Below the pieces are notes generated by a model. That model saw nothing but the letters and a program-made list of their open reading frames with translations, was not told the origin of the DNA and searched no databases. Shown here piece after piece: positions 1-64,000 of a DNA stretch of 64,000 bases. The translations under genes and the position numbers were made by a program. Within the stretch, counting starts at the first letter, position 1, and each line of letters starts with the position of its first letter. The DNA comes from Thermoplasmata archaeon (GTDB lineage Archaea; Thermoplasmatota; Thermoplasmata; Halarchaeoplasmatales; Halarchaeoplasmataceae), in the NCBI GenBank assembly GCA_003554965.1, contig PWHR01000046.1:56149-120148 (forward strand), given 5' to 3'.

Positions 1-61
1 ATTTATGTCTTGCGTCTTTATATCAATACGACTTATCATATTTGAAAAAATTTTGCTCTAG

Positions 62-325
62 TCATCGATCATCTACATCTAGATCCATCTCTATTTCTTC
101 GTCATTTTCTTCGGTTATCTTCTTTATTTTCCCTTCAGCTTCCTCCAACTTCTGCTCACAGTGTTCTATCAACGATACGCCTTCTTGGTATAGATCGATA
201 GCTTCTTCTAGAGGGATCTTATCTCTTTCCAACTTCTCATTGATATCCTCTAATCTTCCCAAAGCATCTTTGAAGCCCATGTCTTCGGTTTCTTTTTCTT
301 CTAATTTTCTAATCTTTGCCGACAT
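62..325 (-). CDS. xseB: Exodeoxyribonuclease VII small subunit
   Basis: 87 aa, acidic and helical. It carries the typical XseB pattern (LEExLxxLExIVxxLE...LEESLxLYEEG). It overlaps the start of the xseA ORF on the same strand. Confidence 0.8.
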   Translation of the reverse strand: MSAKIRKLEEKETEDMGFKDALGRLEDINEKLERDKIPLEEAIDLYQEGVSLIEHCEQKLEEAEGKIKKITEENDEEIEMDLDVDDR

Positions 326-1551
326 TTTTTCACCTTTTCTGTTTTCGCCTCTATCTCACCATCGTTAACATTTATATCGATGAGATCATCTTTTTTAACA
401 TCTTCTACACTGGTTATCACGTCACCCTCTTCGTCCATAACTATGGAGTAGCCCCTTTCCATCGTTTGAAGAGGGCCTAAAGCATTCAATCTTTCTTTTT
501 GGTTCTTCAATCTTCGGTTATAGTTCTCTAAACATCGTTTTATGTTTAAATTTAATTTTTTAACATTTTCGTCAAGTAACTGATATCTCTCTTCCAATAA
601 TATATTGGGATCTCTAAAAACTGGCCTATCCTTCAAAGATGCCAACTTATCTTTATTCTCTTTCAAGATATTCTGCAGAGCTGTTACCGTCCGTCTCTTT
701 TGATACTTCAATGTTTGTTCTAACTCATTTTTTACTGGGACAACTAACTCAGCAGCACCAGTCGGGGTGGGGGCTCGTTTATCAGCCACGAAATCAGAGA
801 TCAGAAAATCGGTCTCATGTCCTACAGCAGAAACTATCGGGGTTTTCGCTTGGAAGATCGCTCTAGCGACTTTTTCTTCATTAAAGCTCCACAGATCTTC
901 TATAGAACCTCCTCCTCTTCCGATTATGATCACGTCAACATCTTTTTTATCCAGTTTTTTGACGGATGAAACGATACTATCCGCCGCGCCTTTTCCCTGC
1001 ACCAATGAAGGAACCAGTAATACATCTACGTTTTCGTATCGCTGTTTGAGGCCCTTCACCATGTCTCTCAGAGCCGCTGCTTCTTCCGAAGTGACGATAC
1101 CTACTTTTCTAGGCAAGAAAGGAAGGTCTTTTTTATGTGCATCATCAAAGAGACCTTCTTCCATCAACTTCTTCTTCAGCTGTTCATAGGCAAGATAAAG
1201 TTTTCCGATCCCTCCCACGATCATCTCTTTTATAACGATCTGATACTGACCCCTAGGAACATAAAGACCAACATCGCCCCTACACAGAACTTCCATACCC
1301 TCCTCCGGTTCAAATTCCAGATCTTTATTATCGGAATGGAACATCACACTGTTGATCTCGCTCTTTTCGTCCTTTAAAACGAAGTACATATGTTTACTAT
1401 CGTAGTGTTTGAAATTTGAGATCTCTCCTTTAACCCATATATCTTGTATCTCATCCTCCCTTCTCAAAAGTGATTTTACATACAAGTTAAGGTCCGAAAC
1501 AGAGTAAATCTTGCGTTCAGGCTTTTTACCAGCGCCCGTGTTCACATCCAT
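301..1551 (-). CDS. xseA: Exodeoxyribonuclease VII large subunit
   Basis: 416 aa. N-terminal OB fold (YSVSDLNLYVKSLL...IWVKGEISN), ExoVII catalytic core and C-terminal coiled-coil. Immediately followed by xseB. Confidence 0.85.
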   Translation of the reverse strand: MDVNTGAGKKPERKIYSVSDLNLYVKSLLRREDEIQDIWVKGEISNFKHYDSKHMYFVLKDEKSEINSVMFHSDNKDLEFEPEEGMEVLCRGDVGLYVPRGQYQIVIKEMIVGGIGKLYLAYEQLKKKLMEEGLFDDAHKKDLPFLPRKVGIVTSEEAAALRDMVKGLKQRYENVDVLLVPSLVQGKGAADSIVSSVKKLDKKDVDVIIIGRGGGSIEDLWSFNEEKVARAIFQAKTPIVSAVGHETDFLISDFVADKRAPTPTGAAELVVPVKNELEQTLKYQKRRTVTALQNILKENKDKLASLKDRPVFRDPNILLEERYQLLDENVKKLNLNIKRCLENYNRRLKNQKERLNALGPLQTMERGYSIVMDEEGDVITSVEDVKKDDLIDINVNDGEIEAKTEKVKKCRQRLEN

Positions 1552-1667
1552 ATATTTTGTTATACCATCTTAAGTATATAAAATTGTGGCGGGAGGGGAG
1601 GGTTCATCGAAAATAGGTTTCGTTTTTTGACAAATTACAAATATGATACCTCGGTTGGTGAAATGAA

Positions 1668-2192
1668 ATGAAATCCGCACTGACAGGCACTCCAGGCGTG
1701 GGTAAAACCACGGTCTCTAAACTCCTGGAAAAAAAAGGATACAATATATTAGACCTCAACGAGTTCATCAGAGAAAACGATCTCATTGAAGGGGAAGACA
1801 GAGAAAGAGGGACTTTCGAGGTCGATACAGAGCTCTTGCTTAGAGCTTTCAATAGAGAAAAAGGCGAATATGACATCGTGGAAGGACACCTTTCACACCA
1901 CCTGAAGATCTCACCAACTATAGTTTTAAGATGCTCACCTGAAGAGCTCAAAAATAGGATGGAGAAAAAAAGATGGGATCAAAAAAAGATCAAAGAAAAC
2001 ACGGAAGCTGAAGCGCTTGATATAATCCTAGTTGAGGCATTGGAATTGTGTGATCAAGTATACGAGATAGATACCACAGACAAAAATCCTGAAAAAGTCA
2101 CCGAATGCGTTATAGAGATACTCGAAAAAAGATCTGATGATTATACTCCCGGCTCAGTAGATTGGTCCGAGGATTATTTTTTCGGGCGATAG
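1668..2192 (+). CDS. AK6/Fap7-like nucleoside-triphosphatase (putative archaeal adenylate kinase, COG1936)
   Basis: 174 aa. P-loop LTGTPGVGKTT at the N-terminus. Central DIVEGHLSHHL and a C-terminal segment typical of Fap7/hCINAP. Confidence 0.7.
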   Translation: MKSALTGTPGVGKTTVSKLLEKKGYNILDLNEFIRENDLIEGEDRERGTFEVDTELLLRAFNREKGEYDIVEGHLSHHLKISPTIVLRCSPEELKNRMEKKRWDQKKIKENTEAEALDIILVEALELCDQVYEIDTTDKNPEKVTECVIEILEKRSDDYTPGSVDWSEDYFFGR

Positions 2193-2222
2193 TTTTTATT
2201 ACTCCTTTCGATTGAAGAAACG

Positions 2223-2861
2223 ATGGTATTGAACAAATATCGTGATCAGGCAGATACTGTCCTTGAGCCTTTAGCAAAGAAAATGTCATCTGTCGATCCA
2301 AACTTGATCTCGTGGTTATCGCTCCTTTTTGCTTTTGCGGCAGGACTATCATTTTTCTTTTACACCTCGGGAATGGAGATACTTGTCCTACTTGGAGGTG
2401 TATTCATCGTGATTAACTCCCTATTAGACGCCTTGGATGGGAAGGTAGCGAAGTTAACCGGGAAAGCCTCTCTTAAAGGTGATTTCCTTGACCATACGAT
2501 AGATCGATATGCAGATATACTCATCTTGGGAGGTTTGATTCTAGGACCTCTCGTCGAAACTTGGATAGGGGTTCTAGCCCTAATCGGTGTGCTTATGACA
2601 TCCTATATGGGTACACAAGCAGACGCTGTCGGTGTTTCAAGGGACTATGGTGGTATCGCCGGAAGGGCAGAACGTCTGGTTCTCCTGATATTAATTTCTC
2701 TGCTCTATTTCTCGTTGAGCGGTCCCGGTTGGAACAGTTATCACATCTGGGAAGTCGAATTGAACATGTTCGAATTGTTGATGATCTGGTTCGCCATATC
2801 TGGTAATCTGACCGCTATATACAGAGGATCGAATACTTGGTCATCTTTGGAAAAAAAATGA
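2223..2861 (+). CDS. CDP-alcohol phosphatidyltransferase family protein (archaetidylinositol-phosphate / archaetidylserine synthase-like)
   Basis: 212 aa multi-TM protein. Contains the signature D-G-x2-A-R...G-x3-D-x3-D as DALDGKVAKL...GDFLDHTIDRYAD. Confidence 0.75.
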   Translation: MVLNKYRDQADTVLEPLAKKMSSVDPNLISWLSLLFAFAAGLSFFFYTSGMEILVLLGGVFIVINSLLDALDGKVAKLTGKASLKGDFLDHTIDRYADILILGGLILGPLVETWIGVLALIGVLMTSYMGTQADAVGVSRDYGGIAGRAERLVLLILISLLYFSLSGPGWNSYHIWEVELNMFELLMIWFAISGNLTAIYRGSNTWSSLEKK

Positions 2862-2878
2862 ATCCGTGGTTTGAGCTG

Positions 2879-3973
2879 TTAGTCCTCTTCTTTATATTCC
2901 TCCCTATCTCCTTCCTCATCTTCTCCGGCTTTTCTCTTTTTGAATGAATAATATGTAAGGGGATGAGTCATCCATTCTTGATCACACAGGGAATCAGCAC
3001 CAGAACATATACCGTTGGTCTTCATCAATGCACAACCAGGGGGCGAGTACTCCGTCCCAGATATCTCTCCGATAATATGTTCGATCTGGTAAGAAGCCAG
3101 TTCTCTATCGAAGTCAGGAGATTCCTGAAAATATGATATTATCTCTTCTTTAGAAAGGCCTACTTTTTTCATGAAGGCCGTCAAAGCGAACCTGGCTTCG
3201 TGAGAAAGATTCTCACCCTCCTGCTGCCTAGCCAATAGGTTTTTTATACAAGGAGAAAAATATTCATCCTCTACTTTCCCCAGATCAAGATCGGTTATCT
3301 CGGTCCTGGTCTCTTCAAGGACTTCTTCGATCTCTTTGATATCTTCTTCAAGATGATCCAATATCTGTTTAGAAACTGGCGTGGGCAATCCCTCGCATAT
3401 GGAAGAAAAAACTTTTTCTTTGATTAGACGGATGAATCTCTTTTTGTCTAGAAAAATTTCTCCTTCTCTAAGGTCTTGGTTAACCATTTTCCATTCTGGC
3501 GATCTCAGTCCCTCTGTTATCTCTAAATAGTCCGTAAAATGAACTGCGATGTATTTTTCCCTTTTTCTGGCTCTTATATCTAGTTCCGCTGCCAGATCCA
3601 AGAGTTTTGCATCATCGTTTTCCCTAGATAATTCTCTAACAACTCTTTCAGATTCCCCTAGGCTGTATCTTCTTATCAAAAAATCATCCTCGATAGAAGA
3701 AACCAACATTCTAGCAACAGGATATGAAAACAATTCGTTTTCGCTCTCAAGCTCATCATCCATACCCTTTATCGTTACTCTGCCTTCTTTCAGTGCTTCA
3801 ATAATACGGGCTTTACCCCGCCTTCTCACCGGCCCCCATAGATTATCCCCAAGAAGTTCTTCAAGGGATGGAGCCTCCTCACTGATATATCTCTTAGCTT
3901 TCTCCAAAAAAGGATAACGCGCCATATCCTCCAATGCCCAATCTACTGAATCACTTCGGACAGCCATTATCAT
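2879..3973 (-). CDS. priL: DNA primase large subunit PriL (candidate)
   Basis: 364 aa. N-terminal RYPFLEKAKRYI motif. C-terminal cysteine cluster (PPGCALMKTNGICSGADSLCDQEW...HPLTYY) resembling the PriL 4Fe-4S domain. Confidence 0.55.
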   Translation of the reverse strand: MIMAVRSDSVDWALEDMARYPFLEKAKRYISEEAPSLEELLGDNLWGPVRRRGKARIIEALKEGRVTIKGMDDELESENELFSYPVARMLVSSIEDDFLIRRYSLGESERVVRELSRENDDAKLLDLAAELDIRARKREKYIAVHFTDYLEITEGLRSPEWKMVNQDLREGEIFLDKKRFIRLIKEKVFSSICEGLPTPVSKQILDHLEEDIKEIEEVLEETRTEITDLDLGKVEDEYFSPCIKNLLARQQEGENLSHEARFALTAFMKKVGLSKEEIISYFQESPDFDRELASYQIEHIIGEISGTEYSPPGCALMKTNGICSGADSLCDQEWMTHPLTYYSFKKRKAGEDEEGDREEYKEED

Positions 3974-4071
3974 TCCAACGGAAAAGGATTAGGAAACTCG
4001 TACTTAATTATTTTCTCACCTATTGTTGATTTTTGTAGATGACAAAGTTTTAATCTTTTCAATTATTTTCG

Positions 4072-5334
4072 ATGAAGAGTGATAAGATGGTAGAAATCGT
4101 GTCGATAGATGCAAGGGAGATATTAGATTCAAGAGGAAATCCCACTGTTCAGGCTTTGGTTAAGACCAAAAAGTGTGTTGGAAAGGCTTCTGTTCCTTCT
4201 GGAGCTTCTACAGGTATGAACGAGGCTTTAGAGCTAAGAGATGAAAGCGATAGATATAGGGGTAAAGGGGTTCAAAAAGCGGTTGAGAATATAAAGAACC
4301 TGATAGCTTCGGAACTTTTAGGGGAGGATGTAACGGAGCAGATGAAGATAGATAAAAAGATGATAGAATTGGACGGAACAGAGGACAAAAGTAATCTCGG
4401 TGCAAATGCGATATTAGCTGTCTCATTAGCCTCGGCTAGAGCTGCTTCTAAGGAGGTAAATTTACCTCTTTACAGTTATATCGGAAGGCTAAACGATGTC
4501 ACGCTTCCTATCCCTTTCATGAACGTATTGAACGGGGGCGAACACGCAGGTAACGAGCTTGATATACAGGAATATATGATAGCTCCAACGAAAACCGAAA
4601 ATTTCAAAGAAGCTCTCAGAATAGGAGCAGAAGTTTACCATTCCCTAGGTGATATAATCGAAAAGGAATACGGCAGTTCTGCGACAAATCTAGGAGACGA
4701 AGGCGGTTATGCACCACCTCTAAGCGACCCAACTGAACCTTTCGATCTCATCCTGGAAGCAATTGATGATTGTGGTTACTCTGAAGAGATTGACCTTGCG
4801 ATCGACACTGCTGCAAGCGAACTCAAAACACCTAAAGGATATGAATCTAGAGGGGAGATAGTGAGCTCTGAAGAGATGATCCAGTTCTATGAGGAAGTGG
4901 TTAAAGATTATCCATTGGTATCGATAGAGGATCCTCTAGGAGAAGACGATTGGAAAGGCTTCATCGAGATAACTCAACGGATCGGTGATGAAGTACAAGT
5001 AATCGGAGATGATCTATTCGTCAGCGATCCTGAATTGATCCAAAAGGGAATAGAAGAAGGTGCATGTAATTCGATCCTGCTTAAGGTGAACCAGATAGGG
5101 ACCCTTACTGAAGCTATGGAAGCTGCCACTTTAGCTGTAGAAAACGGCTATAATGTTATGGTCTCTCACAGGTCAGGAGAAACTTCCGATCCTTTCATAG
5201 CAGACCTCTCCGTTGCCCTTTCTTCCCGGCAGATAAAGACCGGAGCCCCGGCTAGAGGAGAGAGAACCGCCAAATATAATAGACTACTGGCTATAGAAGA
5301 AGAGCTGGGTTATATTTCGAACTATGGGTTTTAA
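4072..5334 (+). CDS. eno: Enolase (phosphopyruvate hydratase)
   Basis: 420 aa. Contains SRGNPTV, the GASTG...EALELRD block and the full enolase barrel. The start may instead be the internal MVEIV. Confidence 0.95.
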   Translation: MKSDKMVEIVSIDAREILDSRGNPTVQALVKTKKCVGKASVPSGASTGMNEALELRDESDRYRGKGVQKAVENIKNLIASELLGEDVTEQMKIDKKMIELDGTEDKSNLGANAILAVSLASARAASKEVNLPLYSYIGRLNDVTLPIPFMNVLNGGEHAGNELDIQEYMIAPTKTENFKEALRIGAEVYHSLGDIIEKEYGSSATNLGDEGGYAPPLSDPTEPFDLILEAIDDCGYSEEIDLAIDTAASELKTPKGYESRGEIVSSEEMIQFYEEVVKDYPLVSIEDPLGEDDWKGFIEITQRIGDEVQVIGDDLFVSDPELIQKGIEEGACNSILLKVNQIGTLTEAMEAATLAVENGYNVMVSHRSGETSDPFIADLSVALSSRQIKTGAPARGERTAKYNRLLAIEEELGYISNYGF

Positions 5335-5484
5335 AACATTGAACCATATTTAACCTATCTATAGATCGGTATCAATCAAAATATTTACGGTGATTATTGC
5401 TCATCGACCCAAAAATATAAAAAGGAGTTTACGAATTTCGTAAATGATATATACTACCAATTGAATATTTAGCTCAAGAATAAG

Positions 5485-5868
5485 GTGAATAATATGGCGG
5501 AAGAAGGTCTAACAAAGGAACAAAAAGAGTTGGTCGACAAACTGATCAAAGCGGGAATCCAGAAAAATATTGCTCGAACCTTGGTCTTCGTTGCAAGCAG
5601 AGATGAAACTAGGAGCAGAGACATCGAAGACGCTACGAATCTGAGACAACCAGAAGTCTCGATTGCCATGCAGGATCTTAGGGGGCGAGGATGGGTAACC
5701 AAGAGAGACATCAAGAAAGAAGGAAAAGGTAGACCAGTTCACGGTTATCGATTGGATAAACCGATTGAGGAGATAGTCGAAGAGATAGAAGAAAAGGAAA
5801 AAGAGCGCATCGAAGAGATAGAGAAAAACTTGGAAGAGATAAAAGAAATAGTGGGCTCGGCATTTTAG
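5485..5868 (+). CDS. Winged-helix DNA-binding protein (putative transcriptional regulator) with acidic C-terminal tail
   Basis: 127 aa. Predicted HTH around IARTLVFVASRDETRSRDIEDATNL, followed by a RGWV wing. C-terminal E/K-rich helix. Confidence 0.4.
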   Translation: MNNMAEEGLTKEQKELVDKLIKAGIQKNIARTLVFVASRDETRSRDIEDATNLRQPEVSIAMQDLRGRGWVTKRDIKKEGKGRPVHGYRLDKPIEEIVEEIEEKEKERIEEIEKNLEEIKEIVGSAF

Positions 5869-5925
5869 TGTTGATCTAATTGATCAAACAGTGCTCTTCG
5901 TTGCCTCCTATAGGACTAAACCTCC

Positions 5926-6615
5926 TTAATCCAACTCTTCAAAACCCTTTCCCTCCTCTTTTCCTATTACGACCTTGTCGGTAATATCTAAAAATAACCC
6001 GTGTTCTAGTACTCCTGGTATAGAATTCAATTCTTTCGATAATTCTTCTGGTTCATCGATACCTCCAAAATCACAGTCGAGGATATTGTTTCCATTATCG
6101 GTCCTGTATACCTCTTCCTGATATGTTCTCAATTCAGTTTCGCATCCCAATCTTCTTACGCAGTCAGCGATCCCTTCATTCCATTTTGGAAGTATCTCTA
6201 CAGGGAGATCAAAACTTATGCCCAATTTCTCCACTTTTTTAGATTGATCGACTATGATGATATATCTTTTTGAATTATATGCAATGATCTTTTCTCTCAA
6301 AAGAGCACCTCCTCCTCCTTTGATCAATCTTTTCTCTGGATCGACTTCATCGGCCCCGTCTATCGTTAAATCGATCTTGTTCGCTTCGTCCAACTCGACC
6401 ATATCTATACCTGCAGCTTTAGCTCTTTTTGCTGTCTCTAAAGAGGTCGGTATACCTAAAATATCGAGATCTTCTTCTTGAATCCTATCTCCTATTTTTT
6501 GTATAGCGAACTTTGCAGTGGAACCAGTACCTAATCCAACCACCATCCTGTCTTCAACGTACTCAGCAGCCCTATAGCCCGCATTCTTTTTCTGTAGATC
6601 TCTATCCGTACTCAT
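5926..6615 (-). CDS. rpiA: Ribose-5-phosphate isomerase A
   Basis: 229 aa. Contains VVGLGTGSTA and the DGADEVD...KGGGGAL motifs of RpiA. Confidence 0.85.
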   Translation of the reverse strand: MSTDRDLQKKNAGYRAAEYVEDRMVVGLGTGSTAKFAIQKIGDRIQEEDLDILGIPTSLETAKRAKAAGIDMVELDEANKIDLTIDGADEVDPEKRLIKGGGGALLREKIIAYNSKRYIIIVDQSKKVEKLGISFDLPVEILPKWNEGIADCVRRLGCETELRTYQEEVYRTDNGNNILDCDFGGIDEPEELSKELNSIPGVLEHGLFLDITDKVVIGKEEGKGFEELD

Positions 6616-6748
6616 GATACCAACTGGGATATCTTGATCGAACTTATTAATATTTACTACTGACTTTACTGAAAGCTTGAAAATACGAAATCAGCCTAAT
6701 GATTTAAATAATAGTAGTGCTTCAACATCATCTAAGAACGGTGGAAGC

Positions 6749-6898
6749 ATGGCAAGATTTCCAGAAGCTGAGAAAAGACTGCTAGACAAGAAGGTGTGCA
6801 TGAACTGCTATGCGAGCAATCCTGTGAAAGCAAAAAGCTGCAGGAAATGCGGCGAGGATAACCTTCGCATGAAAGCTAAAGAGAGCAGACGGTTGTAG
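6749..6898 (+). CDS. rpl40e: Ribosomal protein L40e
   Basis: [35 protein letters not shown] matches the L40e consensus. Start is taken at the internal Met of the 73-aa ORF. Confidence 0.8.
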
Positions 6899-6969
6899 AA
6901 ACAAACTGAAGTTCTTCATTTATCAGCTGCTGTATTTACCTAATAATTTATACAGTAGATGACATCTTT

Positions 6970-9282
6970 TTAATCTTTAAATCCAAGATCACATTCTGGA
7001 TTCGGACAGAATTCCCAAGGCTCTTTACTCTTTTTAGTCATCTTCTGGATAGGAGCTCCGCATTTTTCACACTTTTCTCCTGAATGGACTATATTACCTC
7101 TGCGAGGCAGCGGGTAAGTGTTTTTACAATCGGGATAGTTAGAACATCCGAGAAATCTTTTACCTTTGTATGAGCGTTGCTCTCTCATATCTCCACCACA
7201 TTCATCACATTCGCCTCTAAACCTTTCTTTATTGTTGTACTTACACTTTATATCGATACACAATTTTTCCGTGTCTCCTCCGTGGTAAACTTTTATCATC
7301 GGAGAGCCGCATTCTGGACACTCATCATTATCAGGTTTAACGGTCCCCGAACGGGGGATACTGTAAGTATTCTTACAATCGGGATAATTACTGCATCCGA
7401 CAAATCTTCCTCTTTTTGATTTCCTTATGACAAGAGTGCCGTCGTCACACTCAGGACAGACCCCAACAGCGTTTTGGTCTCTTAATGAACGTTTCAATTC
7501 CTTCCTGATCTCTTCTCTATCCTGTTTAAGAGATTTGATAACTTTTTCAAGCATCTCTCTTGATTCTTCTACCACTTTTTCCTTTTCTAGATCTGCCTCG
7601 GCGATCTTTTTCATGTCTTCTTCAAGGGTCCGGGTCATATCAGGTTTAGTGACCATCTCCGCGTGCTTTTCCATGGTTTTGATGACACTTTTCCCGGTGA
7701 TAGTTGATCGGGGTACCTTTCCTTTGATGAAGTTCCTATTGTAGAGTTTCTGTATTATACCGTGTCTAGTACTTTTGGTGCCAAGACCTTTGTCTTCCAT
7801 TATCTGAACTAATCTTCCTTGGGAATACCTGTTAGGAGGTTTTGTCTCTTTTTCCTCCATAGCTACGTCGGAGACTTTGACTTTTTCACCCTTCTCTACT
7901 GCGGGCATCTTCACTTCTTTTAGTTTGTAATACGGATAATATTTTCTCCAGCCGGCCTTTATCAGCTCATTACCTTTGGATTTGAACTCTTCTCCTTTTA
8001 TATCAAATCTAGCTTTTCTTAGTCTCTTCACTCCATAAGGAGCTAAGGTTGCTAAAAAACGTCTCAATATCAGTTCATATACTTTCCATCTTTTTCCACT
8101 CAGATCATCTTTGGTGGCGGGTTTAATCGGATAAATTGGAGGATGATCAGTTGTCTTTTTTTTCCCTTTTGTCGCCCAGATCTTATCCTGTGATAGTAGC
8201 TCGTTTACTTCATCGGATAATTCTGAGCTTTTTAATTTCTTTAAGTGCTCTTCAAGATGCAAACTGTCAGGGTAGACAGTATTTTCTGTTCTTGGGTAGG
8301 AGATCCATCCTGCGGTATAAAGGTCTTCAGCGATGCTCATGGCCTGAGATGGACTCAATCCGATCTTATTTGCATCAGAAAGATATTTCGTTGTATTGAA
8401 TGGAATCGGGGGCCAATCCTTCTTAGTTTTCTCTTCAAAGTGTAATGTTTGCGCTTCTTCGGCCTTTTCAACTGCTCGGTAAACTTTATCGGCTTTCTCT
8501 TTGTCCCATATCTTATCTTCTTCGTAAAAGGCTTTGAATTCGATATCCTTCTCCAGGATAGCAGTCAACTTCCAATATGGCTCAGGATCGAAGGATTCTA
8601 TCTCATCATCTCTATCCACTATTATAGCCAGTGTTGGACTCTGGACCCTTCCTACCGAAAGGAAGTCATCTCCGTATTGGCCTGAAGCTTTAGAAAGAAA
8701 ACGTGTTAGCACAGCGCCCCATGCAAGATCGACGACCTGTCTAGTGTCTGCGGATTCGGCAAGATTTATATCGAGGTCTTTCAGATCCGAAAAGGCCTCT
8801 TCAAGTTCATTTTTGGTGATAGAACTGAATCTCGCCCTCTCCATATCTACATTCTTTGTGGAACCTTCATTAGCTATCCTTGCAGCTTCTAACCCTATCA
8901 ATTCGCCCTCTCTATCATAATCCGTAGCCACCACGATACGATCAACTTCCTTTCCCTTTTTCTTTAAAAGATTAGCTATCCTTTTGGCTGTCATCTTCTT
9001 TTCGGGTTCTACCCAAATCAACTCCTCTTCGTCGACCCTACTCCAATTGTTGTACTTTTTAGGATAATCGTATTGAACTATATGACCCCTAAGAGGGACG
9101 CATATATATTGCTCTCCATCTCTTTCAAATTCAAAATAGGGATGATTATAGTATGAATCCTGGGTCTGATTACCCCCTGAAAGTAGATAAGCGATACGAG
9201 AAGCGGCACTCTTCTTTTCACATATCAACAACGTAGTCATCGGATGCGGACTACTTGAGGTGAAGTATTTAATCTTTCCCAT
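6970..9282 (-). CDS. topA: DNA topoisomerase I (type IA) with C-terminal zinc ribbons
   Basis: 770 aa. TOPRIM (LLICEKKSAASRIA), active-site tyrosine region (GWISYPRTENTVY) and several C-terminal Cys4 ribbons. Confidence 0.9.
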   Translation of the reverse strand: MGKIKYFTSSSPHPMTTLLICEKKSAASRIAYLLSGGNQTQDSYYNHPYFEFERDGEQYICVPLRGHIVQYDYPKKYNNWSRVDEEELIWVEPEKKMTAKRIANLLKKKGKEVDRIVVATDYDREGELIGLEAARIANEGSTKNVDMERARFSSITKNELEEAFSDLKDLDINLAESADTRQVVDLAWGAVLTRFLSKASGQYGDDFLSVGRVQSPTLAIIVDRDDEIESFDPEPYWKLTAILEKDIEFKAFYEEDKIWDKEKADKVYRAVEKAEEAQTLHFEEKTKKDWPPIPFNTTKYLSDANKIGLSPSQAMSIAEDLYTAGWISYPRTENTVYPDSLHLEEHLKKLKSSELSDEVNELLSQDKIWATKGKKKTTDHPPIYPIKPATKDDLSGKRWKVYELILRRFLATLAPYGVKRLRKARFDIKGEEFKSKGNELIKAGWRKYYPYYKLKEVKMPAVEKGEKVKVSDVAMEEKETKPPNRYSQGRLVQIMEDKGLGTKSTRHGIIQKLYNRNFIKGKVPRSTITGKSVIKTMEKHAEMVTKPDMTRTLEEDMKKIAEADLEKEKVVEESREMLEKVIKSLKQDREEIRKELKRSLRDQNAVGVCPECDDGTLVIRKSKRGRFVGCSNYPDCKNTYSIPRSGTVKPDNDECPECGSPMIKVYHGGDTEKLCIDIKCKYNNKERFRGECDECGGDMREQRSYKGKRFLGCSNYPDCKNTYPLPRRGNIVHSGEKCEKCGAPIQKMTKKSKEPWEFCPNPECDLGFKD

Positions 9283-9434
9283 ACGCTAAATCCGTGATTA
9301 GAATTCGGTTCAAGATCGATTGATTTTGATTCAAAAATGGAAAAAGACTAATAAACCGATTATTTTACTGATTTTTGAAAAAGAAGAAATAACAAATAGG
9401 ATAAACTATATGTAGAAATACAAGATTAAACCTG

Positions 9435-12400
9435 GTGAGTAAAGGCTTATCCGAGGTAGGAGATGAGAAATTGTGTGGAAAATACCTTAAAGCTAGAAAA
9501 CTTGCAAGAGAGATGGAGGAGAAAGCCAAAAAAACCGCTCAATTAAAAGAAGAAGCTAAAAAAAAGAAGGAGAAGGTAGAAGAACTTTTGAAAGCTTCTA
9601 TGCAGATCGACATAGAAGTGGATGTCGAGATAGATGAATATGAAATGGAAGAAAAGATCGACGAAGCTAAAAAAGAGATCGATGGCAAGAACTTTGAAGA
9701 AGCTGAAAAAAAATTTAATGAAGTCATAGACCAGCTTCAAGAATGCAATTTTGCTAAATTCGAAAAAATCATCGAACCAGTAGAAAATTATATAGAGTTT
9801 GCCGAAAAAGATTCAAAATCTGAAGAATTAGAGGGAAAGATAGAAAGAGCTAAAGAGCTGATCGAAAAGGGAGAGATTGAAGAAGGGTTCGAGATAGCCG
9901 AAGAAACTAGCCAGGAAGTGGAAGAAACAATCGAGGAAAGAATAGGGGAAGAGTTGGAAGAGATTCAGTCATTAACAAGAACGATCGACCGATCAGGTGT
10001 CCCGATAGAGGAGATCGAGAAGATCATATCTAAAGCCGATTATGCCTACGATGCCAGCGAATATGAAAGGGCGATGTCTTTGGTAGAGGAGGCTAAAGAA
10101 TCCCTAGATGAAGAATTATCGGACGATTTAGAAGATATGTTGAATTCATTTGAAAAAAGGATAGAAAAGTTCGAAAAGAAAGGAATGAATGTTTCTGAGG
10201 TCCAAGAAGATCTAGAAGAAGCGAAAAAAAGAGAGGATGAGGATGAATACCGAATAGCCCTCAAATATATCCAATCAGGAAATGAAAAATTGGATGAATT
10301 CTTTATAGATATATTGGATCAAAGTATCGAAGAACTGAAAGATGAGATTGATGAAGCTAAAGATATAGGAGCCTCTACTGAGGAGGTAGAAAAAAAGTTA
10401 GAAGAAATAAAAGAACTGAGGGAGGATCAAAGATTCCAGAAGATGAGTGGGCTCCTAGACGAAGCTTTTGAGGAGATAAGTGAAACAAAATTCAACATGG
10501 TTTTGAACACTATAGCCGATTCGCGAGATTATTTCATAAAGGCTAAAAATATAGGAGCCGATATCAAAGAGCCGATGGAACTTTTGAGCAAAGCTAGAAA
10601 CTCCTTGAACGAAAGAAACTACAAAAAAGCTTTGGACTGGGCTGAAAAGGGCAGAGAAAGAGTAGAAGGGCTAGTGAAAAAATTTGAAGATTGTCAGGAT
10701 GAAATAGAAGATAAGAAAACCAAGATGGATGAGTTAAAAAATATCTTGGACATCGATCTTTCAGAAGAAAGAGATACAATAGCAAAGGCAGAGTCGAAGT
10801 TGATGGGTGAAAAATACGAAGAGGCTAAATCTATCCTTGAAGAGTTCGAGGAAGTCTTCGATAAAAAAATTTATGATGAGATAATGGAGCATATCGATGA
10901 GCTAGACAAACTCATTATGACTGGTTCTGAGATTGATGTTAAGACTGAAGATACTTCTCATGAATTTAATCAAGCGGTTGAAAGTTCTAAATCTTCAAAT
11001 TTCATAGAAGCTGCTCAGACGATAAGAAAGACAAAGAATAAGATGGTGGAGAGGATAGAAGATGAATTGGGGAGTATGATCCAAGATATAAGGAAAAGCC
11101 TGAATATGATAGAGGATATCGAAGAGAATCAAAGAGGGGATATCCAGGATTTATTGGGGAAAGCAGATAATAAACTATCCTCTGGAAGATATGATGAGGC
11201 CGTGAGATTGGCAAAAGAAGCAGAAGAACAGCTAGATTTGGCTCAGATCGGGAGCGCTGAAAAACATGTCCAAAAAACCATCGATCTTGTTGAGCGTCTA
11301 GAAAAGATCGATATAGAGGATGAGGAATTAGATCTTTCGTCCTATAGAGAGAGGATAGATGGAGCAAAACAAAAATTGGAGGACAAAGAACATGTCCGAG
11401 CTGTTGATGATGTAGATCAAATGAGGGAAGAGCTGAACGAAGAATTAGAAGATAAGGTGGAACAGTTGTTCGAGGGGGCAAAAAAAGAAACAGTGGTAGC
11501 AAAAAAAATCGGAGTCGATATCGAGGACTTTAGAATGAATTTGATCGAATGCAAGAAAAAGATAAAACAAAACAACCATCTAGAAGCTGCACAGATCGCC
11601 TTTGACGTTAAAGAGGGTGCTAAGGAACTCCATAAAAAAAGAAAGGAAGCCTATGATATGATTTCCGAAACTACTTCAAAGCTAAAATCGATGAAAGAGG
11701 AGGGGAAAATCGACGATATCTCAGAACTTAAAGATTCTTTGAAGACAGCTAAAGAGGATTTTGAAAACAAAGATTATTCATCAGCAAAGGAAAGAATCGA
11801 AGAGATCGACTTGAAAATATCTAGTATGAGAAAAATGGATATATTCGGTAAGAAGAAAAATGAGATATTTAACAGGATGAGGGAGTTCGAAAGTCATAAG
11901 TTTGGCATAGAGAGCTTCGATGATATAAGGCAAGAAATCGAAGAGATCGAGTCAGATGCGAAAGCTGAGGAAGCATATTCTAAAGCCTTGATGAAGTTGG
12001 AAGACTTCGGGAAGAAGATCGATGAGAAAGTTAAAGAGATCATAGAAGATCGATTAGATGATATCAGGAACACCATAAAATCAGCAGAAAAATTAGCCAT
12101 GGATACCCAAGAAGTGTGGGAGCACGTGAAAGAAATCAAAAAATCTGTAGAAGAAGAAGATTATAAAGAAGGCTTAAAGATATTGGAAAAATGCTACAAA
12201 AAGTTAGAAAAACTCAAAAGCAAATACGAAAAGGCACAGGATTTTATCGAGAAAACAGAGGATGAACTTCAAGAAGCTGAAAATATAGAGGCTGACGTTG
12301 AGGAGGGGAAAGAAGCCCTAGAAAAAGCGAAAGCCGCATTCAAAGGTCATCGATGTGAAGAAGCTTTACAGAGAGCGAAAGAAGCAGAAAACAGTTTGAG

Positions 12401-13838
12401 AAAAGCACAAAAAGAAAAGGTCGATAATATAATTAAAAGGTTCAAAGAAAAAGTTTCATCCTTGAGAAGAGACCAAGATACTGCCCTTGCTAATAATCTT
12501 TTAAATAAAGCACAGAAAGCGAAAGAAAAAGGTTCATACAAGGAGGCCATAAAGTATTCGATGCAGAGTGAGGGTGAGCTGGAGAAGATGGAACTTCAGC
12601 AATCTGTATCGAAGAGGAGTATCTCGAAAGCAGAAGAAAAGATAAAGGAGGCAAGAGAGAAAGGACTCTTGATCAACGACCCAAAAAGAGCATTTCAGGA
12701 GGCAAAGAACTCATACCAAAGCGGCTTTTACGTTAAGGCATTCGAGAAAGCTTTAGAAGCTAGTCAAGAGTTGAGTCATTCTATCAAAGATTTTGAGTAC
12801 ACAAAAAGATTCTTAGAGAATATAGAAACTGCGATATCGGGATTGGAAGAAGAGGGTAGAGAAATAACTGAACTTGAAGACATCAAGGATGAGGTAGAGC
12901 AGGAATACAATAAAGGAGATTATGAAGCGGCTAAATCAAAGGTTAAAGAGGCTGAATACGTTTTTCAACAAGAAAAAGAAGCATTGGTGAACTTCATATC
13001 TGAAGCAGAAGAAAAGATCGATGAGTATGGGGCGAACGATGAATCTGATCAGAAGATAGATAGAGCTTGGACCCTTGTAGATCTAGATCAACCACTAGAG
13101 GTCATCTGTTTGATAAATAAAGCGAAACAAGTTTCTGGTTTACAGATGCTAGAAGGATATGAAAACACTATCGAAAAAGTTCAAGGGCTGGTCGAAAAGG
13201 CTAGAAAATTTGGAGCTTCTGTAGAAGTTGTAGATAAGGAGATCAAAGAGGCAAAACGAATGGAAGAAAATGAAAATTTTGAAGATGCACTCGAAAAGGC
13301 CAAGGATGCTTTAGAAAGTGTAGAAAAAGCTCTTGAGCCCTACAGCCCAAAGATAGATGTGGAAGTGTCTGAAGCCCTCGATCTATATCGATGGAATTCC
13401 ACTAAAGTCAAATTGGAAAATACCGGAAACGGTTTCGCTAACGATATTGGTCTGGATATGAAAGGAGGGGAAATCGAGGGTTTCGATGTAAAAGACAAGA
13501 TGAGAGCAGGAGAAGTGATCGAAATAACAGGGATGATAAAACCGATAAACGAAAACGCAAAGGTCATCGGAAAAGCTCACAGGGTGTTCGATCAAAAAGA
13601 ATTGATAGACAAAACAGATATCAAAATCAAAGGTGAAGAGACCGAAGAAGAAAAGACGATATGTGAAGCATGTGAAAATGAGATCAAAGGGTCCGATAAA
13701 TTAAAATCCTGTAAGGATTGTGGGACTCCGTTCCATAAAAAATGTCTGGAGGGAAAAGAGATATGCCCGATTTGCGGAGAAGGTCTGAAGACCGAGGAAA
13801 AGAAGAAAAAAAGAAGGTTGGACATGGGTCTAGGATAG
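9435..13838 (+). CDS. Giant acidic helical-repeat (K/E-rich) protein with C-terminal beta-domain and C4HC3 RING/PHD-like zinc finger; function unknown
   Basis: 1467 aa. About 10 degenerate helical-hairpin repeats share the core [KR]xxxxxxxYxxAxxxxxxAxxxL. C-terminus reads CEAC-x11-CKDC-x4-H-x2-C-x6-CPIC. Confidence 0.6.
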   Translation: MSKGLSEVGDEKLCGKYLKARKLAREMEEKAKKTAQLKEEAKKKKEKVEELLKASMQIDIEVDVEIDEYEMEEKIDEAKKEIDGKNFEEAEKKFNEVIDQLQECNFAKFEKIIEPVENYIEFAEKDSKSEELEGKIERAKELIEKGEIEEGFEIAEETSQEVEETIEERIGEELEEIQSLTRTIDRSGVPIEEIEKIISKADYAYDASEYERAMSLVEEAKESLDEELSDDLEDMLNSFEKRIEKFEKKGMNVSEVQEDLEEAKKREDEDEYRIALKYIQSGNEKLDEFFIDILDQSIEELKDEIDEAKDIGASTEEVEKKLEEIKELREDQRFQKMSGLLDEAFEEISETKFNMVLNTIADSRDYFIKAKNIGADIKEPMELLSKARNSLNERNYKKALDWAEKGRERVEGLVKKFEDCQDEIEDKKTKMDELKNILDIDLSEERDTIAKAESKLMGEKYEEAKSILEEFEEVFDKKIYDEIMEHIDELDKLIMTGSEIDVKTEDTSHEFNQAVESSKSSNFIEAAQTIRKTKNKMVERIEDELGSMIQDIRKSLNMIEDIEENQRGDIQDLLGKADNKLSSGRYDEAVRLAKEAEEQLDLAQIGSAEKHVQKTIDLVERLEKIDIEDEELDLSSYRERIDGAKQKLEDKEHVRAVDDVDQMREELNEELEDKVEQLFEGAKKETVVAKKIGVDIEDFRMNLIECKKKIKQNNHLEAAQIAFDVKEGAKELHKKRKEAYDMISETTSKLKSMKEEGKIDDISELKDSLKTAKEDFENKDYSSAKERIEEIDLKISSMRKMDIFGKKKNEIFNRMREFESHKFGIESFDDIRQEIEEIESDAKAEEAYSKALMKLEDFGKKIDEKVKEIIEDRLDDIRNTIKSAEKLAMDTQEVWEHVKEIKKSVEEEDYKEGLKILEKCYKKLEKLKSKYEKAQDFIEKTEDELQEAENIEADVEEGKEALEKAKAAFKGHRCEEALQRAKEAENSLRKAQKEKVDNIIKRFKEKVSSLRRDQDTALANNLLNKAQKAKEKGSYKEAIKYSMQSEGELEKMELQQSVSKRSISKAEEKIKEAREKGLLINDPKRAFQEAKNSYQSGFYVKAFEKALEASQELSHSIKDFEYTKRFLENIETAISGLEEEGREITELEDIKDEVEQEYNKGDYEAAKSKVKEAEYVFQQEKEALVNFISEAEEKIDEYGANDESDQKIDRAWTLVDLDQPLEVICLINKAKQVSGLQMLEGYENTIEKVQGLVEKARKFGASVEVVDKEIKEAKRMEENENFEDALEKAKDALESVEKALEPYSPKIDVEVSEALDLYRWNSTKVKLENTGNGFANDIGLDMKGGEIEGFDVKDKMRAGEVIEITGMIKPINENAKVIGKAHRVFDQKELIDKTDIKIKGEETEEEKTICEACENEIKGSDKLKSCKDCGTPFHKKCLEGKEICPICGEGLKTEEKKKKRRLDMGLG

Positions 13839-14395
13839 ATGAATATACATCATCGACATATAAAAGTCTACTTTTACACACCTGTTGTGCTCCCTGCTTA
13901 ACATATACCTATAGAGAATTCGATAGTAAATTTGAGGAAATAACGGCATTGTGGTTCAATCCAAACATCCATCCATTCAAAGAATATGAAAGTAGATTTT
14001 CAGCTTTGAAAAGATATGAGGAGAAAACAGGTCACGATGTTATCTATATCGACATTTACGATCTAGAAGGTTTTTTAGAAGGAATATCGGAGATGGAATC
14101 TAGATGCAATTTCTGCATCGAGTGGAGATTCAGAAAAACAGCTGTTGAGTGTGTTAAAAGAGGATTCGACTCATTCTCCTCCACATTGATCCTATCCCCA
14201 TATCAGGATCATGATCGTTTGAAAAGGTTGGGGAAAAAGGTTGCAAAGGAAGAAGGGATAGAGTTCATATATGAAGATATGAGGGATGGTTTTGAAGAGC
14301 ACCATCAGTTAGCCGATGAGATGAATCTTTATAAGCAGGGCTACTGCGGCTGTATATTCAGTGAAAAAGAGAGATATCAAAAGGATTTAAAGTGA
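13742..14395 (+). CDS. queH: QueH-like protein (DUF208; epoxyqueuosine reductase family)
   Basis: Contains LLLHTCCAPC, the DUF208/QueH signature, plus additional conserved Cys residues. There is no in-frame ATG/GTG/TTG between 13838 and that motif, so the start must lie inside the preceding gene (overlap of at least 76 nt). Confidence 0.55.
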   Translation: MSGGKRDMPDLRRRSEDRGKEEKKKVGHGSRIDEYTSSTYKSLLLHTCCAPCLTYTYREFDSKFEEITALWFNPNIHPFKEYESRFSALKRYEEKTGHDVIYIDIYDLEGFLEGISEMESRCNFCIEWRFRKTAVECVKRGFDSFSSTLILSPYQDHDRLKRLGKKVAKEEGIEFIYEDMRDGFEEHHQLADEMNLYKQGYCGCIFSEKERYQKDLK

Positions 14396-14403
14396 TCCTT
14401 GTC

Positions 14404-15189
14404 TTATCCTTCTCTGTAAAAAGAACCTTCTCCTCCTCTCTCTTCGATCTTCTTTACCGCCTCTTGAGCCTGGTCTTCGAAGATCTCCTCAGCTTTCTTG
14501 TAATCCTCTGACTGTATTTCCACCCTGTATTTTGGTGCAGCTACATAATTAACTTCCACTTTTGAATCCTCTGTATCCTCAAAAGCTGAGAGGGCGTAAT
14601 TGATATCATCGATGCCGTCCGGGTTCGTAGAAGATATCTCCACAAACCCATCGATACTTACGTACGGAGGAGATATATTTTCTTCAGCTACATCAATAAA
14701 ATGATCGATCCAATCCCCTTCAAACCCATCTTTCGCCAATATTTCCGGGTCTAAAGAACACTTTTCGAAGGCTTTATAGAGACTTCCGTACTTATCACTC
14801 AATTCAAAAGCGAATTCTTCATAACACTCTTCCTTGTCTTTACCAAACCTTTCCGCTACGATACTTAGAAGATTATCGGCCTTCTTCTGATTCTTCCAAG
14901 CCTGTAATTTTTCTCTCTTCTGATGTTCATTCACTTGTTTCAAGGAAAGATCGATATGTCCTTTGTGTTTATCAACACGTAAAACCTTACAGACTCTTTT
15001 TTCCCCTTCCTGTATATGATCCTTGATCCTCTTCACCCATCCAGAGGATATTTCAGATATATGGACGAAACCCTCTTTTCCATCGTACTCTTCCAAAGTC
15101 AAAAAAGATCCAAAATCTTTTACAGTCTTTACATTACATATGACGAGTTCGCCTTCGCTAGGCCATTCATACTCTTCCGTTGAGGTCAT
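14404..15189 (-). CDS. eif2a: Translation initiation factor 2 alpha subunit (aIF2-alpha)
   Basis: 261 aa. N-terminal S1 domain (GELVICNVKTVKDFGSFLTLEEYDGKEGFVHISEIS), helical domain and C-terminal alpha/beta domain. Confidence 0.9.
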   Translation of the reverse strand: MTSTEEYEWPSEGELVICNVKTVKDFGSFLTLEEYDGKEGFVHISEISSGWVKRIKDHIQEGEKRVCKVLRVDKHKGHIDLSLKQVNEHQKREKLQAWKNQKKADNLLSIVAERFGKDKEECYEEFAFELSDKYGSLYKAFEKCSLDPEILAKDGFEGDWIDHFIDVAEENISPPYVSIDGFVEISSTNPDGIDDINYALSAFEDTEDSKVEVNYVAAPKYRVEIQSEDYKKAEEIFEDQAQEAVKKIEERGGEGSFYREG

Positions 15190-15377
15190 GCTCCGCCCTC
15201 TTCAGGAGGTTCGATCTCTTCGATTACCTCTGCCTCGAACTTCCCTCTGCCCCCTGTCGGCTTTGCCAAAGAAGCTCCACAGACCTGACAGTCTACCTGT
15301 TTCGAGAGCCGCTTGAAGGTTACCTGTTCGTTTTCACAATCCGAGCATTTTATCTTAACAAATTTCTTTTCAGACAT
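15186..15377 (-). CDS. rps27e: Ribosomal protein S27e
   Basis: MSEKKFVKIKCSDCENEQVTF...CQVCGASLAKPTGGRG is a C4 zinc ribbon. Start taken at the internal Met. Overlaps the aIF2-alpha start by 4 nt (ATGA). Confidence 0.85.
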   Translation of the reverse strand: MSEKKFVKIKCSDCENEQVTFKRLSKQVDCQVCGASLAKPTGGRGKFEAEVIEEIEPPEEGGA

Positions 15378-15397
15378 TTTTACACCTCGATATCGCT

Positions 15398-15676
15398 TCA
15401 ACCTTCGAACTCGAATCGACCGGCTCGCTGACTTTTTTTCTGCCAGCTCTTTCCACACTCTGTACAGGTGTAAATCAGATAAACTCTTTTTACAGGTTTA
15501 CCTGGGCCGGAGGGTTTAGACCACGGAAAACCTCCGTAGCCGGAAGTGACTCTCCTAAAACGCCTCTGACCTTTTCGTAGTTCGCTCCCGGGCCTGTTCT
15601 TTCCCTTGCTCAATTCCATCTGCGTGTGCGTGTCACAGTTAGGACAGTAATCTTTTAATTTACGTGGTTTCTTCAT
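15398..15676 (-). CDS. rpl44e: Ribosomal protein L44e
   Basis: MKKPRKLKDYCPNCDTHTQ...YTCTECGKSWQ...AGRFEF. Start taken at the internal Met. The L44e-S27e-aIF2alpha order is conserved in archaea. Confidence 0.85.
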   Translation of the reverse strand: MKKPRKLKDYCPNCDTHTQMELSKGKNRPGSELRKGQRRFRRVTSGYGGFPWSKPSGPGKPVKRVYLIYTCTECGKSWQKKSQRAGRFEFEG

Positions 15677-15749
15677 AGTGAAAAGTCCAAACAACGGTCC
15701 ACTATTAAAACCTTACCCCATTTCCATTTGGAATTTTTGTATTAAAAAC

Positions 15750-15756
15750 TTATATA
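15750..15756 (+). promoter_or_regulatory. Candidate archaeal TATA box (with A-rich BRE) for the SRP RNA gene; possibly shared with the divergent L44e operon
   Basis: TTATATA is preceded by AAAAA, about 22-27 nt upstream of the inferred SRP RNA 5' end. It lies in the intergenic region between the divergent L44e gene and the SRP RNA. Confidence 0.3.
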
Positions 15757-15774
15757 CCACATGGCCCTAACAGA

Positions 15775-16097
15775 GTGTTGCTAGGTCTAACCGGGGCGGT
15801 CGGCGTGCCCTTATACACCGAAATCGTCGATACGCGGGGGTGACCACTAGGGGCGGTGTAATCAGCCCACCATCGAGCCAGATCCAGACGATGAGACTTC
15901 GTCCTTCGGGATCGGAGGTGACTTGAGTGACGATCGGAGGGTCGTCCCTCTTGTCTTAGCCAGGTTAACCAGGCCAGGCCCGGAAGGGAGCAGCCGATAC
16001 CTGGGCTGCCGATGCTCGAGGGATAGCGGGGTCGAGGATGGATCTGGGGTCACTTGATGGTGAGCTGAGCACCCACCCTAGTGACCTAGCACTTAAC
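15775..16097 (+). ncRNA. ffs: Signal recognition particle RNA (archaeal 7S RNA)
   Basis: GC-rich island in an AT-rich genome. Contains the universally conserved domain IV motif CCAGGCCAGGCCCGGAAGGGAGCAGCC (compare E. coli 4.5S CCAGGUCAGGUCCGGAAGGAAGCAGCC). The 5' segment GUGUUGCUAGGUC can pair with the 3' segment GACCUAGCAC to form helix 1. Ends are uncertain by about 15 nt. Confidence 0.75.
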
Positions 16098-16106
16098 AAC
16101 TCTCTT

Positions 16107-17000
16107 TCAGTCGTATTTTGTACAGATATAAATCCCTATAAGCGTGATCGTCCCTCCAAGAACCGTCAATCCTGGAGGGATCTCTCTAAGGATCAGAAAT
16201 GCAAGAACTGATGCTCCCATGGGTTCCCCTAAAAAACTTACAGATATTATCCGGGCTTTGACATGTTTTAGACCCCAATTAAAGAAAGTATGACCAAATA
16301 CAGTTGGGATAAGGGCTAAAGCGAAGAACAGCAGATATTCTCTTGCCGGGTAAACAGCGAAGGTGGTCGAGAAAGGTAAAGAGAATATTGCGAGGAAAAT
16401 AGAGCTGAAGAGATAAACCACGAAGGCATAAGGAATCACGTCCATCTTCTGTCTTATCTTTCTACCTCTCAATATGTATCCCGCCATAGCTATCATGCCC
16501 AGGAGAGCCAGCATATCACCAAAGAATGCCCTACCGCTGACTCTATAATTGGAAAAAGTCATCAATACCACTCCTATCAAGGCTATGCCTATCCCGGAAT
16601 AAGCTTTCAAAGAAGTCCTCTCCCCGAGATACCAACTGGATATCCAAGCGACAAGCAAGGGATGTGTACTCACCAATATCGAAGATGATGCCACGGAAGT
16701 GTGATCGAGAGAAGCTATCCAAGATGCAAAATGTATAGCCAAAAACAGTCCTGTTGTTATCAAAGTCAACCATTCTCTTTTGGTAGTCTTTTTCAGAGAC
16801 TTTAGATGAGGAGGTATGAATATCCCAAGTATAGCAGCGGAGAAGAACATCCTGTAGAAAGCGACCGCTATAGGATGAGAACCGGAGAGCCTTATGAATA
16901 TTGCTGCGAAGGATACCGCCACAATAGCGATCGGTATCACGGTATGAGCGGTTACCTTTTTACGATCTTTTCCTTCCAATAGATCCCTTATAGACTGCAT
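16107..17000 (-). CDS. EamA/DMT-family transporter
   Basis: 297 aa with about 10 TM segments and two EamA-like halves. Confidence 0.7.
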   Translation of the reverse strand: MQSIRDLLEGKDRKKVTAHTVIPIAIVAVSFAAIFIRLSGSHPIAVAFYRMFFSAAILGIFIPPHLKSLKKTTKREWLTLITTGLFLAIHFASWIASLDHTSVASSSILVSTHPLLVAWISSWYLGERTSLKAYSGIGIALIGVVLMTFSNYRVSGRAFFGDMLALLGMIAMAGYILRGRKIRQKMDVIPYAFVVYLFSSIFLAIFSLPFSTTFAVYPAREYLLFFALALIPTVFGHTFFNWGLKHVKARIISVSFLGEPMGASVLAFLILREIPPGLTVLGGTITLIGIYICTKYD

Positions 17001-17089
17001 CTGACGCTCTTCTAAAATGCTTTGTATAAATCAATCTTTCTACTAACTTCGAACGAATATTTTTAATAAGTTCATGACTATTCGATATA

Positions 17090-18532
17090 TTGGTTAAGAA
17101 AATGAATAGGGGATTAGATGAAAAAAATATGCCTTTACACCTTGATGAAACTTTAATAGCTAGTTTAAAAAATAAAAAAGGGGTGTGTTTAGTCGACGGA
17201 GAACACTATCCTCCCGTCACCAAAGCCACGCTCCAGGCTATTGAAAAAAAAGGCGTTGATATTTCTGCACTGATATTTTTAGGAGGAACTGAAAAGATCG
17301 AAGAACCTTTAGAGGAGTTAAAATTCGAAGATCTGGATGATGACCTTAAAATTTACTCAGGGGAAAATATCCTTGAAACGATAGAAAAAGTTCTGAACGA
17401 AAAAGAAGTAGACCTGGTCATCGATCTTTCGGATGAGCCTATTGTAACTTATGAAGACAGATTCCAGATAGCTTCTTCAGCTATGGATCAGGAAACCGGC
17501 TACCTAGGCTCAGATTTTATCTTAAGGCCACCAGTACAGGAAGAAATCCTAGAAAAGCCGAGTCTATCTATAATCGGCACAGGAAAAAGGATAGGAAAAA
17601 CAGGAGTGAGCGTATCTATAGCCCGGATATTGAAAAAGAAGGGTTATGATCCAGTTATAGTCTGCATGGGTCGTGGAGGACCGCAAGAGCCAGTTCTCAT
17701 CGATACGAGCGATAAGAAAGTCGATGCGGATACTCTTTTGGAGTTGTCTGAAAGCGGAAAACATGCAGCCTCAGACTACCTTGAAGATGCTCTACTCGCC
17801 GACGTTCCCACCATCGGATGCAGAAGATGTGGAGGAGGTCTGTCAGGCAATCCTTTTTCTTCAAATGTGTTGAAGGGAGCTGATATGACCAACGATCTTC
17901 CTCAACGATTCGTCATAATGGAAGGTTCTGGATCTACTTTACCACCGGTGAAAACTGATTCTAGGATAGTCCTTATCGGGGCAGCACAACCATTAGATCA
18001 TATCATCAAGTATTTCGGCCAGTACAGGATCAAAACTTCTGATCTGGCGGTGGTGACCATGTGTGAAGAACCTATGGCGGGGGAGGAGAAGTTAAACAAG
18101 ATCAAAGAGGGAATAAAAAATATCAAGCCAGAACTCGATTACCTCCTCACGAAATTCAGGCCAGAACCATCTGAGGATATCTCAGGTCAAAAGGTGTTTG
18201 TTGCTTCTACAGCCCCTGAAACGATATTGCCAACTATTGAGACATACCTCGAAAAGAATTTTCACTGCGACGTTGTTGGTTCTACCAACAATCTATCAAA
18301 TAGGAAAAAATTAAGAAGTGATCTAGAAGAGGGGATGAGATCTACTGATCTACTCCTGACTGAGATAAAAGCAGCTTCTATCGATATTGCTGGAAAGTAC
18401 GCTAAAGAAAGAGGTGTGGACATAAGCTTCATGCACAATGAGACCCTTGTCATAGAGGGGACAAAAAACAGTCTAGAAGAGGCGATAATCCCTTTATGCG
18501 AGAAAACCTTAAAGAAAGGTGATAAAAGATGA
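17090..18532 (+). CDS. cpgS: Cyclic 2,3-diphosphoglycerate synthetase-like protein (COG2403 family)
   Basis: 480 aa with a P-loop-like IGTGKRIGKTG. Length and organisation match cDPG synthetase. It is directly followed by, and overlaps, a 2-phosphoglycerate kinase-like gene, the pairing seen in Methanothermus. Confidence 0.5.
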   Translation: MVKKMNRGLDEKNMPLHLDETLIASLKNKKGVCLVDGEHYPPVTKATLQAIEKKGVDISALIFLGGTEKIEEPLEELKFEDLDDDLKIYSGENILETIEKVLNEKEVDLVIDLSDEPIVTYEDRFQIASSAMDQETGYLGSDFILRPPVQEEILEKPSLSIIGTGKRIGKTGVSVSIARILKKKGYDPVIVCMGRGGPQEPVLIDTSDKKVDADTLLELSESGKHAASDYLEDALLADVPTIGCRRCGGGLSGNPFSSNVLKGADMTNDLPQRFVIMEGSGSTLPPVKTDSRIVLIGAAQPLDHIIKYFGQYRIKTSDLAVVTMCEEPMAGEEKLNKIKEGIKNIKPELDYLLTKFRPEPSEDISGQKVFVASTAPETILPTIETYLEKNFHCDVVGSTNNLSNRKKLRSDLEEGMRSTDLLLTEIKAASIDIAGKYAKERGVDISFMHNETLVIEGTKNSLEEAIIPLCEKTLKKGDKR

Positions 18533-19407
18533 GGTGCGTGATTAAAGAAGGAAAACGATATCCCTTTTCTAAAGGTATACTAGCTAGCTCTCTAGAGATA
18601 ACGGGACTCTCCATCGATGAGACCTACGATATAGTAAAAGAGGTGGATAAAGACCTGAAAGATATAGATGAGATACCTTCAAAAGAGATAAAGGAAAGAG
18701 TTTGCGGGAAACTTTTAGACAGAGGACTGACTAAAGAAGAGAGATTTTACAGGGTAACAAGAAAACTTCGGTATCTGGAGAAACCACTTCTTTTAATGAT
18801 AGGAGGGGGAGCAGGAGTAGGGAAATCAACACTTTCTGCTGAGCTCGGGCATCGGTTGGACATAACAAGGATAATAGGCACCGACACTGTAAGGGAGATA
18901 ATGAGGACGATGGTATCCAAAGAATTAGTACCAACACTCTACGAATCTACTTTCAACACAGATAAAAAGGTGAAAGCCCCATTTGTCAAAAAACGTTTGA
19001 TATACGGTTTCGATCGGCAGGTCAGCGTGGTCAGTACTGGTGTTAAAGCCGTAATAGATAGAGGTGTGAAGGAAGGCCTTAATTCGATTGTTAACGGCGT
19101 CCACGTAGTTCCAGGCTACCTTGATATGGATAACCGTGAAGATTGTTTCGTTTTCCAATATGTTCTAGAGGTCGAAGATCTAGAAGAGCACGCAAAGAGA
19201 TTTGAGATGAGAGCTGAAGGAAGCCATAGAGATCCCGATAAATATATTGATAAGATGGAAAAGATAAGAGATATACAAGAATACATCATACAGCAGGGTG
19301 TAGAGAATGGAGCTAAGGTCTTGACGAATAAAAAGATGGAAAATACTATCAGGATGATAGTTGAAGATATAATAACAGAGTTGGAACCGGTGATAAAGGA
19401 TGGTTGA
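18529..19407 (+). CDS. 2-phosphoglycerate kinase-like protein (ATP-cone + P-loop kinase)
   Basis: 292 aa. N-terminal ATP-cone-like MRCVIKEGKRYPFSKGILASSL and Walker A GGGAGVGKST. Overlaps the upstream cpgS-like gene by 4 nt. Confidence 0.55.
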   Translation: MRCVIKEGKRYPFSKGILASSLEITGLSIDETYDIVKEVDKDLKDIDEIPSKEIKERVCGKLLDRGLTKEERFYRVTRKLRYLEKPLLLMIGGGAGVGKSTLSAELGHRLDITRIIGTDTVREIMRTMVSKELVPTLYESTFNTDKKVKAPFVKKRLIYGFDRQVSVVSTGVKAVIDRGVKEGLNSIVNGVHVVPGYLDMDNREDCFVFQYVLEVEDLEEHAKRFEMRAEGSHRDPDKYIDKMEKIRDIQEYIIQQGVENGAKVLTNKKMENTIRMIVEDIITELEPVIKDG

Positions 19408-19831
19408 AGAACTACCTAAATTTCATGAGATAGAAAATCCTGTACGGACATTTATGAGTAAGAGGGTCTTCGGTGTGGATTCTGAGACATCGATACAGGA
19501 AGCGGCTGAAAAGATGGTAGAGTTCAATATCAGCAGTTTAGTCGTGGTAAAAAATGATGAGATCATCGGTCTTATCACTAATGATGACCTGAAGAAAAGA
19601 GTTGTAGCGAAGGGACTAGATTCAACTACAGAAGTTGAAAAAATCATGACGAAAGAGCTTATCACAGTCGATATAGATACTTCCGTTAAAGAAGCTCTTG
19701 AGATAATGGCAGGCAAAAATATAAAACATATCCCTGTCAAGGAAGATGGAGAAATAGTGGGTATGCTTACATTCAGCGACCTTATAGATTTTGAGAAGCA
19801 GAAGCTGGAAACTCATATATCGAGGGAATGA
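19400..19831 (+). CDS. CBS-domain pair protein
   Basis: 143 aa with two CBS motifs (VVKNDEIIGLITNDDL; HIPVKEDGEIVGMLTFSDL). Overlaps the upstream gene (ATGGTTGA). Confidence 0.8.
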   Translation: MVEELPKFHEIENPVRTFMSKRVFGVDSETSIQEAAEKMVEFNISSLVVVKNDEIIGLITNDDLKKRVVAKGLDSTTEVEKIMTKELITVDIDTSVKEALEIMAGKNIKHIPVKEDGEIVGMLTFSDLIDFEKQKLETHISRE

Positions 19832-19832
19832 A

Positions 19833-21335
19833 ATGAAGATACTCCACATCTCCGATACACACATCAACGGCTCTAAACATTTCGAAGAAAATTCTCTAAG
19901 AGAGATATTAGCTGAGGTTGAAAAAGAAAGATATGATCTCATTATACATTCTGGAGACGTCACACAGGAAGGAAAGGAGAATCATTATTTAAAAGCTAAA
20001 AAGATATTTTCAGGGATTGATATCCCGATGGTTGTGATCCCAGGAAACCATGATAAAAGGAGTGGAGGGATATCGCTGTTCAAAGATCATATCGGTGACC
20101 CTAACGGGGTAAAAGAAACCGAAAGTGGCGTGGTGATATACGTGGACAGTGGTGTGCTTGATAGTGACATAGGAAGGGTGGGTATGACCAAATATAACAT
20201 GATAAATAGAGCTCTAAAACTACATAATGATAAAGATATAAAAATAATCGCGATGCATCATCATACCTTGCCTATCCCGATGGCCGGCAGAGAAAGGAAC
20301 GTTCTTTCTAATGCAGGTGATCTTTTGGAACTCTTTCTAAGATACGATGTAGATCTGGTCCTTTCTGGCCACAGGCACTATCCCAATGTTTATCATGTTG
20401 ATGGAACAGTTTTTGTGAATGCAGGCACCGCATCAGGGAAAAAAACGAGATACGGAGATGTGAATTCCTATAATGTTATCGAGATAGACGAAGAAAAAAT
20501 GAAAGTGACTACCCACCGGATCGGTGAAAACAGTGATACTGATGAAAAAAAATATTTCAGGAAAGAAAAGCGAGTATTCCATGACTTTGGAAAGAGAAAA
20601 TTTAGATTGATCCATACCTCAAATTCTTTCATCTCTTCTTCTAGAAAGTTCAAAGAGAAGCATTTTTTCAATGCTTTAAATAAGATAAATTCGCTTGAGG
20701 GGGATGTATTAGTGCACTGCGGAGGGATAGTTAAAGAAGGGATCCCAAAAGATTACGACGTTGCAAGTGCCTACATGTCCAAGTTCGATGTTCCTGTGGT
20801 TTACAGTCCCGCTGGTAGAGACATAAACTACTTGGGCTATGAACTGTTTGAAGAGCATTTCGGAGAAATAGATCAAAAATTTCGTGATAAAGATATTTAC
20901 CTGAGAGGTATATCTTCGGCGCAGTACGATTCACCTATCGGGATCATCGGTGAAACGGGGAGAGAAAGACTTTTCACGGAATTTAATGAAGTGGATGAAT
21001 CTTTCAAAGGCATCTTCCTTCACCATAACGTACTTCCTATCCCTCACGCAAGAGAAAAAGGTTTATTGGAAGATAGTGGTGATTTTTTGAGAAGGGCAGT
21101 AGATGAAAAGGTGGACCTTATACTTACTGGAACTTCCTCTCATCCTTTTGCAGCTAGGGTAGGAGAGACCGTTGTAGTAAACGCCAATTCATTGAGCAGC
21201 GTTTACCAGAGTAGCCTTTTCGGTAACTCTTTCAACGTGATCGACGTTTATGAAAAAGTGATCGTAGTTTCGGAGATAAACAGTCTTTGGGGTGCGAGAA
21301 GGGTGCTTGGTATATGGGAAAGGAACAATGCGTAG
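19833..21335 (+). CDS. Tandem calcineurin-like metallophosphoesterase (N-terminal domain intact, C-terminal domain degenerate)
   Basis: Domain 1 has DTH, GD, GNHD, HHH and GHRH. Domain 2 keeps the fold-like spacing but reads VHCGG, SPAGRD, LHHN and GTSSHP. Start taken at MKILHISDTH, 1 nt after the CBS gene stop. Confidence 0.75.
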   Translation: MKILHISDTHINGSKHFEENSLREILAEVEKERYDLIIHSGDVTQEGKENHYLKAKKIFSGIDIPMVVIPGNHDKRSGGISLFKDHIGDPNGVKETESGVVIYVDSGVLDSDIGRVGMTKYNMINRALKLHNDKDIKIIAMHHHTLPIPMAGRERNVLSNAGDLLELFLRYDVDLVLSGHRHYPNVYHVDGTVFVNAGTASGKKTRYGDVNSYNVIEIDEEKMKVTTHRIGENSDTDEKKYFRKEKRVFHDFGKRKFRLIHTSNSFISSSRKFKEKHFFNALNKINSLEGDVLVHCGGIVKEGIPKDYDVASAYMSKFDVPVVYSPAGRDINYLGYELFEEHFGEIDQKFRDKDIYLRGISSAQYDSPIGIIGETGRERLFTEFNEVDESFKGIFLHHNVLPIPHAREKGLLEDSGDFLRRAVDEKVDLILTGTSSHPFAARVGETVVVNANSLSSVYQSSLFGNSFNVIDVYEKVIVVSEINSLWGARRVLGIWERNNA

Positions 21336-21377
21336 AAAAACCCTAAATGTCTTATCTTACGCTTTATTTATGTATAT

Positions 21378-23693
21378 ATGCACGATTGGACCGAAAGATT
21401 GAGTGCAAGATTTCCTGAATATAAGGATCAGATCACTTTTTCTACCGTGATACCTCCGTCTGAACCCGAATACGGAGAGAGTGAAGAACTATCTAGGTAT
21501 ATAAAAGAAAAGTTAAATGAAAATGATATCAAACTCTACTCACACCAATCTAGAAGCGTTGATCGATTTTTAAATGGAGAAAACATCTGTCTTGCAACGG
21601 GTACCGCCAGCGGTAAAACATTGGCGTATGCTCTATGCTCGGCTCAGATCATGCACAATAACCCAAGATCGAATTTTTTGATCCTTTATCCCACCAAGGC
21701 GTTGACACGAGACCAGAGGGTTGAACTCGAAGAAATATTTTCTATCCTTGAGATGGACATATCTATAGGGATTTACGATGGTGACGTGAGTCCAGATGAA
21801 AAAAAGAGGGTCAGGGAAAATGCCGATATAATATTGAGCAATTTTACAGGACTCAACCTCTATCTGGCAAATCATGAACTTTGGAGTGGATTTTTTGAAT
21901 ACCTTTCTGGAGTGATCATAGATGAAGCTCATCACTATACAGGGCTTTTCGGGATGCACGTGGCCTGGATAATCAGGCGTTTGAGAAGGGTTGTGGATTA
22001 TTATGCTGGAAAAAGCCAGTTCATACTTTCAAGCGCTACTCTAGGTAACCCTGAAGAGCATTCTAAAAACCTCGTCGGTGTGGATTTCACTGTGATAGAA
22101 AAAGATTGCAGCGGGAGGTGTGCCCGGAACCTTATATTCTGGAATCCACCGACTATCGACGAACGTGTTGGGGAAAAAAGGAGTACCCACAGAGAGAGTA
22201 GCGATCTTTTGGCACATCTTGTGAATGAAGGCCTGCAAACTCTTATGTTCGTTCCCTCCAGGAAGATGGCTGAGCTGCAGAGTTTATGGTCTTCTGAGAG
22301 GTTAAAAGAAGAGTACGGTGATCCAGGAGTTGAAGTGATTCCATATCATGCAGGCCATACTAAAAATAGTAGAAGGGAAACAGAAGAGAGATTAAAGTCA
22401 GCAGAACTAAGTGGTGTAGTCTCTACAACAGCACTTCAATTAGGAATCAATATCGGGAGCATCGATGCAACACTACTTTCGGGTTACCCAGGAAGCAGGA
22501 TCGATTTCTGGCAGCAGATCGGCAGAGCCGGTAGAGATCCTAGTGGAGGTGAAAGCGTATTGTCTGTTATGGTGCCTTTTAATAGTTCTCTTGATCAGTT
22601 CATAGTGGAAAATCCTGATCATCTTTTAGAGAAAAGTATAGAAGATGCAGTGATCGATCTTTCGAACAATCAAATATTCTCTAAACACATGTTGGCTTCC
22701 GCATCTGAACTTCCTTTGAAAGAGAAGGATGTTGAATTTTTTCCTCCAAAATTTAAAGCCGCTGCGGAGATGTGGAAAAAAGAGGGGAGTATATCAGGGG
22801 ACCTAAAAACAGGATACCGTCATGTAAAAGATGATATGCCCCAGCAGGATATAGATCTTTATTCAGTCGGAGATGAGAATTTCGAGGTCTTTATTAGAAA
22901 GGACAGTGAAGTAAAGAACCTTCCTGAAGTTGAGAAGAGCAGAGCTTACAGGGACCTGCATCCTGGAGCTATTTACCTATATCAGGGCGAATATTATAAA
23001 GTGGTAGATTTCGATGACGGCATGCATCCATCTATAACTCTCGAGCAAACCGATACGTCTTTTTATACTGTGACTCTTAGGAACACCGATATATTCGACG
23101 TGGAAAAAGAAGAAGAAAAATCTCTAGGAAAAGTTAAGCTCTGCAGAGGAAAAGGAAGCGTTAGTGTCAATTATTTTGCCTATAAGAAAAAAAGACTGTC
23201 TAACGACAATGTGATCGGCACTGAGAAAACTGGACTCGAACCCGTCAGATTAAATACACATCTGACTTGGATCGAGATTCCCTCTGAGGTGAAAATGAGA
23301 TTGGTAGATGATGATATCGAGGATGGATTGGACAACATGGCTTATGATGGGGCTCTTCACGCATCTGAGCACGCTCTCATCAACATGATGCCAATCTTGA
23401 TGTTGGTGGACAAAAAAGATGTGGGCGGTCTATCTACTCGTTCTCATCCTGGTTCAGATAGTGAAGGTGGGACGATCTTCTTATATGATGGTGTTGAAGG
23501 TGGAGTTGGTTTCGTTTACGATGCCTACCAAAGGTTCGGTGAGTTGGCAAGAAAAGCTGAAAAAAGGTTGAGGAACTGTACCTGTGAAAGCTCCAAAGGC
23601 TGTCCCGCATGTACTTTTTCAGCTAACTGCGGTAATGACAACACACCTTTGAATAAAGAGTTGGCAGCCGAACTTTTGAAAAAGATGTATTAA
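21378..23693 (+). CDS. DEAH-box helicase with C-terminal DUF1998/MZB zinc domain (MrfA/YprA-like)
   Basis: 771 aa. Motif I GTASGKT, Ia PTKALTRDQ, II DEAHHYTG, III SSAT, VI QQIGRAGR. C-terminal CTCESSKGCPACTFSANC is a DUF1998 four-Cys cluster. Confidence 0.85.
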   Translation: MHDWTERLSARFPEYKDQITFSTVIPPSEPEYGESEELSRYIKEKLNENDIKLYSHQSRSVDRFLNGENICLATGTASGKTLAYALCSAQIMHNNPRSNFLILYPTKALTRDQRVELEEIFSILEMDISIGIYDGDVSPDEKKRVRENADIILSNFTGLNLYLANHELWSGFFEYLSGVIIDEAHHYTGLFGMHVAWIIRRLRRVVDYYAGKSQFILSSATLGNPEEHSKNLVGVDFTVIEKDCSGRCARNLIFWNPPTIDERVGEKRSTHRESSDLLAHLVNEGLQTLMFVPSRKMAELQSLWSSERLKEEYGDPGVEVIPYHAGHTKNSRRETEERLKSAELSGVVSTTALQLGINIGSIDATLLSGYPGSRIDFWQQIGRAGRDPSGGESVLSVMVPFNSSLDQFIVENPDHLLEKSIEDAVIDLSNNQIFSKHMLASASELPLKEKDVEFFPPKFKAAAEMWKKEGSISGDLKTGYRHVKDDMPQQDIDLYSVGDENFEVFIRKDSEVKNLPEVEKSRAYRDLHPGAIYLYQGEYYKVVDFDDGMHPSITLEQTDTSFYTVTLRNTDIFDVEKEEEKSLGKVKLCRGKGSVSVNYFAYKKKRLSNDNVIGTEKTGLEPVRLNTHLTWIEIPSEVKMRLVDDDIEDGLDNMAYDGALHASEHALINMMPILMLVDKKDVGGLSTRSHPGSDSEGGTIFLYDGVEGGVGFVYDAYQRFGELARKAEKRLRNCTCESSKGCPACTFSANCGNDNTPLNKELAAELLKKMY

Positions 23694-23731
23694 GAATAAT
23701 AGTACTCTAATCGTTAAAAAATGTTGGAAAA

Positions 23732-23778
23732 AACAAGAAAAAGAAAGGGGTTTTTGATTTTGTGTTTGGTTAGCTATT
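23732..23778 (-). terminator. Conserved 3' element / oligo-U terminator downstream of giant gene 1
   Basis: In mRNA sense this reads AAUAGCUAACCAAACACAAAAUCAAAAACCCCUUUCUUUUUCUUGUU. It is nearly identical to the block after giant gene 2 and similar to the one after gene 3. Confidence 0.45.
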
Positions 23779-26700
23779 TTACTCTTCGAAGGATTCGGTT
23801 TCTCTAGTCTCTTCTTTCACTGGTTCATTTCCGCCTTTTTTCATCATCACCGCGAAGACTGCTATTATCACTGCAAGTATCGCTAAGACCATTCCGACTA
23901 TTCCTAGGTTTCTAGCCATATCTACATCGTCTTCAAGGTCTGAAATGTCGTCTTCGATATCTGCTATGTTTCCTTCGATGTCTTCTATTTCCGCTTCAAT
24001 GTCTTCAATGTCTCCTTCGATGTCTTCTATTTCCGCTTCAATGTCTTCTATGTTTCCTTCAATACCGTCTATGTCTCCCTCAATGTCGTCTATGTTTCCT
24101 TCAATGTCATCTATGTTTCCTTCAATGTCATCTATGTTTCCTTCAATGTGGTTTATGTCTCCTTCAATGTCGTCTATCTGGGCTTGGAGATCTGACTCAA
24201 CGTCATCTAATTCATCGTCTAAATCGTCTATCTGATTTTGAAGTTCTGTCTCAATGTCATCTAATTCATCAAACAAATCGTCTATCTGGGTTTGTAGACC
24301 TGTCTCAACGTCATTTAAGTCATCTCTCAAGTCATCTAGTTCATCATTCAATTCCTCTAGCTCAGGTAGATACAGTGCATAAACCGTAGCTTCTGCGACA
24401 ATCTCCTCATCATCCATAGCCTGAACTGTGAATACATTTTGTCCTTCTATGAGGTCAGTCTCGTATACGAATTCTCCGTTATCATCAACAGATACAGATG
24501 CATCGTTAACGTACACATCTAGATTTGGATCGGTCTCACCATGGATTGTGAACTCTTCATCATAGGTTAGACTTTCCACACCGTCTTCTGGACTAAATAT
24601 CTCTAGTTTTTCCTCTATAGTGGATACCTCAAAGACCCTAGTCTCAGTATATCTGTTCCCAGCTCCATCAGTAGCTCTGACCTGTACAACGTGAGTACCA
24701 TCCTCTAATCCAATAAAGGTGTAGTCTGTATCAGTTCCGATATCGTCCCAATCACCGTAGTTTATCCGTATCTCGTAATCGATGTCTCCTAGATATTCGT
24801 GTCCTTCCCATTCTACAGTCACCGTATCCTGCTCTATTATCACATAGTCCTCTTCTGGAGAGGTTATGTCAAAGGCTTCAACAGGTGGATTCACTATGAC
24901 TGATATCTTATCTGTATCAGTGTTACCCTCTTCATCGCTAACCTCGAGATATACATCGTAGGTTCCTTGGTATGGGAAGACGTAATCGACGATCTCTCCT
25001 TCAGTTGTATCATAGTATCCTTCCGCTTCACCAGAAATTCCTTCAATCGACCAGCTCCAATCTTCTACTCCGACATTATCCGTGGAACCAGATCCGTCTA
25101 GCTCATATTCGACTCCTACTCTTGTTTGATCAGATGTGCCTGCATCTGCTACCGGATCTTCAGTATCTATGGCATAGATTTCATCCCATGCTTCGGCGGA
25201 ATTACCATAAGCGTCAGTTACTGTTAGAGTTATGTCATAATAGAGAGCGTACTCCAAAGGCTTCTCTATCACTGGTTCGTAGAAATAGTATGTCTCGTCG
25301 TATGGATCGACGATCTCCCATGTGTAGTTTTCGATTCCTGCGTTATCGGATGGTGGGTTATACGATTCTGTTGCATTCAGTGTTATGGTGTCGCCCTGGT
25401 AGTAATCTGGTTCCTCTTCGATGTGGAATTCGGCATGCGGTTCCACATCATCTTCTAGATGGAATGACCAACCGTATCCTTCTGGTACTGCAGCTGGGTC
25501 ACTAGTATACTCTACTGCATTAGCGAACATCTGGTTCGCTTCTTCGGACCAACCCGGATCGTCGGCTTCTCCAAAGAATCCTATTCCCTTAGCTGGGAGC
25601 AGGACTTCATTCCTATCTTCACAGACGCCTACCGCTGGTCCTCCATATCCTCCACCGTAATCTTTCTCAGCGAGTATTTCTCCACTGTATTCATCGAACC
25701 ATGAACCCCAGTTAGTGGTTCCGTCGAACATCAACACTTCATCTCCTTCTTCTCCAATATCTTCGAATATCGGATGATCTTCGAGTATCTCTAGATATTG
25801 TGGTGGGTTCGTACCAGTTCCTTCAGAATCATGGTATCCAGGATCATCTCTTACGTTGTGTAGCTGAGTAACTCCGTCAGAATAACCTTCTTGACTAGCG
25901 CCAACATGTGTATCTAGATAGACAACTCCTTGTCCGTCTTGTAGATTGTCTAGGAAGTCTTCAGCAGCCGCTTCAGAGTCTGCCTCTGTATACTCATACC
26001 TCTGTATAACAAATGTATCATAATTGTCTATCTCATCTATAAGCCAATCGTCCCAGTGTTCGTTATCTTCGTTCCACAATGTTTCAACGTTGTATTCGTC
26101 GTCTGGTAAGTAGTCTTCCAGTTTATACTCGATCTCATATTCTTGCCAGTTGTCCGCATCGACTACTGCAACGTCAACTTCGTCGCCCATCAATTCTTCG
26201 TCAGTCGGCTCTTCATCGATCTCGTCACCAGTTACTGGGACTTCAACATAGGCTTCAAGACCCCAAGCACCAAGACCTGACTCCTCCCAGTTCGCTGGGT
26301 CATGAGGATCTTCCCAAGTGATCCATTGTCCTTCGTCGGGATAAGAAGTATCATCTATTCCAAATGGGAAATGACCATCGCCGGGATCATCTATGTGCAT
26401 TACTATCCAATACTCATCTTCCTCTATCATGACATCTTCGTCAAGTTCGAGTTCGACCCAACCTGCTCCTTCTGGGTTATATTCCTCTGTCTCTGTGAGC
26501 CATTCTCCTGGTGCTCCTCCATCATCTTCTGCTATGTAACCATAAGCCCAGTCGCCAAATTCACCAGTGTCATCGTCATAGTCATAATAAGCGACTTCTG
26601 AGATGTATCCTCCTATATCGTCTGATAGGTCCAATCTCATGGCACCGTACCAGTCAATTGGATCTGGTCCTACACCTCCGGCATTATCAGCTTCAAATCG

Positions 26701-29700
26701 ATGGTCTGCTTCGTATAACCAGCGCCATTCTCCTTCTAATTCACCAACATGTTCAAAGTTAGCTGTTATCTCTTTATCCGAATCCATAGTGACAGTTATC
26801 TCTTCTTCAGTACCTTCATAATCACCAGTCCATTCGGTAAATTGCCATTCAGCGTCCTCAGGTATCGCTTCAAGATCCACATCAGTACCTTCAATGTAGT
26901 TGTCCTCTTCTGGATCGATCTCAACTGTTCCTTGGCCAGCAACATCGACATCTAAAGTATACATACCTGGGTTTATACTACCCATGTTGTAATCTTCGTA
27001 TGTTACCATCACGTACCAGTGATTATCGTTAGCCATCCTTTCTTCTTCTAGTTCCCAAGTCGTCTCTAACCTCTGATCTTCAATGATCTCGAATGAATCG
27101 ATCAGTTGATCCCAGTTTCCGTCGTAGAATTCGACTTCAATATATTGGTCGGTCGGATTGGTCACATCAACAGATAGATCTTGTTCAAGACCTGTTACCC
27201 ATTCGTCATGTTCTGGTTCTGGTTCTGTAGCTTCAGGCAGTGGTAATTCATAGACCGAATCTTCATTCATCTCTCTATTACCTACTCTGTCAACTGCTCT
27301 CACAACATAATGCCACTGTTCTCCGTCATCCGCCATTCCTTCATCTACATAACTGTACTCTTCTGATCCATCGGCCTCGACTTCGGCTATAGGTTCGTCC
27401 CATGGACCGTCCTGGTCTTCAGCTCTGTAGACTTCATAATATTCAGTGTCATCGTAACCTGCACCATCATCTGGTGACGCATCCCAAGTCAACTCGTTTC
27501 CTGTAACTGCCCATGGATCTGCATCCCAATCCAGTTCTAAGTTTTCAACTTGTTCTGGAGGATCTGCGTTTATGTCTGCAGTATCATGAACGTATCTTCC
27601 TTCTGGTTCGTAGGTATGGAATTCCCATGTATCAGACTCGATGGTTGTGACTCCGTCGTAAACTTCTACATGCCATTCGAAGGTTGAATTCGTTTCTAAT
27701 AAAACAAACTGTGTAGCTGCTTCTTCTCCAGACATTACTTCTTCAACAGTTTCATTACCGATCTCATAGCCGTCTTCATCGTACAGGTAGAATGTTACAT
27801 CCATGTGGTAATCATTTGGATCGTTGACTGTCACATTCATCAGTGGGGAATGAGTCACATCTTCTTCACCATCATACGGGCTTGGATCAGATACTTCAGG
27901 ATCTTCATGTTCATCCACGAAGACTCGTTCACTAACCTCTACGTTCTCTAGATTATCATCTTCAGGATGATCAGTTACCATCGTTAGAATGTAATCGCTC
28001 GGTTCTTCAGTTTCGGGAGTCCAGTCATCGAACTGGACCTGTTCGTCCTGACCAACACTCAAGTTTTCCACTTCTTGTTCGTCGTAGTATTCTTCTTCGG
28101 TATATTCCGTGGTTATAGTTACATCATCGATTCCCCAGTACTCATCTTCTTCGACTTCTTCTGAATAAATCTCCCAACCTATCCAGACTTCGTCTTCTTC
28201 AGAAGCCCATTGAGTTATATCGTATTCTTGTTCGCCGTGAGTTATGTTCCTGCCTATCCTTTTATAGCTATCGCCTTCATCGGTCGAGATCAAGAGTGAT
28301 CTTTCGTTTTCGTCGTAATTTCCTTCAAATTCAGAGAAGAATTCCAGGATGACTCTGTGTTCACCGTCACTACAATCAGCCATCTCAGACCACAGTATAT
28401 CGTGTTCGTGGTCGTCTATCGGAGTTATCTCGACCTTCTCTTCCTCTTCGTTATATTCCCAAGTATTATCGTTTCCATCCCTATCTTCGGCTTCCCAACC
28501 ATTATCAAATGGATCATCTGAGAAGTCCTCATCAAGCGGGATGTCGTCAATTATCTGTTCGATGCTCATTTCGACAGGTCCTTCATCAATATCCTGGTTA
28601 CCGACGTTGGTGACTGTTCCAGTAACGTTTCTCTCCTGGAAGTCAAATATCGGTTCTTCTGGTTCATCTATGGAAGTAGCTTCAAGATCATAGACGATCG
28701 GGATCACTTCAGTGAACTGCTCTAGGGTGGCTGAATCAGGATCAGTTTCATCTTCATGTTTAGCTGTAATATTGAATACATATTCACCTGCATCGGAAGG
28801 TGTCCAATCCTCGAACTCTGCATTGATCGTCTCGTCTTCATCTATAGTGACCTCTATCTCGTCAGAATAATCTTCTTCTCTTTCGCCCAATATAACGTCG
28901 TTGACGAACCAGTCATCCAGTTCGATCGTCGAGCCATGATATTCAAAGATCACCTGGGTTTCAGGACCTATATGGTCTGTTAGATTAACCTCATAATGAT
29001 CGGGCGCAATGCTTCCATCAACTGGATTCTCCCACGGGGTCACATCCTGCCATGACTCATCAGGATCGGACCTAGCCTGCACTATCGCATCGAATTGGTC
29101 TGTGCTATGATCGATGTAAGAGAAGAATTCCAAAGTTAACTCATCAGCTTCGGTTGTGTCCACAGCAGGACTCTGTAGATACGAGTAATCATCGTCTCCA
29201 ACATCAAACCAATAGAGATTAGCCTCTGGTGGATTACCTCCTGCTTCGTTGGAATCAGACTGAGTCCAGTCATCTGTTTCCCAACCTTCAGGTGGGAAAC
29301 TACCAGAGAAATCTTCAACGAATCCTTCGACATGTTCAGCTTTAGCTTCAACCGGTACATCTTCAACCATGAAGTCGCCATAGTTAGTTATCTCGGCTTC
29401 AACGTCCTGGGTTTCTTCCCAGACTTCTGTTTCTGGAGAGATTATCTCATCTACACCTAGATTCGCTTCGGGTGCTCTGACCAATATTGTTTCCCTCACG
29501 TAATCGAGTTCATCATCTAATTCTGTGCTGACGTTTATCTCGTACTCACCGACTTCTTCTGGATCCCACTCTTCAAATTCGACCTCTTTTGTCTCCTGAG
29601 CATCTATGTCTATTGTTGTAGCGTCGTCATATTCGTCATCTAAGCTTGTAACCATTACTTCGTATATCTCCCAGCTATCAGGTGTAAATGGATCTCCTCC

Positions 29701-32700
29701 GTGGTCGTCAGTTTCGTAGAGGAATCCTATCTGAACGTTCTCTTCACCGTCTGCATATTCTGATATGTCATAATAGATTTCGCCAAAATCATCATCCGTA
29801 AAGTTGTCGATCTCTTCCCATGTATCTCCACCATCTGTCGTAATCGAGATTTCCCCGTAGGGGTCACCTTCAATTCCATCGTCGAAATCGTGATCGACAA
29901 CGAGTTCAGTTCCTTCTGCCTCGGAAGCATCGATTTCTGGTGAGATCAACCATTCTTCTTGGACTTCTCCGTCATCATCCTCTACCCTTGCCATGCCTTC
30001 GTCGTCAAAGTAATGCTCCCAAGTTTCATCGCTCGTATCATCTATCTCCCATTCATCAGGGATTTCATCATGGAAGTCTTCATCTAGCCAGTAAAGTACT
30101 TGTTCCATCTCTACATCTACAGGAACTTCCTCTTCGTCGAATGTTCCGTAGTTTTCTATTGCGGTTGTAACGTCATGAACCTCATCGATCATCACAGTAT
30201 CGCTCGGGGAAATAATCTCTGAAACTTCTACACCGTGGACATCTTCGACTATTATATCCTGCGTGGTTCCGAAACCTACTATTTCATCATCTAAGTCTTC
30301 CGTCGTGGACTCCATCAAATATTCTCCTTTTTCATCTGGGTTCCAGTCTTCGAAAACCGCAGTAGTTTCTTCACCGGCATCTACGTCTACTTCGATTTCA
30401 TCTTGATATACATCTTGAACATATTCTACAGTGACCTCTTCGATACTCCAATCACAGAATGTTGAATGATCGTCGTCGTCGCTGCTGTGCCATACAAAAG
30501 CAACATGAACTTCTTCTTCACCATCTGCGTAGTCTGATATATCATACTCATACTCACCGTCAGGATCATCGTCTCCATCCCATTCTTCTATAAGATCCCA
30601 TTCATCGCCACCGTCCGAACTGACCTGGACTTCGGCAGTGTATTCTGGATCGCCAAAGCTGGGGCTTAGATCATGATCGAATATCAGCGTAGTATGGGAA
30701 CCATCGCTTACATCGATCTCCGGACTTATCAACCACTCTTCCTGGATTTCGTCACGGGTAACATCGATATCTGCCGAACTCGTTCCATGATGCCAAGTTT
30801 CATCGCTCGTATCATCTATCTCCCAATCGTCAGGTATCTCATCATCGAAATCCTCGTGTAGTGCGGTAACAAATTCATTTATCGTAGTCTCTACGGGTAC
30901 GTCTTCGTGATCAGCATCTCCTAAATTTTCAACTAGTGTTTCAATAGCATGATCTTCTTCAGTATTCACTCTTTCAGGAGGTTCTAGTATTTCGCTCACT
31001 CCGACTACATCGTCAGGCATCTCTGTAAAGTATTCTACTGAATTTGCCAATAGGGTCCAAGCTTCGTCCGTCCAATCTGGATCGTCTGGTGGGGCAAAGT
31101 AATCTATACCCACTGCTGGGAGTAGGATCTCATTTCCATCTTCATCGATCCCTACACCTTGTCCTTCGTAGGTAGTATCGTCATTATGGTATATGACTTC
31201 AGCTAGATCGTCTCCGCTGTAATCTTCGTAATAAGAACCGTAGATGTTACTTCCGACGTACATGTCAACAACATCGTCTTCTTCACCTACTCCATCAAAT
31301 ATTTCATGATCTTCTTGTATATCAATCTGGACAGGCGGCCTTGTATCGAGACCTTCGGCCCAATGTTCTTCAGGGTCATCGCGCACATTATGGAGTCTTG
31401 TTACACCATCTGGATAGCCTTCGTCAGTAGCACCCTCGTCAGAGTCTAGATATATCGCTGCTTGATCATCTTCTAGTTCATCCAAGAAGTCTTCAGCTAG
31501 TGAATCGCTGCCGAACCTCCACGGTACGAACGCATCGTAGTTCTCCATCTCATCTATTAGTTCATCGGCCTCTAACGTATCAACGACATATGGTCCTACC
31601 AAGCGTTGTTCTAATTGGTAAGCGATCTCGCCTTCAAAATAGTCTATTTCATCGATCACAGCTATTTTCGGAATCTCTTCATGCGGCGTCTCTGTAAGCA
31701 AATCCTCGTTTTCACTATCCATGCCTTCTTCAAGATCATCAGGATGTCCTGGATCCGCATCCCAGTACTCTGCTTCTATCTCGCCAGCATGGTCGACTTG
31801 AAGAGTTCCTTCTTCATCTTCTTCACTTAATTGCACTTGACCCTCGAAAAATCCTAAGTTCTCTTCATCTTCTTCCAATTCTAACGTTTTAACCTCGATC
31901 TCTTCTCCATCTTCATCGTAACTTGTCACATTAACCTCGTGAGTTCCCTCTCCTTCAAGTATTATGTCGTTCAAAGTAACATTGACAAGATCTTCACCGG
32001 CATACTCGTCCTTCTCGATCTCAATCTCACCTTCTTTGTCAGGTACTTCTATATCAACAATGTCGTCAGGAACGTTCGAGGCACTCAAAGCATAATCCTG
32101 GTTCGCCTCTCCATCGTTGTTAGCGTCTTCAGGAACATTAGTTCCGTGAACTCTAACGGTATAAGAACCGCTCTCTAGTTCGTCAGGATGAATGAAAACG
32201 TTCTGAACGTTGTTCACATCATCCCAACCGTCTCCATCATAATCGAAATCATCCATGACATCTGTATTCGGATAACTGTAACCGCTATCACTAGTACCGT
32301 CACCAGTTTCATCGAAAGCATTACCTCTGTATATGTCGCCACCAGGAGATTCCACTTCAAGATCCAAATTGTTCTTCAGTGTTGGTGTCCCACCTGCACT
32401 ATCGCCTTCTTGAGCGTTTTTATCTGTATAAGAAAGCGTTACCTTCAATGGTTCATCCTCATCTGCAGGATTAAACTCGTATTCTTCAACTTCTCCTGTT
32501 TCTATCAAAGTCTCCTGATCTTCCAGTTGGAATCCCATCGGTTCTTCTTTTGGATATTCTAATTTTGATAGATTCGGAACGCCCCAACCTTCATCTCTGT
32601 TTGGCACGTGCCCATCTGAAGGTATATTTCCTCCAGTATTACCTACTTCAGGGTCTAGTTCCTCTGCAGTATTAACGAGGATAGATCTGACCATGGCGGG

Positions 32701-34536
32701 ACTCGGTTTTTCATCGTATCTTTCTTCATACCATTCTACGATGATGGTAGCAGCTCCCGCTACCAAAGGATTACCGAAAGAAGTTCCACTAGAGGCTACA
32801 TAACCTCCACCTTCTAATGGTGTGTTTTGGGAGATAACATCTTCAGAAGGAGCTATAACATCAGGCTGTATCCTATTGTCTTCTGTCCATCCACGAGAAC
32901 TCATTCCATACATATTTTCTGGATTTTCACGATTGAGTCCAGGATTGTATGGTTCGTTACCACCTATAGCGATGGTGTTTTTAGCGTTCGCAGGACTACC
33001 TATCTCCTGATCGTAATCTCCTCTACCTCCGTCATTACCTGCAGAGGTAGTTATCACCATCGGAACGTTTTCGTCCGTATCTCTATCAGCGTCTCTTACC
33101 GCTTGATCGAATATCTCATCAGAATCACTGTATTCTCCCATAGTTCCAGCGCCCCACGAATTCGTATGTATGTAAGCGTCAGAACGCTGAGCGGGTTCCT
33201 CTACGATCGGATAATATTCTGCAGGGATAAAGCCGCCCCCGTCGTCGAAGATCTTGGTACCGAAGAGTTCAGATTCATAGCCTAGTCCTTGTCCCATATA
33301 ATACTCCATATCACCATCTTCTGTTTCATCCCAGGTCTCACCTGTTCCTCTGTAAGTATCACCAGACACAAGTCCTGTACATTGTGTTCCATGACCCATT
33401 CCATCGGCCCAATCATCTTCTTGTTCAAATCCGTAACCATCGACAACTCTACCTGTAAAATCTTCAACACCTGCATCACCGACTGATCCATCTCCTATTC
33501 CTGAGTCAGCCACAGCGACAGTTACTCCTTCTCCACTGTAACCTAACTGATTGATGTAAGCTCCGTAATCACCGTGTTTTCTGTACGGCTCTTGCGGATC
33601 TCCTTCTCTCGGTGGAGGTGTCAGATCGTCTCGACGATCATATTCATCGTCCATGAACCATTGTCCACCACCGATCAGCTGGATATCCATCTCCGCATGA
33701 AGTTCTGGCTCCACATAAGGTGCGATGTAATAAACATCGTTCTCCAAGGCTAAATCTTCAACATCGTCCATAGATTCTATGTCGACAGTCACTCTAGAGC
33801 CATCTTCTCTAAGATCTTCTACACCCAAAACATCGGCTTCGGCTTCGATCATATTCAACGTAGAAGCATCAAATCCTGGCCTCAACCTTATGTTCAAAGG
33901 CATCTCCTTGTCAAGAGCCTCGTCTATCTCGCTGTGCATCTTGAATTCTGGTTGGTAGATACCGACCCAATCAACAAAATCAAAGTCCTCGACTTCTTCA
34001 GCCTGTTCGGGCGTCATTATAACTTCGTACGCATAGTTCGGCTGGTAATTGAACACATTTACTCCGATATCTTCTATTTGCTCTCGCCATTCAGGATTTA
34101 TCGGACCCATCATATCTACGATATAAAGTCCCTCAGTTTCTGAATCGTATCCCTCTATTTTCAACTCAGAGTTCAATTCTGGAAAACCTTCATTGGTATC
34201 AAACGTGTGACCTTTCACACTAATCTCATTTCTGTTCTCTAGAATCTGGGCATCTAACTCAGATTCTAGTTCCCGAGCTGTTCTTTCATCCGTCCTCATC
34301 AATACGTTTCGTCCGTAATGATCTAAAATTTCGCCTTCAAGGCTCAAATCTTCAACCATTTCAGGACTATCCGTATCGATTAGGACCACCGTTTCTACAT
34401 CTTCGATAGTTTCAAACAAACCTGTTCCATCTTGCTCAGCATCTCCAAAAACCATCATCCCAGGGACGACGGTTCCTACCACTAGTACAAAGGCTATCAC
34501 TAAAACAGATATTCCTCTTCTTGCTTTTCCTTCCAT
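23779..34536 (-). CDS. Giant secreted/membrane-anchored multidomain protein with subtilisin-like S8 peptidase domain (SPEARE-like surface protein)
   Basis: About 3585 aa. Start taken at MEGKARRG (RBS GAGGT 7 nt upstream; homologous to the start of the 43060..50931 gene); the ORF-track ATG is at 34560. Signal peptide present. S8 triad reads VADSGIGDG / HGTQCTG / GTSFGNPLVAGAA. P-domain-like region is followed by many acidic beta-sandwich (MAM/choice-of-anchor-J-like, CARDB-like), fn3 and PKD repeats. Ends in a heptad coiled coil, TM anchor and acidic tail ending FEE. Confidence 0.85.
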   Translation of the reverse strand: MEGKARRGISVLVIAFVLVVGTVVPGMMVFGDAEQDGTGLFETIEDVETVVLIDTDSPEMVEDLSLEGEILDHYGRNVLMRTDERTARELESELDAQILENRNEISVKGHTFDTNEGFPELNSELKIEGYDSETEGLYIVDMMGPINPEWREQIEDIGVNVFNYQPNYAYEVIMTPEQAEEVEDFDFVDWVGIYQPEFKMHSEIDEALDKEMPLNIRLRPGFDASTLNMIEAEADVLGVEDLREDGSRVTVDIESMDDVEDLALENDVYYIAPYVEPELHAEMDIQLIGGGQWFMDDEYDRRDDLTPPPREGDPQEPYRKHGDYGAYINQLGYSGEGVTVAVADSGIGDGSVGDAGVEDFTGRVVDGYGFEQEDDWADGMGHGTQCTGLVSGDTYRGTGETWDETEDGDMEYYMGQGLGYESELFGTKIFDDGGGFIPAEYYPIVEEPAQRSDAYIHTNSWGAGTMGEYSDSDEIFDQAVRDADRDTDENVPMVITTSAGNDGGRGDYDQEIGSPANAKNTIAIGGNEPYNPGLNRENPENMYGMSSRGWTEDNRIQPDVIAPSEDVISQNTPLEGGGYVASSGTSFGNPLVAGAATIIVEWYEERYDEKPSPAMVRSILVNTAEELDPEVGNTGGNIPSDGHVPNRDEGWGVPNLSKLEYPKEEPMGFQLEDQETLIETGEVEEYEFNPADEDEPLKVTLSYTDKNAQEGDSAGGTPTLKNNLDLEVESPGGDIYRGNAFDETGDGTSDSGYSYPNTDVMDDFDYDGDGWDDVNNVQNVFIHPDELESGSYTVRVHGTNVPEDANNDGEANQDYALSASNVPDDIVDIEVPDKEGEIEIEKDEYAGEDLVNVTLNDIILEGEGTHEVNVTSYDEDGEEIEVKTLELEEDEENLGFFEGQVQLSEEDEEGTLQVDHAGEIEAEYWDADPGHPDDLEEGMDSENEDLLTETPHEEIPKIAVIDEIDYFEGEIAYQLEQRLVGPYVVDTLEADELIDEMENYDAFVPWRFGSDSLAEDFLDELEDDQAAIYLDSDEGATDEGYPDGVTRLHNVRDDPEEHWAEGLDTRPPVQIDIQEDHEIFDGVGEEDDVVDMYVGSNIYGSYYEDYSGDDLAEVIYHNDDTTYEGQGVGIDEDGNEILLPAVGIDYFAPPDDPDWTDEAWTLLANSVEYFTEMPDDVVGVSEILEPPERVNTEEDHAIETLVENLGDADHEDVPVETTINEFVTALHEDFDDEIPDDWEIDDTSDETWHHGTSSADIDVTRDEIQEEWLISPEIDVSDGSHTTLIFDHDLSPSFGDPEYTAEVQVSSDGGDEWDLIEEWDGDDDPDGEYEYDISDYADGEEEVHVAFVWHSSDDDDHSTFCDWSIEEVTVEYVQDVYQDEIEVDVDAGEETTAVFEDWNPDEKGEYLMESTTEDLDDEIVGFGTTQDIIVEDVHGVEVSEIISPSDTVMIDEVHDVTTAIENYGTFDEEEVPVDVEMEQVLYWLDEDFHDEIPDEWEIDDTSDETWEHYFDDEGMARVEDDDGEVQEEWLISPEIDASEAEGTELVVDHDFDDGIEGDPYGEISITTDGGDTWEEIDNFTDDDFGEIYYDISEYADGEENVQIGFLYETDDHGGDPFTPDSWEIYEVMVTSLDDEYDDATTIDIDAQETKEVEFEEWDPEEVGEYEINVSTELDDELDYVRETILVRAPEANLGVDEIISPETEVWEETQDVEAEITNYGDFMVEDVPVEAKAEHVEGFVEDFSGSFPPEGWETDDWTQSDSNEAGGNPPEANLYWFDVGDDDYSYLQSPAVDTTEADELTLEFFSYIDHSTDQFDAIVQARSDPDESWQDVTPWENPVDGSIAPDHYEVNLTDHIGPETQVIFEYHGSTIELDDWFVNDVILGEREEDYSDEIEVTIDEDETINAEFEDWTPSDAGEYVFNITAKHEDETDPDSATLEQFTEVIPIVYDLEATSIDEPEEPIFDFQERNVTGTVTNVGNQDIDEGPVEMSIEQIIDDIPLDEDFSDDPFDNGWEAEDRDGNDNTWEYNEEEEKVEITPIDDHEHDILWSEMADCSDGEHRVILEFFSEFEGNYDENERSLLISTDEGDSYKRIGRNITHGEQEYDITQWASEEDEVWIGWEIYSEEVEEDEYWGIDDVTITTEYTEEEYYDEQEVENLSVGQDEQVQFDDWTPETEEPSDYILTMVTDHPEDDNLENVEVSERVFVDEHEDPEVSDPSPYDGEEDVTHSPLMNVTVNDPNDYHMDVTFYLYDEDGYEIGNETVEEVMSGEEAATQFVLLETNSTFEWHVEVYDGVTTIESDTWEFHTYEPEGRYVHDTADINADPPEQVENLELDWDADPWAVTGNELTWDASPDDGAGYDDTEYYEVYRAEDQDGPWDEPIAEVEADGSEEYSYVDEGMADDGEQWHYVVRAVDRVGNREMNEDSVYELPLPEATEPEPEHDEWVTGLEQDLSVDVTNPTDQYIEVEFYDGNWDQLIDSFEIIEDQRLETTWELEEERMANDNHWYVMVTYEDYNMGSINPGMYTLDVDVAGQGTVEIDPEEDNYIEGTDVDLEAIPEDAEWQFTEWTGDYEGTEEEITVTMDSDKEITANFEHVGELEGEWRWLYEADHRFEADNAGGVGPDPIDWYGAMRLDLSDDIGGYISEVAYYDYDDDTGEFGDWAYGYIAEDDGGAPGEWLTETEEYNPEGAGWVELELDEDVMIEEDEYWIVMHIDDPGDGHFPFGIDDTSYPDEGQWITWEDPHDPANWEESGLGAWGLEAYVEVPVTGDEIDEEPTDEELMGDEVDVAVVDADNWQEYEIEYKLEDYLPDDEYNVETLWNEDNEHWDDWLIDEIDNYDTFVIQRYEYTEADSEAAAEDFLDNLQDGQGVVYLDTHVGASQEGYSDGVTQLHNVRDDPGYHDSEGTGTNPPQYLEILEDHPIFEDIGEEGDEVLMFDGTTNWGSWFDEYSGEILAEKDYGGGYGGPAVGVCEDRNEVLLPAKGIGFFGEADDPGWSEEANQMFANAVEYTSDPAAVPEGYGWSFHLEDDVEPHAEFHIEEEPDYYQGDTITLNATESYNPPSDNAGIENYTWEIVDPYDETYYFYEPVIEKPLEYALYYDITLTVTDAYGNSAEAWDEIYAIDTEDPVADAGTSDQTRVGVEYELDGSGSTDNVGVEDWSWSIEGISGEAEGYYDTTEGEIVDYVFPYQGTYDVYLEVSDEEGNTDTDKISVIVNPPVEAFDITSPEEDYVIIEQDTVTVEWEGHEYLGDIDYEIRINYGDWDDIGTDTDYTFIGLEDGTHVVQVRATDGAGNRYTETRVFEVSTIEEKLEIFSPEDGVESLTYDEEFTIHGETDPNLDVYVNDASVSVDDNGEFVYETDLIEGQNVFTVQAMDDEEIVAEATVYALYLPELEELNDELDDLRDDLNDVETGLQTQIDDLFDELDDIETELQNQIDDLDDELDDVESDLQAQIDDIEGDINHIEGNIDDIEGNIDDIEGNIDDIEGDIDGIEGNIEDIEAEIEDIEGDIEDIEAEIEDIEGNIADIEDDISDLEDDVDMARNLGIVGMVLAILAVIIAVFAVMMKKGGNEPVKEETRETESFEE
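23950..24330 (-). repeat. Coding tandem repeats (21-nt heptad units DIEGNID..., then about 54-nt units) forming the coiled-coil stalk of giant protein 1
   Basis: Repeated gtttccttcaatgtcatctat-type 21-mers and longer LQxQIDDLxDELDD units are visible in the DNA. Confidence 0.8.
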
Positions 34537-34742
34537 ACTTAATACCTCTACCACTAGCACTGTCTACATTCATCTTTAGAGGATTAATAAATCTCACTAC
34601 GACATGTCGACGATTCGAGGGGAAAAAGGATATAAGAGCTTTTGCTATAGAGATATATCACATGTATTTACACCGAATTATAGTAATTTATTTTCATAAC
34701 GGGAGTAACTTCTTTATAACCCTTAAACCTACTTGTATCTAA

Positions 34743-37700
34743 ATGAAGTTAAATACAGGTAGGTCTAGAATTTTGGTCCATCTTTGGGCACAAAAGAAAT
34801 CTATTGGGTATGATGAACATAAGGAGGTTCCTTTTAGTTTATGCCAGAAAGGTATTTCTGAGTCTGTAGATCTCTCAAGAAATCGAACTAGTGAGATCAT
34901 AAGGGATCTGGTCGAAAAGGGTTTAGTTGAAGAGTCAGTACGACGGGTTGTAGGATTGAAAAGGCGTAGAAAGGTCTATTCTTTAACGGAAAAGGGGATG
35001 AAAAGAGCTAAAGAGATACGAGATGAATTAAAAGATAGAGAAGTGAAAGTCAAGACGGATTCCTCGACATATGAGGTTAAATTAGAAGAGATCGATTCTT
35101 ATCTAGATTCTAGAGAACCTTTTTTGGTAGCGTTAAATAATCTAGACGAGAAAGACACGCTCGACCTTACTGAGCCTGAAAAAAAGAAGGAAGATGTTTT
35201 TGTGGGAAGAGAAGAAGAGATAGCAAGCCTTTCAAGTGGATTAGAAAAAGCAAAAAACGGCGAGGCTTCAGTTTATATGATAAGGGGGAAAGCCGGTATA
35301 GGTAAGACTAGACTAGTAAATGAATTCAAAAACCATGCCCTTTCTAACGGATTTGATTTCATAGCTGGAAAAGGCTATTACTACAGTTCAGAACCTTACC
35401 TTCCTTTCAAAGAAGCATTTAAGAAATTTCAGGACGAGGAAAACGTCGACTACCCTCTTGAATTTCCAGAAGGTTCGAGTAAAACAAATAAGATTCCATC
35501 TGAAAAAGAATTACAAGATAAAAACTACAGCGATGTTATATTCTCCGAGACAATAAAAAATATAAAAAAAATAGTAAAGAAAAGACCATTATTGATATTC
35601 ATTGATGATCTTCAATGGGTCGATAAAGCATCTCTTATTCTATTCCATTATATAGCTGATAAATTGAACGATCAAAAGATGATGTTGATCGGGTCGTATC
35701 GTCCTGAGGATGTTGTAGAAAATGATTTTCTCAGAGAGATACTACAGAGAATGAACAGGGAAGACCTTTACGATGAGATTTCCCTTGAACCGCTCACATG
35801 GGAAGATACTCGAGAAATAATAAAAAGTTTGATCGGGAAGTACGTGATACCAGAAGATTTTGCGAAAATAATACACGAAACTTCGGAAGGCAATCCTCTA
35901 TTTTCCAAAGAACTCGTAAAACAGATGCTCGATGACGGTACTTTAGATCCAAAAAACAAAGTCTTCCCCTCGAAAAAGAATGGTTTTGAATTACCGAAAG
36001 TCATTGACGAGATAATAGAAAGAAGGATAAAGAGATTGAATAAGGAGAACCTAAAAGTACTGCAGATCGGGAGTATTATAGGTGAGGATATTCCCTTTGC
36101 TTTACTCCACAAAGTCAGTGATCTTGAGTCCTTTGAACTATTAGAATACACTGATATACTGACGGGGTCTGGAATTTGGGATTATGATGCCGAGGATGAT
36201 CTATTTCATTTCGCTCACGGTCTTATTTACCTTTCCATATATCAATCCATTCCCAAGCATATCAAAAAAATTCTTCACGGAGAAGTGGCTGAAGCCATGG
36301 AAAAGATCTTCGAGGATGATCTAAAAAGTCACTATCATGAGATCGGTAAGCATTACAAGGTCTCAAGTAATTATTCTAAGGCTATGCAATATTTTGAAAA
36401 GGCAGGTGAGAATGCTAGAAATTTGTACGCCTATCAGGACGCCATAGAGATTTTCGAAAAGGCCTTTGATTTAGCTGAAAAAACGAATTCGCATGAAAAA
36501 ATTGGGAAGATATCATTAAAGCTAGGGGATCTTTATAGCATTATTGGAAAGTATGAAAAGAGTTTAGATTATTATGAAATGGTTCCCTTGGATGAGTTAG
36601 AAACCGATCAGGAGGCTCGTAAATTTTACAGGAAGAAAGCTAAATTATTCGATAGGATGGGTCGGTTGAAGGAAGCGATAAAATTAACAGATAAAGGCCT
36701 TGAAATAGGTAACGAAGAAAATATGGAGACCGCTAAACTTTTAAATCGAAAAGGTTGGGCTCAAATGAGAATCGGTTACCATTCTTCAGCAAAAGAAAAC
36801 TTTTTGAAGGCTTTGAAAATCAGCAAAAACCAAGGAGAGGAAAATGAATTTGGAGACATGTATCATGCCCTCGGTTCGATCTATATCCATGATGCAGAAT
36901 ATGATGAAGCTTTGAAATATTTGAAAAAGGGTTTAGAGGTAAGAGATAAGAATGATGATAAAGAGGGTAAAGCCTCCTCACTCGCTAACATAGGGAACGT
37001 ATACTTAAAAAAGGGTGAGATCTATAAAGCCTTGGATAAATTCAATCAGAGCCTAGAAATTTTAAGAGAAATTGGGAAAAAAGACCAACTATTCAAAATC
37101 CTTACTAATATTGGAAACGCCAGGCTTAAAAAAGGAGAACTGGAAAAAGCATATGAATGCTATAAAGAATCTCAGGAGATAATTGAAGAGCTTGATGATG
37201 TCAGAGGCTTAAACATTTCACTAACCAATTTAGGAAATTATCATATATTAAAAGGAGATTTTGATAAAGCTCTTGAATATCATAAAAAGAGTCTTGAGAT
37301 GAGTCAAGAGAAAGACCTTAAAAATGGGATCGCATTAGGGCATAATAATCTGGGTATAATTTATACTCATAAAGAAGATTATGATAATGCAAAAAGTAAT
37401 TTCTTCAAAAGTATAGAAATTTGCGAGGAAACAGAAAACTATCATCTCCTTGTCCATCCACTAGTTGGATTAGCTCATATATTCAATCATGAGAAAAAAT
37501 TCGAAAAAGCGTTGGAGAAAGCAGAAAGAGCTCTTGAAATTTCAAAAAACATCGGAGCCAAGATAGAAGAAGGTATAAGTAATAAAGCTCTGGGGATCGT
37601 TCACCGGGATATTGGAAACTTTGATGAGGCAAAAATTAGGTTTGAGAAAGGAAAGGAGATGCTTTCCGAATCGGGAGAAAGTAAAGAAATGGGTAAGCTA

Positions 37701-37841
37701 CTTTTCGAAGAAGCACTATTAGCAAAGAAAATAGACGATGGAAAAAAACACGATGAACTTTTGAAGAAAGCTAAATCCTTGTTTGAAGAGCGGGATATGA
37801 AATATTGGATAGAGAAATGTGAAAAAGAAATTGAAAGTTAA
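34743..37841 (+). CDS. STAND-type regulator: N-terminal winged HTH + AAA(AAA_16-like) ATPase + C-terminal TPR array
   Basis: 1032 aa. wHTH in the first ~100 aa. FVGREEEIASL...MIRGKAGIGKTRL (Walker A) and LLIFIDDLQWVD (Walker B). At least 10 TPR-like repeats in the C-terminal 450 aa. Confidence 0.75.
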   Translation: MKLNTGRSRILVHLWAQKKSIGYDEHKEVPFSLCQKGISESVDLSRNRTSEIIRDLVEKGLVEESVRRVVGLKRRRKVYSLTEKGMKRAKEIRDELKDREVKVKTDSSTYEVKLEEIDSYLDSREPFLVALNNLDEKDTLDLTEPEKKKEDVFVGREEEIASLSSGLEKAKNGEASVYMIRGKAGIGKTRLVNEFKNHALSNGFDFIAGKGYYYSSEPYLPFKEAFKKFQDEENVDYPLEFPEGSSKTNKIPSEKELQDKNYSDVIFSETIKNIKKIVKKRPLLIFIDDLQWVDKASLILFHYIADKLNDQKMMLIGSYRPEDVVENDFLREILQRMNREDLYDEISLEPLTWEDTREIIKSLIGKYVIPEDFAKIIHETSEGNPLFSKELVKQMLDDGTLDPKNKVFPSKKNGFELPKVIDEIIERRIKRLNKENLKVLQIGSIIGEDIPFALLHKVSDLESFELLEYTDILTGSGIWDYDAEDDLFHFAHGLIYLSIYQSIPKHIKKILHGEVAEAMEKIFEDDLKSHYHEIGKHYKVSSNYSKAMQYFEKAGENARNLYAYQDAIEIFEKAFDLAEKTNSHEKIGKISLKLGDLYSIIGKYEKSLDYYEMVPLDELETDQEARKFYRKKAKLFDRMGRLKEAIKLTDKGLEIGNEENMETAKLLNRKGWAQMRIGYHSSAKENFLKALKISKNQGEENEFGDMYHALGSIYIHDAEYDEALKYLKKGLEVRDKNDDKEGKASSLANIGNVYLKKGEIYKALDKFNQSLEILREIGKKDQLFKILTNIGNARLKKGELEKAYECYKESQEIIEELDDVRGLNISLTNLGNYHILKGDFDKALEYHKKSLEMSQEKDLKNGIALGHNNLGIIYTHKEDYDNAKSNFFKSIEICEETENYHLLVHPLVGLAHIFNHEKKFEKALEKAERALEISKNIGAKIEEGISNKALGIVHRDIGNFDEAKIRFEKGKEMLSESGESKEMGKLLFEEALLAKKIDDGKKHDELLKKAKSLFEERDMKYWIEKCEKEIES

Positions 37842-37900
37842 ATTTTTATTTTATAGAAAATTTCTCAAATCTAAAATTTTCTTTCAAATTACTTGGATAA

Positions 37901-37947
37901 AACAAGAAAAAGAAAGGGGTTTTTGATTGTGTGTTTGGTTAGCTATT
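37901..37947 (-). terminator. Conserved 3' element / oligo-U terminator downstream of giant gene 2
   Basis: aacaagaaaaagaaaggggtttttgattgtgtgtttggttagctatttt is almost identical to 23732..23778. It is convergent with the STAND gene end. Confidence 0.45.
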
Positions 37948-40900
37948 TTACTCTTCGAAAGTAACAGTTTCGTCTTTCTCTTCGAACATCTCTTCTTCCT
38001 CTGGTTCACTTTTATCCTGTTTTTTCATTACCACCGTAAAGATCGCTATTATCACTGCAAGTATCGCCAAGATCATTCCGACTATTCCTAGGTTTCTTGC
38101 CATATCTACATCGTCTTCAAGGTCTGAAATGTCGTCTTCGATATCTGCTATGTCGTCCTCTAGTCCAGCTATATCGTTTTCGATATCTGCTATGTCATCC
38201 TCTAGTCCAGCTATGTCATCCTCTAGTCCAGCTATGTCATCCTCTAGTCCAGCTATGTCATCCTCTAGTCCAGCTATGTCATCCTCTAGTCCAGCTATGT
38301 CGTCTTTTATGTCCTCTATATCTCCTTCGAGAGCATCTAGCTCGTCCCACAAGTCATCTACCTGGCCTTGTAGATCGTCTTCGAGAGCATCTAGCTCGTC
38401 CCACAAGTCATCTACCTGGCCTTGTAGATCGTCTTCGAGAGCATCTAGCTCGTCCCACAAGTCATCTATCTGGCCTTGTAGATCGTCTTCGAGAGCATCT
38501 AGCTCGTTCCACAAGTCATCTATCTGTGTATATAAATCCTCTATATCGCCTCTCAGATCATCTATCTCTGGTATGTAGGATGCAGTAAGCTCTTTGACTA
38601 CCTCATTGCCGGCCTCGTCTTCAGCGACTATCTCGATGTAGTTATCGCCTTCTTCTAGTGTCACTGTTTCCTCGAAGCCGAACTCTTCGTCCAGTTCAAC
38701 TGGCTCATCATTTATCCAAACTGTTACTCCCTCTTCTGTCTCTCCGTATATAATAGCTTCATCAGTCTCGACATCGTTTTGTAGATCTATGTTAAGCATC
38801 GGAACTGTGTTGTCGACTTCGAATGTGACTTCGAATTCATTGGTATTACCTTCCTCATCCTCTACTTCCATGTGATAAGTGTGACTTTGTTCAGCCAAGA
38901 CCACTGGTAGTTCAAATTCGACTTCCGGTTCTCCTATGTCTATATATCCGTCTTCCCACCAACCGTCTAAACTCAGATGGGCCGAATATAGGTTCTCAAC
39001 AGGATGTTCTTCTGCAATCTCTCCAGATATGACCAGTGAATCTCCTTGTACCACGTCGCCTTCTTCTGGATCTAAGATCATTTCGACTGGAACTTCTTGA
39101 GGCTCAAAAGTCAGTACAACTCCTGTTTCTTCATGATCTTCCCACTGTGTGACAGCTTTGAACTCATAAGTTGCACCTGTTTCTAAACCTTCTAGAGTCT
39201 CCTCAAATTCACCAACATCTTCCATCACCTGTTCTTCAGTTTCGTTCCATTCATCACCCGGGAACCTGAATCTAAAGAATACATCTACTTCGGTTACATT
39301 CTCTGGCATGCTCAAAAGTTCACCATTTAGTGAGGCTTTTTCCTCGCTAATTATAGTGGAGGGCTCTGTAGATACAATAGAAGTGCTTAATTCAGCAGAG
39401 AACTCTTGATAAGGTTCATGCCCTGATATCTGATGACTCTGGAGAGCGATCATGTAAGTTCCAGATTCCAGCATATCTCTCTCCAAGGCAACGTATCCCT
39501 CACTTCCTAGATCCGTGTAGTCAATAGTTTCTAGGGTATTAACGCCATATCGATCTATCATGTCCCAATCATTGGTCACGATGCTAAACGGATCTTCCTC
39601 ATAAGGTTCTCCAAGTTCTAGCAGATCATGTTCCGCTCCACCGAGTAGGAAAGCTGTCATATCACTCATCGGATCGTCCCATTCGAGCTCTAATTTTACA
39701 TCGCTATCTACGATGTCTTCCGTCAAGTGGAACGTGTAGAATCTCCAGTCTCCATTCAAGCCGCCTTCCCAGCTTCCGTACAATCTGTCGTTCCTGTATA
39801 TACCGAAGTCCTCTTCAGCATCGCCGTCTCCGGCTCCGAAGTGCATCGGTTCTGCCAGATCTGTGTGTTCGCCAACGGTTATCGTGATGGGTATCTGCAT
39901 CGTTCTATCATTCGTAGTGTCTTCTAACATCATCTTTCCGCTGTAGATTCCTTTAGGGGCCTCCTCGGGTACTTCGGCGGTGATATTATACTCTAATGAA
40001 TCTTCAACTGGTATGCTTCCTTCTGGTTCATCGATCTCTATCCAATCCCATTCTACCTGGTTGTACATCTCTATATTCAAAGTGAAATTGAATGACTCAG
40101 GTATGGGATTTTCTTCAGTAGCTAATAGATTATCGATCTGTAATATAATACCATCTTCAGCTCTCTCTAACGCATCATGTATGGTGAAATAATCACTCGT
40201 AAGCTCTTCTCCCACAGCCGCTAAAGTAGCGAATGTGTAGCCGATCCTGTTTCTCTCTTCCCAACCATCGTAAGAACTGTTATCGTTAACGTCTTCCCAG
40301 TTATAGATTTGTGCGATAGCATAATCCCATTGATCTTGCTCTTCAAGTGGTGTGTGTGTGCCGAACCTCAAAAGATCCGCTTCTTCTGGATCGTCAAGTT
40401 CTACCAACAAGTCGCTGATATTCCAGTTCTCATTATCTTCGTCGTATTCCAGCTCATAAACACCTGTTTCGTTGATCATGACCTGTGGTTCTATTGGTCC
40501 GGTACCACTGTTTAGCTCGACGGATGCGTTATCTTCTTGTTCCATTCTGTAAGGGGTCATCTCGTAATCTATATCTTCATCGTGCCAATTGTGCAAGGTC
40601 ATCTCGTCCGTCACTTCTTCACCGGGCTCCATCATGTTCACGTGATGCTCGACATGTTCACCCATCTCTGGGTTCGTACCGGGTCTCCACTGGAACTCTT
40701 CAGAATAGAGACCGCCCTGAGCTATCTGTACAGAATCATATGCATTGGCGTCGCCAGGACCCTGCAGATTAGGAGTGTTGTTTATGTCGTCGGCTCCCTG
40801 CATAACTATGTTCTTCAATGTTTCAGCTGTAGGAGCTTCACCATGTGCGTCCTCATAAGCCTCGTAAACTAAAGCGGCGATACCGGCAGCGTTCGGCGCC

Positions 40901-42807
40901 GAAAGGCTAGTTCCGGACCAAAGTGTCCAGGAATTGTTGCCTTGGAAATCTCCGATATTTTCAAGCTGTTGATTGAGTGGATCTCCACCGTATCCGAACT
41001 GCCCATTGGTCATTATGTCCGGACCGTGTGAACCTTTAGAATGCGGACCTGTACTTGTCATGCCAGTAACATCACCATACCATGGATTTGGACCGCCATC
41101 GTCCATTCTCCACGGATCGACTCTATACATCTGATTTCCGGTCGCGCCGACAGAAAGTACGCCTTGAGCACCTGAAGGCGCGCTAACAGTTCCGAATCCA
41201 CTACCTGAATTACCCTGAGAGTTTATGAACAGTGTGTTTTCAGTGTATTGAGTACCGACATAGTCGAACAACCTTTCGTAGAAGTTGAAGCCACCGTGAT
41301 TCTCATCGATGGTCCGTCCGAAGCTGCTGGAAGCGATATCAGCGGAATCGCAGGTTATCTCTACATCACCTGTGTAGCCTTCAGCAGTGAAGAACAGAGA
41401 CGAATATGTTGTAGGTACTGCGTACTGATCTATACTCAATGGATTTTCGGGTGGCAGATAATCAAAGAACCTGCCCATCGGGATTATGGTCGCGTTCGGA
41501 GCCATACCTCTCGGAAGGCCTTCTCCTGGTTCACCTGGTGGATATGGACTTTCTCCAGGCACTAAAATATCTTCTTCAGGAACGCCCGTAACGGCTTGAC
41601 CAGCTACGGCTGATGCGGTCCAAGTTCCGTGAGCACCCATAGAGCCGAACTCGTTGAAGTCGCCCATGAGAGCCACCATGTCGCCGTCTTCGGGTGTGGT
41701 GTAGAAATCTTCACCTACTACAGCTTCCCATGCATCTTCTACATCAGGATCCATTTCTCCAATAGTTCCTGGCGGATATCCCATGTAGAGATTGATGATC
41801 TTGTTCATCGTATCTCTGAAGTGATCCATGTAGGGTATAGCTCTCTCGCCGTCAGACACGAAGTAAACCATACCACCTGAGATGTCAGCGATGTCGTCTC
41901 CAGTCACATCTTTGGTGATCATTTCGGATTCCGGATCTTCTCCGTCTATCCATGCTCCAGTTTCCTCAACGAATTCTTTATCATTCTCAAGGTCCACATA
42001 TACATTCGTCCAATCGCCATCATCGTTCTGTGTCAAAAGGACTGCTGGTCTCTCTTCGTACCATATGTGAAGTTTCTCGTCGGGATGATCACCGAATCTT
42101 ACTTCTTCCTCGGCTTCAGCGACCTCAGTGACGTTGTAAGTTTCGTCTCCGTAATCGGCCCATATATATCCCTCATACTCATAGGTCTCCGTCTCGTAGC
42201 TAGTATCAACATACCAGCTGTTATCTTCAAAATCAGGCATGACTTCGTAATCTTGACTTATCTCCCCATCGAATGCATAGTCAGCCATAGAGACCGGATC
42301 AAAGGCTATCGGATGACCGTCATAGGCTTCATACTCATCAGGCATCGTATCCTCGTCATACTCGAATACAGCGTGGGTCCCGATCAGATCAGGGTGCGCC
42401 ATGTCGAATCCGGTATCCATGAGAGATACAGTTACGTTTTCTCCCGTTATGCCCATGTCATGGACCGGCTCAACTTGATGCTGGTCTATGGTGTGGGGAT
42501 CGGTTAACAAGTCCTCCGATGAGGATAATCCTTCTCTAGATACTTCAGAGCCCGATAATATCTCTGTCAGTTCAGGGTCTAGAACGTCCGGTCTATCCAC
42601 TGGGTCAGTAGGATCTCTCTCCTCAATATTCTCTAGAACTTCTTCCAAAAGCGCTGGATCACTTTCCGTTTCCTCTTCTGAGAGTGCGGTTTCTGTATCC
42701 TGCGCGTGAACTCCAGTTACTCCCGCCGTTAGAACGGAAAAAATCAACAGTGCCGCTATAACAGTAGAAATCACTATACTTCTTTTTCTATTCTTTTTAA
42801 CATTCAT
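37948..42807 (-). CDS. Giant secreted/membrane-anchored protein with subtilisin-like S8 peptidase domain (paralog family, SPEARE-like)
   Basis: 1619 aa. Strong RBS GGAGGAG. Signal peptide present. S8 triad reads SLMDTGFD / HGTWTASAVAG / GTSLSAPNAAGIAAL with a large insert. Acidic beta-sandwich domains follow. C-terminal coiled coil built from perfect repeats, then MARNLGIVG + TM + acidic tail ending FEE. Confidence 0.85.
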   Translation of the reverse strand: MNVKKNRKRSIVISTVIAALLIFSVLTAGVTGVHAQDTETALSEEETESDPALLEEVLENIEERDPTDPVDRPDVLDPELTEILSGSEVSREGLSSSEDLLTDPHTIDQHQVEPVHDMGITGENVTVSLMDTGFDMAHPDLIGTHAVFEYDEDTMPDEYEAYDGHPIAFDPVSMADYAFDGEISQDYEVMPDFEDNSWYVDTSYETETYEYEGYIWADYGDETYNVTEVAEAEEEVRFGDHPDEKLHIWYEERPAVLLTQNDDGDWTNVYVDLENDKEFVEETGAWIDGEDPESEMITKDVTGDDIADISGGMVYFVSDGERAIPYMDHFRDTMNKIINLYMGYPPGTIGEMDPDVEDAWEAVVGEDFYTTPEDGDMVALMGDFNEFGSMGAHGTWTASAVAGQAVTGVPEEDILVPGESPYPPGEPGEGLPRGMAPNATIIPMGRFFDYLPPENPLSIDQYAVPTTYSSLFFTAEGYTGDVEITCDSADIASSSFGRTIDENHGGFNFYERLFDYVGTQYTENTLFINSQGNSGSGFGTVSAPSGAQGVLSVGATGNQMYRVDPWRMDDGGPNPWYGDVTGMTSTGPHSKGSHGPDIMTNGQFGYGGDPLNQQLENIGDFQGNNSWTLWSGTSLSAPNAAGIAALVYEAYEDAHGEAPTAETLKNIVMQGADDINNTPNLQGPGDANAYDSVQIAQGGLYSEEFQWRPGTNPEMGEHVEHHVNMMEPGEEVTDEMTLHNWHDEDIDYEMTPYRMEQEDNASVELNSGTGPIEPQVMINETGVYELEYDEDNENWNISDLLVELDDPEEADLLRFGTHTPLEEQDQWDYAIAQIYNWEDVNDNSSYDGWEERNRIGYTFATLAAVGEELTSDYFTIHDALERAEDGIILQIDNLLATEENPIPESFNFTLNIEMYNQVEWDWIEIDEPEGSIPVEDSLEYNITAEVPEEAPKGIYSGKMMLEDTTNDRTMQIPITITVGEHTDLAEPMHFGAGDGDAEEDFGIYRNDRLYGSWEGGLNGDWRFYTFHLTEDIVDSDVKLELEWDDPMSDMTAFLLGGAEHDLLELGEPYEEDPFSIVTNDWDMIDRYGVNTLETIDYTDLGSEGYVALERDMLESGTYMIALQSHQISGHEPYQEFSAELSTSIVSTEPSTIISEEKASLNGELLSMPENVTEVDVFFRFRFPGDEWNETEEQVMEDVGEFEETLEGLETGATYEFKAVTQWEDHEETGVVLTFEPQEVPVEMILDPEEGDVVQGDSLVISGEIAEEHPVENLYSAHLSLDGWWEDGYIDIGEPEVEFELPVVLAEQSHTYHMEVEDEEGNTNEFEVTFEVDNTVPMLNIDLQNDVETDEAIIYGETEEGVTVWINDEPVELDEEFGFEETVTLEEGDNYIEIVAEDEAGNEVVKELTASYIPEIDDLRGDIEDLYTQIDDLWNELDALEDDLQGQIDDLWDELDALEDDLQGQVDDLWDELDALEDDLQGQVDDLWDELDALEGDIEDIKDDIAGLEDDIAGLEDDIAGLEDDIAGLEDDIAGLEDDIADIENDIAGLEDDIADIEDDISDLEDDVDMARNLGIVGMILAILAVIIAIFTVVMKKQDKSEPEEEEMFEEKDETVTFEE
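38144..38301 (-). repeat. Perfect 21-nt tandem repeat (about 7.5 copies) encoding DDIAGLE heptads
   Basis: gtcatcctctagtccagctat is repeated head-to-tail. Confidence 0.9.
38326..38541 (-). repeat. Perfect 54-nt tandem repeat (4 copies) encoding DDLWDELDALEDDLQGQV
   Basis: tcgagagcatctagctcgtcccacaagtcatctacctggccttgtagatcgtct is repeated 4 times, with only synonymous or conservative changes. Confidence 0.9.
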
Positions 42808-43008
42808 TTTTCTCCTCCGTTCGGGATCTTAGGCGAAAACCTTTGATCCCTTAAAATCAAATTAGCTTATTATTATATATGTTTTACGGGAATATGGACT
42901 TCATTCGAAATAAGACGATTTGAAACCAAGATCGACTGATTAGATTATTGAACGTGACTTTTTTCCTTAAAATGATTGAGTTGTTAAACAAATTAAAAAA
43001 AGAAAAAA

Positions 43009-43059
43009 AACAAGAAAAAGAAAGAGGTTTTTGATTGTTTATGTGTTTACTTGGCTGTT
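43009..43059 (-). terminator. Conserved 3' element / oligo-U terminator downstream of giant gene 3 (diverged copy)
   Basis: aaaaaaaacaagaaaaagaaagaggtttttgattgtttatgtgtttacttggctgtttt is related to the other two 3' blocks. Confidence 0.4.
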
Positions 43060-46000
43060 TTACTCCTCGAAAAAATCAGTCTCTTCAGATTCCCCTACCA
43101 TCTCTTCTTCTACTGGTTCACTTCCGCCTTTCTTCTGCATCACTGCGAAGACCGCTATTATCACCGCTAGTATCGCCAGAACTATACCGACTATTCCCAG
43201 GTTTCTAGCCATGTCGATGTCGTCCTCCTGATCTTCTTCTACGTCTTCCTGGTCTTCCTTGAACTCTTCTAAGTCATTCCTTAACTCATCGATGTCATCT
43301 TCGAGCGCCGTTATATCGTCCTCTATATCAGCTATGTCATCTTCGATCTCTGCTATGTCGGCCTCTATGTCATCTATGTCTACTTCAAGTTCGTCTATTT
43401 GACTTTGTAGATCTTCTTCTACCTCTTCAAGATCATCACTTAGTTCGTCTATCCATCCATCGAGATCATCTATTTGACCTTGGAGATCTTCTTCTAAATA
43501 ATCAAGATCATCTCTCAGATCGCCTATGTCTTCTTCAATAGCATCTATATCTGTCTCAATGGTCTCAATTGAATTCCAAATCTCAGGTATCTCGGGCAAG
43601 TATAGTGCAGACACTGTAGTTTGCCTATGATTTCCTGCTCCATCCTCTGCAATCACTTCGATCACGTTTTGTCCTTCAACAAGCATCAATGTATATGAGA
43701 AATCTCCTTCCTCGTCGACATCGACCATTTCACCGTCAATCCATAGTTCAGCTTCAGGATGTGTCGTTCCTTCGATCATCAGTTCTTCTTCGTAAGTTAG
43801 CTCTTCAATTCCATCTTCTGGAGAGGTGAATTCGATGTCTGGCGGTGTAGTATCTATGGTGAGGTCCACCATCTCTACATGTTCGTTACCTGCATAATCT
43901 GTTGCCCTTACATAGGCGGTATTCTCACCGTCGGGGACACCATTGAACGTATGGGTTTGAGGTTCTACCTCTTCGTCTTCAGTATGGGCAGCAACGACTC
44001 TATCGTCTTCAGCACCGCTGTAAACCACTCCTTCAGAGGCATGGATGTCTCTCACGAAGTGTTCGTGATGCTCGTGAGACCACAACATTTCACCATCTTC
44101 TGCATCGGCGGCTAGCACTCTCTCATCATCTCCACCGCTGAAAACCATACCCTCACATTCAGAAAGGGCATAGATTATAGCGTCTTCGTGATGTGTGTGA
44201 CTCCAGTCTTCTTCACCGTCTTCAACGGATGCCGCTACAACTTCACCGTCATTGCCAGCGCTGTAAACCAGCTCTTCAGAAGCATGGACCGCATATATCG
44301 GACCGACATGATGCTCGTGCTCCCAGATCATATCTCCATCCTCAGCATCAGCCGCGATCACGGTATTTCCTTGGCCTACTGAACCGCTGTAAACGACTCC
44401 ATCGTGAGCATCAACATCGAACACAGCTTCTCCATGGTGGTCGTGTCTCCAGATTTCTTCACCGTCATCTAAATCAGCTGCTATGACATTTCCACCAAGG
44501 CCTCCGCTTACTATCATATCATCGACTACTGTCAAAGAGTAAACTCCCATATCGTGATGGTCATGTGTCCATAATTCTTCGCCTGTATCAGCATCTGCTG
44601 CTATAACCGAACCATCAAAACAACCACTGTAGACGACTCCATCATGTTCCACTATTCCATATACAGCGTTTGTGTGCTCATAATGGCTCCAAAGAACTTC
44701 TCCTGTTGCTGTGTCATAAGCGATCACTTCACCAGGTTCACCTAATCCTATATCTGCACCGCTGTATATCACTCCATCCGACTCGTAAACTGCTTCTACT
44801 TTTCCATCGTGTTCACTATGTTCCCATATCATTTCACCGGCCTGAGCAGGTGGTTCCGGAGCATCATAGTCTATCCATCCAGTGTCTTCTAAACGCACCT
44901 CTATCTTCTCAGCTTCACCTAGTACGTTCCAAGCAACTTCAACACTGTCTTCAGCGATCTCTTCTCCTTCAGCTGGGCTCACTATATCTAACTCAGGAGC
45001 AATAGTATCCACTGTAAACATAGCTTCCTCGGTTCCTTGATTACCTGCTTCGTCTGTCGCCCTTACCTGAACAGAATGTTCACCATCTGGGAGGTCAGTC
45101 AATTCATACCATGTTCTATGACCAACTTGTATCCAGTCATCCTCAATCGGTGACCATACCTCATAGTATTCTATCGAGGTCGTTTCCTCGTAACCTATCC
45201 ATTGCACTGTAACCTCGCCTTCGTCGAAGTATTCTCCATCTTCAGGATTTGCTATTAATATCTCAGGAGGAACGGTATCAACTATGAATGTGACTGAGTC
45301 TATAGCCTCATTACCTGCATTATCAACTGCCTTGACCTCCACTGTATGTTCGCCTTCACCTAATTCTTCAAATTCAAAGCTGGTATCATCTCCAACGTCC
45401 ATCCATTCCTGTTCTTCTAGACACCAGACTTCGAAATGAGATAGTCCTGAGTACTCGTCTTCACCAAACCATTCAACTGTCACATTTGAAGTATCTAACA
45501 CTGCATCCTCCTCAGGATAGGTTATCTCTATCGTTGGAGGTTCTTCATCTTCGATGATCTCAAAAGTTTCACTGGTATCTTCATCATAGTAACTTATTAC
45601 ATCCACGACTTCAGCCCTTATCATAGCCTCATCTGTAGGATGATCAGGAACTTTCCATGTATATTCACCCGTATCCTCAAGACCTTCCGCTATAGTATTC
45701 CAGCTGTCACCACCGTCAACGCTGTATTCAAGGTTTACATAGTCGATGTCTTCATCTCCTTCAATAGTGTTCCAATCAAGGTCCTGTTCTGAATAATGGA
45801 ACCATTCTTCCCCTCCTTCAGGAGTGGTAATTTCTATCTCAGGAGATTCAACATCTGGATCACCAGGTTCATATTTCGAATTCTCGTTGTCCTCTTCCTG
45901 TCCATAATTATCAACAGCTCTTACCAAGTACCAATAGAACGGTTCACCTGCAGCATCCTCGTCGATATACTCGTATTCCGTTACATCTTCGTCTGCCTCT

Positions 46001-49000
46001 ACAGTAGCTATCGGATCATCCCAAGGACCACCTTCATCTTCAGATCTGTATACATTGTATTCGTCTATCCTGTATTCATCGGGGCTCTCTACCCATGTTA
46101 TCTTGTTGTGATCTTCTTCGTGCTCATGTACACGTACTCTTTGTGGAGGCTCTACCATAGGTGGTAAAGGTTCTTGGGCCGCATCTTCGTTCTGCTCTTC
46201 CATCTCATTCAATGCTACCGCTCGGACCACATACCACAAGCGAGTGTCGTTTTGAGCGGGACCCATATCAGGATCTAGGTACCAATAATCTTCTGAGCCA
46301 TCCGCTGGAACAGTATCTATGAGTGCTTCTTCATCCCATGGACCTGTTTCCTCGTCAGCTCTGTATATGTTGTAATGTGTTACTTGTTCAGGAGCGTCCG
46401 CAGGATCATCAGGGCTCGCATCCCACGATAGTACATTGTGATCTAAACCATCCTCGTCCACCTGTTCAACATTGACCTCTAACGCCCAGCTATCATCGAA
46501 TCCTAGTCCTATCAACTCGTCCCAGGTCTCACCGTCCATGCTTATATATCCTGCATCCTCGAGATAACCTTCTACTGTGCCGGTAGGTTGGAATCCATCA
46601 CCGATATCTTCGACCTCTAGAACTACCCAATAATAGCCAGAATCTATACTGACGGGTTCCATGAGAGGTATTTCGTTCCATTCTTGTTCATCGAACTCAG
46701 TCATGGTTTCAGTTTGACCGAGCATCTCACCCGGAGAGTCACCTGTATCTTCATGTATCGTACCTGTGATCGACTCCGCATCATCCCATTGGTAATACGC
46801 TATATCCTCAACTTGTCCTCTAGGCAATTCTATCCTCATCGCAGTCCAGTATTCCCCAGGTCCGGTCAAACCGATAGCATTATCGGCCTCAGGCCTATGG
46901 TCATCATCGTACATCCAGTGCCATTCTTCCTCTAAACTACCGTGTTCTACTTCCAGGTTCTCCGGCTGTTGAGGAGGCTGCCCTACTATCTCGAACTCTT
47001 CGCTCGTGTTTTCATGGAATCTACCATATTCGTCTACAACTCTCGCCTGTATCATAGCTTCATCACTGGGCCAATTCGCTACTTCCCACTCATATTCGCC
47101 GTCATCTTCAAGTATGTTGTCGATCTCGGTCCAAGTTTCTCCTCCATCTGTACTGTAACTCAAATGATCGATGTAATCTATCTCTACTGGTTCATCGTTC
47201 TCTTCGGCTTCTTCTGTTGTCCACATTATGTCCTCCAGATCATAAGCGTCCCAAACTGAGTCAGCATCAGGTTGATCTATGGTGATCTCAGGAGTCTCAA
47301 CATCTGGATCACCGGGCTCCTGCTTCGCTTCTTCGTTCTCCTCTTCTAATTCATTGATCCCAACAGACCTTACCACATACCAGTAGTATGGCTCTTCTGC
47401 AGCATCTAGATCGATGTATTCGTACTTTTCAGAACCGTCAGCTTCTACACTGCCTATAGGTTCGTCCCATGGACCTTCCATATCTTCGGCTCTGTAAACA
47501 TTATAATGACTGACCTCGCCTACATCTTCGCTGGGGCTAGCATACCATCTAAGTTGATTGTTCACGGGTTCATCCCGCTCTATCTCAACTGTCATCTCGA
47601 TGTCATCGATGCGCCAGCCTCCGTCCCATTCGTCCCAGTCATGGGTAGAAGCTATCCAAGCTATATTAACCGTTTCTCCGGCGTATTCATCTAGATCGAC
47701 TGTCACTTCTTCCCAGTCTTCAGATCCCCACCAAGCCGGGAGACCTTCCATTGGATTATCAAAACCTTCATTGAGTTCTCCATCGTAACCGGGTTCTGGA
47801 TCATCGATGAGTCCAAATTCCTCTCCATCGGTAGAGATCAACAAAGTGCCTCCATCCCATTCTGGCTCCATATCTCGCCAGTGCTGGAATGAGAATTCCG
47901 CACTCTCGGCTTCAGTCAAGTCGATCGTCGGAGAGACCAACCAACTATCATCACCGACCTGTTCGTAAGTCTCGTTTCCCCAGTCCCAGGACTGTTCACC
48001 TACTGCAGCACCGTGATCTCTTATATCCCATTCGTTCACTTCATCCATGGTCATGTATCCTTTATCTTCGGAAACGTTGTCTTCAAATATCGTATCGAAC
48101 TCAGTATAATGATCTTCAACTAACAGGCTCTCCGGAGGCTCAGGCGGCACTCCTTCGATAGTAAATTCATCTGAAACAGCTTCTCCGTAACCTCCTTCTT
48201 CGTCTATCACTCTGATACGTATCTGAGCTTCGTCGACTTCAGGTTCTGTAGGATTTATAACGTCCCAGGTGTAGGTACCCTCATCTTCTTCTAATGTAGC
48301 TATGTTATTCCATATCTGACCTCCGTCCGTGGTATACCATAGGACCGCTTTATCTATATCATAATCACCTGGAGTGGAATCCCAAATGATATCCTCTTCT
48401 GTATGACCGACCCACACAGTATCTTCTTCGGGTTCTTCTACCTCTACCGTAGGTGGATCATGTATCATCTCTGCTTCTTCAGCATTGTGAACTGCTAAAG
48501 CATAATCTTGACTTGTCTCTCCTATATTTACTGCATCTGCTACGATGTTCGCCCCGGTCACTCTGACAGAGTAATTTCCAGCAACTAAATCCTCAGGCGG
48601 GATATACACGTTCTGTACATTGTTGGTGTCGTCCCAACCGTCGCCCTTTCTATCGAAAACTTCCATAGTGTCCTCATTCGGCTGAGTCCAACCTTCTTCG
48701 AACGCGTTTCCTTGATAGACTTCTCCTTCCGGTGATACGACCTCTAGATTCAGATCGTTCATCAGAGTAGGATCGTCGAAAGCGTCAGGTGGAGCTGCCT
48801 CATCGGCCCACCCAAGAGTTACCTTCATCGGCTCTTCAGGATCTTCATGTTCCACTGTATATTCGTGATATTCCCCACTGTCGGTCAGTTCTTCTTCCTG
48901 ATCCACTGTGTAGAAGGGGAGTTGATCCTCTTTTGGATATTCGAGCTTGGAGATGTCTACCATACCCCAACCTTCGTCTCTATTAGGGATCGGGCCTTCA

Positions 49001-50931
49001 GTATTGCCTATCTCTTCAGACAATGGTTCTGCGGTATTGATCAAAAGAGACCTTACCATCGCGGGACTCGGTCTATAACCGTGATTCTCTTCATACCATT
49101 CAACTATCACGGAGGCTGCACCGGCCGCTACTGGATTAGAAGATGAAGTACCACCCATCCATCTGTATTCCTCTGGGTTTGGCTCATAAGTTCCTGTGCC
49201 TTGTGGAGTTTGCGTAGAAGTTGTCAACTCAGCAGGAGCAACAACATCAGGTTTAATCCTATTGTCTGCTGTCCATCCTCTAGAACTGTAACCAACGATA
49301 TCTTCTGGATTATCGGAATTCACTCCTCCATAATCTCCTCCATCAGGAGCCCAATTGTAAGTCGCTCCGACAGTGATCACGTTCTTTGCATGACCCGGAC
49401 TTCCGGTGGATTGGTATCCTGGACCTGCGTTACCTGCAGAACTGGTTATAACCATCGGCTCGTTTTCTTCTGTTTCCCTGTTTGCATCTCTCACCGCTGA
49501 ATCGAAAACTGAATCAGTCTCTATATATTCGCCGAATGTATCTGCGCCCCAAGAGTTAGAGTGAATGTAGGTATCGGATTCCTGAGCAGGAACTTCGAGT
49601 ATCTCAAAATAATCTTCGGGACCTACCCAAGTTGCTCCATCATCGCCAAATATCTTGGCACTGTATAGTTCAGATTCATAAGCCAATCCCTGAGAAAGGT
49701 AATAAGGTCCTGTAGTTTCTCCTGCATAGGTCTCTCCTGTTCCACCATAAGTATGTCCAGCAGCTAAGCCTGCCGCGTGTGTTCCATGATAATGGCCGTC
49801 TCCCCAATAATCTGGGTCATCCCAATTATATCCTCCTACTACTCTATCAGTGAAATCCGGATGGCCTGCATCACCTTCCTCACTATCGCCTATTCCAGTG
49901 TCAGCGATCGTTATGGTCACGTCTTCTCCTGAGTAGCCGATCTGATTTATGTATGCTCCGTAATCTCCATGTTTTCTATAGGGCTCTTGTGGATTCCATT
50001 CATCTTCATCATCCATGAACCAGAGACCTCCGCCGGTCAACTGTGATTCCATCTCGTGTAGTTCCGGTTCTTCGTGCTCACTTATATAATAGACTTCATC
50101 GATCATAGCTATTTCATAAAGGTCTTCTTCTTCGTCTATCTCCATCCGTACTCTATGTTCTCCGTCAGGAAGTTCTACGTGGGAAATCACAGGTTTTTCG
50201 ATCTCCTCGTTTCCAACTGCGAGTTCCAACTCATTCTCTCTCCGGTCGGTTTCTACAGCCGCTTTTTCAGTTATCTGGTTTATCGTTTCGAAGTCAGCGT
50301 TTGGCGTAAGTCCAACTTCTATAGCACCAGACTCAAGTCCTGGTTGTATCTTGAACTCCGGTTGATATATGCCGACCCAATCGACGAATTCCAAGTTCTC
50401 GACTCTTTCAGCCTGTTCTGGAGTCATCAGCACTCTGTATCCGTAGTTGTGGACGTAGTTCATCACTTCTACGCTTTTTTCTTCAAGAGTCTCCACCCAA
50501 TCGGAACTTATGGGACCTATCATGTCGACCAGATATATCCCTTCTGTTCCCTGTTCGTAAGATTCAATAGTGTATTCCTCGTTCAATTCAGGGAGACCTT
50601 CATTAGTATCGAACTCGTAACCGTTCACGATCAATTCGTTTCTATGGTTCAAAGTCCTCACTTCATACTGACTTTCTATTGTCTCTAATCCTCTCTCCGA
50701 AGTCTCCAATATAACGTTCCTTCCGTAATGGTCGATGATTTCACCATGTTCACTAAGATAATCTAAATCTCCTGATCCATCAGCGTAAACCAAAATAACT
50801 TCATCCATTTTCTCTAAGTTTTCATCAGATTCGGCACCACCTAGAACCATCATCCCAGGTATCACGGTGCCTACCACTAGTACAAAGGCTATCACTAAAA
50901 CGGATATTCTCTTTCTAATTTTACTATTCAT
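43060..50931 (-). CDS. Giant secreted/membrane-anchored protein with S8 peptidase domain, fn3 repeats and an 8-bladed PQQ-like beta-propeller (paralog family, SPEARE-like)
   Basis: 2623 aa. RBS GAGGT. The N-terminal ~330 aa are homologous to giant protein 1. S8 triad reads IADTGIGD / HGTHAAGLAAG / GTSSSNPVAAGAASVIVEW. Repeated fn3-like modules (YNVYRAED..GPWDEPI) are present. Eight ~40-aa repeats follow the pattern VYSG..DG.V.A.DA..GE..W.H.HH. C-terminal coiled coil + MARNLGIVG + TM + acidic tail ending FFEE. Confidence 0.85.
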   Translation of the reverse strand: MNSKIRKRISVLVIAFVLVVGTVIPGMMVLGGAESDENLEKMDEVILVYADGSGDLDYLSEHGEIIDHYGRNVILETSERGLETIESQYEVRTLNHRNELIVNGYEFDTNEGLPELNEEYTIESYEQGTEGIYLVDMIGPISSDWVETLEEKSVEVMNYVHNYGYRVLMTPEQAERVENLEFVDWVGIYQPEFKIQPGLESGAIEVGLTPNADFETINQITEKAAVETDRRENELELAVGNEEIEKPVISHVELPDGEHRVRMEIDEEEDLYEIAMIDEVYYISEHEEPELHEMESQLTGGGLWFMDDEDEWNPQEPYRKHGDYGAYINQIGYSGEDVTITIADTGIGDSEEGDAGHPDFTDRVVGGYNWDDPDYWGDGHYHGTHAAGLAAGHTYGGTGETYAGETTGPYYLSQGLAYESELYSAKIFGDDGATWVGPEDYFEILEVPAQESDTYIHSNSWGADTFGEYIETDSVFDSAVRDANRETEENEPMVITSSAGNAGPGYQSTGSPGHAKNVITVGATYNWAPDGGDYGGVNSDNPEDIVGYSSRGWTADNRIKPDVVAPAELTTSTQTPQGTGTYEPNPEEYRWMGGTSSSNPVAAGAASVIVEWYEENHGYRPSPAMVRSLLINTAEPLSEEIGNTEGPIPNRDEGWGMVDISKLEYPKEDQLPFYTVDQEEELTDSGEYHEYTVEHEDPEEPMKVTLGWADEAAPPDAFDDPTLMNDLNLEVVSPEGEVYQGNAFEEGWTQPNEDTMEVFDRKGDGWDDTNNVQNVYIPPEDLVAGNYSVRVTGANIVADAVNIGETSQDYALAVHNAEEAEMIHDPPTVEVEEPEEDTVWVGHTEEDIIWDSTPGDYDIDKAVLWYTTDGGQIWNNIATLEEDEGTYTWDVINPTEPEVDEAQIRIRVIDEEGGYGEAVSDEFTIEGVPPEPPESLLVEDHYTEFDTIFEDNVSEDKGYMTMDEVNEWDIRDHGAAVGEQSWDWGNETYEQVGDDSWLVSPTIDLTEAESAEFSFQHWRDMEPEWDGGTLLISTDGEEFGLIDDPEPGYDGELNEGFDNPMEGLPAWWGSEDWEEVTVDLDEYAGETVNIAWIASTHDWDEWDGGWRIDDIEMTVEIERDEPVNNQLRWYASPSEDVGEVSHYNVYRAEDMEGPWDEPIGSVEADGSEKYEYIDLDAAEEPYYWYVVRSVGINELEEENEEAKQEPGDPDVETPEITIDQPDADSVWDAYDLEDIMWTTEEAEENDEPVEIDYIDHLSYSTDGGETWTEIDNILEDDGEYEWEVANWPSDEAMIQARVVDEYGRFHENTSEEFEIVGQPPQQPENLEVEHGSLEEEWHWMYDDDHRPEADNAIGLTGPGEYWTAMRIELPRGQVEDIAYYQWDDAESITGTIHEDTGDSPGEMLGQTETMTEFDEQEWNEIPLMEPVSIDSGYYWVVLEVEDIGDGFQPTGTVEGYLEDAGYISMDGETWDELIGLGFDDSWALEVNVEQVDEDGLDHNVLSWDASPDDPADAPEQVTHYNIYRADEETGPWDEEALIDTVPADGSEDYWYLDPDMGPAQNDTRLWYVVRAVALNEMEEQNEDAAQEPLPPMVEPPQRVRVHEHEEDHNKITWVESPDEYRIDEYNVYRSEDEGGPWDDPIATVEADEDVTEYEYIDEDAAGEPFYWYLVRAVDNYGQEEDNENSKYEPGDPDVESPEIEITTPEGGEEWFHYSEQDLDWNTIEGDEDIDYVNLEYSVDGGDSWNTIAEGLEDTGEYTWKVPDHPTDEAMIRAEVVDVISYYDEDTSETFEIIEDEEPPTIEITYPEEDAVLDTSNVTVEWFGEDEYSGLSHFEVWCLEEQEWMDVGDDTSFEFEELGEGEHTVEVKAVDNAGNEAIDSVTFIVDTVPPEILIANPEDGEYFDEGEVTVQWIGYEETTSIEYYEVWSPIEDDWIQVGHRTWYELTDLPDGEHSVQVRATDEAGNQGTEEAMFTVDTIAPELDIVSPAEGEEIAEDSVEVAWNVLGEAEKIEVRLEDTGWIDYDAPEPPAQAGEMIWEHSEHDGKVEAVYESDGVIYSGADIGLGEPGEVIAYDTATGEVLWSHYEHTNAVYGIVEHDGVVYSGCFDGSVIAADADTGEELWTHDHHDMGVYSLTVVDDMIVSGGLGGNVIAADLDDGEEIWRHDHHGEAVFDVDAHDGVVYSGSVGQGNTVIAADAEDGDMIWEHEHHVGPIYAVHASEELVYSAGNDGEVVAASVEDGEEDWSHTHHEDAIIYALSECEGMVFSGGDDERVLAADAEDGEMLWSHEHHEHFVRDIHASEGVVYSGAEDDRVVAAHTEDEEVEPQTHTFNGVPDGENTAYVRATDYAGNEHVEMVDLTIDTTPPDIEFTSPEDGIEELTYEEELMIEGTTHPEAELWIDGEMVDVDEEGDFSYTLMLVEGQNVIEVIAEDGAGNHRQTTVSALYLPEIPEIWNSIETIETDIDAIEEDIGDLRDDLDYLEEDLQGQIDDLDGWIDELSDDLEEVEEDLQSQIDELEVDIDDIEADIAEIEDDIADIEDDITALEDDIDELRNDLEEFKEDQEDVEEDQEDDIDMARNLGIVGIVLAILAVIIAVFAVMQKKGGSEPVEEEMVGESEETDFFEE

Positions 50932-51089
50932 ATTTTACCTCGGGAAAGAGCAATTTGAATCTGTCTAATATACTTTATGTTCGAAAGCCTTATATTTACC
51001 ATATTTCGAATATATACTACTTGGTGAAAACAACATTCACCCAGGATAACAGCACTTACGTCCCGATCGACTCGCTGGATTGTCTTCAT
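50928..51089 (-). CDS. Candidate small upstream ORF (52 aa) whose stop overlaps the giant gene 3 start codon (ATGA)
   Basis: Hand-translated as MKTIQRVDRDVSAVILGECCFHQVVYIRNMVNIRLSNIKYIRQIQIALSRGKI*. A GAGGA lies 4 nt upstream of its ATG. No homology is recognised; speculative. Confidence 0.2.
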   Translation of the reverse strand: MKTIQRVDRDVSAVILGECCFHQVVYIRNMVNIRLSNIKYIRQIQIALSRGKI

Positions 51090-51236
51090 CAAATCCTCTA
51101 ATTCAGATCCTCCAATAATTTTAAAAATCTAGAACTATAGCGACAAAATTCTCTGAAAATGCGATAAATATAATAGCTTCATTATCCTAACGGAGTGATT
51201 TCCATCGGAAAAAATAGATCTAATCTCAAGCCCTTC

Positions 51237-52562
51237 CTATTGTCGATCATCCACCCGGAACTGTGCTCTTCTTAGATAAGGAGTCAACTTTATCCGGGAT
51301 GGGCACACGTACGAACATAGTCCGCAGTCGATACAATCTCGGGGATTCAATCTTTTCAACCACTTCATATCGTCTTTCTTCTCTGACTGCATTATCTGTT
51401 GAGGATAGATATCTACAGGGCACACAAGGTTACAATAGCCGCACCTTATACAGGGCAACTGCTCTCTATAGGGATCATATTCTTCAGGAGTCAATCCTGT
51501 GAGTCCAGAAGTTGCCTTAAGTACTGGATAAGAAGGATCAGGTACCATCGGCCCCATCATTATAGAACCTAAGGCCACTCTATCGAATCTAAGTGGAGAG
51601 ACATCCATGAAATCGAATATATGTTCAACGGATGTGCCCATCCTAGTCCAAAGGTTCTTTCCACCGGTCGCGCTGGTGTAAAAAGTCATCCCTCTAGAAA
51701 CTAAAGAATATCCTTCAAGTACGGCTTCCGCCAATGCGTATGCTGTTGCGACATTGTGAACTACAGTTCCTATACTGGGTGGAAATTCACCGGAAGGGAG
51801 TTCTTTGTCGATTACCTCGTTCACCAGCAACCTTTCGCTTCCGACGGAGTAATTCGGCTTCACCCTTATTATCTTAACACCGTGTTCTCTAAGCAGTCTC
51901 TCGAATTCAGGCGTTTCCCCTTCTTCTGTTCTTGTAGCAAATATTATCTCTTTCACATCTAGGATATGCCCCATCAGTTTTATACCTTTGATCATCATCT
52001 CCGGCTCTTCCATCATCAACCTGACGTCGCAGGCAAGGTTCGGGTCGCTCTCCTTGGCATTTATAAGAAGGTGAGATATACCGTCCTCTGACAGTTTAAC
52101 ATGCGTGGGGAATGCAGCTCCACCGAGGCCGACGATGCCGGCCTCCCTTACCCTTTCTATAAGTTCGTCTCTCGTTGAATCCCTAGGATCCATAGGTGTG
52201 TAAGTCGGCTCTTTCTCATCACTCTCTGTACGGATCACCACTGTTTTCTCTTCTTCATCCGTTACTGGATTTTTCATCCTCTTGATCTCTTTGACCGTAC
52301 CGGTTACAGGACTATGGATAGGTACCAACATCATCCCCTGTTCTTCTTTACCTCCGATCTTTTCTCCGTACTTAACGTAGGAACCTTTTTCCACCAAAAC
52401 TTCAGCTTCCGGACCTAGGTGCTGACTCATATATACTTTCATCTCGTCCTCTGGTGGGACTTCAGTTATCGGATCATCTATAGATTCTTCTTTCATCCTA
52501 GTATCTACTTCAAACCCGCCCTTTTCTTTGAAATTCTTTATCTGGTTTTTTTTAGAGGCCAT
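51237..52562 (-). CDS. RnfC-like protein (RnfC_N + NADH/FMN-binding 51K-like + 2x[4Fe-4S]), paralog 2
   Basis: 441 aa. IVGLGGAAFPTHVKL and LINAKESDPNLACDVRLM. C-terminal CIRCGYCNLVCP and CIDCGLCSYVCP ferredoxin motifs. Confidence 0.7.
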   Translation of the reverse strand: MASKKNQIKNFKEKGGFEVDTRMKEESIDDPITEVPPEDEMKVYMSQHLGPEAEVLVEKGSYVKYGEKIGGKEEQGMMLVPIHSPVTGTVKEIKRMKNPVTDEEEKTVVIRTESDEKEPTYTPMDPRDSTRDELIERVREAGIVGLGGAAFPTHVKLSEDGISHLLINAKESDPNLACDVRLMMEEPEMMIKGIKLMGHILDVKEIIFATRTEEGETPEFERLLREHGVKIIRVKPNYSVGSERLLVNEVIDKELPSGEFPPSIGTVVHNVATAYALAEAVLEGYSLVSRGMTFYTSATGGKNLWTRMGTSVEHIFDFMDVSPLRFDRVALGSIMMGPMVPDPSYPVLKATSGLTGLTPEEYDPYREQLPCIRCGYCNLVCPVDIYPQQIMQSEKKDDMKWLKRLNPRDCIDCGLCSYVCPSRIKLTPYLRRAQFRVDDRQ

Positions 52563-52610
52563 GATTTATACAATCCTTTAGTTGAGTTTCTAGCACGTTC
52601 ATATACACAT

Positions 52611-53963
52611 CTATTCAAATTCAGACTTTGCCTTTCTAAGATGTGGTTTGAAGTTTATACGAGCTGGGCATACGAACGAACATAGTCCGCAGTCCATGCA
52701 GGTATCTGGATTGAGCTTTTTCAACCTCTTCGTTTTGCCTTTCTTTTGAGCTTTCATTATCATCTGCGGGTAAATATCCACAGGACACACGGTGTTACAA
52801 TATCCACACCGTATACACCAAGTCTGATGCTCATAAGGGTGAGGTTCATCTTCGGTGAATCCGGTCACACCTGCATGAGCCTTAAGGAGTGGTGTTGAGG
52901 TGTCGGGAATTGCAGGACCCATCATTATAGAACCTAAAGCCACTCTTTCAAATTTAGAGGGGGATTCCCCGAGATAATCGAATATATGTCCCACGGGAGT
53001 ACCGTTCCTTACCCATAGATTTCTCCCTCTGATATCCTGAGAATAGTAAGTCAAACCTCGAGATACTAACGGTTCTCCTTTCCTTATGGCTCTAGAGATG
53101 GCGTAAGCCGTCAATACGTTATGGACCAAAGCTCCTATATCGGTGGAATGCTTGTTGTGAGGAACTACGTCTCCCAATATCTCGGTGATCAATAATCTTC
53201 CATAACCTATAGAATAGTTCGGTCTAACTCTAGCTATCCTGATATTTCTTTCTCTTTCGATATGTTTTTCGAACTCAGGTAGTTCGCCCTCCTGGGTCCT
53301 TGTGGCAAATACTATATCATCGGCCCCGATTATATACGCCATCAATTTTATCCCATCTATCATCTCCCTCGGTCTTTCGACCATCAATCTGACGTCGCAA
53401 GCCACGTTGGGATCGCTCTCCTTAGCGTTTATTATCAAAGTTGAGACTTCTCCTTTAGCTTCATCGAGTTTTGCATGTGTCGGAAAGACGGCTCCTCCTA
53501 AACCGACGATCCCGGCTTCTCTTATCCTTTGGATCAATTCATCTCTAGACGCTTCTTTTGGATCTAGAGGTTCATAGACCCGCCTTTTTTCTTCATTTTC
53601 GGTCTTTATTATGACCGCGGTTTCCTCATCGCCTGAGATAGGATGTTCGATCTTCTCTATACTTTTTACTGTTCCATCCACAGGGCTGTGAACAGGGACC
53701 ATCAACCATCCTAAATCTTCCCCTCCACCGATCTTTTGACCGTACTTCACCTCGTCACCTTCTTCCACCAATGGTCTACATTCTGGTCCTATATGCTGTC
53801 TCAAAAATACCGTCATCTCGTCAGCAGGAGGGACTTCTTCGAAGGGACTCTCTATCGCTTCCCTCTTCATCCGTAGGTCTAACTCAAAACCTCCATTCTC
53901 TTCGAATTTTCTGTGAGCTTTTTCCTTGTTGAGTGCTTTCCTTTTATCAACCATGCTAAACAC
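52611..53963 (-). CDS. RnfC-like protein, paralog 1
   Basis: 450 aa. IVGLGGAVFPTHAKL and IINAKESDPNVACDVRLM. C-terminal CIRCGYCNTVCP and CMDCGLCSFVCP. Clearly paralogous to the downstream gene. Confidence 0.7.
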   Translation of the reverse strand: MFSMVDKRKALNKEKAHRKFEENGGFELDLRMKREAIESPFEEVPPADEMTVFLRQHIGPECRPLVEEGDEVKYGQKIGGGEDLGWLMVPVHSPVDGTVKSIEKIEHPISGDEETAVIIKTENEEKRRVYEPLDPKEASRDELIQRIREAGIVGLGGAVFPTHAKLDEAKGEVSTLIINAKESDPNVACDVRLMVERPREMIDGIKLMAYIIGADDIVFATRTQEGELPEFEKHIERERNIRIARVRPNYSIGYGRLLITEILGDVVPHNKHSTDIGALVHNVLTAYAISRAIRKGEPLVSRGLTYYSQDIRGRNLWVRNGTPVGHIFDYLGESPSKFERVALGSIMMGPAIPDTSTPLLKAHAGVTGFTEDEPHPYEHQTWCIRCGYCNTVCPVDIYPQMIMKAQKKGKTKRLKKLNPDTCMDCGLCSFVCPARINFKPHLRKAKSEFE

Positions 53964-53965
53964 CC

Positions 53966-55042
53966 CTACTCCTTCACCCCGTGCCCATAGGGTTTCTTGA
54001 CCACGATCATATCTAATACGGGAGTGGCGAAGTTCATTATAACCAGAGCGATTATCGAGCCGCCCAAAAAGCCGTAAAGCTGGAAGACGAACGATAGAAC
54101 TGCGAGACCTATACCAAAAAGGTATTGAGAGAATTCAGGCATCGGAGTGGACTGCGGCTCAGTGGCCATGAAAAACGCCATGAACAGGATGCTGCCGCTG
54201 AATACGTGGAAAGCTATCCTTTGAGTGATCATCTCAGCCGTGGAAACATCACCGCTTTCCCATATGAGCGCCGCTGCTATGGCTAACGCTGTCATCGTAC
54301 CGAGAGTCGCCACCACTATCCTCCATTTGTACCGAAGCCAGTATACCGATATCGCTCCTACGATTATGACCACGATACCCATGCCGCTTCCGATCCAGCC
54401 ATGGGGCTGCCAGAAGAAATGAGCCTGGGTAGCACTTATTTCAGTTCCAAAAAAGGGTATGGTATCTACAAAACTGATTTCAAAAAATTCCATCATGTTT
54501 ACGAATCCTTCACCACTCATCATGCTGTGTTCATAATGGTGGGGATGGAAAATCCCTCCACCCTCTAACGCCCCATCGAATACGTTGAAAAGGCTGACAC
54601 CATAAAGTCCAAGAAGAACGAGGGATTTCGCGGCGGCGGCGGGATTCAAATATTTGTGATCTAAATATCTTCCCTGTATATATTTGAAGACAAACATCGT
54701 CAAGAATGCCACGAAAGCCGTTATGAGAAAAGGAGTTTCGAGAGGCATTGAAAGCCCCACGATCATACCTGCGACCAAGGGCGATGCCGGTGATTCATAA
54801 GTCGGCTTCACGCCTCTCCACTTCTGATAAGAATATATGGTGTTATGAACTATCAGAACAGTACCTATAGCCACGATTATATGTATCAACGCGTCTATCC
54901 CCATGACTACTACCGATGCAAAAGCGATTATAGCCATCAAAAGGAATGTCTTCAACATGAGCTCGTTCTTTTCGAAGCCTATATGGACGTGCGGTGGATT
55001 CACTATTTTATACGGCCTAGCTTTCTTTTCTTTTTTTACCAT
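53966..55042 (-). CDS. RnfD/NqrB-family membrane protein
   Basis: 358 aa polytopic membrane protein. NPAAAAK motif (compare RnfD NPA). C-terminal FFMATEPQSTP...IALVIMNFATPVLD matches the RnfD FMN-threonine region (FMATDPVTSP...AVLLMN..PLID). Strong RBS AAGGAGGT. Confidence 0.65.
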   Translation of the reverse strand: MVKKEKKARPYKIVNPPHVHIGFEKNELMLKTFLLMAIIAFASVVVMGIDALIHIIVAIGTVLIVHNTIYSYQKWRGVKPTYESPASPLVAGMIVGLSMPLETPFLITAFVAFLTMFVFKYIQGRYLDHKYLNPAAAAKSLVLLGLYGVSLFNVFDGALEGGGIFHPHHYEHSMMSGEGFVNMMEFFEISFVDTIPFFGTEISATQAHFFWQPHGWIGSGMGIVVIIVGAISVYWLRYKWRIVVATLGTMTALAIAAALIWESGDVSTAEMITQRIAFHVFSGSILFMAFFMATEPQSTPMPEFSQYLFGIGLAVLSFVFQLYGFLGGSIIALVIMNFATPVLDMIVVKKPYGHGVKE

Positions 55043-55074
55043 CTTAAGACCTCCTTATTTAAGAAACTAAAATT

Positions 55075-55437
55075 TTGACCTTGATATTCGTATATCGTCG
55101 TTATAGTATCTTGTTTAAGTATTTTATTTTTACGGAATTTTTCGCTCTTAAGACGAAATTTTTAAATATTATTATAACGTTGTTATTGCTTGTGGTGGAA
55201 GAAGTGGAAGAAAGAAGTGGAAAAAAGATCACTAACTTAGATAATAATGAGGAGATTGTGGAGTGCGTTCATATATGCGGAGAAAGATGTGTTTGTCCAA
55301 TATACAGAAATGAGATAGATGGATACAAGTTCAAATGTGAGTACGGACACTGCAGTGAGGAGATCGTCGGCGATTCAAAAGAAGAAGTGATCTCTAAGGC
55401 CGAAAATCATCTGGTAAAGCACTCTAGTTATTATTGA
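55075..55437 (+). CDS. Small Cys/His-rich protein, DUF1059-like (start uncertain)
   Basis: C-terminal KFKCEYGHCSEEIVGDSKEEVISKAENHLVKH resembles the DUF1059 pattern (C..C...eeEv...A..H...H). A second half-motif VECVHICGERCVC lies upstream. N-terminal hydrophobic stretch. Divergent from the rnfD-like gene. Confidence 0.3.
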   Translation: MTLIFVYRRYSILFKYFIFTEFFALKTKFLNIIITLLLLVVEEVEERSGKKITNLDNNEEIVECVHICGERCVCPIYRNEIDGYKFKCEYGHCSEEIVGDSKEEVISKAENHLVKHSSYY

Positions 55438-55498
55438 GCAGACATAAAGACCTGACAAAAATCTATATACCAGGCAGGATTAGAAAGTATCGATCATA

Positions 55499-56446
55499 GT
55501 GAAAGCTCTCGAGATAAAAGATCTAGATAAGCACTTCGATTCATTCAAGGCGGTCAATGGCCTAAACCTCGTTGTCGAAGAAAGTGAGATACACGGCTTT
55601 CTAGGACCAAACGGAGCTGGTAAAACCACCACTTTGAGGATGATAATGGGACTTTTAGAACCGGATGATGGAGACATCCTGATCTACGGGAAAAATAATG
55701 ATAGCAAAGATCTCGATGTTCTTTCTAGAATAGGTTACATGCCGGAAAGGCCTTCTTTTCCAGTTCATCTCACCAGCAGAGAATTGTTGGAGATATACGG
55801 ACAGACATATGGAATACCTGAAGAAGTCAGAGAGGCGAGAGCGAGCCGTCTTTTAAACAAAGTTGGATTAGATAACTATGCTGATAAAAGAACCGGTAAG
55901 TTCAGCAAAGGTATGAAACAGAGGTTGGGCATCGCTCAAGCCCTGATAAGCGAACCGGACCTATTGGTACTAGATGAACCTACTGCTGGTCTCGATCCTG
56001 GAGGAAGGGCCCGGATGAGACAGATAATAAAAGAGATCGGAAAAGATGACATAACGATGCTCATATCATCTCATCTGTTAGAGGAGGTCGAGAAGATTTG
56101 CGAGACGGTAACCATGATAGACGAAGGGAAGAGCGTCCTGTCGGGCTCGGTAGAGGAATTATCACATTCAAAGACCGTTCTTCAGATAGAGTTGATGGAG
56201 ATCACTTCTAGAATCATCAACGCTTTAGAAGATCTGCCCAAAGTCAAAGAAGTGATCCGTGTAGATGATGATAAAGAAGAAATAAAGGTGATCGCCTCTG
56301 ACGATGAGGATTATAGACCGGTAGTTTCTAAAACGATAGTGGATCATGGGGGGACTATTTTAAAGATGACCGATAGATCAAGGAGTTTGGAAGACGTGTA
56401 TCTGGAGGTTATAGACGGAGGACCCGAAGATGAACAGCTCAGATAG
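55499..56446 (+). CDS. ABC transporter ATP-binding protein
   Basis: Walker A GPNGAGKTT, signature FSKGMKQRLGIAQAL, Walker B LLVLDEPTAGLD. Confidence 0.85.
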   Translation: MKALEIKDLDKHFDSFKAVNGLNLVVEESEIHGFLGPNGAGKTTTLRMIMGLLEPDDGDILIYGKNNDSKDLDVLSRIGYMPERPSFPVHLTSRELLEIYGQTYGIPEEVREARASRLLNKVGLDNYADKRTGKFSKGMKQRLGIAQALISEPDLLVLDEPTAGLDPGGRARMRQIIKEIGKDDITMLISSHLLEEVEKICETVTMIDEGKSVLSGSVEELSHSKTVLQIELMEITSRIINALEDLPKVKEVIRVDDDKEEIKVIASDDEDYRPVVSKTIVDHGGTILKMTDRSRSLEDVYLEVIDGGPEDEQLR

Positions 56447-57386
56447 ACGCGATGATGTTTGGGAACAGGTCAAAGCTGTTTTCAGGTACGAACTTCTGCG
56501 AAACCTCAGAAACAAAAACTTCCTGGTGATTTTTTTGATAGCCGTCGGTATATTCTCTTTGAACCTTTTCTTGCCTCCTATCTTAGACGGATTTGAAACA
56601 GACCCAAACTTCTTTTTGGAAAATCTGAACCCCGGCGGTCTGGTCATAATGATCCTCGCTGTAGGAGTGTCCATGAAGACTATCGCCGGAGAGTTTGAAA
56701 GTGGTTCCATGGAACTGCTCGCTTCGAAGCCTATAAGTAGAGATGTCATCTACCTCGGCAAATTAGCAGCTCTGTTCGCTATACTTTTAGTTGTTTATAT
56801 CTTCTTTTTCCTGTATTCTTTGGGAACGAGCACTTGGATATACGGCCTCCAGGATGGACTCTCACTTGTCATGTTGGCGGTTCCCTTCTTTCTAGCGCTC
56901 AGCAGCATGGTATGGGTATCTGTATCTCTTTTTTTGGGAGCCTGGACAAAAAGTTCCGTTGTGACCGTTCTCGGCACCGTCGGAATATTCATAGGTCTCA
57001 GTGTTGCGGCAGGGATAGTACCTTACTATTCGCCAATGACGGGAGAAGCCTTCAATTATCTTCCCGGAGAAGGAGAGAGCGGTGAATTAGCGGTGGGTGA
57101 TGAAGACAGCCCAGTTGAAGGTATAATGATCAACACTGGAACGGACCATCTTTCGGACCTTTTTGTTACCTATTCTCTAGATCCTGAAACGAATATATCT
57201 ATATTGGAACATGAAAGAGGCTGTCCCGTTACAGGTATGGGAGGGGAGGAATTCGTTCCTGGGGATAGAGGCTATACATTGAGTAGTTCCGTAGCTAGGA
57301 CCCTGATGATGACTATGGTTTACATAATCGGATTGAACTATCTAGGGATCCTGTTATTCAAAAAGTCGAGCATCATGAGACATTGA
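56430..57386 (+). CDS. ABC-2 type transporter permease
   Basis: 318 aa with about 6 TM segments. Overlaps the ATPase gene. Confidence 0.6.
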   Translation: MNSSDRRDDVWEQVKAVFRYELLRNLRNKNFLVIFLIAVGIFSLNLFLPPILDGFETDPNFFLENLNPGGLVIMILAVGVSMKTIAGEFESGSMELLASKPISRDVIYLGKLAALFAILLVVYIFFFLYSLGTSTWIYGLQDGLSLVMLAVPFFLALSSMVWVSVSLFLGAWTKSSVVTVLGTVGIFIGLSVAAGIVPYYSPMTGEAFNYLPGEGESGELAVGDEDSPVEGIMINTGTDHLSDLFVTYSLDPETNISILEHERGCPVTGMGGEEFVPGDRGYTLSSSVARTLMMTMVYIIGLNYLGILLFKKSSIMRH

Positions 57387-57482
57387 CTAGAAAAAATTAT
57401 CCTCGACCGAAAAGAGAATGGCCATTAATTTTTTATACTAAAAAGTCATCTTAGTTATAACACTGAAATAAGGATTTAGGTA

Positions 57483-58721
57483 GTGATATTGATGGATGTG
57501 AAAAAGCTGGCCGTTGTTTTGATTAGCCTCGTATTGCTGACTAGTGCTTCTTTGATCGTCATAGAATCAGGAGAAAATGAGCGATTGGTAACAGGGGAAC
57601 CTGATGAAGATCTAGAGATATCTGTGGAATTAACAGTCAATGGAGAAGAAGACGAAGTAACGATAGATGAAGACGATGAAGTGGAGATAGACGTGAGTAT
57701 AGAGAATGACGGTGAGACGGAAGAAACTGTAGAGTTGTACGTACTCGAGGACGATGATCCTATCGCACCTCATGATCCGTATGAAGATTACACCGTAGCC
57801 GCTGGAGAATCAGAAGAAGATACGTTGACCCACGACCACGTTAGCGATTGGGAAGGAGAGTTCTATGCACGTCTTATCCATGAGGATACCGACGAAGTGC
57901 TCGCAGAAGTGGACGTGACCGTCGGCGATCCTGTTGTCGATCCTGATATAACGGCAAATCTAGAAGTCAATGGAGAAGAAGACGAAGTAACGATAGATGA
58001 AGACGATGAAGTGGAGATAGAGGTGAGTATAGTGAATGAAGGTGATACGGAAGAAACTTTTGATTTGTATGTAGTCCGACAAGATACCGAGGAAGTCCAT
58101 GATCCCTACGAGACCTATGATGTAAGTCCAGATGACTATATTGAGGTTACAGAGGATCACGACCACGTTAGCGATTGGGAAGGGGAGTTCTATGCACGTC
58201 TTATCCATGAGGATACCGACGAAGTGCTCGCAGAAGTGGACGTGACCGTCGGCGATCCTGTTGTCGATCCTGATATAACGGCGAATCTAGAAGTCAATGG
58301 AGAAGAAGACGAAGTAACGATAGATGAAGACGATGAAGTAGAGATAGACGTAAGTATAGAGAATAACGGTGAGACGGATGAAACTGTTAAGTTTTACGTA
58401 CTCGAGGACGATGATCCTATTGCACCCCATGATCCGTATGAAACTTACACCGTGCCCGCAGGAGGATCTGAAGAAGATACATTGACTCACGATCACGTTA
58501 GCGATTGGGAAGGAGGGTTCTATGCACGTCTTATCCAGGAAGATACAGAAGATATACTCGCGGAAGTAGACGTGACCGTCGGCGATCCCGATGTAGATCC
58601 TGTTGAAGACGACCCGGATTGGGAGAGTTTGCGGATCTTGATAGGAATTGCTCTAGCCACCTTCATAGTCGGGATAGGCGTCGGATTATTGTACGAGAGG
58701 AAAATAAAGAGAGAGAAATAA
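57483..58721 (+). CDS. Acidic tandem-repeat cell-surface protein (signal peptide, 3 x ~109-aa beta-sandwich/CARDB-like repeats, C-terminal TM anchor + basic tail)
   Basis: N-terminal hydrophobic signal. Three near-identical repeats (ITANLEVNGEEDEVTIDEDDEVEI...DHVSDWEGEFYARLIHEDTDEVLAEVDVTVGDP). C-terminal ILIGIALATFIVGIGVGLLYERKIKREK. Confidence 0.65.
   Translation: MILMDVKKLAVVLISLVLLTSASLIVIESGENERLVTGEPDEDLEISVELTVNGEEDEVTIDEDDEVEIDVSIENDGETEETVELYVLEDDDPIAPHDPYEDYTVAAGESEEDTLTHDHVSDWEGEFYARLIHEDTDEVLAEVDVTVGDPVVDPDITANLEVNGEEDEVTIDEDDEVEIEVSIVNEGDTEETFDLYVVRQDTEEVHDPYETYDVSPDDYIEVTEDHDHVSDWEGEFYARLIHEDTDEVLAEVDVTVGDPVVDPDITANLEVNGEEDEVTIDEDDEVEIDVSIENNGETDETVKFYVLEDDDPIAPHDPYETYTVPAGGSEEDTLTHDHVSDWEGGFYARLIQEDTEDILAEVDVTVGDPDVDPVEDDPDWESLRILIGIALATFIVGIGVGLLYERKIKREK
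57618..58600 (+). repeat. Three tandem ~327-330 nt coding repeats, copies 2 and 3 nearly identical at the DNA level
   Basis: The landmark tcaatggagaagaagacgaagtaacgatagatgaagacgatgaagt recurs at 57637, 57967 and 58294. Confidence 0.85.
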
Positions 58722-58801
58722 GGTACGACCAAAACACTTTTTTTCTTTTTTCTTCGAAGATTCTTTAAAGGCTGACCTTTATCATCTATTAGGAATGAAT
58801 C

Positions 58802-59551
58802 ATGATCTCTCGAAAAGAGCTGGAAGGAAAAGTCGCTTTAGTGACCGGAGCGAGCTCAGGAATAGGAAAAGCGATATGTAATAGATTGGCGGAAGAAGGC
58901 ATAAACCTAGGAATGGCTGCCAGACGGAAGAGCGTACTTGACTCTCTATCTGATAAGCTGGAAAAAAAGCATGGTAACAGATGTTTGCCTTTACCCACTG
59001 ATGTTACTAAAGATGAAGAGGTGAACGATATGGTAAAAAAGACAGTAGATAAGTTCGGAAAACTGGACATACTGGTGAACAATGCCGGAGTGATCAGATA
59101 TGGAGATATAGAAGATTTCTCGACCGAGGACTACAAAGCGATGATGTCCACTAACTGCGACGGCATGTTCTATTCCACTAGAGCGTCTCTCCCTCACCTA
59201 AGAAAGACTGAAGGAAATCTGATATTCATCGGCAGCTTCGATGCAAATCATCCCCGCTCATTCAATCCTATCTACAGCGCAACGAAATGGTGGACCAAAG
59301 CTTTCGCCCACAGCATCGAAAGTATTGTGGGAAAAGAAGGTGTTGCAGTGACCCTAATAAATCCCTCGGAAGTTAGAACGGACATCGAAGACGAAGAAGG
59401 GATGCCTTACAGAGAAAAATTCGATCCTGAAGAAGTTCTTGATCCCGAAGAGCTCGCTGAAGTGGTGCTCTTCACGATAAAACAGGAAAACAGTACCACC
59501 ATAAGCGAGATAAACATTTTCAGGAGAGATAAGATGAGCGAGTTCTTCTGA
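58802..59551 (+). CDS. Short-chain dehydrogenase/reductase (SDR) family oxidoreductase
   Basis: TGASSGIGKAI Rossmann motif, NNAG, and catalytic YSATK. Confidence 0.85.
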   Translation: MISRKELEGKVALVTGASSGIGKAICNRLAEEGINLGMAARRKSVLDSLSDKLEKKHGNRCLPLPTDVTKDEEVNDMVKKTVDKFGKLDILVNNAGVIRYGDIEDFSTEDYKAMMSTNCDGMFYSTRASLPHLRKTEGNLIFIGSFDANHPRSFNPIYSATKWWTKAFAHSIESIVGKEGVAVTLINPSEVRTDIEDEEGMPYREKFDPEEVLDPEELAEVVLFTIKQENSTTISEINIFRRDKMSEFF

Positions 59552-59556
59552 TATTT

Positions 59557-60360
59557 TCAGAAGACAGTCTTGCCTATGCTCTCAAAAAATTCTCTTTTCT
59601 CTTCAAAGTGATCGTCGTCGCCAAAGTATATCTTTTTGTACTTCTCTTCCATCTCCTCATCCATCAAAGACTGCATCTCCCTCCATATCCCTTCTCTCAT
59701 ATTGAGCTTGTCCAGGTATATCTCTTCGATACCGATAGAATTCAGTGTCTCCTTCAACCTTTTTAGACCTTGTTCCCTGTCGTTTTCAAAGGGTAAGATA
59801 GGACCTATAAACGCCCAAACGTTCAATCCCTCCTCGCTCAATTCTCTAGCCGCGGACAACCTTCTCCCTATGGAGGGAGCTTCAGGCTCGAACCTTTTTC
59901 TGAATTCATCATCAAGTGAAGTTATAGTGAACCCTATATCCGCTTCCATCTCATCTAAGATATCTATATCTCTTGTGACCAGATCGGATTTGGTTTGGAT
60001 CAACACTGGAAGATCCTTCTTTCCAAGCTGTTTCAGACATCTCCTTGTCAGCTTGCAGTGGCGTTCAGCTTCCTGATAAGGGTCGGTAACGCTTCCCAGT
60101 CGAACTATACCTCTGTCCTTTTTGTCTAACTCATCATGAAGCACCTTGGGTATGTTCCTTTTTACATCTAGAAATTCCCCCCACGGTCTATCTTCCCCTA
60201 TAACGAAAGAAGAATAGCAGTATATACAACCGTGAGTACAGCCTCTGTAAGGATTAAGGGAGTAATCCGCCTCCAAACCTGATTTTGAAAGGGCTGTTTT
60301 ACAGCTAACCTCTTTTATTTCGACACCATCCACTTCTATTAAAGTACTTTTCAATTCCAA
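59557..60360 (-). CDS. Radical SAM protein, SplB-like (DNA repair photolyase family, COG1533)
   Basis: YSLNPYRGCTHGCIYCYSSF matches the NPY-G-C-x-H-x-C-x-YC radical SAM cluster motif of the SplB family. Confidence 0.7.
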   Translation of the reverse strand: MELKSTLIEVDGVEIKEVSCKTALSKSGLEADYSLNPYRGCTHGCIYCYSSFVIGEDRPWGEFLDVKRNIPKVLHDELDKKDRGIVRLGSVTDPYQEAERHCKLTRRCLKQLGKKDLPVLIQTKSDLVTRDIDILDEMEADIGFTITSLDDEFRKRFEPEAPSIGRRLSAARELSEEGLNVWAFIGPILPFENDREQGLKRLKETLNSIGIEEIYLDKLNMREGIWREMQSLMDEEMEEKYKKIYFGDDDHFEEKREFFESIGKTVF

Positions 60361-61667
60361 TGTCTCTCCTCCTTAAATTCAAAATCTTTTTCCTCTTTCT
60401 TATTTTTCACACTGAAGTCGCTCAATCTGGTCTGATGTAATGCATCCTGTAAGACCTCACTGTGCTTTTCCCATGTATCTATCTTTATATCAAGTCTGGT
60501 AGAGATATAAAACAACGCTTCCTTCAAGGTATCAAAAGTTTTAGGTTCTTTTTTCAATGCATCCCTCACATGTTCTCTCACGTTCCAAACTCCAACAGGC
60601 ATTATGTAGCCAGGGTGGGTCTCTCTAAGGATCACCGCTCCTGCCTGCCTTTTCTCCCTTGAAAGTTTCTCAGCTACTGCAAGCCTAGCGGCGTAAAAAC
60701 AGCCTCCTATCTCGGCATATTTAGATCTACCGTCATACTTTTCATGGCTCGAAATTATAGCGATGTCCTTTCCATGAGGATTCCAAGCGGTTTCTGGATA
60801 CCAGGCTTCGACTAACTCATAGATCCACGTCCTAGGAAGCATCAGTATCTCCCATCGATTGTCCAGTTCCCATGTTTCGTAAACCCTGTATTCATCTATC
60901 GGCCTGTAATCTTTGACCTCCTCCCGCAAGTTCTTGCCTATGGTGTCATCAACTGCCGTTATACTCCACCTTGTGGGAACGAATTTCCTGTTCTCATCTA
61001 TCCCAAAAGCTCCAACACTGAAAGCACGCTGTATCTTTGAAAGGTATACGTCGCTTTCATAAAGATCTAAAACGGCTTTGGTAGCTTTAAGATCGGTATC
61101 GAAATGTACCTTATCAAGCCTTTTATCGAACTTTATCGTTCCGAGATCCAACTTTTGTAGCGGTCCAGAAGGACCATAGGGTTGGACGGAATCAGATAGT
61201 TGGATCTTTCCTCCCGGTTTTTTGGAAAAGAAAGCCTCTACTTCAGCCGGATCTTTCGCTAGAGCCATCTGACGAGTTATATCAGCTATTCTATCTCTAT
61301 CATCGAATTTGTCAACCCTTATCGGATACTTACCTCTCACAAGTTTTGTCCGGTTCTCCACGATGTCCTCTATATCCTTTCCAACCCACAATTCAGGCAT
61401 GTCTAGCTCGGAAGTGTCTCCATGAAAGGGCGGAACTAGCGGTCCTACGTCGACTTTTGGATATCCATACCTTCCAACGAAAACACCTGGAGGTGAAGAA
61501 CCAGAGATATCTGTATCTTCCACCAAATCCTTAGATTCCATCTTATGATAGTATTTGACTACGACGGGACAGCGTTCTCTTCCACATAGGTTCTTTGACC
61601 CTCGACACCTTGCACATCTAGAATTTTTCTTGACGAAATGTTCTTCGTCGGCTAGATCGACTTTCAT
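60351..61667 (-). CDS. NreA-like protein (archaeal Nre family, putative DNA repair) with C-terminal PIP-like box
   Basis: 438 aa. N-terminal Cys4 cluster RCARCRGSKNLCGRERCP is typical of Nre. The C-terminus has QTRLSDFS, which resembles a PCNA-interacting Q-x-x-L-x-x-F motif. Overlaps the radical SAM gene by 10 nt. Confidence 0.5.
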   Translation of the reverse strand: MKVDLADEEHFVKKNSRCARCRGSKNLCGRERCPVVVKYYHKMESKDLVEDTDISGSSPPGVFVGRYGYPKVDVGPLVPPFHGDTSELDMPELWVGKDIEDIVENRTKLVRGKYPIRVDKFDDRDRIADITRQMALAKDPAEVEAFFSKKPGGKIQLSDSVQPYGPSGPLQKLDLGTIKFDKRLDKVHFDTDLKATKAVLDLYESDVYLSKIQRAFSVGAFGIDENRKFVPTRWSITAVDDTIGKNLREEVKDYRPIDEYRVYETWELDNRWEILMLPRTWIYELVEAWYPETAWNPHGKDIAIISSHEKYDGRSKYAEIGGCFYAARLAVAEKLSREKRQAGAVILRETHPGYIMPVGVWNVREHVRDALKKEPKTFDTLKEALFYISTRLDIKIDTWEKHSEVLQDALHQTRLSDFSVKNKKEEKDFEFKEERHWN

Positions 61668-61736
61668 CCATCTATAGTTATGCGGTCGAGAGTTTTTAAC
61701 TGTTTCGCAGGCTCACAGATATTTTCACAAAAAGGC

Positions 61737-63011
61737 TCAAGGGGCGATCGGGCTCTCCTCTTTCTTTTCAGCCATTTCGATCTCCTCTTTTATAACCTTG
61801 GAAAGGGCCTTTATGCCTCTTTTTATCTCTTCTTCTGAAGAGTGTGTATAGTTGAGCCGCATCGTGTTGTTCCCTCCATCGTCCACATAGAAAGCGTCAC
61901 CGACCACGTAAGCTACCTTTTCATCTACAGCTTTTTCGAACATCTCCCTGGTATCTACGTGTTTTGGGAGTTCCGCCCAGATGAACATACCTCCTTCAGG
62001 TCTGTTCCATTCGACCTCATCAGGGAAGTGCTCTTCCATCGAATCAAGCATCGTCAGCCTTTTCTTGTTATACAGCTCTTTTATGTTCTCAAGGTGCTCA
62101 TCCATGATGCCCTCTGAAAGGTATTTGTACGCCACATACTGACCGAAAGGATTGGTACAGAGGTCCGTGGCCTGTTTAGCGATCACCATCTTTTCGATGA
62201 GTTCTTCAGGCCCGGTCATCCAGGCGATCCTGAATCCCGGTGCCAATATCTTGGAAAAAGTCTCCAGCCTCACAACCCTTTCCTCGGTATCCATGGACAT
62301 CAGGTGAGGCATCTTTTCTCCTTCATATCTAAGGTGTGAATACGGTGAATCTTCAACTATAAGAATATCGTATTTTGAAGCTATATCTAGAAGCCTTTCT
62401 CTTTTCTCAGCTGTCATGGTGGCACCTGAAGGGTTCTGAAAAGTGAGAACCACATAGATGAACTTGGGCAGTTCACCTTTCACTTTCATCTGACGCAATT
62501 TTCTATCTAACAAGTCCATATCCATCCCGTCTTCCCTGACCTCTACGGTCTCCATCTCACCCTCAAAAGCCTTGAAGGCTCCAGTCGCCCCTAAATAGGT
62601 CGGAGAACCGACTAATATCTTATCGCCCGGGTTAAGAAGGACTTTGCTAAGAAGATCCAAAGCCTGTTGAGAACCGTGAGTGATCAGAATATTTTCATGA
62701 TCGACATCCATCCCTCTATCTCTCATCAACTTTGCGAGTTCTTTTCTCAAAGGATTGACACCTTCTGTGGAGCCGTATTGAAGTACCTTTTCACCCATCT
62801 CGTCTAAATTTTCATTTATTATCTTTTTGGTCGCCTCTATCGGGAAAGCTTCGGGATTAGGCAGTCCTCCTGCGAACGAGATCACGTCACCCTGCTGTAT
62901 CAATTTCAATATCTCCCTTATCTCAGATCTTTCCATCTTAGACGCCCTTTCCGAGAATATCTGCTCAAAATCCACCATATTTATCATCCTTTTGTAGTTT
63001 CTTCTAGGCAC
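61737..63011 (-). CDS. PLP-dependent aminotransferase, class I/II (AspB/LysN-like)
   Basis: 424 aa. Fold-type I aminotransferase blocks (GGLPNPEAFP, ITHGSQQALDL, YSHLRYEG, SFSKILAPGFRIAWM lysine region). Confidence 0.8.
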   Translation of the reverse strand: MPRRNYKRMINMVDFEQIFSERASKMERSEIREILKLIQQGDVISFAGGLPNPEAFPIEATKKIINENLDEMGEKVLQYGSTEGVNPLRKELAKLMRDRGMDVDHENILITHGSQQALDLLSKVLLNPGDKILVGSPTYLGATGAFKAFEGEMETVEVREDGMDMDLLDRKLRQMKVKGELPKFIYVVLTFQNPSGATMTAEKRERLLDIASKYDILIVEDSPYSHLRYEGEKMPHLMSMDTEERVVRLETFSKILAPGFRIAWMTGPEELIEKMVIAKQATDLCTNPFGQYVAYKYLSEGIMDEHLENIKELYNKKRLTMLDSMEEHFPDEVEWNRPEGGMFIWAELPKHVDTREMFEKAVDEKVAYVVGDAFYVDDGGNNTMRLNYTHSSEEEIKRGIKALSKVIKEEIEMAEKKEESPIAP

Positions 63012-63103
63012 TAGGGTACCTTATTTCTTTCGGTCATGGTCCAGAGACTTTCCAGTATCAAGACGAACATGGTCAAAAAACCATCAAATTTAAAAATATC
63101 TAG

Positions 63104-64000
63104 ATGATGTCTTCTGCAGATAAAATGCCAACTAAAATAAGATCACTCCTGAAAAGTATTCCAAAAGTCGAATTAGGCTTCTTTCCGACACCACTTCAAA
63201 GACTCCATAAACTCTCAGAAAAATACAACGTTGATCTTTACATGAAAAGAGATGATATCTCTGGTCCGGGTTTCGGGGGCAACAAGATAAGGAAACTAGA
63301 ATATATAATCGCGGAAGCTCTCGATGAAGAATGTGATTATGTATTCACCTATGGCGGGATACAATCAAATCACTGCAGGCAGCTGGCCGCTTCCTGCAGG
63401 ATATTCGATTTGGAACCTGTGCTGTACCTCATAGGAGAGGAAGAGCCGGAAGAGTACAGGGGAAATCTTCATCTGGATAAGTTGTTAGACGCTGAAGTCA
63501 ACATAGTTACCGCAGGAGCGAAAGAGGTAGATAATATCAGTGAGAAAGCAGATAAGCTCGCCCAAGAAAGGATGAAAGAGCTGAGAACTGAAGGCCATAG
63601 GTGTTATGATTGTCCTGCTGGAGGGTTCAATGCCGCCGGTTGTTTAGGATTCATCGAAGCATTTGAAGAGCTGATGGAACAGACAGATGAGCAAGATATA
63701 GAGTTAGATTATCTTGCCCATGCCAACGGAACAGGAGGAACTTATACCGGTCTGGAGATCGGAAGAAAATTGTTGAGTTCTGAAATAAAGATACTCCCTT
63801 TCAGCGTCGGCACTCTTTCTGAAGACTTTGAAGAGAAAGTGTCGAGGATGAGCAAAAGTGTAGCTGATAAACTCGATATAGACGAAGAAGACGTGATGAT
63901 AGATGCTGAGGAAATAAACGTGGAAACTAGGTATTCAGGACCTGATTACGGAGTACCTTACACTGCTTCTGAGGAGGCCATGAAAGAACTCGCCCGTGAA
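63104..64000 (+). CDS. ACC deaminase / D-cysteine desulfhydrase family PLP enzyme (partial; runs off the window)
   Basis: MMSSADKMP...FFPTPLQRLHKLSEKYNVDLYMKRDDISGPGFGGNKIRKLEYII... This frame is open to the end of the window. Confidence 0.7.
   Translation, partial: MMSSADKMPTKIRSLLKSIPKVELGFFPTPLQRLHKLSEKYNVDLYMKRDDISGPGFGGNKIRKLEYIIAEALDEECDYVFTYGGIQSNHCRQLAASCRIFDLEPVLYLIGEEEPEEYRGNLHLDKLLDAEVNIVTAGAKEVDNISEKADKLAQERMKELRTEGHRCYDCPAGGFNAAGCLGFIEAFEELMEQTDEQDIELDYLAHANGTGGTYTGLEIGRKLLSSEIKILPFSVGTLSEDFEEKVSRMSKSVADKLDIDEEDVMIDAEEINVETRYSGPDYGVPYTASEEAMKELARE

Follow-up and report, generated by a model that had tools for sequence, protein, structure and literature searches.

What does the product of a plus-strand gene set among three giant minus-strand genes do? 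This question is raised by the 64,000-nucleotide stretch of DNA analysed here (the window), which belongs to an uncultured, Thermoplasmata-like archaeon of soda-lake sediment. A preliminary description had offered two readings of the encoded STAND protein, a transcriptional regulator of the whole gene island or a sensor of the acidic C-terminal tails of the giants, and had noted that it is the only plus-strand gene in the island; we find it to be the sole credible one between the giants G1, G2 and G3. Our analysis suggests that the STAND gene product most likely controls G1 transcription as an ATP-dependent switch protein. It is likely a signal-dependent transcription factor, similar to MalT and PH0952, that acts on the divergent G1 gene and probably on its own gene too. 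A regulator of the expected kind is found in the expected place, and is therefore unsurprising to a specialist. What the family offers is a set of predictions: a giant surface subtilase gene as the target, an operator, and a contact between Arg46 and the C/G positions of ACATGT. The finding bears on how uncultured protein-degrading archaea in sediments regulate extracellular proteases that, at 1600-3600 aa, are very expensive to make.

Domain architecture of the STAND protein

The open reading frame, the Pfam matches, the matches of orthologues and an AlphaFold model agree on a 1032-aa protein with a winged helix-turn-helix (wHTH), an AAA_16/STAND NTPase and TPRs, as previously described (Table 1). 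The AAA_16 match covers residues 153-314 (72.6 bits against a cutoff of 32.6). Residues ~545-1025 match TPR_12 (190.8 bits), TPR_1, TPR_2 and TPR_MalT (70.2 bits against a cutoff of 45). In the translated protein the Walker A motif GKAGIGKT corresponds to residues 182-189 and the Walker B segment LLIFIDDLQWVD to residues 283-294, including LLIFIDD at 283-289; Gly182, Gly185, Gly187 and Lys188 are invariant in 50 homologues. The model has a mean pLDDT of 90 and contains the wHTH, the NBD-HD-WHD core, the arm and the repeat sensor. Its ~13 TPR-like hairpins mean that the claim of at least 10 TPR repeats holds. The invariant positions in this array are the structural Gly, Ala and Asn of TPR_12-type repeats, and the array belongs to the LGN/KLC/TPR_12 type, whose members bind extended, often acidic peptides.

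The wHTH is modelled as three helices and a β-hairpin wing with a pLDDT of ~90. As a single sequence it falls short of the Pfam cutoffs (27 bits for PadR, where it scores 23-25), and PadR/HTH_24 matches were found in 12 of 15 orthologues, with a best E value of 2.7e-7. The small β/α module that follows is kept in all orthologues, and possibly plays a role in dimerisation or docking. At E<=1e-10 the N-terminal 150 aa are matched by representatives of 133 clusters, and the family spans >130 clusters at a 50% identity level.

Table 1. Features of the STAND-giant locus (positions in the window; promoter elements and operator are predictions)
Feature	Position	Strand	Description
Predicted STAND regulator gene	34743-37841	+	ORF from ATG to stop, 1032 aa; wHTH, small β/α module, NOD (NBD-HD-WHD), arm, TPR sensor
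Winged helix-turn-helix effector domain	34758-35033	+	Residues 6-97; recognition helix 46-58, RNRTSEIIRDLVE; wing carries GLKRRRKVYSLT
Small β/α module, KVKT...IDSYL...P.LVALNNLD	35040-35165	+	Residues 100-141, between wHTH and NOD; strands and helices in model
NOD: nucleotide-binding, helical and winged-helix domains	35199-36248	+	Residues 153-502; Walker A 35286-35309, Walker B 35589-35624
Arm and TPR sensor	36255-37835	+	Residues 505-1031; 27 helices, ~13 hairpins in model
G1, giant membrane-anchored S8 subtilase	23779-34536 from MEGKARR start (ORF to 34560)	-	~3585 aa; predicted direct target
G2, S8 subtilase	37948-42807	-	1619 aa; stalk, anchor and tail as in G1; convergent with STAND gene
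G3, S8 subtilase with PQQ-type β-propeller	43060-50931	-	2623 aa; paralogue of G1
Divergent intergenic control region	34537-34742	.	From G1 ATG (34536, -) to STAND gene; core homologous to L174 intergenic region
Candidate operator, perfect palindrome CGACATGTCG	34600-34609	.	CGACA/TGTCG; centre 68 bp upstream of G1 ATG, 138 bp upstream of STAND ATG
Second ACATGT site, imperfect, TCACATGTAT	34660-34665	.	58 bp right of palindrome
TATA-like box ATTAATAAAT, G1 side	34583-34592	-	Putative G1 promoter; 13-22 bp from palindrome centre
TATA-like box GGATATAAG, STAND side	34628-34636	+	Putative; 24-32 bp from palindrome centre
Second TTTATAA	34713-34719	+	23 bp ahead of STAND ATG

The giant neighbours are surface subtilases

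The giants had been treated as anonymous. All three are membrane-anchored S8 subtilases in which a Peptidase_S8 domain lies close to the N-terminus (E values from 1e-29 to 1e-37; 5e-30 in G1). G1 consists of a signal peptide, the S8 domain, Ig/PKD domains, a coiled-coil stalk, a MARNLGIVG-TM anchor and a tail. The C-termini of all three proteins share one layout, in which a stalk of coiled-coil heptads is followed by DMARNLGIVG, a TM helix, KK and an acidic tail that ends in FEE (...TESFEE in G1, ...TVTFEE and ...TDFFEE in the other two), so this part of the preliminary description stands. G1 and G3 are 45% identical across the C-terminal 300 aa and 50% identical across the N-terminal 830 aa. 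The 74-aa stalk-anchor-tail segment of G1 gave no matches as a database query, and what we report below on the distribution of the tails therefore rests on the fetched loci alone. In the window, Rfam gave only an archaeal-type SRP RNA, and no tRNAs were found.

Divergent pairing with a giant subtilase gene

Co-occurrence with the giant genes had been proposed as a check. Of the 13 related loci whose upstream region could be read, 11 have a STAND orthologue divergent from a G1/G3-like S8 giant. These are the window (WIN), its closest relative L174, and L010, L094, L096, L098, L099, L100, L101, L102 and L176; in all of them other than the window and L099, the giant was identified as a G1 orthologue. 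Protein identities across the paired loci are 31-57%, and deep tree branches are included. L177 has no divergent gene within 821 bp. In a sister subclade (L001, L005, L008, L011 and L012) the STAND genes are not beside giants and have a different upstream element, as is also the case for several more distant wHTH-STANDs. The first three contexts examined had pointed to an absence of giant co-occurrence, because it was this array-type subclade that had been sampled.

These data bear on a reading in which the STAND protein is a transcription factor, yet its adjacency to the giant is inherited synteny, its targets lie elsewhere, and the palindrome described below serves autoregulation or another factor. 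One subclade and several paralogues do lie in STAND-gene arrays or beside a helicase gene instead of giants. The paired loci all come from similar soda-lake sediment communities, and their shared ancestry is therefore considerable. We nevertheless regard this reading as fairly unlikely, since the pairing persists at protein identities as low as 31-36% and is found across deep branches, and the spacing of the intergenic repeat also argues against it (see below). In L008 a helicase (57% identical) adjoins the STAND protein gene (46% identical). Insertion of G1 into an ancestral helicase-STAND adjacency was considered and rejected, as the wider survey has the giant pairing commoner and deeper.

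A candidate operator between the divergent genes

The G1-STAND spacer contains a perfect 10-bp palindrome with an ACATGT core (Table 1). It has no other exact match within the window. Only two ACATGT-core palindromes of at least 10 bp occur in the 64 kb, and this is the sole intergenic one. Among the 16 ACATGT hexamers in the window, two are intergenic, and both are located in this spacer. TATA boxes and transcription starts were assigned by visual inspection. An A/T-rich box lies at the same offset as the G1-side TATA-like box in L010, L102, L096 and L094 when the loci are aligned on the repeat centre. The offset of the STAND-side box is likewise shared, with GGATATAA(T/G) in L010, L096 and L102 and AGATATAAG in L101.

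Each of the 11 paired loci has an inverted repeat that is flanked by TATA-like boxes and lies upstream of the giant gene, 61-93 bp from its ATG. ACATGT-core palindromes number 15 in 325 kb, and five of them fall within the 1.5 kb of paired intergenic regions (P=6e-9, a value that overstates independence because the loci are related, as does the Fisher value given below). A generic count of any palindrome of at least 10 bp in these AT-rich spacers is modest (6 of 9 loci, P=0.007). It is the core, position and co-variation tests that carry weight, not the generic one. The half-sites change symmetrically between loci: CGACA/TGTCG in the window against TACA/TGTA in L174, and GAACA/TGTTC in L010 and L102 against GAAAA/TTTTC in L096. 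This change co-varies with the residue that begins the recognition helix: where the core is ACATGT, the helix starts with Arg in 8/8 loci (Arg46 in the window), and where the core is A/T-only, on three separate branches, it starts with Ile or Leu in 3/3 loci (Fisher P=0.006). Together, these patterns in the sequences make a strong computational case that the repeat is the cognate operator of a predicted sequence-specific DNA-binding wHTH.

The position of the repeat is also informative about inherited synteny. The spacer is otherwise unalignable, yet the distance from the repeat to the giant ATG (61-93 bp) is tighter than that to the STAND ATG (48-270 bp). The site is missing at G2 and G3, as inherited synteny would allow: neither gene has an exact copy, a copy with up to two mismatches or an ACATGT-core palindrome upstream. 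Direct control is therefore predicted for G1 and for the STAND gene itself rather than for the whole island. Thus, of the proposed regulator of the island, the part concerning G1 stands, based on the divergent pair and the co-varying palindrome, and the part concerning G2 and G3 does not. Autoregulation is less certain here, since in the window and in L174 the site is separated from the STAND ATG by 138 bp, as opposed to 48-59 bp elsewhere.

Could the protein instead be a TPR/ATPase that helps the giants to be secreted or anchored, as a chaperone or an assembly factor, with its winged helix making protein contacts? TPR proteins often serve as secretion chaperones, and the STAND gene is tightly linked to genes for giant secreted proteins. 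A protein-binding winged helix would leave unexplained why the recognition-helix residue co-varies with the palindrome bases, and the NOD and sensor are closest to those of the transcription factors PH0952 and MalT. We consider such a role very improbable.

Relation to known STAND and TPR regulators

The best Foldseek match to the model is PH0952 from Pyrococcus horikoshii (PDB 6mfv; E 6e-16, 810 aligned columns, 16% identity). Both proteins have an N-terminal winged helix (ArsR-like in PH0952), a NOD, an arm and a TPR sensor. In a phmmer comparison with 6mfv only the TPRs match (E 7.8e-4); other full-length matches in the PDB are TPR proteins only, and a profile of the STAND N-terminal region found no solved STAND core in the PDB by sequence, MalT and AfsR included. 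PH0952 is a predicted transcription factor according to its authors, who name no target genes, operator or inducer (PMC6468293). Archaeal STAND-type transcription factors are thus known structurally, yet for the present protein a target gene and an operator are predictable. It differs from PH0952 further in its AAA_16-type NOD with a DDLQW Walker B signature and in the extra conserved β/α module after the wHTH.

The protein is probably an archaeal counterpart of the bacterial MalT/LAL regulators with the domain order of Pyrococcus PH0952. It resembles MalT/LAL proteins in its AAA_16 NOD and MalT-like TPR sensor, and differs from them and from AfsR/SARP in having an N-terminal wHTH in place of a C-terminal LuxR/GerE HTH or an N-terminal SARP domain. 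No GerE/LuxR match was found in the protein, whose C-terminus consists of TPR helices. The NCBIfam models for MalT and AfsR score well under their cutoffs (23.6 against 537 bits and 83.8 against 1430 bits, respectively), and LuxR-, SARP- and cyclase-fused AAA_16 regulators are among its more distant sequence relatives. The predicted site is a single palindrome, whereas MalT boxes are asymmetric and occur in arrays. As the organism is archaeal, the partner would be TBP/TFB/RNAP and not the σ70 RNAP with which MalT works. The peptide-sensing RRNPP regulators (NprR, PlcR, Rap, AimR) described in Firmicutes and their phages lack an NTPase module and use an XRE-type HTH fused directly to the TPRs; the likeness is confined to the TPR fold, and in the STAND protein the wHTH and the TPRs lie on either side of a NOD of ~350 residues.

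Anti-phage systems commonly contain STAND NTPases with TPR sensors, and weak matches to BrxD/SngB, limited to the P-loop, could be taken to suggest an Avs-like defence protein that senses a viral protein via its TPRs. PADLOC, however, gives no family beyond generic TPR and P-loop segments, in agreement with the preliminary description, which had thought this function less likely. Instead of a nuclease, protease or SIR2 effector, the protein has a wHTH of the DNA-binding kind at its N-terminus. The gene neighbours are housekeeping and protease genes with no defence island, and the conserved one is a housekeeping-type extracellular protease gene that shares the operator. A defence function is extremely unlikely.

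A comparable case is the Natrinema halolysin gene sptA, an archaeal gene for an extracellular S8 protease whose expression needs semi-palindromic elements upstream of the TATA box; the abstract of that study gives the cis-regulatory elements and names no trans-acting regulator (PMC6085418). Halolysins are small secreted enzymes, in contrast to giants of 1600-3600 aa.

A model for signal-dependent control of G1

The general STAND switch mechanism has been described (PMC6468293). By analogy, the resting protein would be a closed, ADP-bound monomer, in which the TPR sensor touches the NOD and so keeps it shut. Binding of a cytoplasmic ligand to the sensor would open the NOD, allowing exchange of ADP for ATP and multimerisation. 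Paired wHTH domains could then bind the palindrome between the two divergent TATA-like boxes. Since the G1-side box has the site immediately upstream of it, activation of G1 transcription is the most likely outcome, and the STAND promoter would probably be modulated as well. Sites of the archaeal regulator TrmBL1 upstream of BRE/TATA activated transcription in vitro (PMC4706686). Our best guess for the ligand is short peptides or amino acids released by the extracellular proteases, which would form a MalT-like product-induction loop. If so, this would be the first time that inducer, operator and target are all defined for an archaeal STAND transcription factor.

Do the TPRs read the tails of the giants?

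The second reading in the preliminary description holds that the TPR array binds the ...FEE tails, the NTPase switches and the wHTH produces a transcriptional response, giving feedback from the load of surface proteins. All three window giants end in FEE after the conserved MARNLGIVG-TM anchor, and F/Y-EE(E) motifs occur in 4/6 ARNLGIVG-type tails across lineages. The TPRs are of a peptide-binding type, and the acidic tails with a free carboxylate after EE recall the ligands of Hop/CHIP-type carboxylate-clamp TPRs (EEVD readers), with which the STAND protein shares the TPR fold. A precedent also exists in MalT, a STAND transcription factor inhibited by the transporter ATPase MalK (PMC6468293).

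The giants across loci nevertheless end in various ways: in ARNLGIVG anchors with varied tails, in PGF-CTERM signals, or in neither. The PGF-CTERM signal is removed by archaeosortase. The pairing persists with PGF-CTERM giants (L094, L096, L097 and L100), with a giant carrying a non-acidic tail (L098, ...SEKSDQTKE) and with one lacking the anchor (L099), so that the partners in these six loci share no conserved acidic C-terminal motif. Among the fetched loci, FEE ends are confined to the window organism, and are common to its giants because G1-G3 are paralogous. The giants are acidic throughout (D+E 25-30%, K+R 3%), and acidic tails are therefore no special signal. A sensor of FEE tails is thus very unlikely, and the claim does not survive the test by which the preliminary description had proposed to refute it.

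A narrower variant is also very unlikely, if slightly less so. In lineages with an ARNLGIVG-TM anchor and an aromatic-acidic tail, the TPRs of the proposed G1 regulator might monitor the tails of the giants or their unexported precursors or, less exotically, peptides released by the proteases. Such monitoring of the giants would couple the load of surface protease to G1 transcription, much as MalT is checked by MalK.

The STAND gene lies among giant extracellular proteases

Between the giant genes G1, G2 and G3, the sole credible gene on the plus strand is the STAND gene, which encodes a 1032-aa wHTH-AAA_16-TPR ATPase, in agreement with the preliminary description. A subtilase domain is found in each giant (E 1e-29 to 1e-37), followed by Ig/PKD/Big domains, a Glucodextran_B-like domain and a coiled-coil stalk, with a PQQ-type propeller in G3. 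All three end with the heptad coiled-coil stalk, DMARNLGIVG, a TM helix, KK and an acidic tail whose last residues are FEE, as had been described; the tails read ...ETRETESFEE in G1 and ...KDETVTFEE and ...SEETDFFEE in the other two. Judging from the S8 domains, signal peptides and stalk/anchor regions, the island is made up of giant extracellular proteases with membrane anchors. G1 is a paralogue of G3, with 50% identity in the N-terminal 830 aa and 45% in the C-terminal 300 aa. The island is flanked by housekeeping genes (helicase, Rnf subunits, topoisomerase, enolase), and an archaeal SRP RNA identifies the window as archaeal. The contig is also recorded in the soda-lake sediment metagenome JGI 3300000557 (SL_8KL_010_SED). 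Tandem repeats of 21, 42, 54 and 63 nt (74-98% matches) encode the stalks of G1-G3; length variation and assembly error are likely to concentrate there.

Features of the window and of related STAND loci (positions count within the window unless a locus is named)
Feature	Positions	Strand	Description
G1	23779-34560	-	signal peptide, Peptidase_S8
STAND gene	34743-37841	+	intact ATG-to-stop ORF, 1032 aa
G2	37948-42807	-	signal peptide, Peptidase_S8
G3	43060-50931	-	signal peptide, Peptidase_S8, PQQ-type propeller
G1-G3 stalks	23931-24324, 38129-38526, 43292-43548		tandem repeats
ARNLGIVG-type TM anchor	23779-23919, 37948-38100, 43060-43210; L098 646-800; L101 6189-6350, 13394-13560		variable tails; window G1-G3, L098, L101 upstream and downstream giants
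PGF-CTERM-like signal			giants of L094, L096, L097, L100, L011
Anchor absent			L099 giant
Window inverted repeat	34600-34609		CGACA-TGTCG (CGACATGTCG); candidate operator
L174 inverted repeat			TACA-TGTA
L176 inverted repeat			TCCCACA-TGTGGGA
L010 inverted repeat			GAACA-TGTTC
L102 inverted repeat			TAGAACA-TGTTCTA
L094 inverted repeat			TTCACA-TGTGAA
L101 inverted repeat			TACACA-TGTGTA
L096 inverted repeat			TAGAAAA-TTTTCTA
L100 inverted repeat			CAAA-TTTG
L098 inverted repeat			CCATAAttTTATGG
L099 inverted repeat			CTTGTAGaaCTACAAG
G3 upstream repeat	50980-51010		TTCGAAA-N17-TTTCGAA around TATA-like box (CCTTATATTTACC)
Leader repeat	L010 1900-1935; L096 9865-9900		CCTCCGTTAGAGGAGG
STAND arrays	L001 6445-17638; L005 1513-9377; L008 2108-9877; L011 986-6701		wHTH-STAND, then STAND without wHTH
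L177 upstream region	1-821 of L177		no ORF
Helicase	21378-23693; L008 1-1779		DEAD/MZB type
SRP RNA	15779-16091		archaeal
Acidic ORF	9435-13838		1467 aa
Acidic ORF	57483-58721		412 aa
Rnf genes	51237-55042		two RnfC-like, one RnfD/NqrB-like

Architecture and family of the STAND protein

The proposed wHTH, NTPase and TPR architecture is borne out by Pfam, by orthologue N-termini and by an AlphaFold model. Pfam places AAA_16 at residues 153-314 (72.6 bits vs a cutoff of 32.6) and a dense TPR array at residues ~545-1025 (TPR_12 190.8 bits, with TPR_1, TPR_2 and TPR_MalT). The Walker A (GKAGIGKT, residues 182-189) and Walker B (LLIFIDDLQWVD, residues 283-294) motifs are present as previously written. 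As a single sequence, the N-terminal winged helix scores 23-25 bits for PadR, under the Pfam cutoff of 27. PadR and HTH_24 are matched by 12 of 15 orthologous N-termini (best E 2.7e-7), and all families matching these N-termini are winged-helix DNA binders; by these matches, the winged helix is real at the superfamily level. In the AlphaFold model (50 homologues used, mean pLDDT 90), the wHTH (residues 6-97) is followed by a small conserved beta/alpha module (100-141), a disordered linker, the NBD, HD and WHD (157-502) and 27 helices forming ~13 hairpins (505-1031). PADLOC found no defence family for the STAND protein.

The top PDB match to the model in Foldseek is PH0952 from Pyrococcus horikoshii (6mfv; E 6e-16, 810 columns, 16% identity). 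The architecture is already known from this archaeal protein, and the regulatory logic from bacterial MalT/LAL and AfsR. The STAND protein is not a strict MalT/LAL member; it lacks a C-terminal LuxR HTH and scores far under the cutoff of the NCBIfam MalT model. What is new here is that the pairing with genes for giant surface subtilases is conserved, and that a candidate operator comes with a predicted contact residue; PMC6468293 reports neither for PH0952.

A search with the non-TPR residues 1-580 recovered full-length orthologues at 42-53% identity, next ~810-aa Thermoplasmata proteins without the wHTH and, most distantly, bacterial AAA_16 regulators that carry GerE/LuxR, SARP/BTAD or cyclase domains as fusions. 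When the N-terminal 150 aa were searched exhaustively, 133 cluster representatives were obtained at E<=1e-10, most of them 1000-1100 aa long, which indicates that wHTH-STAND is a sizeable unannotated family. Among GTDB-representative genomes, the wHTH-mediated match is limited to two Thermoplasmata loci, and the nearest genome-resolved relatives are Thermoplasmata MAGs. One of the two closest hits in the first word-indexed search (P0001, 53% identity) carries the NCBI label 'Promethearchaeota archaeon'. The label probably reflects inconsistent binning or labelling, because the genome-resolved relatives (L014 and L015 compared) are all Thermoplasmata.

Conserved divergent pairing

In L001, L003, L005 and L008, the orthologue lies in arrays of 2-4 AAA_16-TPR paralogues, with no S8 giants found around it. 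A wider survey combined a metagenome scan with ORF calling of our own and BLAST comparison to the window proteins. The gene just upstream of the STAND gene, and divergent from it, is a G1- or G3-like S8 giant in L010, L094, L096, L098, L099, L100, L101 and L102, and in two of the four closest relatives (L174, 57% identity; L176, 51%). Counting the window, the pair is present in 11 of the 13 loci of this tree part with a readable upstream region. The upstream region of L175 is cut at the contig end. In L177 (orthologue 48% identical over the N-terminal 150 aa), the 821 bp upstream contain no ORF and no operator-like palindrome, which could mean that a giant gene has decayed or that the locus is arranged differently. 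On a rough NJ tree, both the clade of the window and the deeper-branching L099 and L100/L101 are among the paired loci, and the array-type loci form one sister subclade. From this distribution the pairing looks ancestral, kept down to 31-36% identity.

In the array loci (L001, L005, L008, L011), a ~1005-aa wHTH-STAND precedes a ~860-aa STAND without the wHTH; a 526-aa AAA_16-only gene and a 68-aa ORF, often present in STAND arrays, are on the opposite strand. The helicase directly before the STAND gene in L008 is 57% identical to that of the window. In L008 the two genes adjoin; in the window the interval is occupied by the 10.8-kb G1.

A candidate operator in the divergent spacer

The divergent spacers can be aligned only between close relatives. 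An inverted repeat is present in 11 of 11, its centre 61-93 bp upstream of the giant ATG, and the contig-cut locus L175 likewise holds GCACA-TGTGC. Centre-anchored alignment reveals an A/T-rich TATA-like box 13-23 bp from the centre on the giant side and a GGATATAA(T/G) box at 22-31 bp on the STAND side. Palindromes of at least 10 bp, whatever their sequence, occur in 6 of 9 loci, only a modest signal (0.7% of shuffles reach it). ACATGT-core palindromes of at least 8 bp number 15 in 325 kb of loci, 5 of them inside the 1.5 kb that the STAND-giant spacers cover (binomial P=6e-9); those of at least 12 bp are all in these spacers. The window has 16 ACATGT hexamers, of which only the one in the candidate operator and a neighbour 58 bp away are intergenic, and two ACATGT-core palindromes of at least 10 bp, the candidate operator and one inside a CDS. 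CGACA-TGTCG has no other exact match in the window, and no copy of it was found upstream of G2 or G3.

Between homologous spacers, the half-sites change in pairs (window CGACA-TGTCG vs L174 TACA-TGTA; L010 and L102 GAACA-TGTTC vs L096 GAAAA-TTTTC). At the first position of the recognition helix (Arg46 in LSRNRTS), 8 of 8 ACATGT-core loci have Arg, and all three A/T-only-core loci, which belong to three separate branches, have Ile/Leu (Fisher P=0.006, with phylogeny not corrected for). Since both halves change together and residue 46 tracks the core, these patterns argue for selection on dyad symmetry, not plain sequence. The obvious inference is that Arg46 reads the G of ACATGT; an R46I or R46L variant is predicted to prefer a CGAAATTTCG-type site.

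The upstream element of the array-type subclade differs, being a GCGGGT...ACCCGC inverted repeat around a TATA-like box before the first gene. The repeat upstream of G3, unlike the candidate ACATGT operator, may serve a different regulator of G3. In L010 and L096, an inverted repeat in the predicted giant 5' leader overlaps a Shine-Dalgarno-like GGAGG and may form a translational control hairpin. For archaeal halolysins, semi-palindromic cis elements have been mapped upstream of the TATA box; the abstract of PMC6085418 names no trans-acting factor.

Tail sensing and the giants' C-termini

The preliminary description also offered a second reading, in which the TPR array senses the FEE tails of the giants. 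The STAND-paired giants have three kinds of C-terminal end among the loci compared. PGF-CTERM signals of archaeosortase substrates are cleaved off, leaving no cytoplasmic tail. Among ARNLGIVG-type giants, the L098 tail (...SEKSDQTKE) is not acidic, and those of the L101 upstream and downstream giants are ...DDEEEL and ...YFEEEQEQ. FEE C-termini occur only in the window organism among these loci, where paralogy of the giants accounts for them, and the giants are acidic throughout (D+E 25-30%, K+R 3%, vs a cytoplasmic background of 18% and 14%). The pairing persists with PGF-CTERM signals, a non-acidic tail (L098) or no anchor (L099). Tail sensing as the conserved function of the family is therefore rejected; it may be a lineage-specific addition.

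Homologous giant subtilases swap anchors after the same coiled-coil stalk, between ARNLGIVG-TM with an aromatic-acidic tail and a PGF-CTERM-like signal. F/Y-EE motifs occur in 4 of 6 ARNLGIVG-type tails. A database search with the G1 stalk-anchor-tail segment gave no match.

Proposed mechanism

It is reasonably probable that the STAND protein acts as a transcription factor on the divergent giant gene, most likely as a signal-dependent one like MalT and PH0952. Among STAND transcription factors, the characterised MalT and AfsR act as activators. For this reason, and because the site lies upstream of the TATA-like box as in the TrmBL1 precedent, G1 would be activated from the putative operator just upstream of the giant-side box, probably with autoregulation as well. 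In vitro, TrmBL1 showed that archaeal regulator sites upstream of BRE/TATA activate and those downstream repress (PMC4706686). In the general STAND switch, inducer binding converts a closed ADP-bound monomer into an open ATP-bound multimer (PMC6468293). Here, a ligand on the TPR sensor would relieve autoinhibition, and ATP-dependent multimerisation could then bring wHTH domains together on the dyad. Our best guess for the ligand, held with low confidence, is peptides or amino acids from proteolysis, by analogy with product induction of MalT and an RRNPP-like sensor fold.

Other features of the window

The very acidic 1467-aa ORF (D+E 26%) has a sub-threshold C-terminal Prok-RING_1 finger as its sole Pfam match. 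The 412-aa ORF has a giant-like extracellular composition (D+E 33%, K+R 3%) and probably encodes another secreted or surface protein. Just past G3, tandem RnfC-like genes (441 and 450 aa) accompany an RnfD/NqrB-like gene; this RnfC duplication is unusual.

Follow-up and report, generated by a model that had tools for sequence, protein, structure and literature searches.

Within the 64-kb window, which is the whole stretch of DNA analysed here, three consecutive ORFs on the minus strand (positions 51237 to 55042) form one operon in the order D-like, C1, C2. Both the ORFs and their Pfam assignments agree with the initial annotation, which had placed one RnfD-like and two RnfC-like genes in this interval. 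The features of the operon are as follows:

53966..55042, minus strand: D-like gene, RnfD/NqrB-like polytopic membrane protein of 358 aa with 0 Cys and 13 His
52611..53963, minus strand: C1, RnfC-like protein of 450 aa from a GTG start (447 aa in the JGI call)
51237..52562, minus strand: C2, RnfC-like protein of 441 aa
55049..55056, minus strand: Shine-Dalgarno-like AAGGAGGT, read from the sequence and ending 6 nt ahead of the D start codon
Further upstream of AAGGAGGT: AT-rich stretch, read as a putative archaeal promoter region that the operon would share with the divergent ABC-transporter genes
51209..51214, minus strand: T6 run, candidate archaeal oligo-T terminator, about 22 nt past the C2 stop codon

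The stop codon of the D-like gene lies 2 nt from the start of C1 and the spacer between C1 and C2 measures 48 nt. The T6 run after C2 is a candidate signal that would end the three-gene operon, with the next gene beginning 305 nt beyond.

The D-like protein contains PF03116 (NQR2_RnfD_RnfE) as its sole Pfam domain, spanning the whole protein (123.5 bits, E 1.5e-35). Its score with the RnfD model TIGR01946 (74.6 bits) is below the cutoff of 207.05, and none of the nqrB models reached its cutoff (20.6-44.9 bits versus 350-792). The top PDB folds for the AF2 model (pLDDT 81 and pTM 0.83, with pLDDT of 51-59 around residues 151-170) were RnfD 9eri_D, 8ahx_D and 7zc6_D and then NqrB, with TM of 0.6-0.76 and 17-20% identity; identity to solved RnfD is about 19%. 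Only 20 of 1.84 billion representatives matched the D-like protein at E≤1e-30, and about 1100 canonical RnfD/NqrB proteins scored 90-117 bits. By sequence comparison, the D-like protein is a member of a small, divergent subfamily of the RnfD/NqrB fold. The motifs conserved in this family comprise an N-terminal PPHxHxGF, whose PPHxH part lines up with SPHI in solved RnfD, the NPA motif already noted in the initial annotation (residues 133-135), FHPHH (165-169), [S/T]-x-E-G-F (176-180), WQxHGWIG (211-218), KWRI (239-242), RxAFH (275-279) and FFMATEPQSTP (290-300).

The last of these blocks, as FMATEPQSTP...LVIMN, had been taken for the FMN-threonine region of RnfD. This assignment was rejected, since the block aligns with FFMATD249 of A. 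woodii RnfD, where D249 is, together with N123, a riboflavin ligand (PMC11889175). N123 corresponds to N133 of the D-like protein (N in 108/108 sequences) and D249 to E295 (E in 99/108, D in 9/108), suggesting that the ligands of the riboflavin pocket, N133 and E295, are retained in the subfamily; riboflavin binding is predicted.

The canonical flavinylation motif of RnfD, Dxx(s/t)gA(T/S), lies on the outer side, and its Thr is T156 in A. woodii and T187 in E. coli. The strict form D..[ST].A[ST] is absent from the outer loop in all 100 core family members, among which the one match (P0085, residue 78) is unrelated to that loop, and it is found in 66 of the 122 canonical-range representatives used as comparison set. 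Three aligners put the canonical FMN-Thr opposite T205, E178 or a gap beside M184 of the window protein, and Ser/Thr is conserved in none of these three columns (A in 42 and T in 23 of 99 sequences at T205, E in 63 at E178 and M in 62 at M184). The proposed check on the conservation of the FMN-binding Thr thus revealed no conserved Thr, the flavinylation motif being missing across the subfamily. T205, within EISAT, was placed by MAFFT opposite T187 of E. coli RsxD; it was discarded as a conserved flavinylation site because its column is mostly Ala and both HMMER and HH-suite put the Thr elsewhere. Since the window protein does have this residue, covalent FMN may be a clade-specific possibility in this particular clade. 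A loose-motif search returned SPASPL near residue 84 in 38 of 40 matching core members, which was dismissed on account of its homology with the non-flavinylated DxSAxxTG segment of canonical RnfD. Alignments of the subfamily suggest that an invariant outer loop rich in His and Trp (FHPHH, WQxHGW) now stands where canonical RnfD has its covalent-FMN site.

Riboflavin ligands kept while the outer covalent-FMN motif is lost would also suit an NADH:quinone (or other lipophilic carrier) oxidoreductase, in which the riboflavin of D would be the terminal cofactor and would reduce a membrane quinone, with no transmembrane electrons. In Nqr, quinone binding sits in NqrB, the RnfD equivalent (PMC11889175). 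Moreover, NqrB F338, F342 and D346 align with the conserved F287, F291 and E295 of the D-like protein. We regard this reading, drawn by analogy, as unlikely though with some chance of being right. The outer loop, in which H169, H214, W216 and G218 are invariant across 99 sequences, ranks with the best conserved regions of D, which would be unexpected for a vestigial site. In addition, many of the lineages that host the family (Halanaerobiaceae, Atribacterota, Acetothermia, Thermotogae, Loki/Thor archaea) are fermentative anaerobes generally regarded as being without respiratory quinones.

C1 and C2 each contain RnfC_N and Complex1_51K domains, a GxGGAxFPTHxK site and two CxxCxxCxxxCP motifs. 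In C1 the NuoF-type FMN/NADH site GLGGAVFPTHAK is at 154 and the [4Fe-4S] motifs are at 383 and 422; in C2 the corresponding positions are 145 (GLGGAAFPTHVK), 371 and 410. Both proteins exceed the cutoff of the rnfC model TIGR01945 (365.4 bits for C1 and 370.2 bits for C2 versus 245.95) and align end to end with solved RnfC (7zc6_C at E 6e-65). Domains, motifs and TIGR01945 scores therefore bear out the earlier description of two paralogous RnfC-like proteins with RnfC_N, an FMN/NADH site and two [4Fe-4S] motifs. The two share 57% identity (BLASTP). In a neighbour-joining tree, C1 clusters with the first C of related loci (L003-L006), and C2 joins the second C of L004/L005 together with the lone C found next to other D paralogues (L008, L009). 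Comparative genomics identifies the second C as an old paralogue restricted to this clade.

The initial annotation had also considered that the C proteins might group with PduS or glycerol-dehydratase reactivase families. They could then be PduS/PrdC-type electron-transfer proteins that act in a cobalamin or Stickland reductase system, with an incidental adjacency to D, and the PrdC model TIGR04481 is indeed a secondary match (154.8 and 138.8 bits). These scores are, however, far under the cutoff of 490, whereas the cutoff of the rnfC model is exceeded, RnfC_N is present in both proteins along with the end-to-end RnfC alignment, no prd, pdu or grd genes were found by ORF scans of the 64-kb window, and the D-C adjacency is kept across phyla. 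Scores, alignment and D-C conservation effectively refute this affiliation, to which we attach a negligible probability. The nqrA models gave 29-66 bits versus cutoffs of 321-505, and none was reached.

Rnf and Nqr are viewed as complexes that require all six subunits, and the Rnf subunits A, B, C, D, E and G are normally encoded in one operon. Of this set, the 64-kb window holds D-like and C-like genes only: tblastn with E. coli RsxA/B/G/E and Pfam analysis of essentially all long ORFs returned no RnfA/B/E/G beside the operon or elsewhere in the 64 kb, in accordance with the earlier claim that nothing like RnfG/E/A/B adjoins it. Pfam scans of the window ORFs likewise gave no Nqr, NqrC-F, ApbE, FMN_bind or PF00175. 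A scan of the neighbouring giant surface proteins for a hidden extracellular FMN_bind domain was negative; they belong to the S8 subtilases and contain Ig-like, beta-propeller and coiled-coil regions.

The neighbourhood sample comprised 48 genome loci plus the window, in which 47 loci bear D; the family members found all come from MAGs or metagenomes. D is followed by one RnfC-like gene in 45 of the 47 D-bearing loci, most pairs being spaced by -8 to +17 nt, in Thermoplasmata-related and other lineages, namely Thermoplasmatota, Asgard archaea, Atribacterota, Acetothermia/Bipolaricaulota and Thermotogae. The same pair is present in a 360-kb Thorarchaeota contig and in a more distant clade, and one related genome has three separate D-C modules (L003, L006, L009). 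Other rnf genes adjoin the pair in none of the loci examined, RnfA/B/E/G were not found within ±8-10 kb in the 47 related loci, and none of the loci examined links the module to a gene for an acceptor, an outer-face partner, ApbE or FMN_bind. Clustering of 541 neighbouring ORFs yielded no conserved neighbour other than D and C. Genes for Usp, an FAD-dependent oxidoreductase, a radical-SAM protein and Alba recur nearby only within sub-clades. What is conserved is a translationally coupled pair of D and a single C. The initial annotation had proposed a stand-alone D+C+C module: the stand-alone character stood, as the pair recurs alone in 45/47 loci from many phyla, while the conserved unit is D+C and not D+C+C. 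Since the RnfD+RnfC pair recurs alone across many anaerobes, the operon is probably a self-contained membrane redox module and not a broken Rnf complex.

An ordinary split Rnf, in which D, C1 and C2 would join RnfA, B, E and G encoded elsewhere to give a ferredoxin:NAD+ oxidoreductase, agrees with the label 'RnfABCDGE type electron transport complex subunit D' that NCBI and JGI give to family members, and our view of this genome covers 64 kb. We nevertheless judge it very unlikely, as A/B/E/G are missing from the 64 kb and from ±8-10 kb in 47 other loci, D scores 74.6 bits versus a TIGR01946 cutoff of 207, the RnfG-facing FMN-Thr motif is unconserved in the subfamily, three D-C modules occur in one related genome, and the D domain is also fused to non-Rnf input modules.

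These fusions carry, at the C-terminus of the D domain, 2x[4Fe-4S], Fer4+FrhB or Fer4 and an FdhA-like Mo enzyme; the last type was found in Halanaerobiaceae/Clostridia MAGs (L039-L045), followed by NuoE/F/G-like genes. The fusion relatives belong to the D-like subfamily (39-42% identity) and resemble the window operon in having an FeS domain at the C-terminal, cytoplasmic end of D and NAD(H)-linked input modules. They differ from it in that the input module is another one and is covalently attached to D. The fusion of D to differing cytoplasmic electron-input modules suggests that it acts as a modular membrane partner, conserved with C across archaea and bacteria and reused with other modules.

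The fold of D is weakly similar to urea transporters and AmtB (TM 0.32-0.41) and includes an NPA motif, the proposed Na+-constriction residues of NqrB are kept in its alignment, and many of the closest relatives come from soda-lake and hypersaline sediment MAGs. Such features would fit a redox-regulated channel or transporter, with D conducting an ion or small solute and the RnfC-like subunits acting as NAD(P)H-sensing gates or ion drivers, with no net electron output. This reading has a small probability: cryo-EM and MD of A. woodii Rnf gave no evidence of ion translocation by RnfD (PMC11889175), FMN and two FeS clusters are fully retained in C, and D is fused to catalytic dehydrogenases, which argues for a real electron flux and not for sensing.

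We propose instead that the three genes specify a membrane oxidoreductase complete in itself, with its origin in the RnfC-RnfD arm of Rnf, in which electrons would pass from C to D and on to an outer-face or membrane acceptor, a model whose chances we hold to be evenly balanced. Points against it are that the loci examined contain no linked gene for an acceptor, outer-face partner, ApbE or FMN_bind, and that the window protein has T205. From the observed gene content, domains, motifs, fold, D-C conservation, flavinylation-motif loss and fusions, we infer cofactor occupancy, the direction of electron flow, its onward path and the acceptor as follows. Each RnfC-like subunit would oxidise (or form) NAD(P)H at a non-covalent FMN and would hand electrons on through its two [4Fe-4S] clusters to the RnfD-like subunit at its cytoplasmic side, where the riboflavin pocket (N133, E295 in FFMATE) would take them. 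From riboflavin, electrons would move towards the outer face, with its family-invariant His/Trp-lined loop (FHPHH, WQxHGW) and putative cofactor, and finally to an extracellular or membrane acceptor. No ferredoxin, RnfB, RnfA/E or RnfG would be used, and C1 and C2, as old paralogous input subunits, would probably dock alternatively on a single D. Being without RnfA/E, the complex is probably not an Rnf-type Na+ pump.

Compared with the RnfC-RnfD arm of Rnf (9eri, 8ahx, 7zc6), the window operon has the same RnfC architecture and cofactor motifs, the RnfD/NqrB fold, the NPA Asn and FFMAT(D/E) riboflavin ligands, a PH-containing N-terminal segment of D and adjacent D and C genes. It differs in its order D-C(-C) with two C paralogues, in having no linked RnfA/B/E/G, and in a D protein that is below TIGR01946, about 19% identical, without the conserved covalent-FMN Thr motif and with a new invariant His/Trp outer loop. 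With NqrA-NqrB of Na+-NQR it shares a homologous cytoplasmic subunit docked on a riboflavin-carrying membrane subunit of the NqrB/RnfD fold; NqrA, however, is without cofactors, while an FMN site and two [4Fe-4S] clusters are retained in both C1 and C2, NqrB equivalog models give D just 35-45 bits versus cutoffs of 350-414, NqrC-F genes are missing from the window, and the NqrB T236-type FMN site is unconserved in D. Precedent for a one-way, NqrB/RnfD-based conduit from NAD(P)H to the outside comes from the 'NQR/RNF-like' systems (Meheust et al., 2021; PMC8238504), which are similarly stripped down to an NqrB/RnfD domain and one cytoplasmic NAD(P)H module and for which one-way electron transfer through the membrane is proposed. 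In those systems the membrane domain itself carries an NqrF-type PF00175 NAD-binding domain, and ApbE/FMN-binding partners define the gene cluster, whereas the window operon has a separate RnfC-like FeS flavoprotein, no linked ApbE/FMN_bind and no flavinylation motif.

A more far-reaching form of the proposal, which we consider speculative and rather improbable, is that the D-C pair is an unrecognised, self-sufficient NAD(P)H-driven transmembrane conduit, with a His-ligated outer site (metal, haem or non-covalent flavin) replacing the covalent FMN, by which fermentative Asgard, Thermoplasmatota and candidate-phylum anaerobes would dump or take up reductant outside, and that it may be the ancestral Rnf/Nqr core. 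Whether RnfD/NqrB serves for wiring only or moves Na+ is disputed (PMC11889175 versus the NqrB-channel model in PMC12174285), and a natural D+C-only complex, if true, would be a minimal system to test this subunit alone. The bioenergetic inventories of Asgard and Thermoplasmatota archaea are sparse, and the module would also give them a new membrane enzyme that oxidises NADH. It would, moreover, correct a systematic misannotation by which D/C genes are now taken to indicate an Rnf complex. The literature searched gave no account of archaeal modules made up of RnfCD only, and Rnf is unmentioned in a Nanohaloarchaeota comparative paper; the D-C family is small and apparently undescribed.

The host is a salt-loving Thermoplasmatota archaeon. 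The premise of a metabolically reduced (DPANN-type) lineage was abandoned, as the named best PriL matches come from Thermoplasmatota, Natronoplasma and Methanomassiliicoccales, and Thermoplasmata MAGs carry the nearest D-C-C loci. The window proteome is acidic and includes giant ORFs; the Nanohaloarchaeota/DPANN host that these had suggested was discarded on the same PriL homologues and loci.

Three consecutive genes on the minus strand encode an RnfD/NqrB-like membrane protein (D) followed by two RnfC-like paralogues (C1 and C2), in the order proposed by the initial annotation:

53966-55042, minus strand: D, 358 aa
52611-53963, minus strand: C1, 450 aa, starting 2 nt past the D stop codon
51237-52562, minus strand: C2, 441 aa, separated from C1 by a 48-nt spacer

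By sequence inspection, the D gene is preceded by a Shine-Dalgarno-like element, AAGGAGGT, and C2 is followed by a T6 run; together with the consecutive arrangement, these elements make the three genes look like one operon. The earlier observation that no gene resembling rnfG, rnfE, rnfA or rnfB is adjacent held for the whole 64-kb window, in which RsxA, B, G and E of E. coli gave no tblastn match beyond ferredoxin-motif noise in C1 and C2, and in which Pfam scans covering virtually every long ORF revealed, D, C1 and C2 aside, no Rnf/Nqr subunit, ApbE or FMN_bind.

Both RnfC-like proteins exceed the cutoff of the NCBIfam rnfC model (365 bits for C1 and 370 for C2; cutoff 246), and each contains, as initially described, RnfC_N, a NuoF-type FMN/NADH site (GLGGAVFPTHAK in C1, GLGGAAFPTHVK in C2) and two CxxCxxCxxxCP [4Fe-4S] motifs. 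Solved RnfC structures align with both proteins over ~410 residues (E 6e-65 to 2e-53). The PrdC model also matches them, but only secondarily and below its threshold (139-155 bits, cutoff 490); the PduS/PrdC identity that the initial annotation had put forward as an alternative was therefore rejected, and we regard a module built on a protein of that type as extremely improbable.

The D protein is covered end to end by Pfam PF03116 (NQR2_RnfD_RnfE; 123.5 bits) and scores 74.6 bits with the NCBIfam rnfD model, below the cutoff of 207. The fold that AlphaFold2 predicts from 25 family members (pLDDT 81, pTM 0.83) is closest to the RnfD structures of A. woodii, A. vinelandii and C. tetanomorphum, with NqrB next, at TM-scores of 0.6-0.76 and identities of 17-20%. 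When a D-family profile was searched against 1.84 billion representative proteins, only 20 clusters were recovered at E<=1e-30, and ~1100 representatives of canonical RnfD/NqrB scored 90-117 bits. The D protein belongs to a distinct RnfD/NqrB subfamily.

A database search returned 112 D homologues (40-89% identity), all from MAGs and metagenomes, assigned to Thermoplasmata, Thor- and Promethearchaeia, Natronoplasma, Bipolaricaulaceae and Bacillota. Scanning one genome per GTDB species gave 48 loci, cited here by L numbers, and clustering of the 541 ORF products called across them yielded only two widespread clusters, namely D (47 loci) and an RnfC-like protein of ~440 aa (45 loci), with no further conserved neighbour in more than five loci. 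C directly follows D, and in most loci the two genes are -8 to +17 nt apart. Precomputed Pfam calls show the isolated D-C pair in a more distant clade as well, and in a 360-kb Thorarchaeota contig checked over +/-10 kb. The D-C-C order is limited, among the scanned loci, to the window and to L004 and L005, each from a Thermoplasmata MAG. The conserved unit is hence D plus one C; of the stand-alone D+C+C module first proposed, the isolation stands and the second C does not. In the Thermoplasmata MAG B1Sed10_20 there are three D-C modules at separate sites (L003, L006 and L009); their D proteins share 78%, 60% and 59% identity with that of the window, so that the family is multi-copy in some hosts. 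C1 and C2 are 57% identical; in a neighbour-joining tree C1 clusters with the first C of L003-L006, and C2 joins both the second C from L004 and L005 and the lone C found next to other D paralogues (L008, L009), so the duplication is old.

In the cryo-EM structure of A. woodii RnfD, riboflavin is held by N123 and D249 in a cytoplasm-facing pocket, FMN is covalently bound to T156 in a periplasm-facing one, and the N- and C-terminal loops dock RnfC (PMC11889175). By pairwise alignment, N123 corresponds to N133 of the window protein, the Asn of the NPA motif, invariant in 108/108 family members, and D249 to E295 in FFMATE, which is Glu in 99 and Asp in 9 of the 108. The FMATEPQSTP block, previously taken for the FMN-threonine region, is thus the riboflavin-pocket motif. 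Three methods differed in placing the canonical FMN-threonine on the window protein: MAFFT set E. coli T187 opposite T205 (EISAT), a HMMER profile set DGMTGAT of A. vinelandii opposite the family's LxTAEGF, that is E178, and HH-suite against 44 canonical RnfDs left the residue in a gap beside M184. Among 99 core subfamily members, none of these columns keeps a Ser/Thr (column 205, Ala in 42 and Thr in 23; column 178, Glu in 63; column 184, Met in 62). The strict motif D..[ST].A[ST] occurs in 66 of 122 canonical-range representatives and in the outer loop of 0 of 100 core members, its one match, in the family protein P0085, being at residue 78; conservation of the FMN-binding threonine, which the initial annotation had suggested examining, was therefore not found. 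The loop has instead H166, H168, H169, G179, W211, H214 and W216, invariant or nearly so and missing from canonical RnfD. The missing RnfG-facing flavin motif fits the missing RnfG, and a function for the replacement loop is suggested by how strongly it is conserved.

Relatives carry the D domain in fusions. In Halanaerobiaceae and Clostridia MAGs (L039-L045), it forms, at 39-42% identity, the N-terminus of proteins of 1120-1240 aa, followed first by a 2x[4Fe-4S] domain and then by an FdhA-like molybdopterin oxidoreductase; several of these loci continue with NuoE-like, NuoF-like and NuoG-N-terminal-like genes, as seen at 8001-14566 of L041. A fusion with these neighbours would make up a membrane-anchored NAD-linked formate-dehydrogenase-like complex, of which we found no description. 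Other relatives are D+2x[4Fe-4S] or D+Fer4+FrhB proteins, and some D-Fer4 genes stand alone. From these architectures, the D-like domain behaves as a reusable membrane module that takes up a cytoplasmic FeS chain at its C-terminal (cytoplasmic) end regardless of which enzyme feeds in the electrons, which is hard to reconcile with a role solely inside canonical Rnf. A canonical Rnf split across the genome is very unlikely, and the D-C pair is probably a stand-alone module rather than part of a six-subunit Rnf.

The best-supported reading, to which we would give roughly even chances in its full form, is a stand-alone NAD(P)H-linked membrane oxidoreductase derived from the RnfC-RnfD arm, which retains the membrane-bound NAD(H)-linked enzyme first proposed, though not D+C+C as its unit. 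Electrons would pass from NAD(P)H to FMN in C, from there to its two [4Fe-4S] clusters, on to riboflavin in D, and finally through a His/Trp-lined outer site to an acceptor; the whole path could also run in reverse. A quinone reductase in which transfer ends at riboflavin, as in Nqr, is unlikely, and a redox-gated channel quite unlikely. RnfA/E is the proposed Na+ site of Rnf (PMC11889175) and is missing here, so Rnf-type pumping is unlikely; the NqrB-channel model (PMC12174285) leaves a small chance of pumping. Among published concepts, this oxidoreductase comes closest to the 'NQR/RNF-like' system described by Meheust et al., in which an NqrB/RnfD domain is fused to an NqrF NAD-binding domain within flavinylation clusters, with proposed one-way electron transfer to the outside (PMC8238504). 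The D-C module differs in that a separate RnfC-like FeS flavoprotein serves as its input subunit, and in that the module has neither an ApbE or FMN-bind linkage nor a flavinylation motif. No description of RnfCD-only modules was found in the literature searched.

The genes for aIF2-alpha, PriL and Nre mark the window as archaeal, and PriL has its best named relatives in Thermoplasmatota, Natronoplasma and Methanomassiliicoccales; an identical D gene lies on a soda-lake sediment metagenome contig, and the D-C-C loci closest to that of the window come from MAGs labelled 'Thermoplasmata archaeon'. The host is thus a halo(alkali)philic member of the Thermoplasmatota. A nanohaloarchaeon or other reduced DPANN host was rejected by the PriL relatives and nearest D-C-C loci, and the metabolically reduced lineage initially assumed is not supported.

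Divergent from the D gene is a small Cys-rich ORF (55075-55437, plus strand; …CVHICGERCVCP…KFKCEYGHC…), called as a 77-81 aa version by JGI and Logan and with no Pfam match at E<=0.001, possibly a small metal-binding protein. An ABC ATPase and ABC-2 permease pair (55499-57386, plus strand) is likewise divergent from the operon; ABC ATPases occur near D in four further loci (L014, L026, L038, L046), possibly by chance. At 57483-58721 (plus strand) lies a very acidic protein of 412 aa with three near-identical ~115-aa repeats and a C-terminal TM helix, whose homologues in L003 and L008 likewise adjoin the D-like gene, which indicates synteny local to this Thermoplasmata clade. Downstream of the operon, three giant acidic ORFs were found:

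43060-50931, minus strand: 2623 aa, directly downstream of the operon
37948-42807, minus strand: 1619 aa
23779-34560, minus strand: 3593 aa

All three combine a signal/TM-like segment at the N-terminus with a Peptidase_S8 subtilase domain, with Ig-like, PKD or beta-propeller domains, and with a C-terminal coiled coil and a TM anchor; none of them showed FMN_bind or any other redox domain. Between two of them lies a STAND/MalT-type gene (34743-37841, plus strand; 1032 aa) with an N-terminal wHTH (PadR-like), an AAA_16 ATPase and many TPR repeats. Finally, 13742-14395 (plus strand) encodes a QueH-type epoxyqueuosine reductase (PF02677, E 1e-52), unexpected in an archaeal genome because queuosine is generally considered a tRNA modification of bacteria and eukaryotes.
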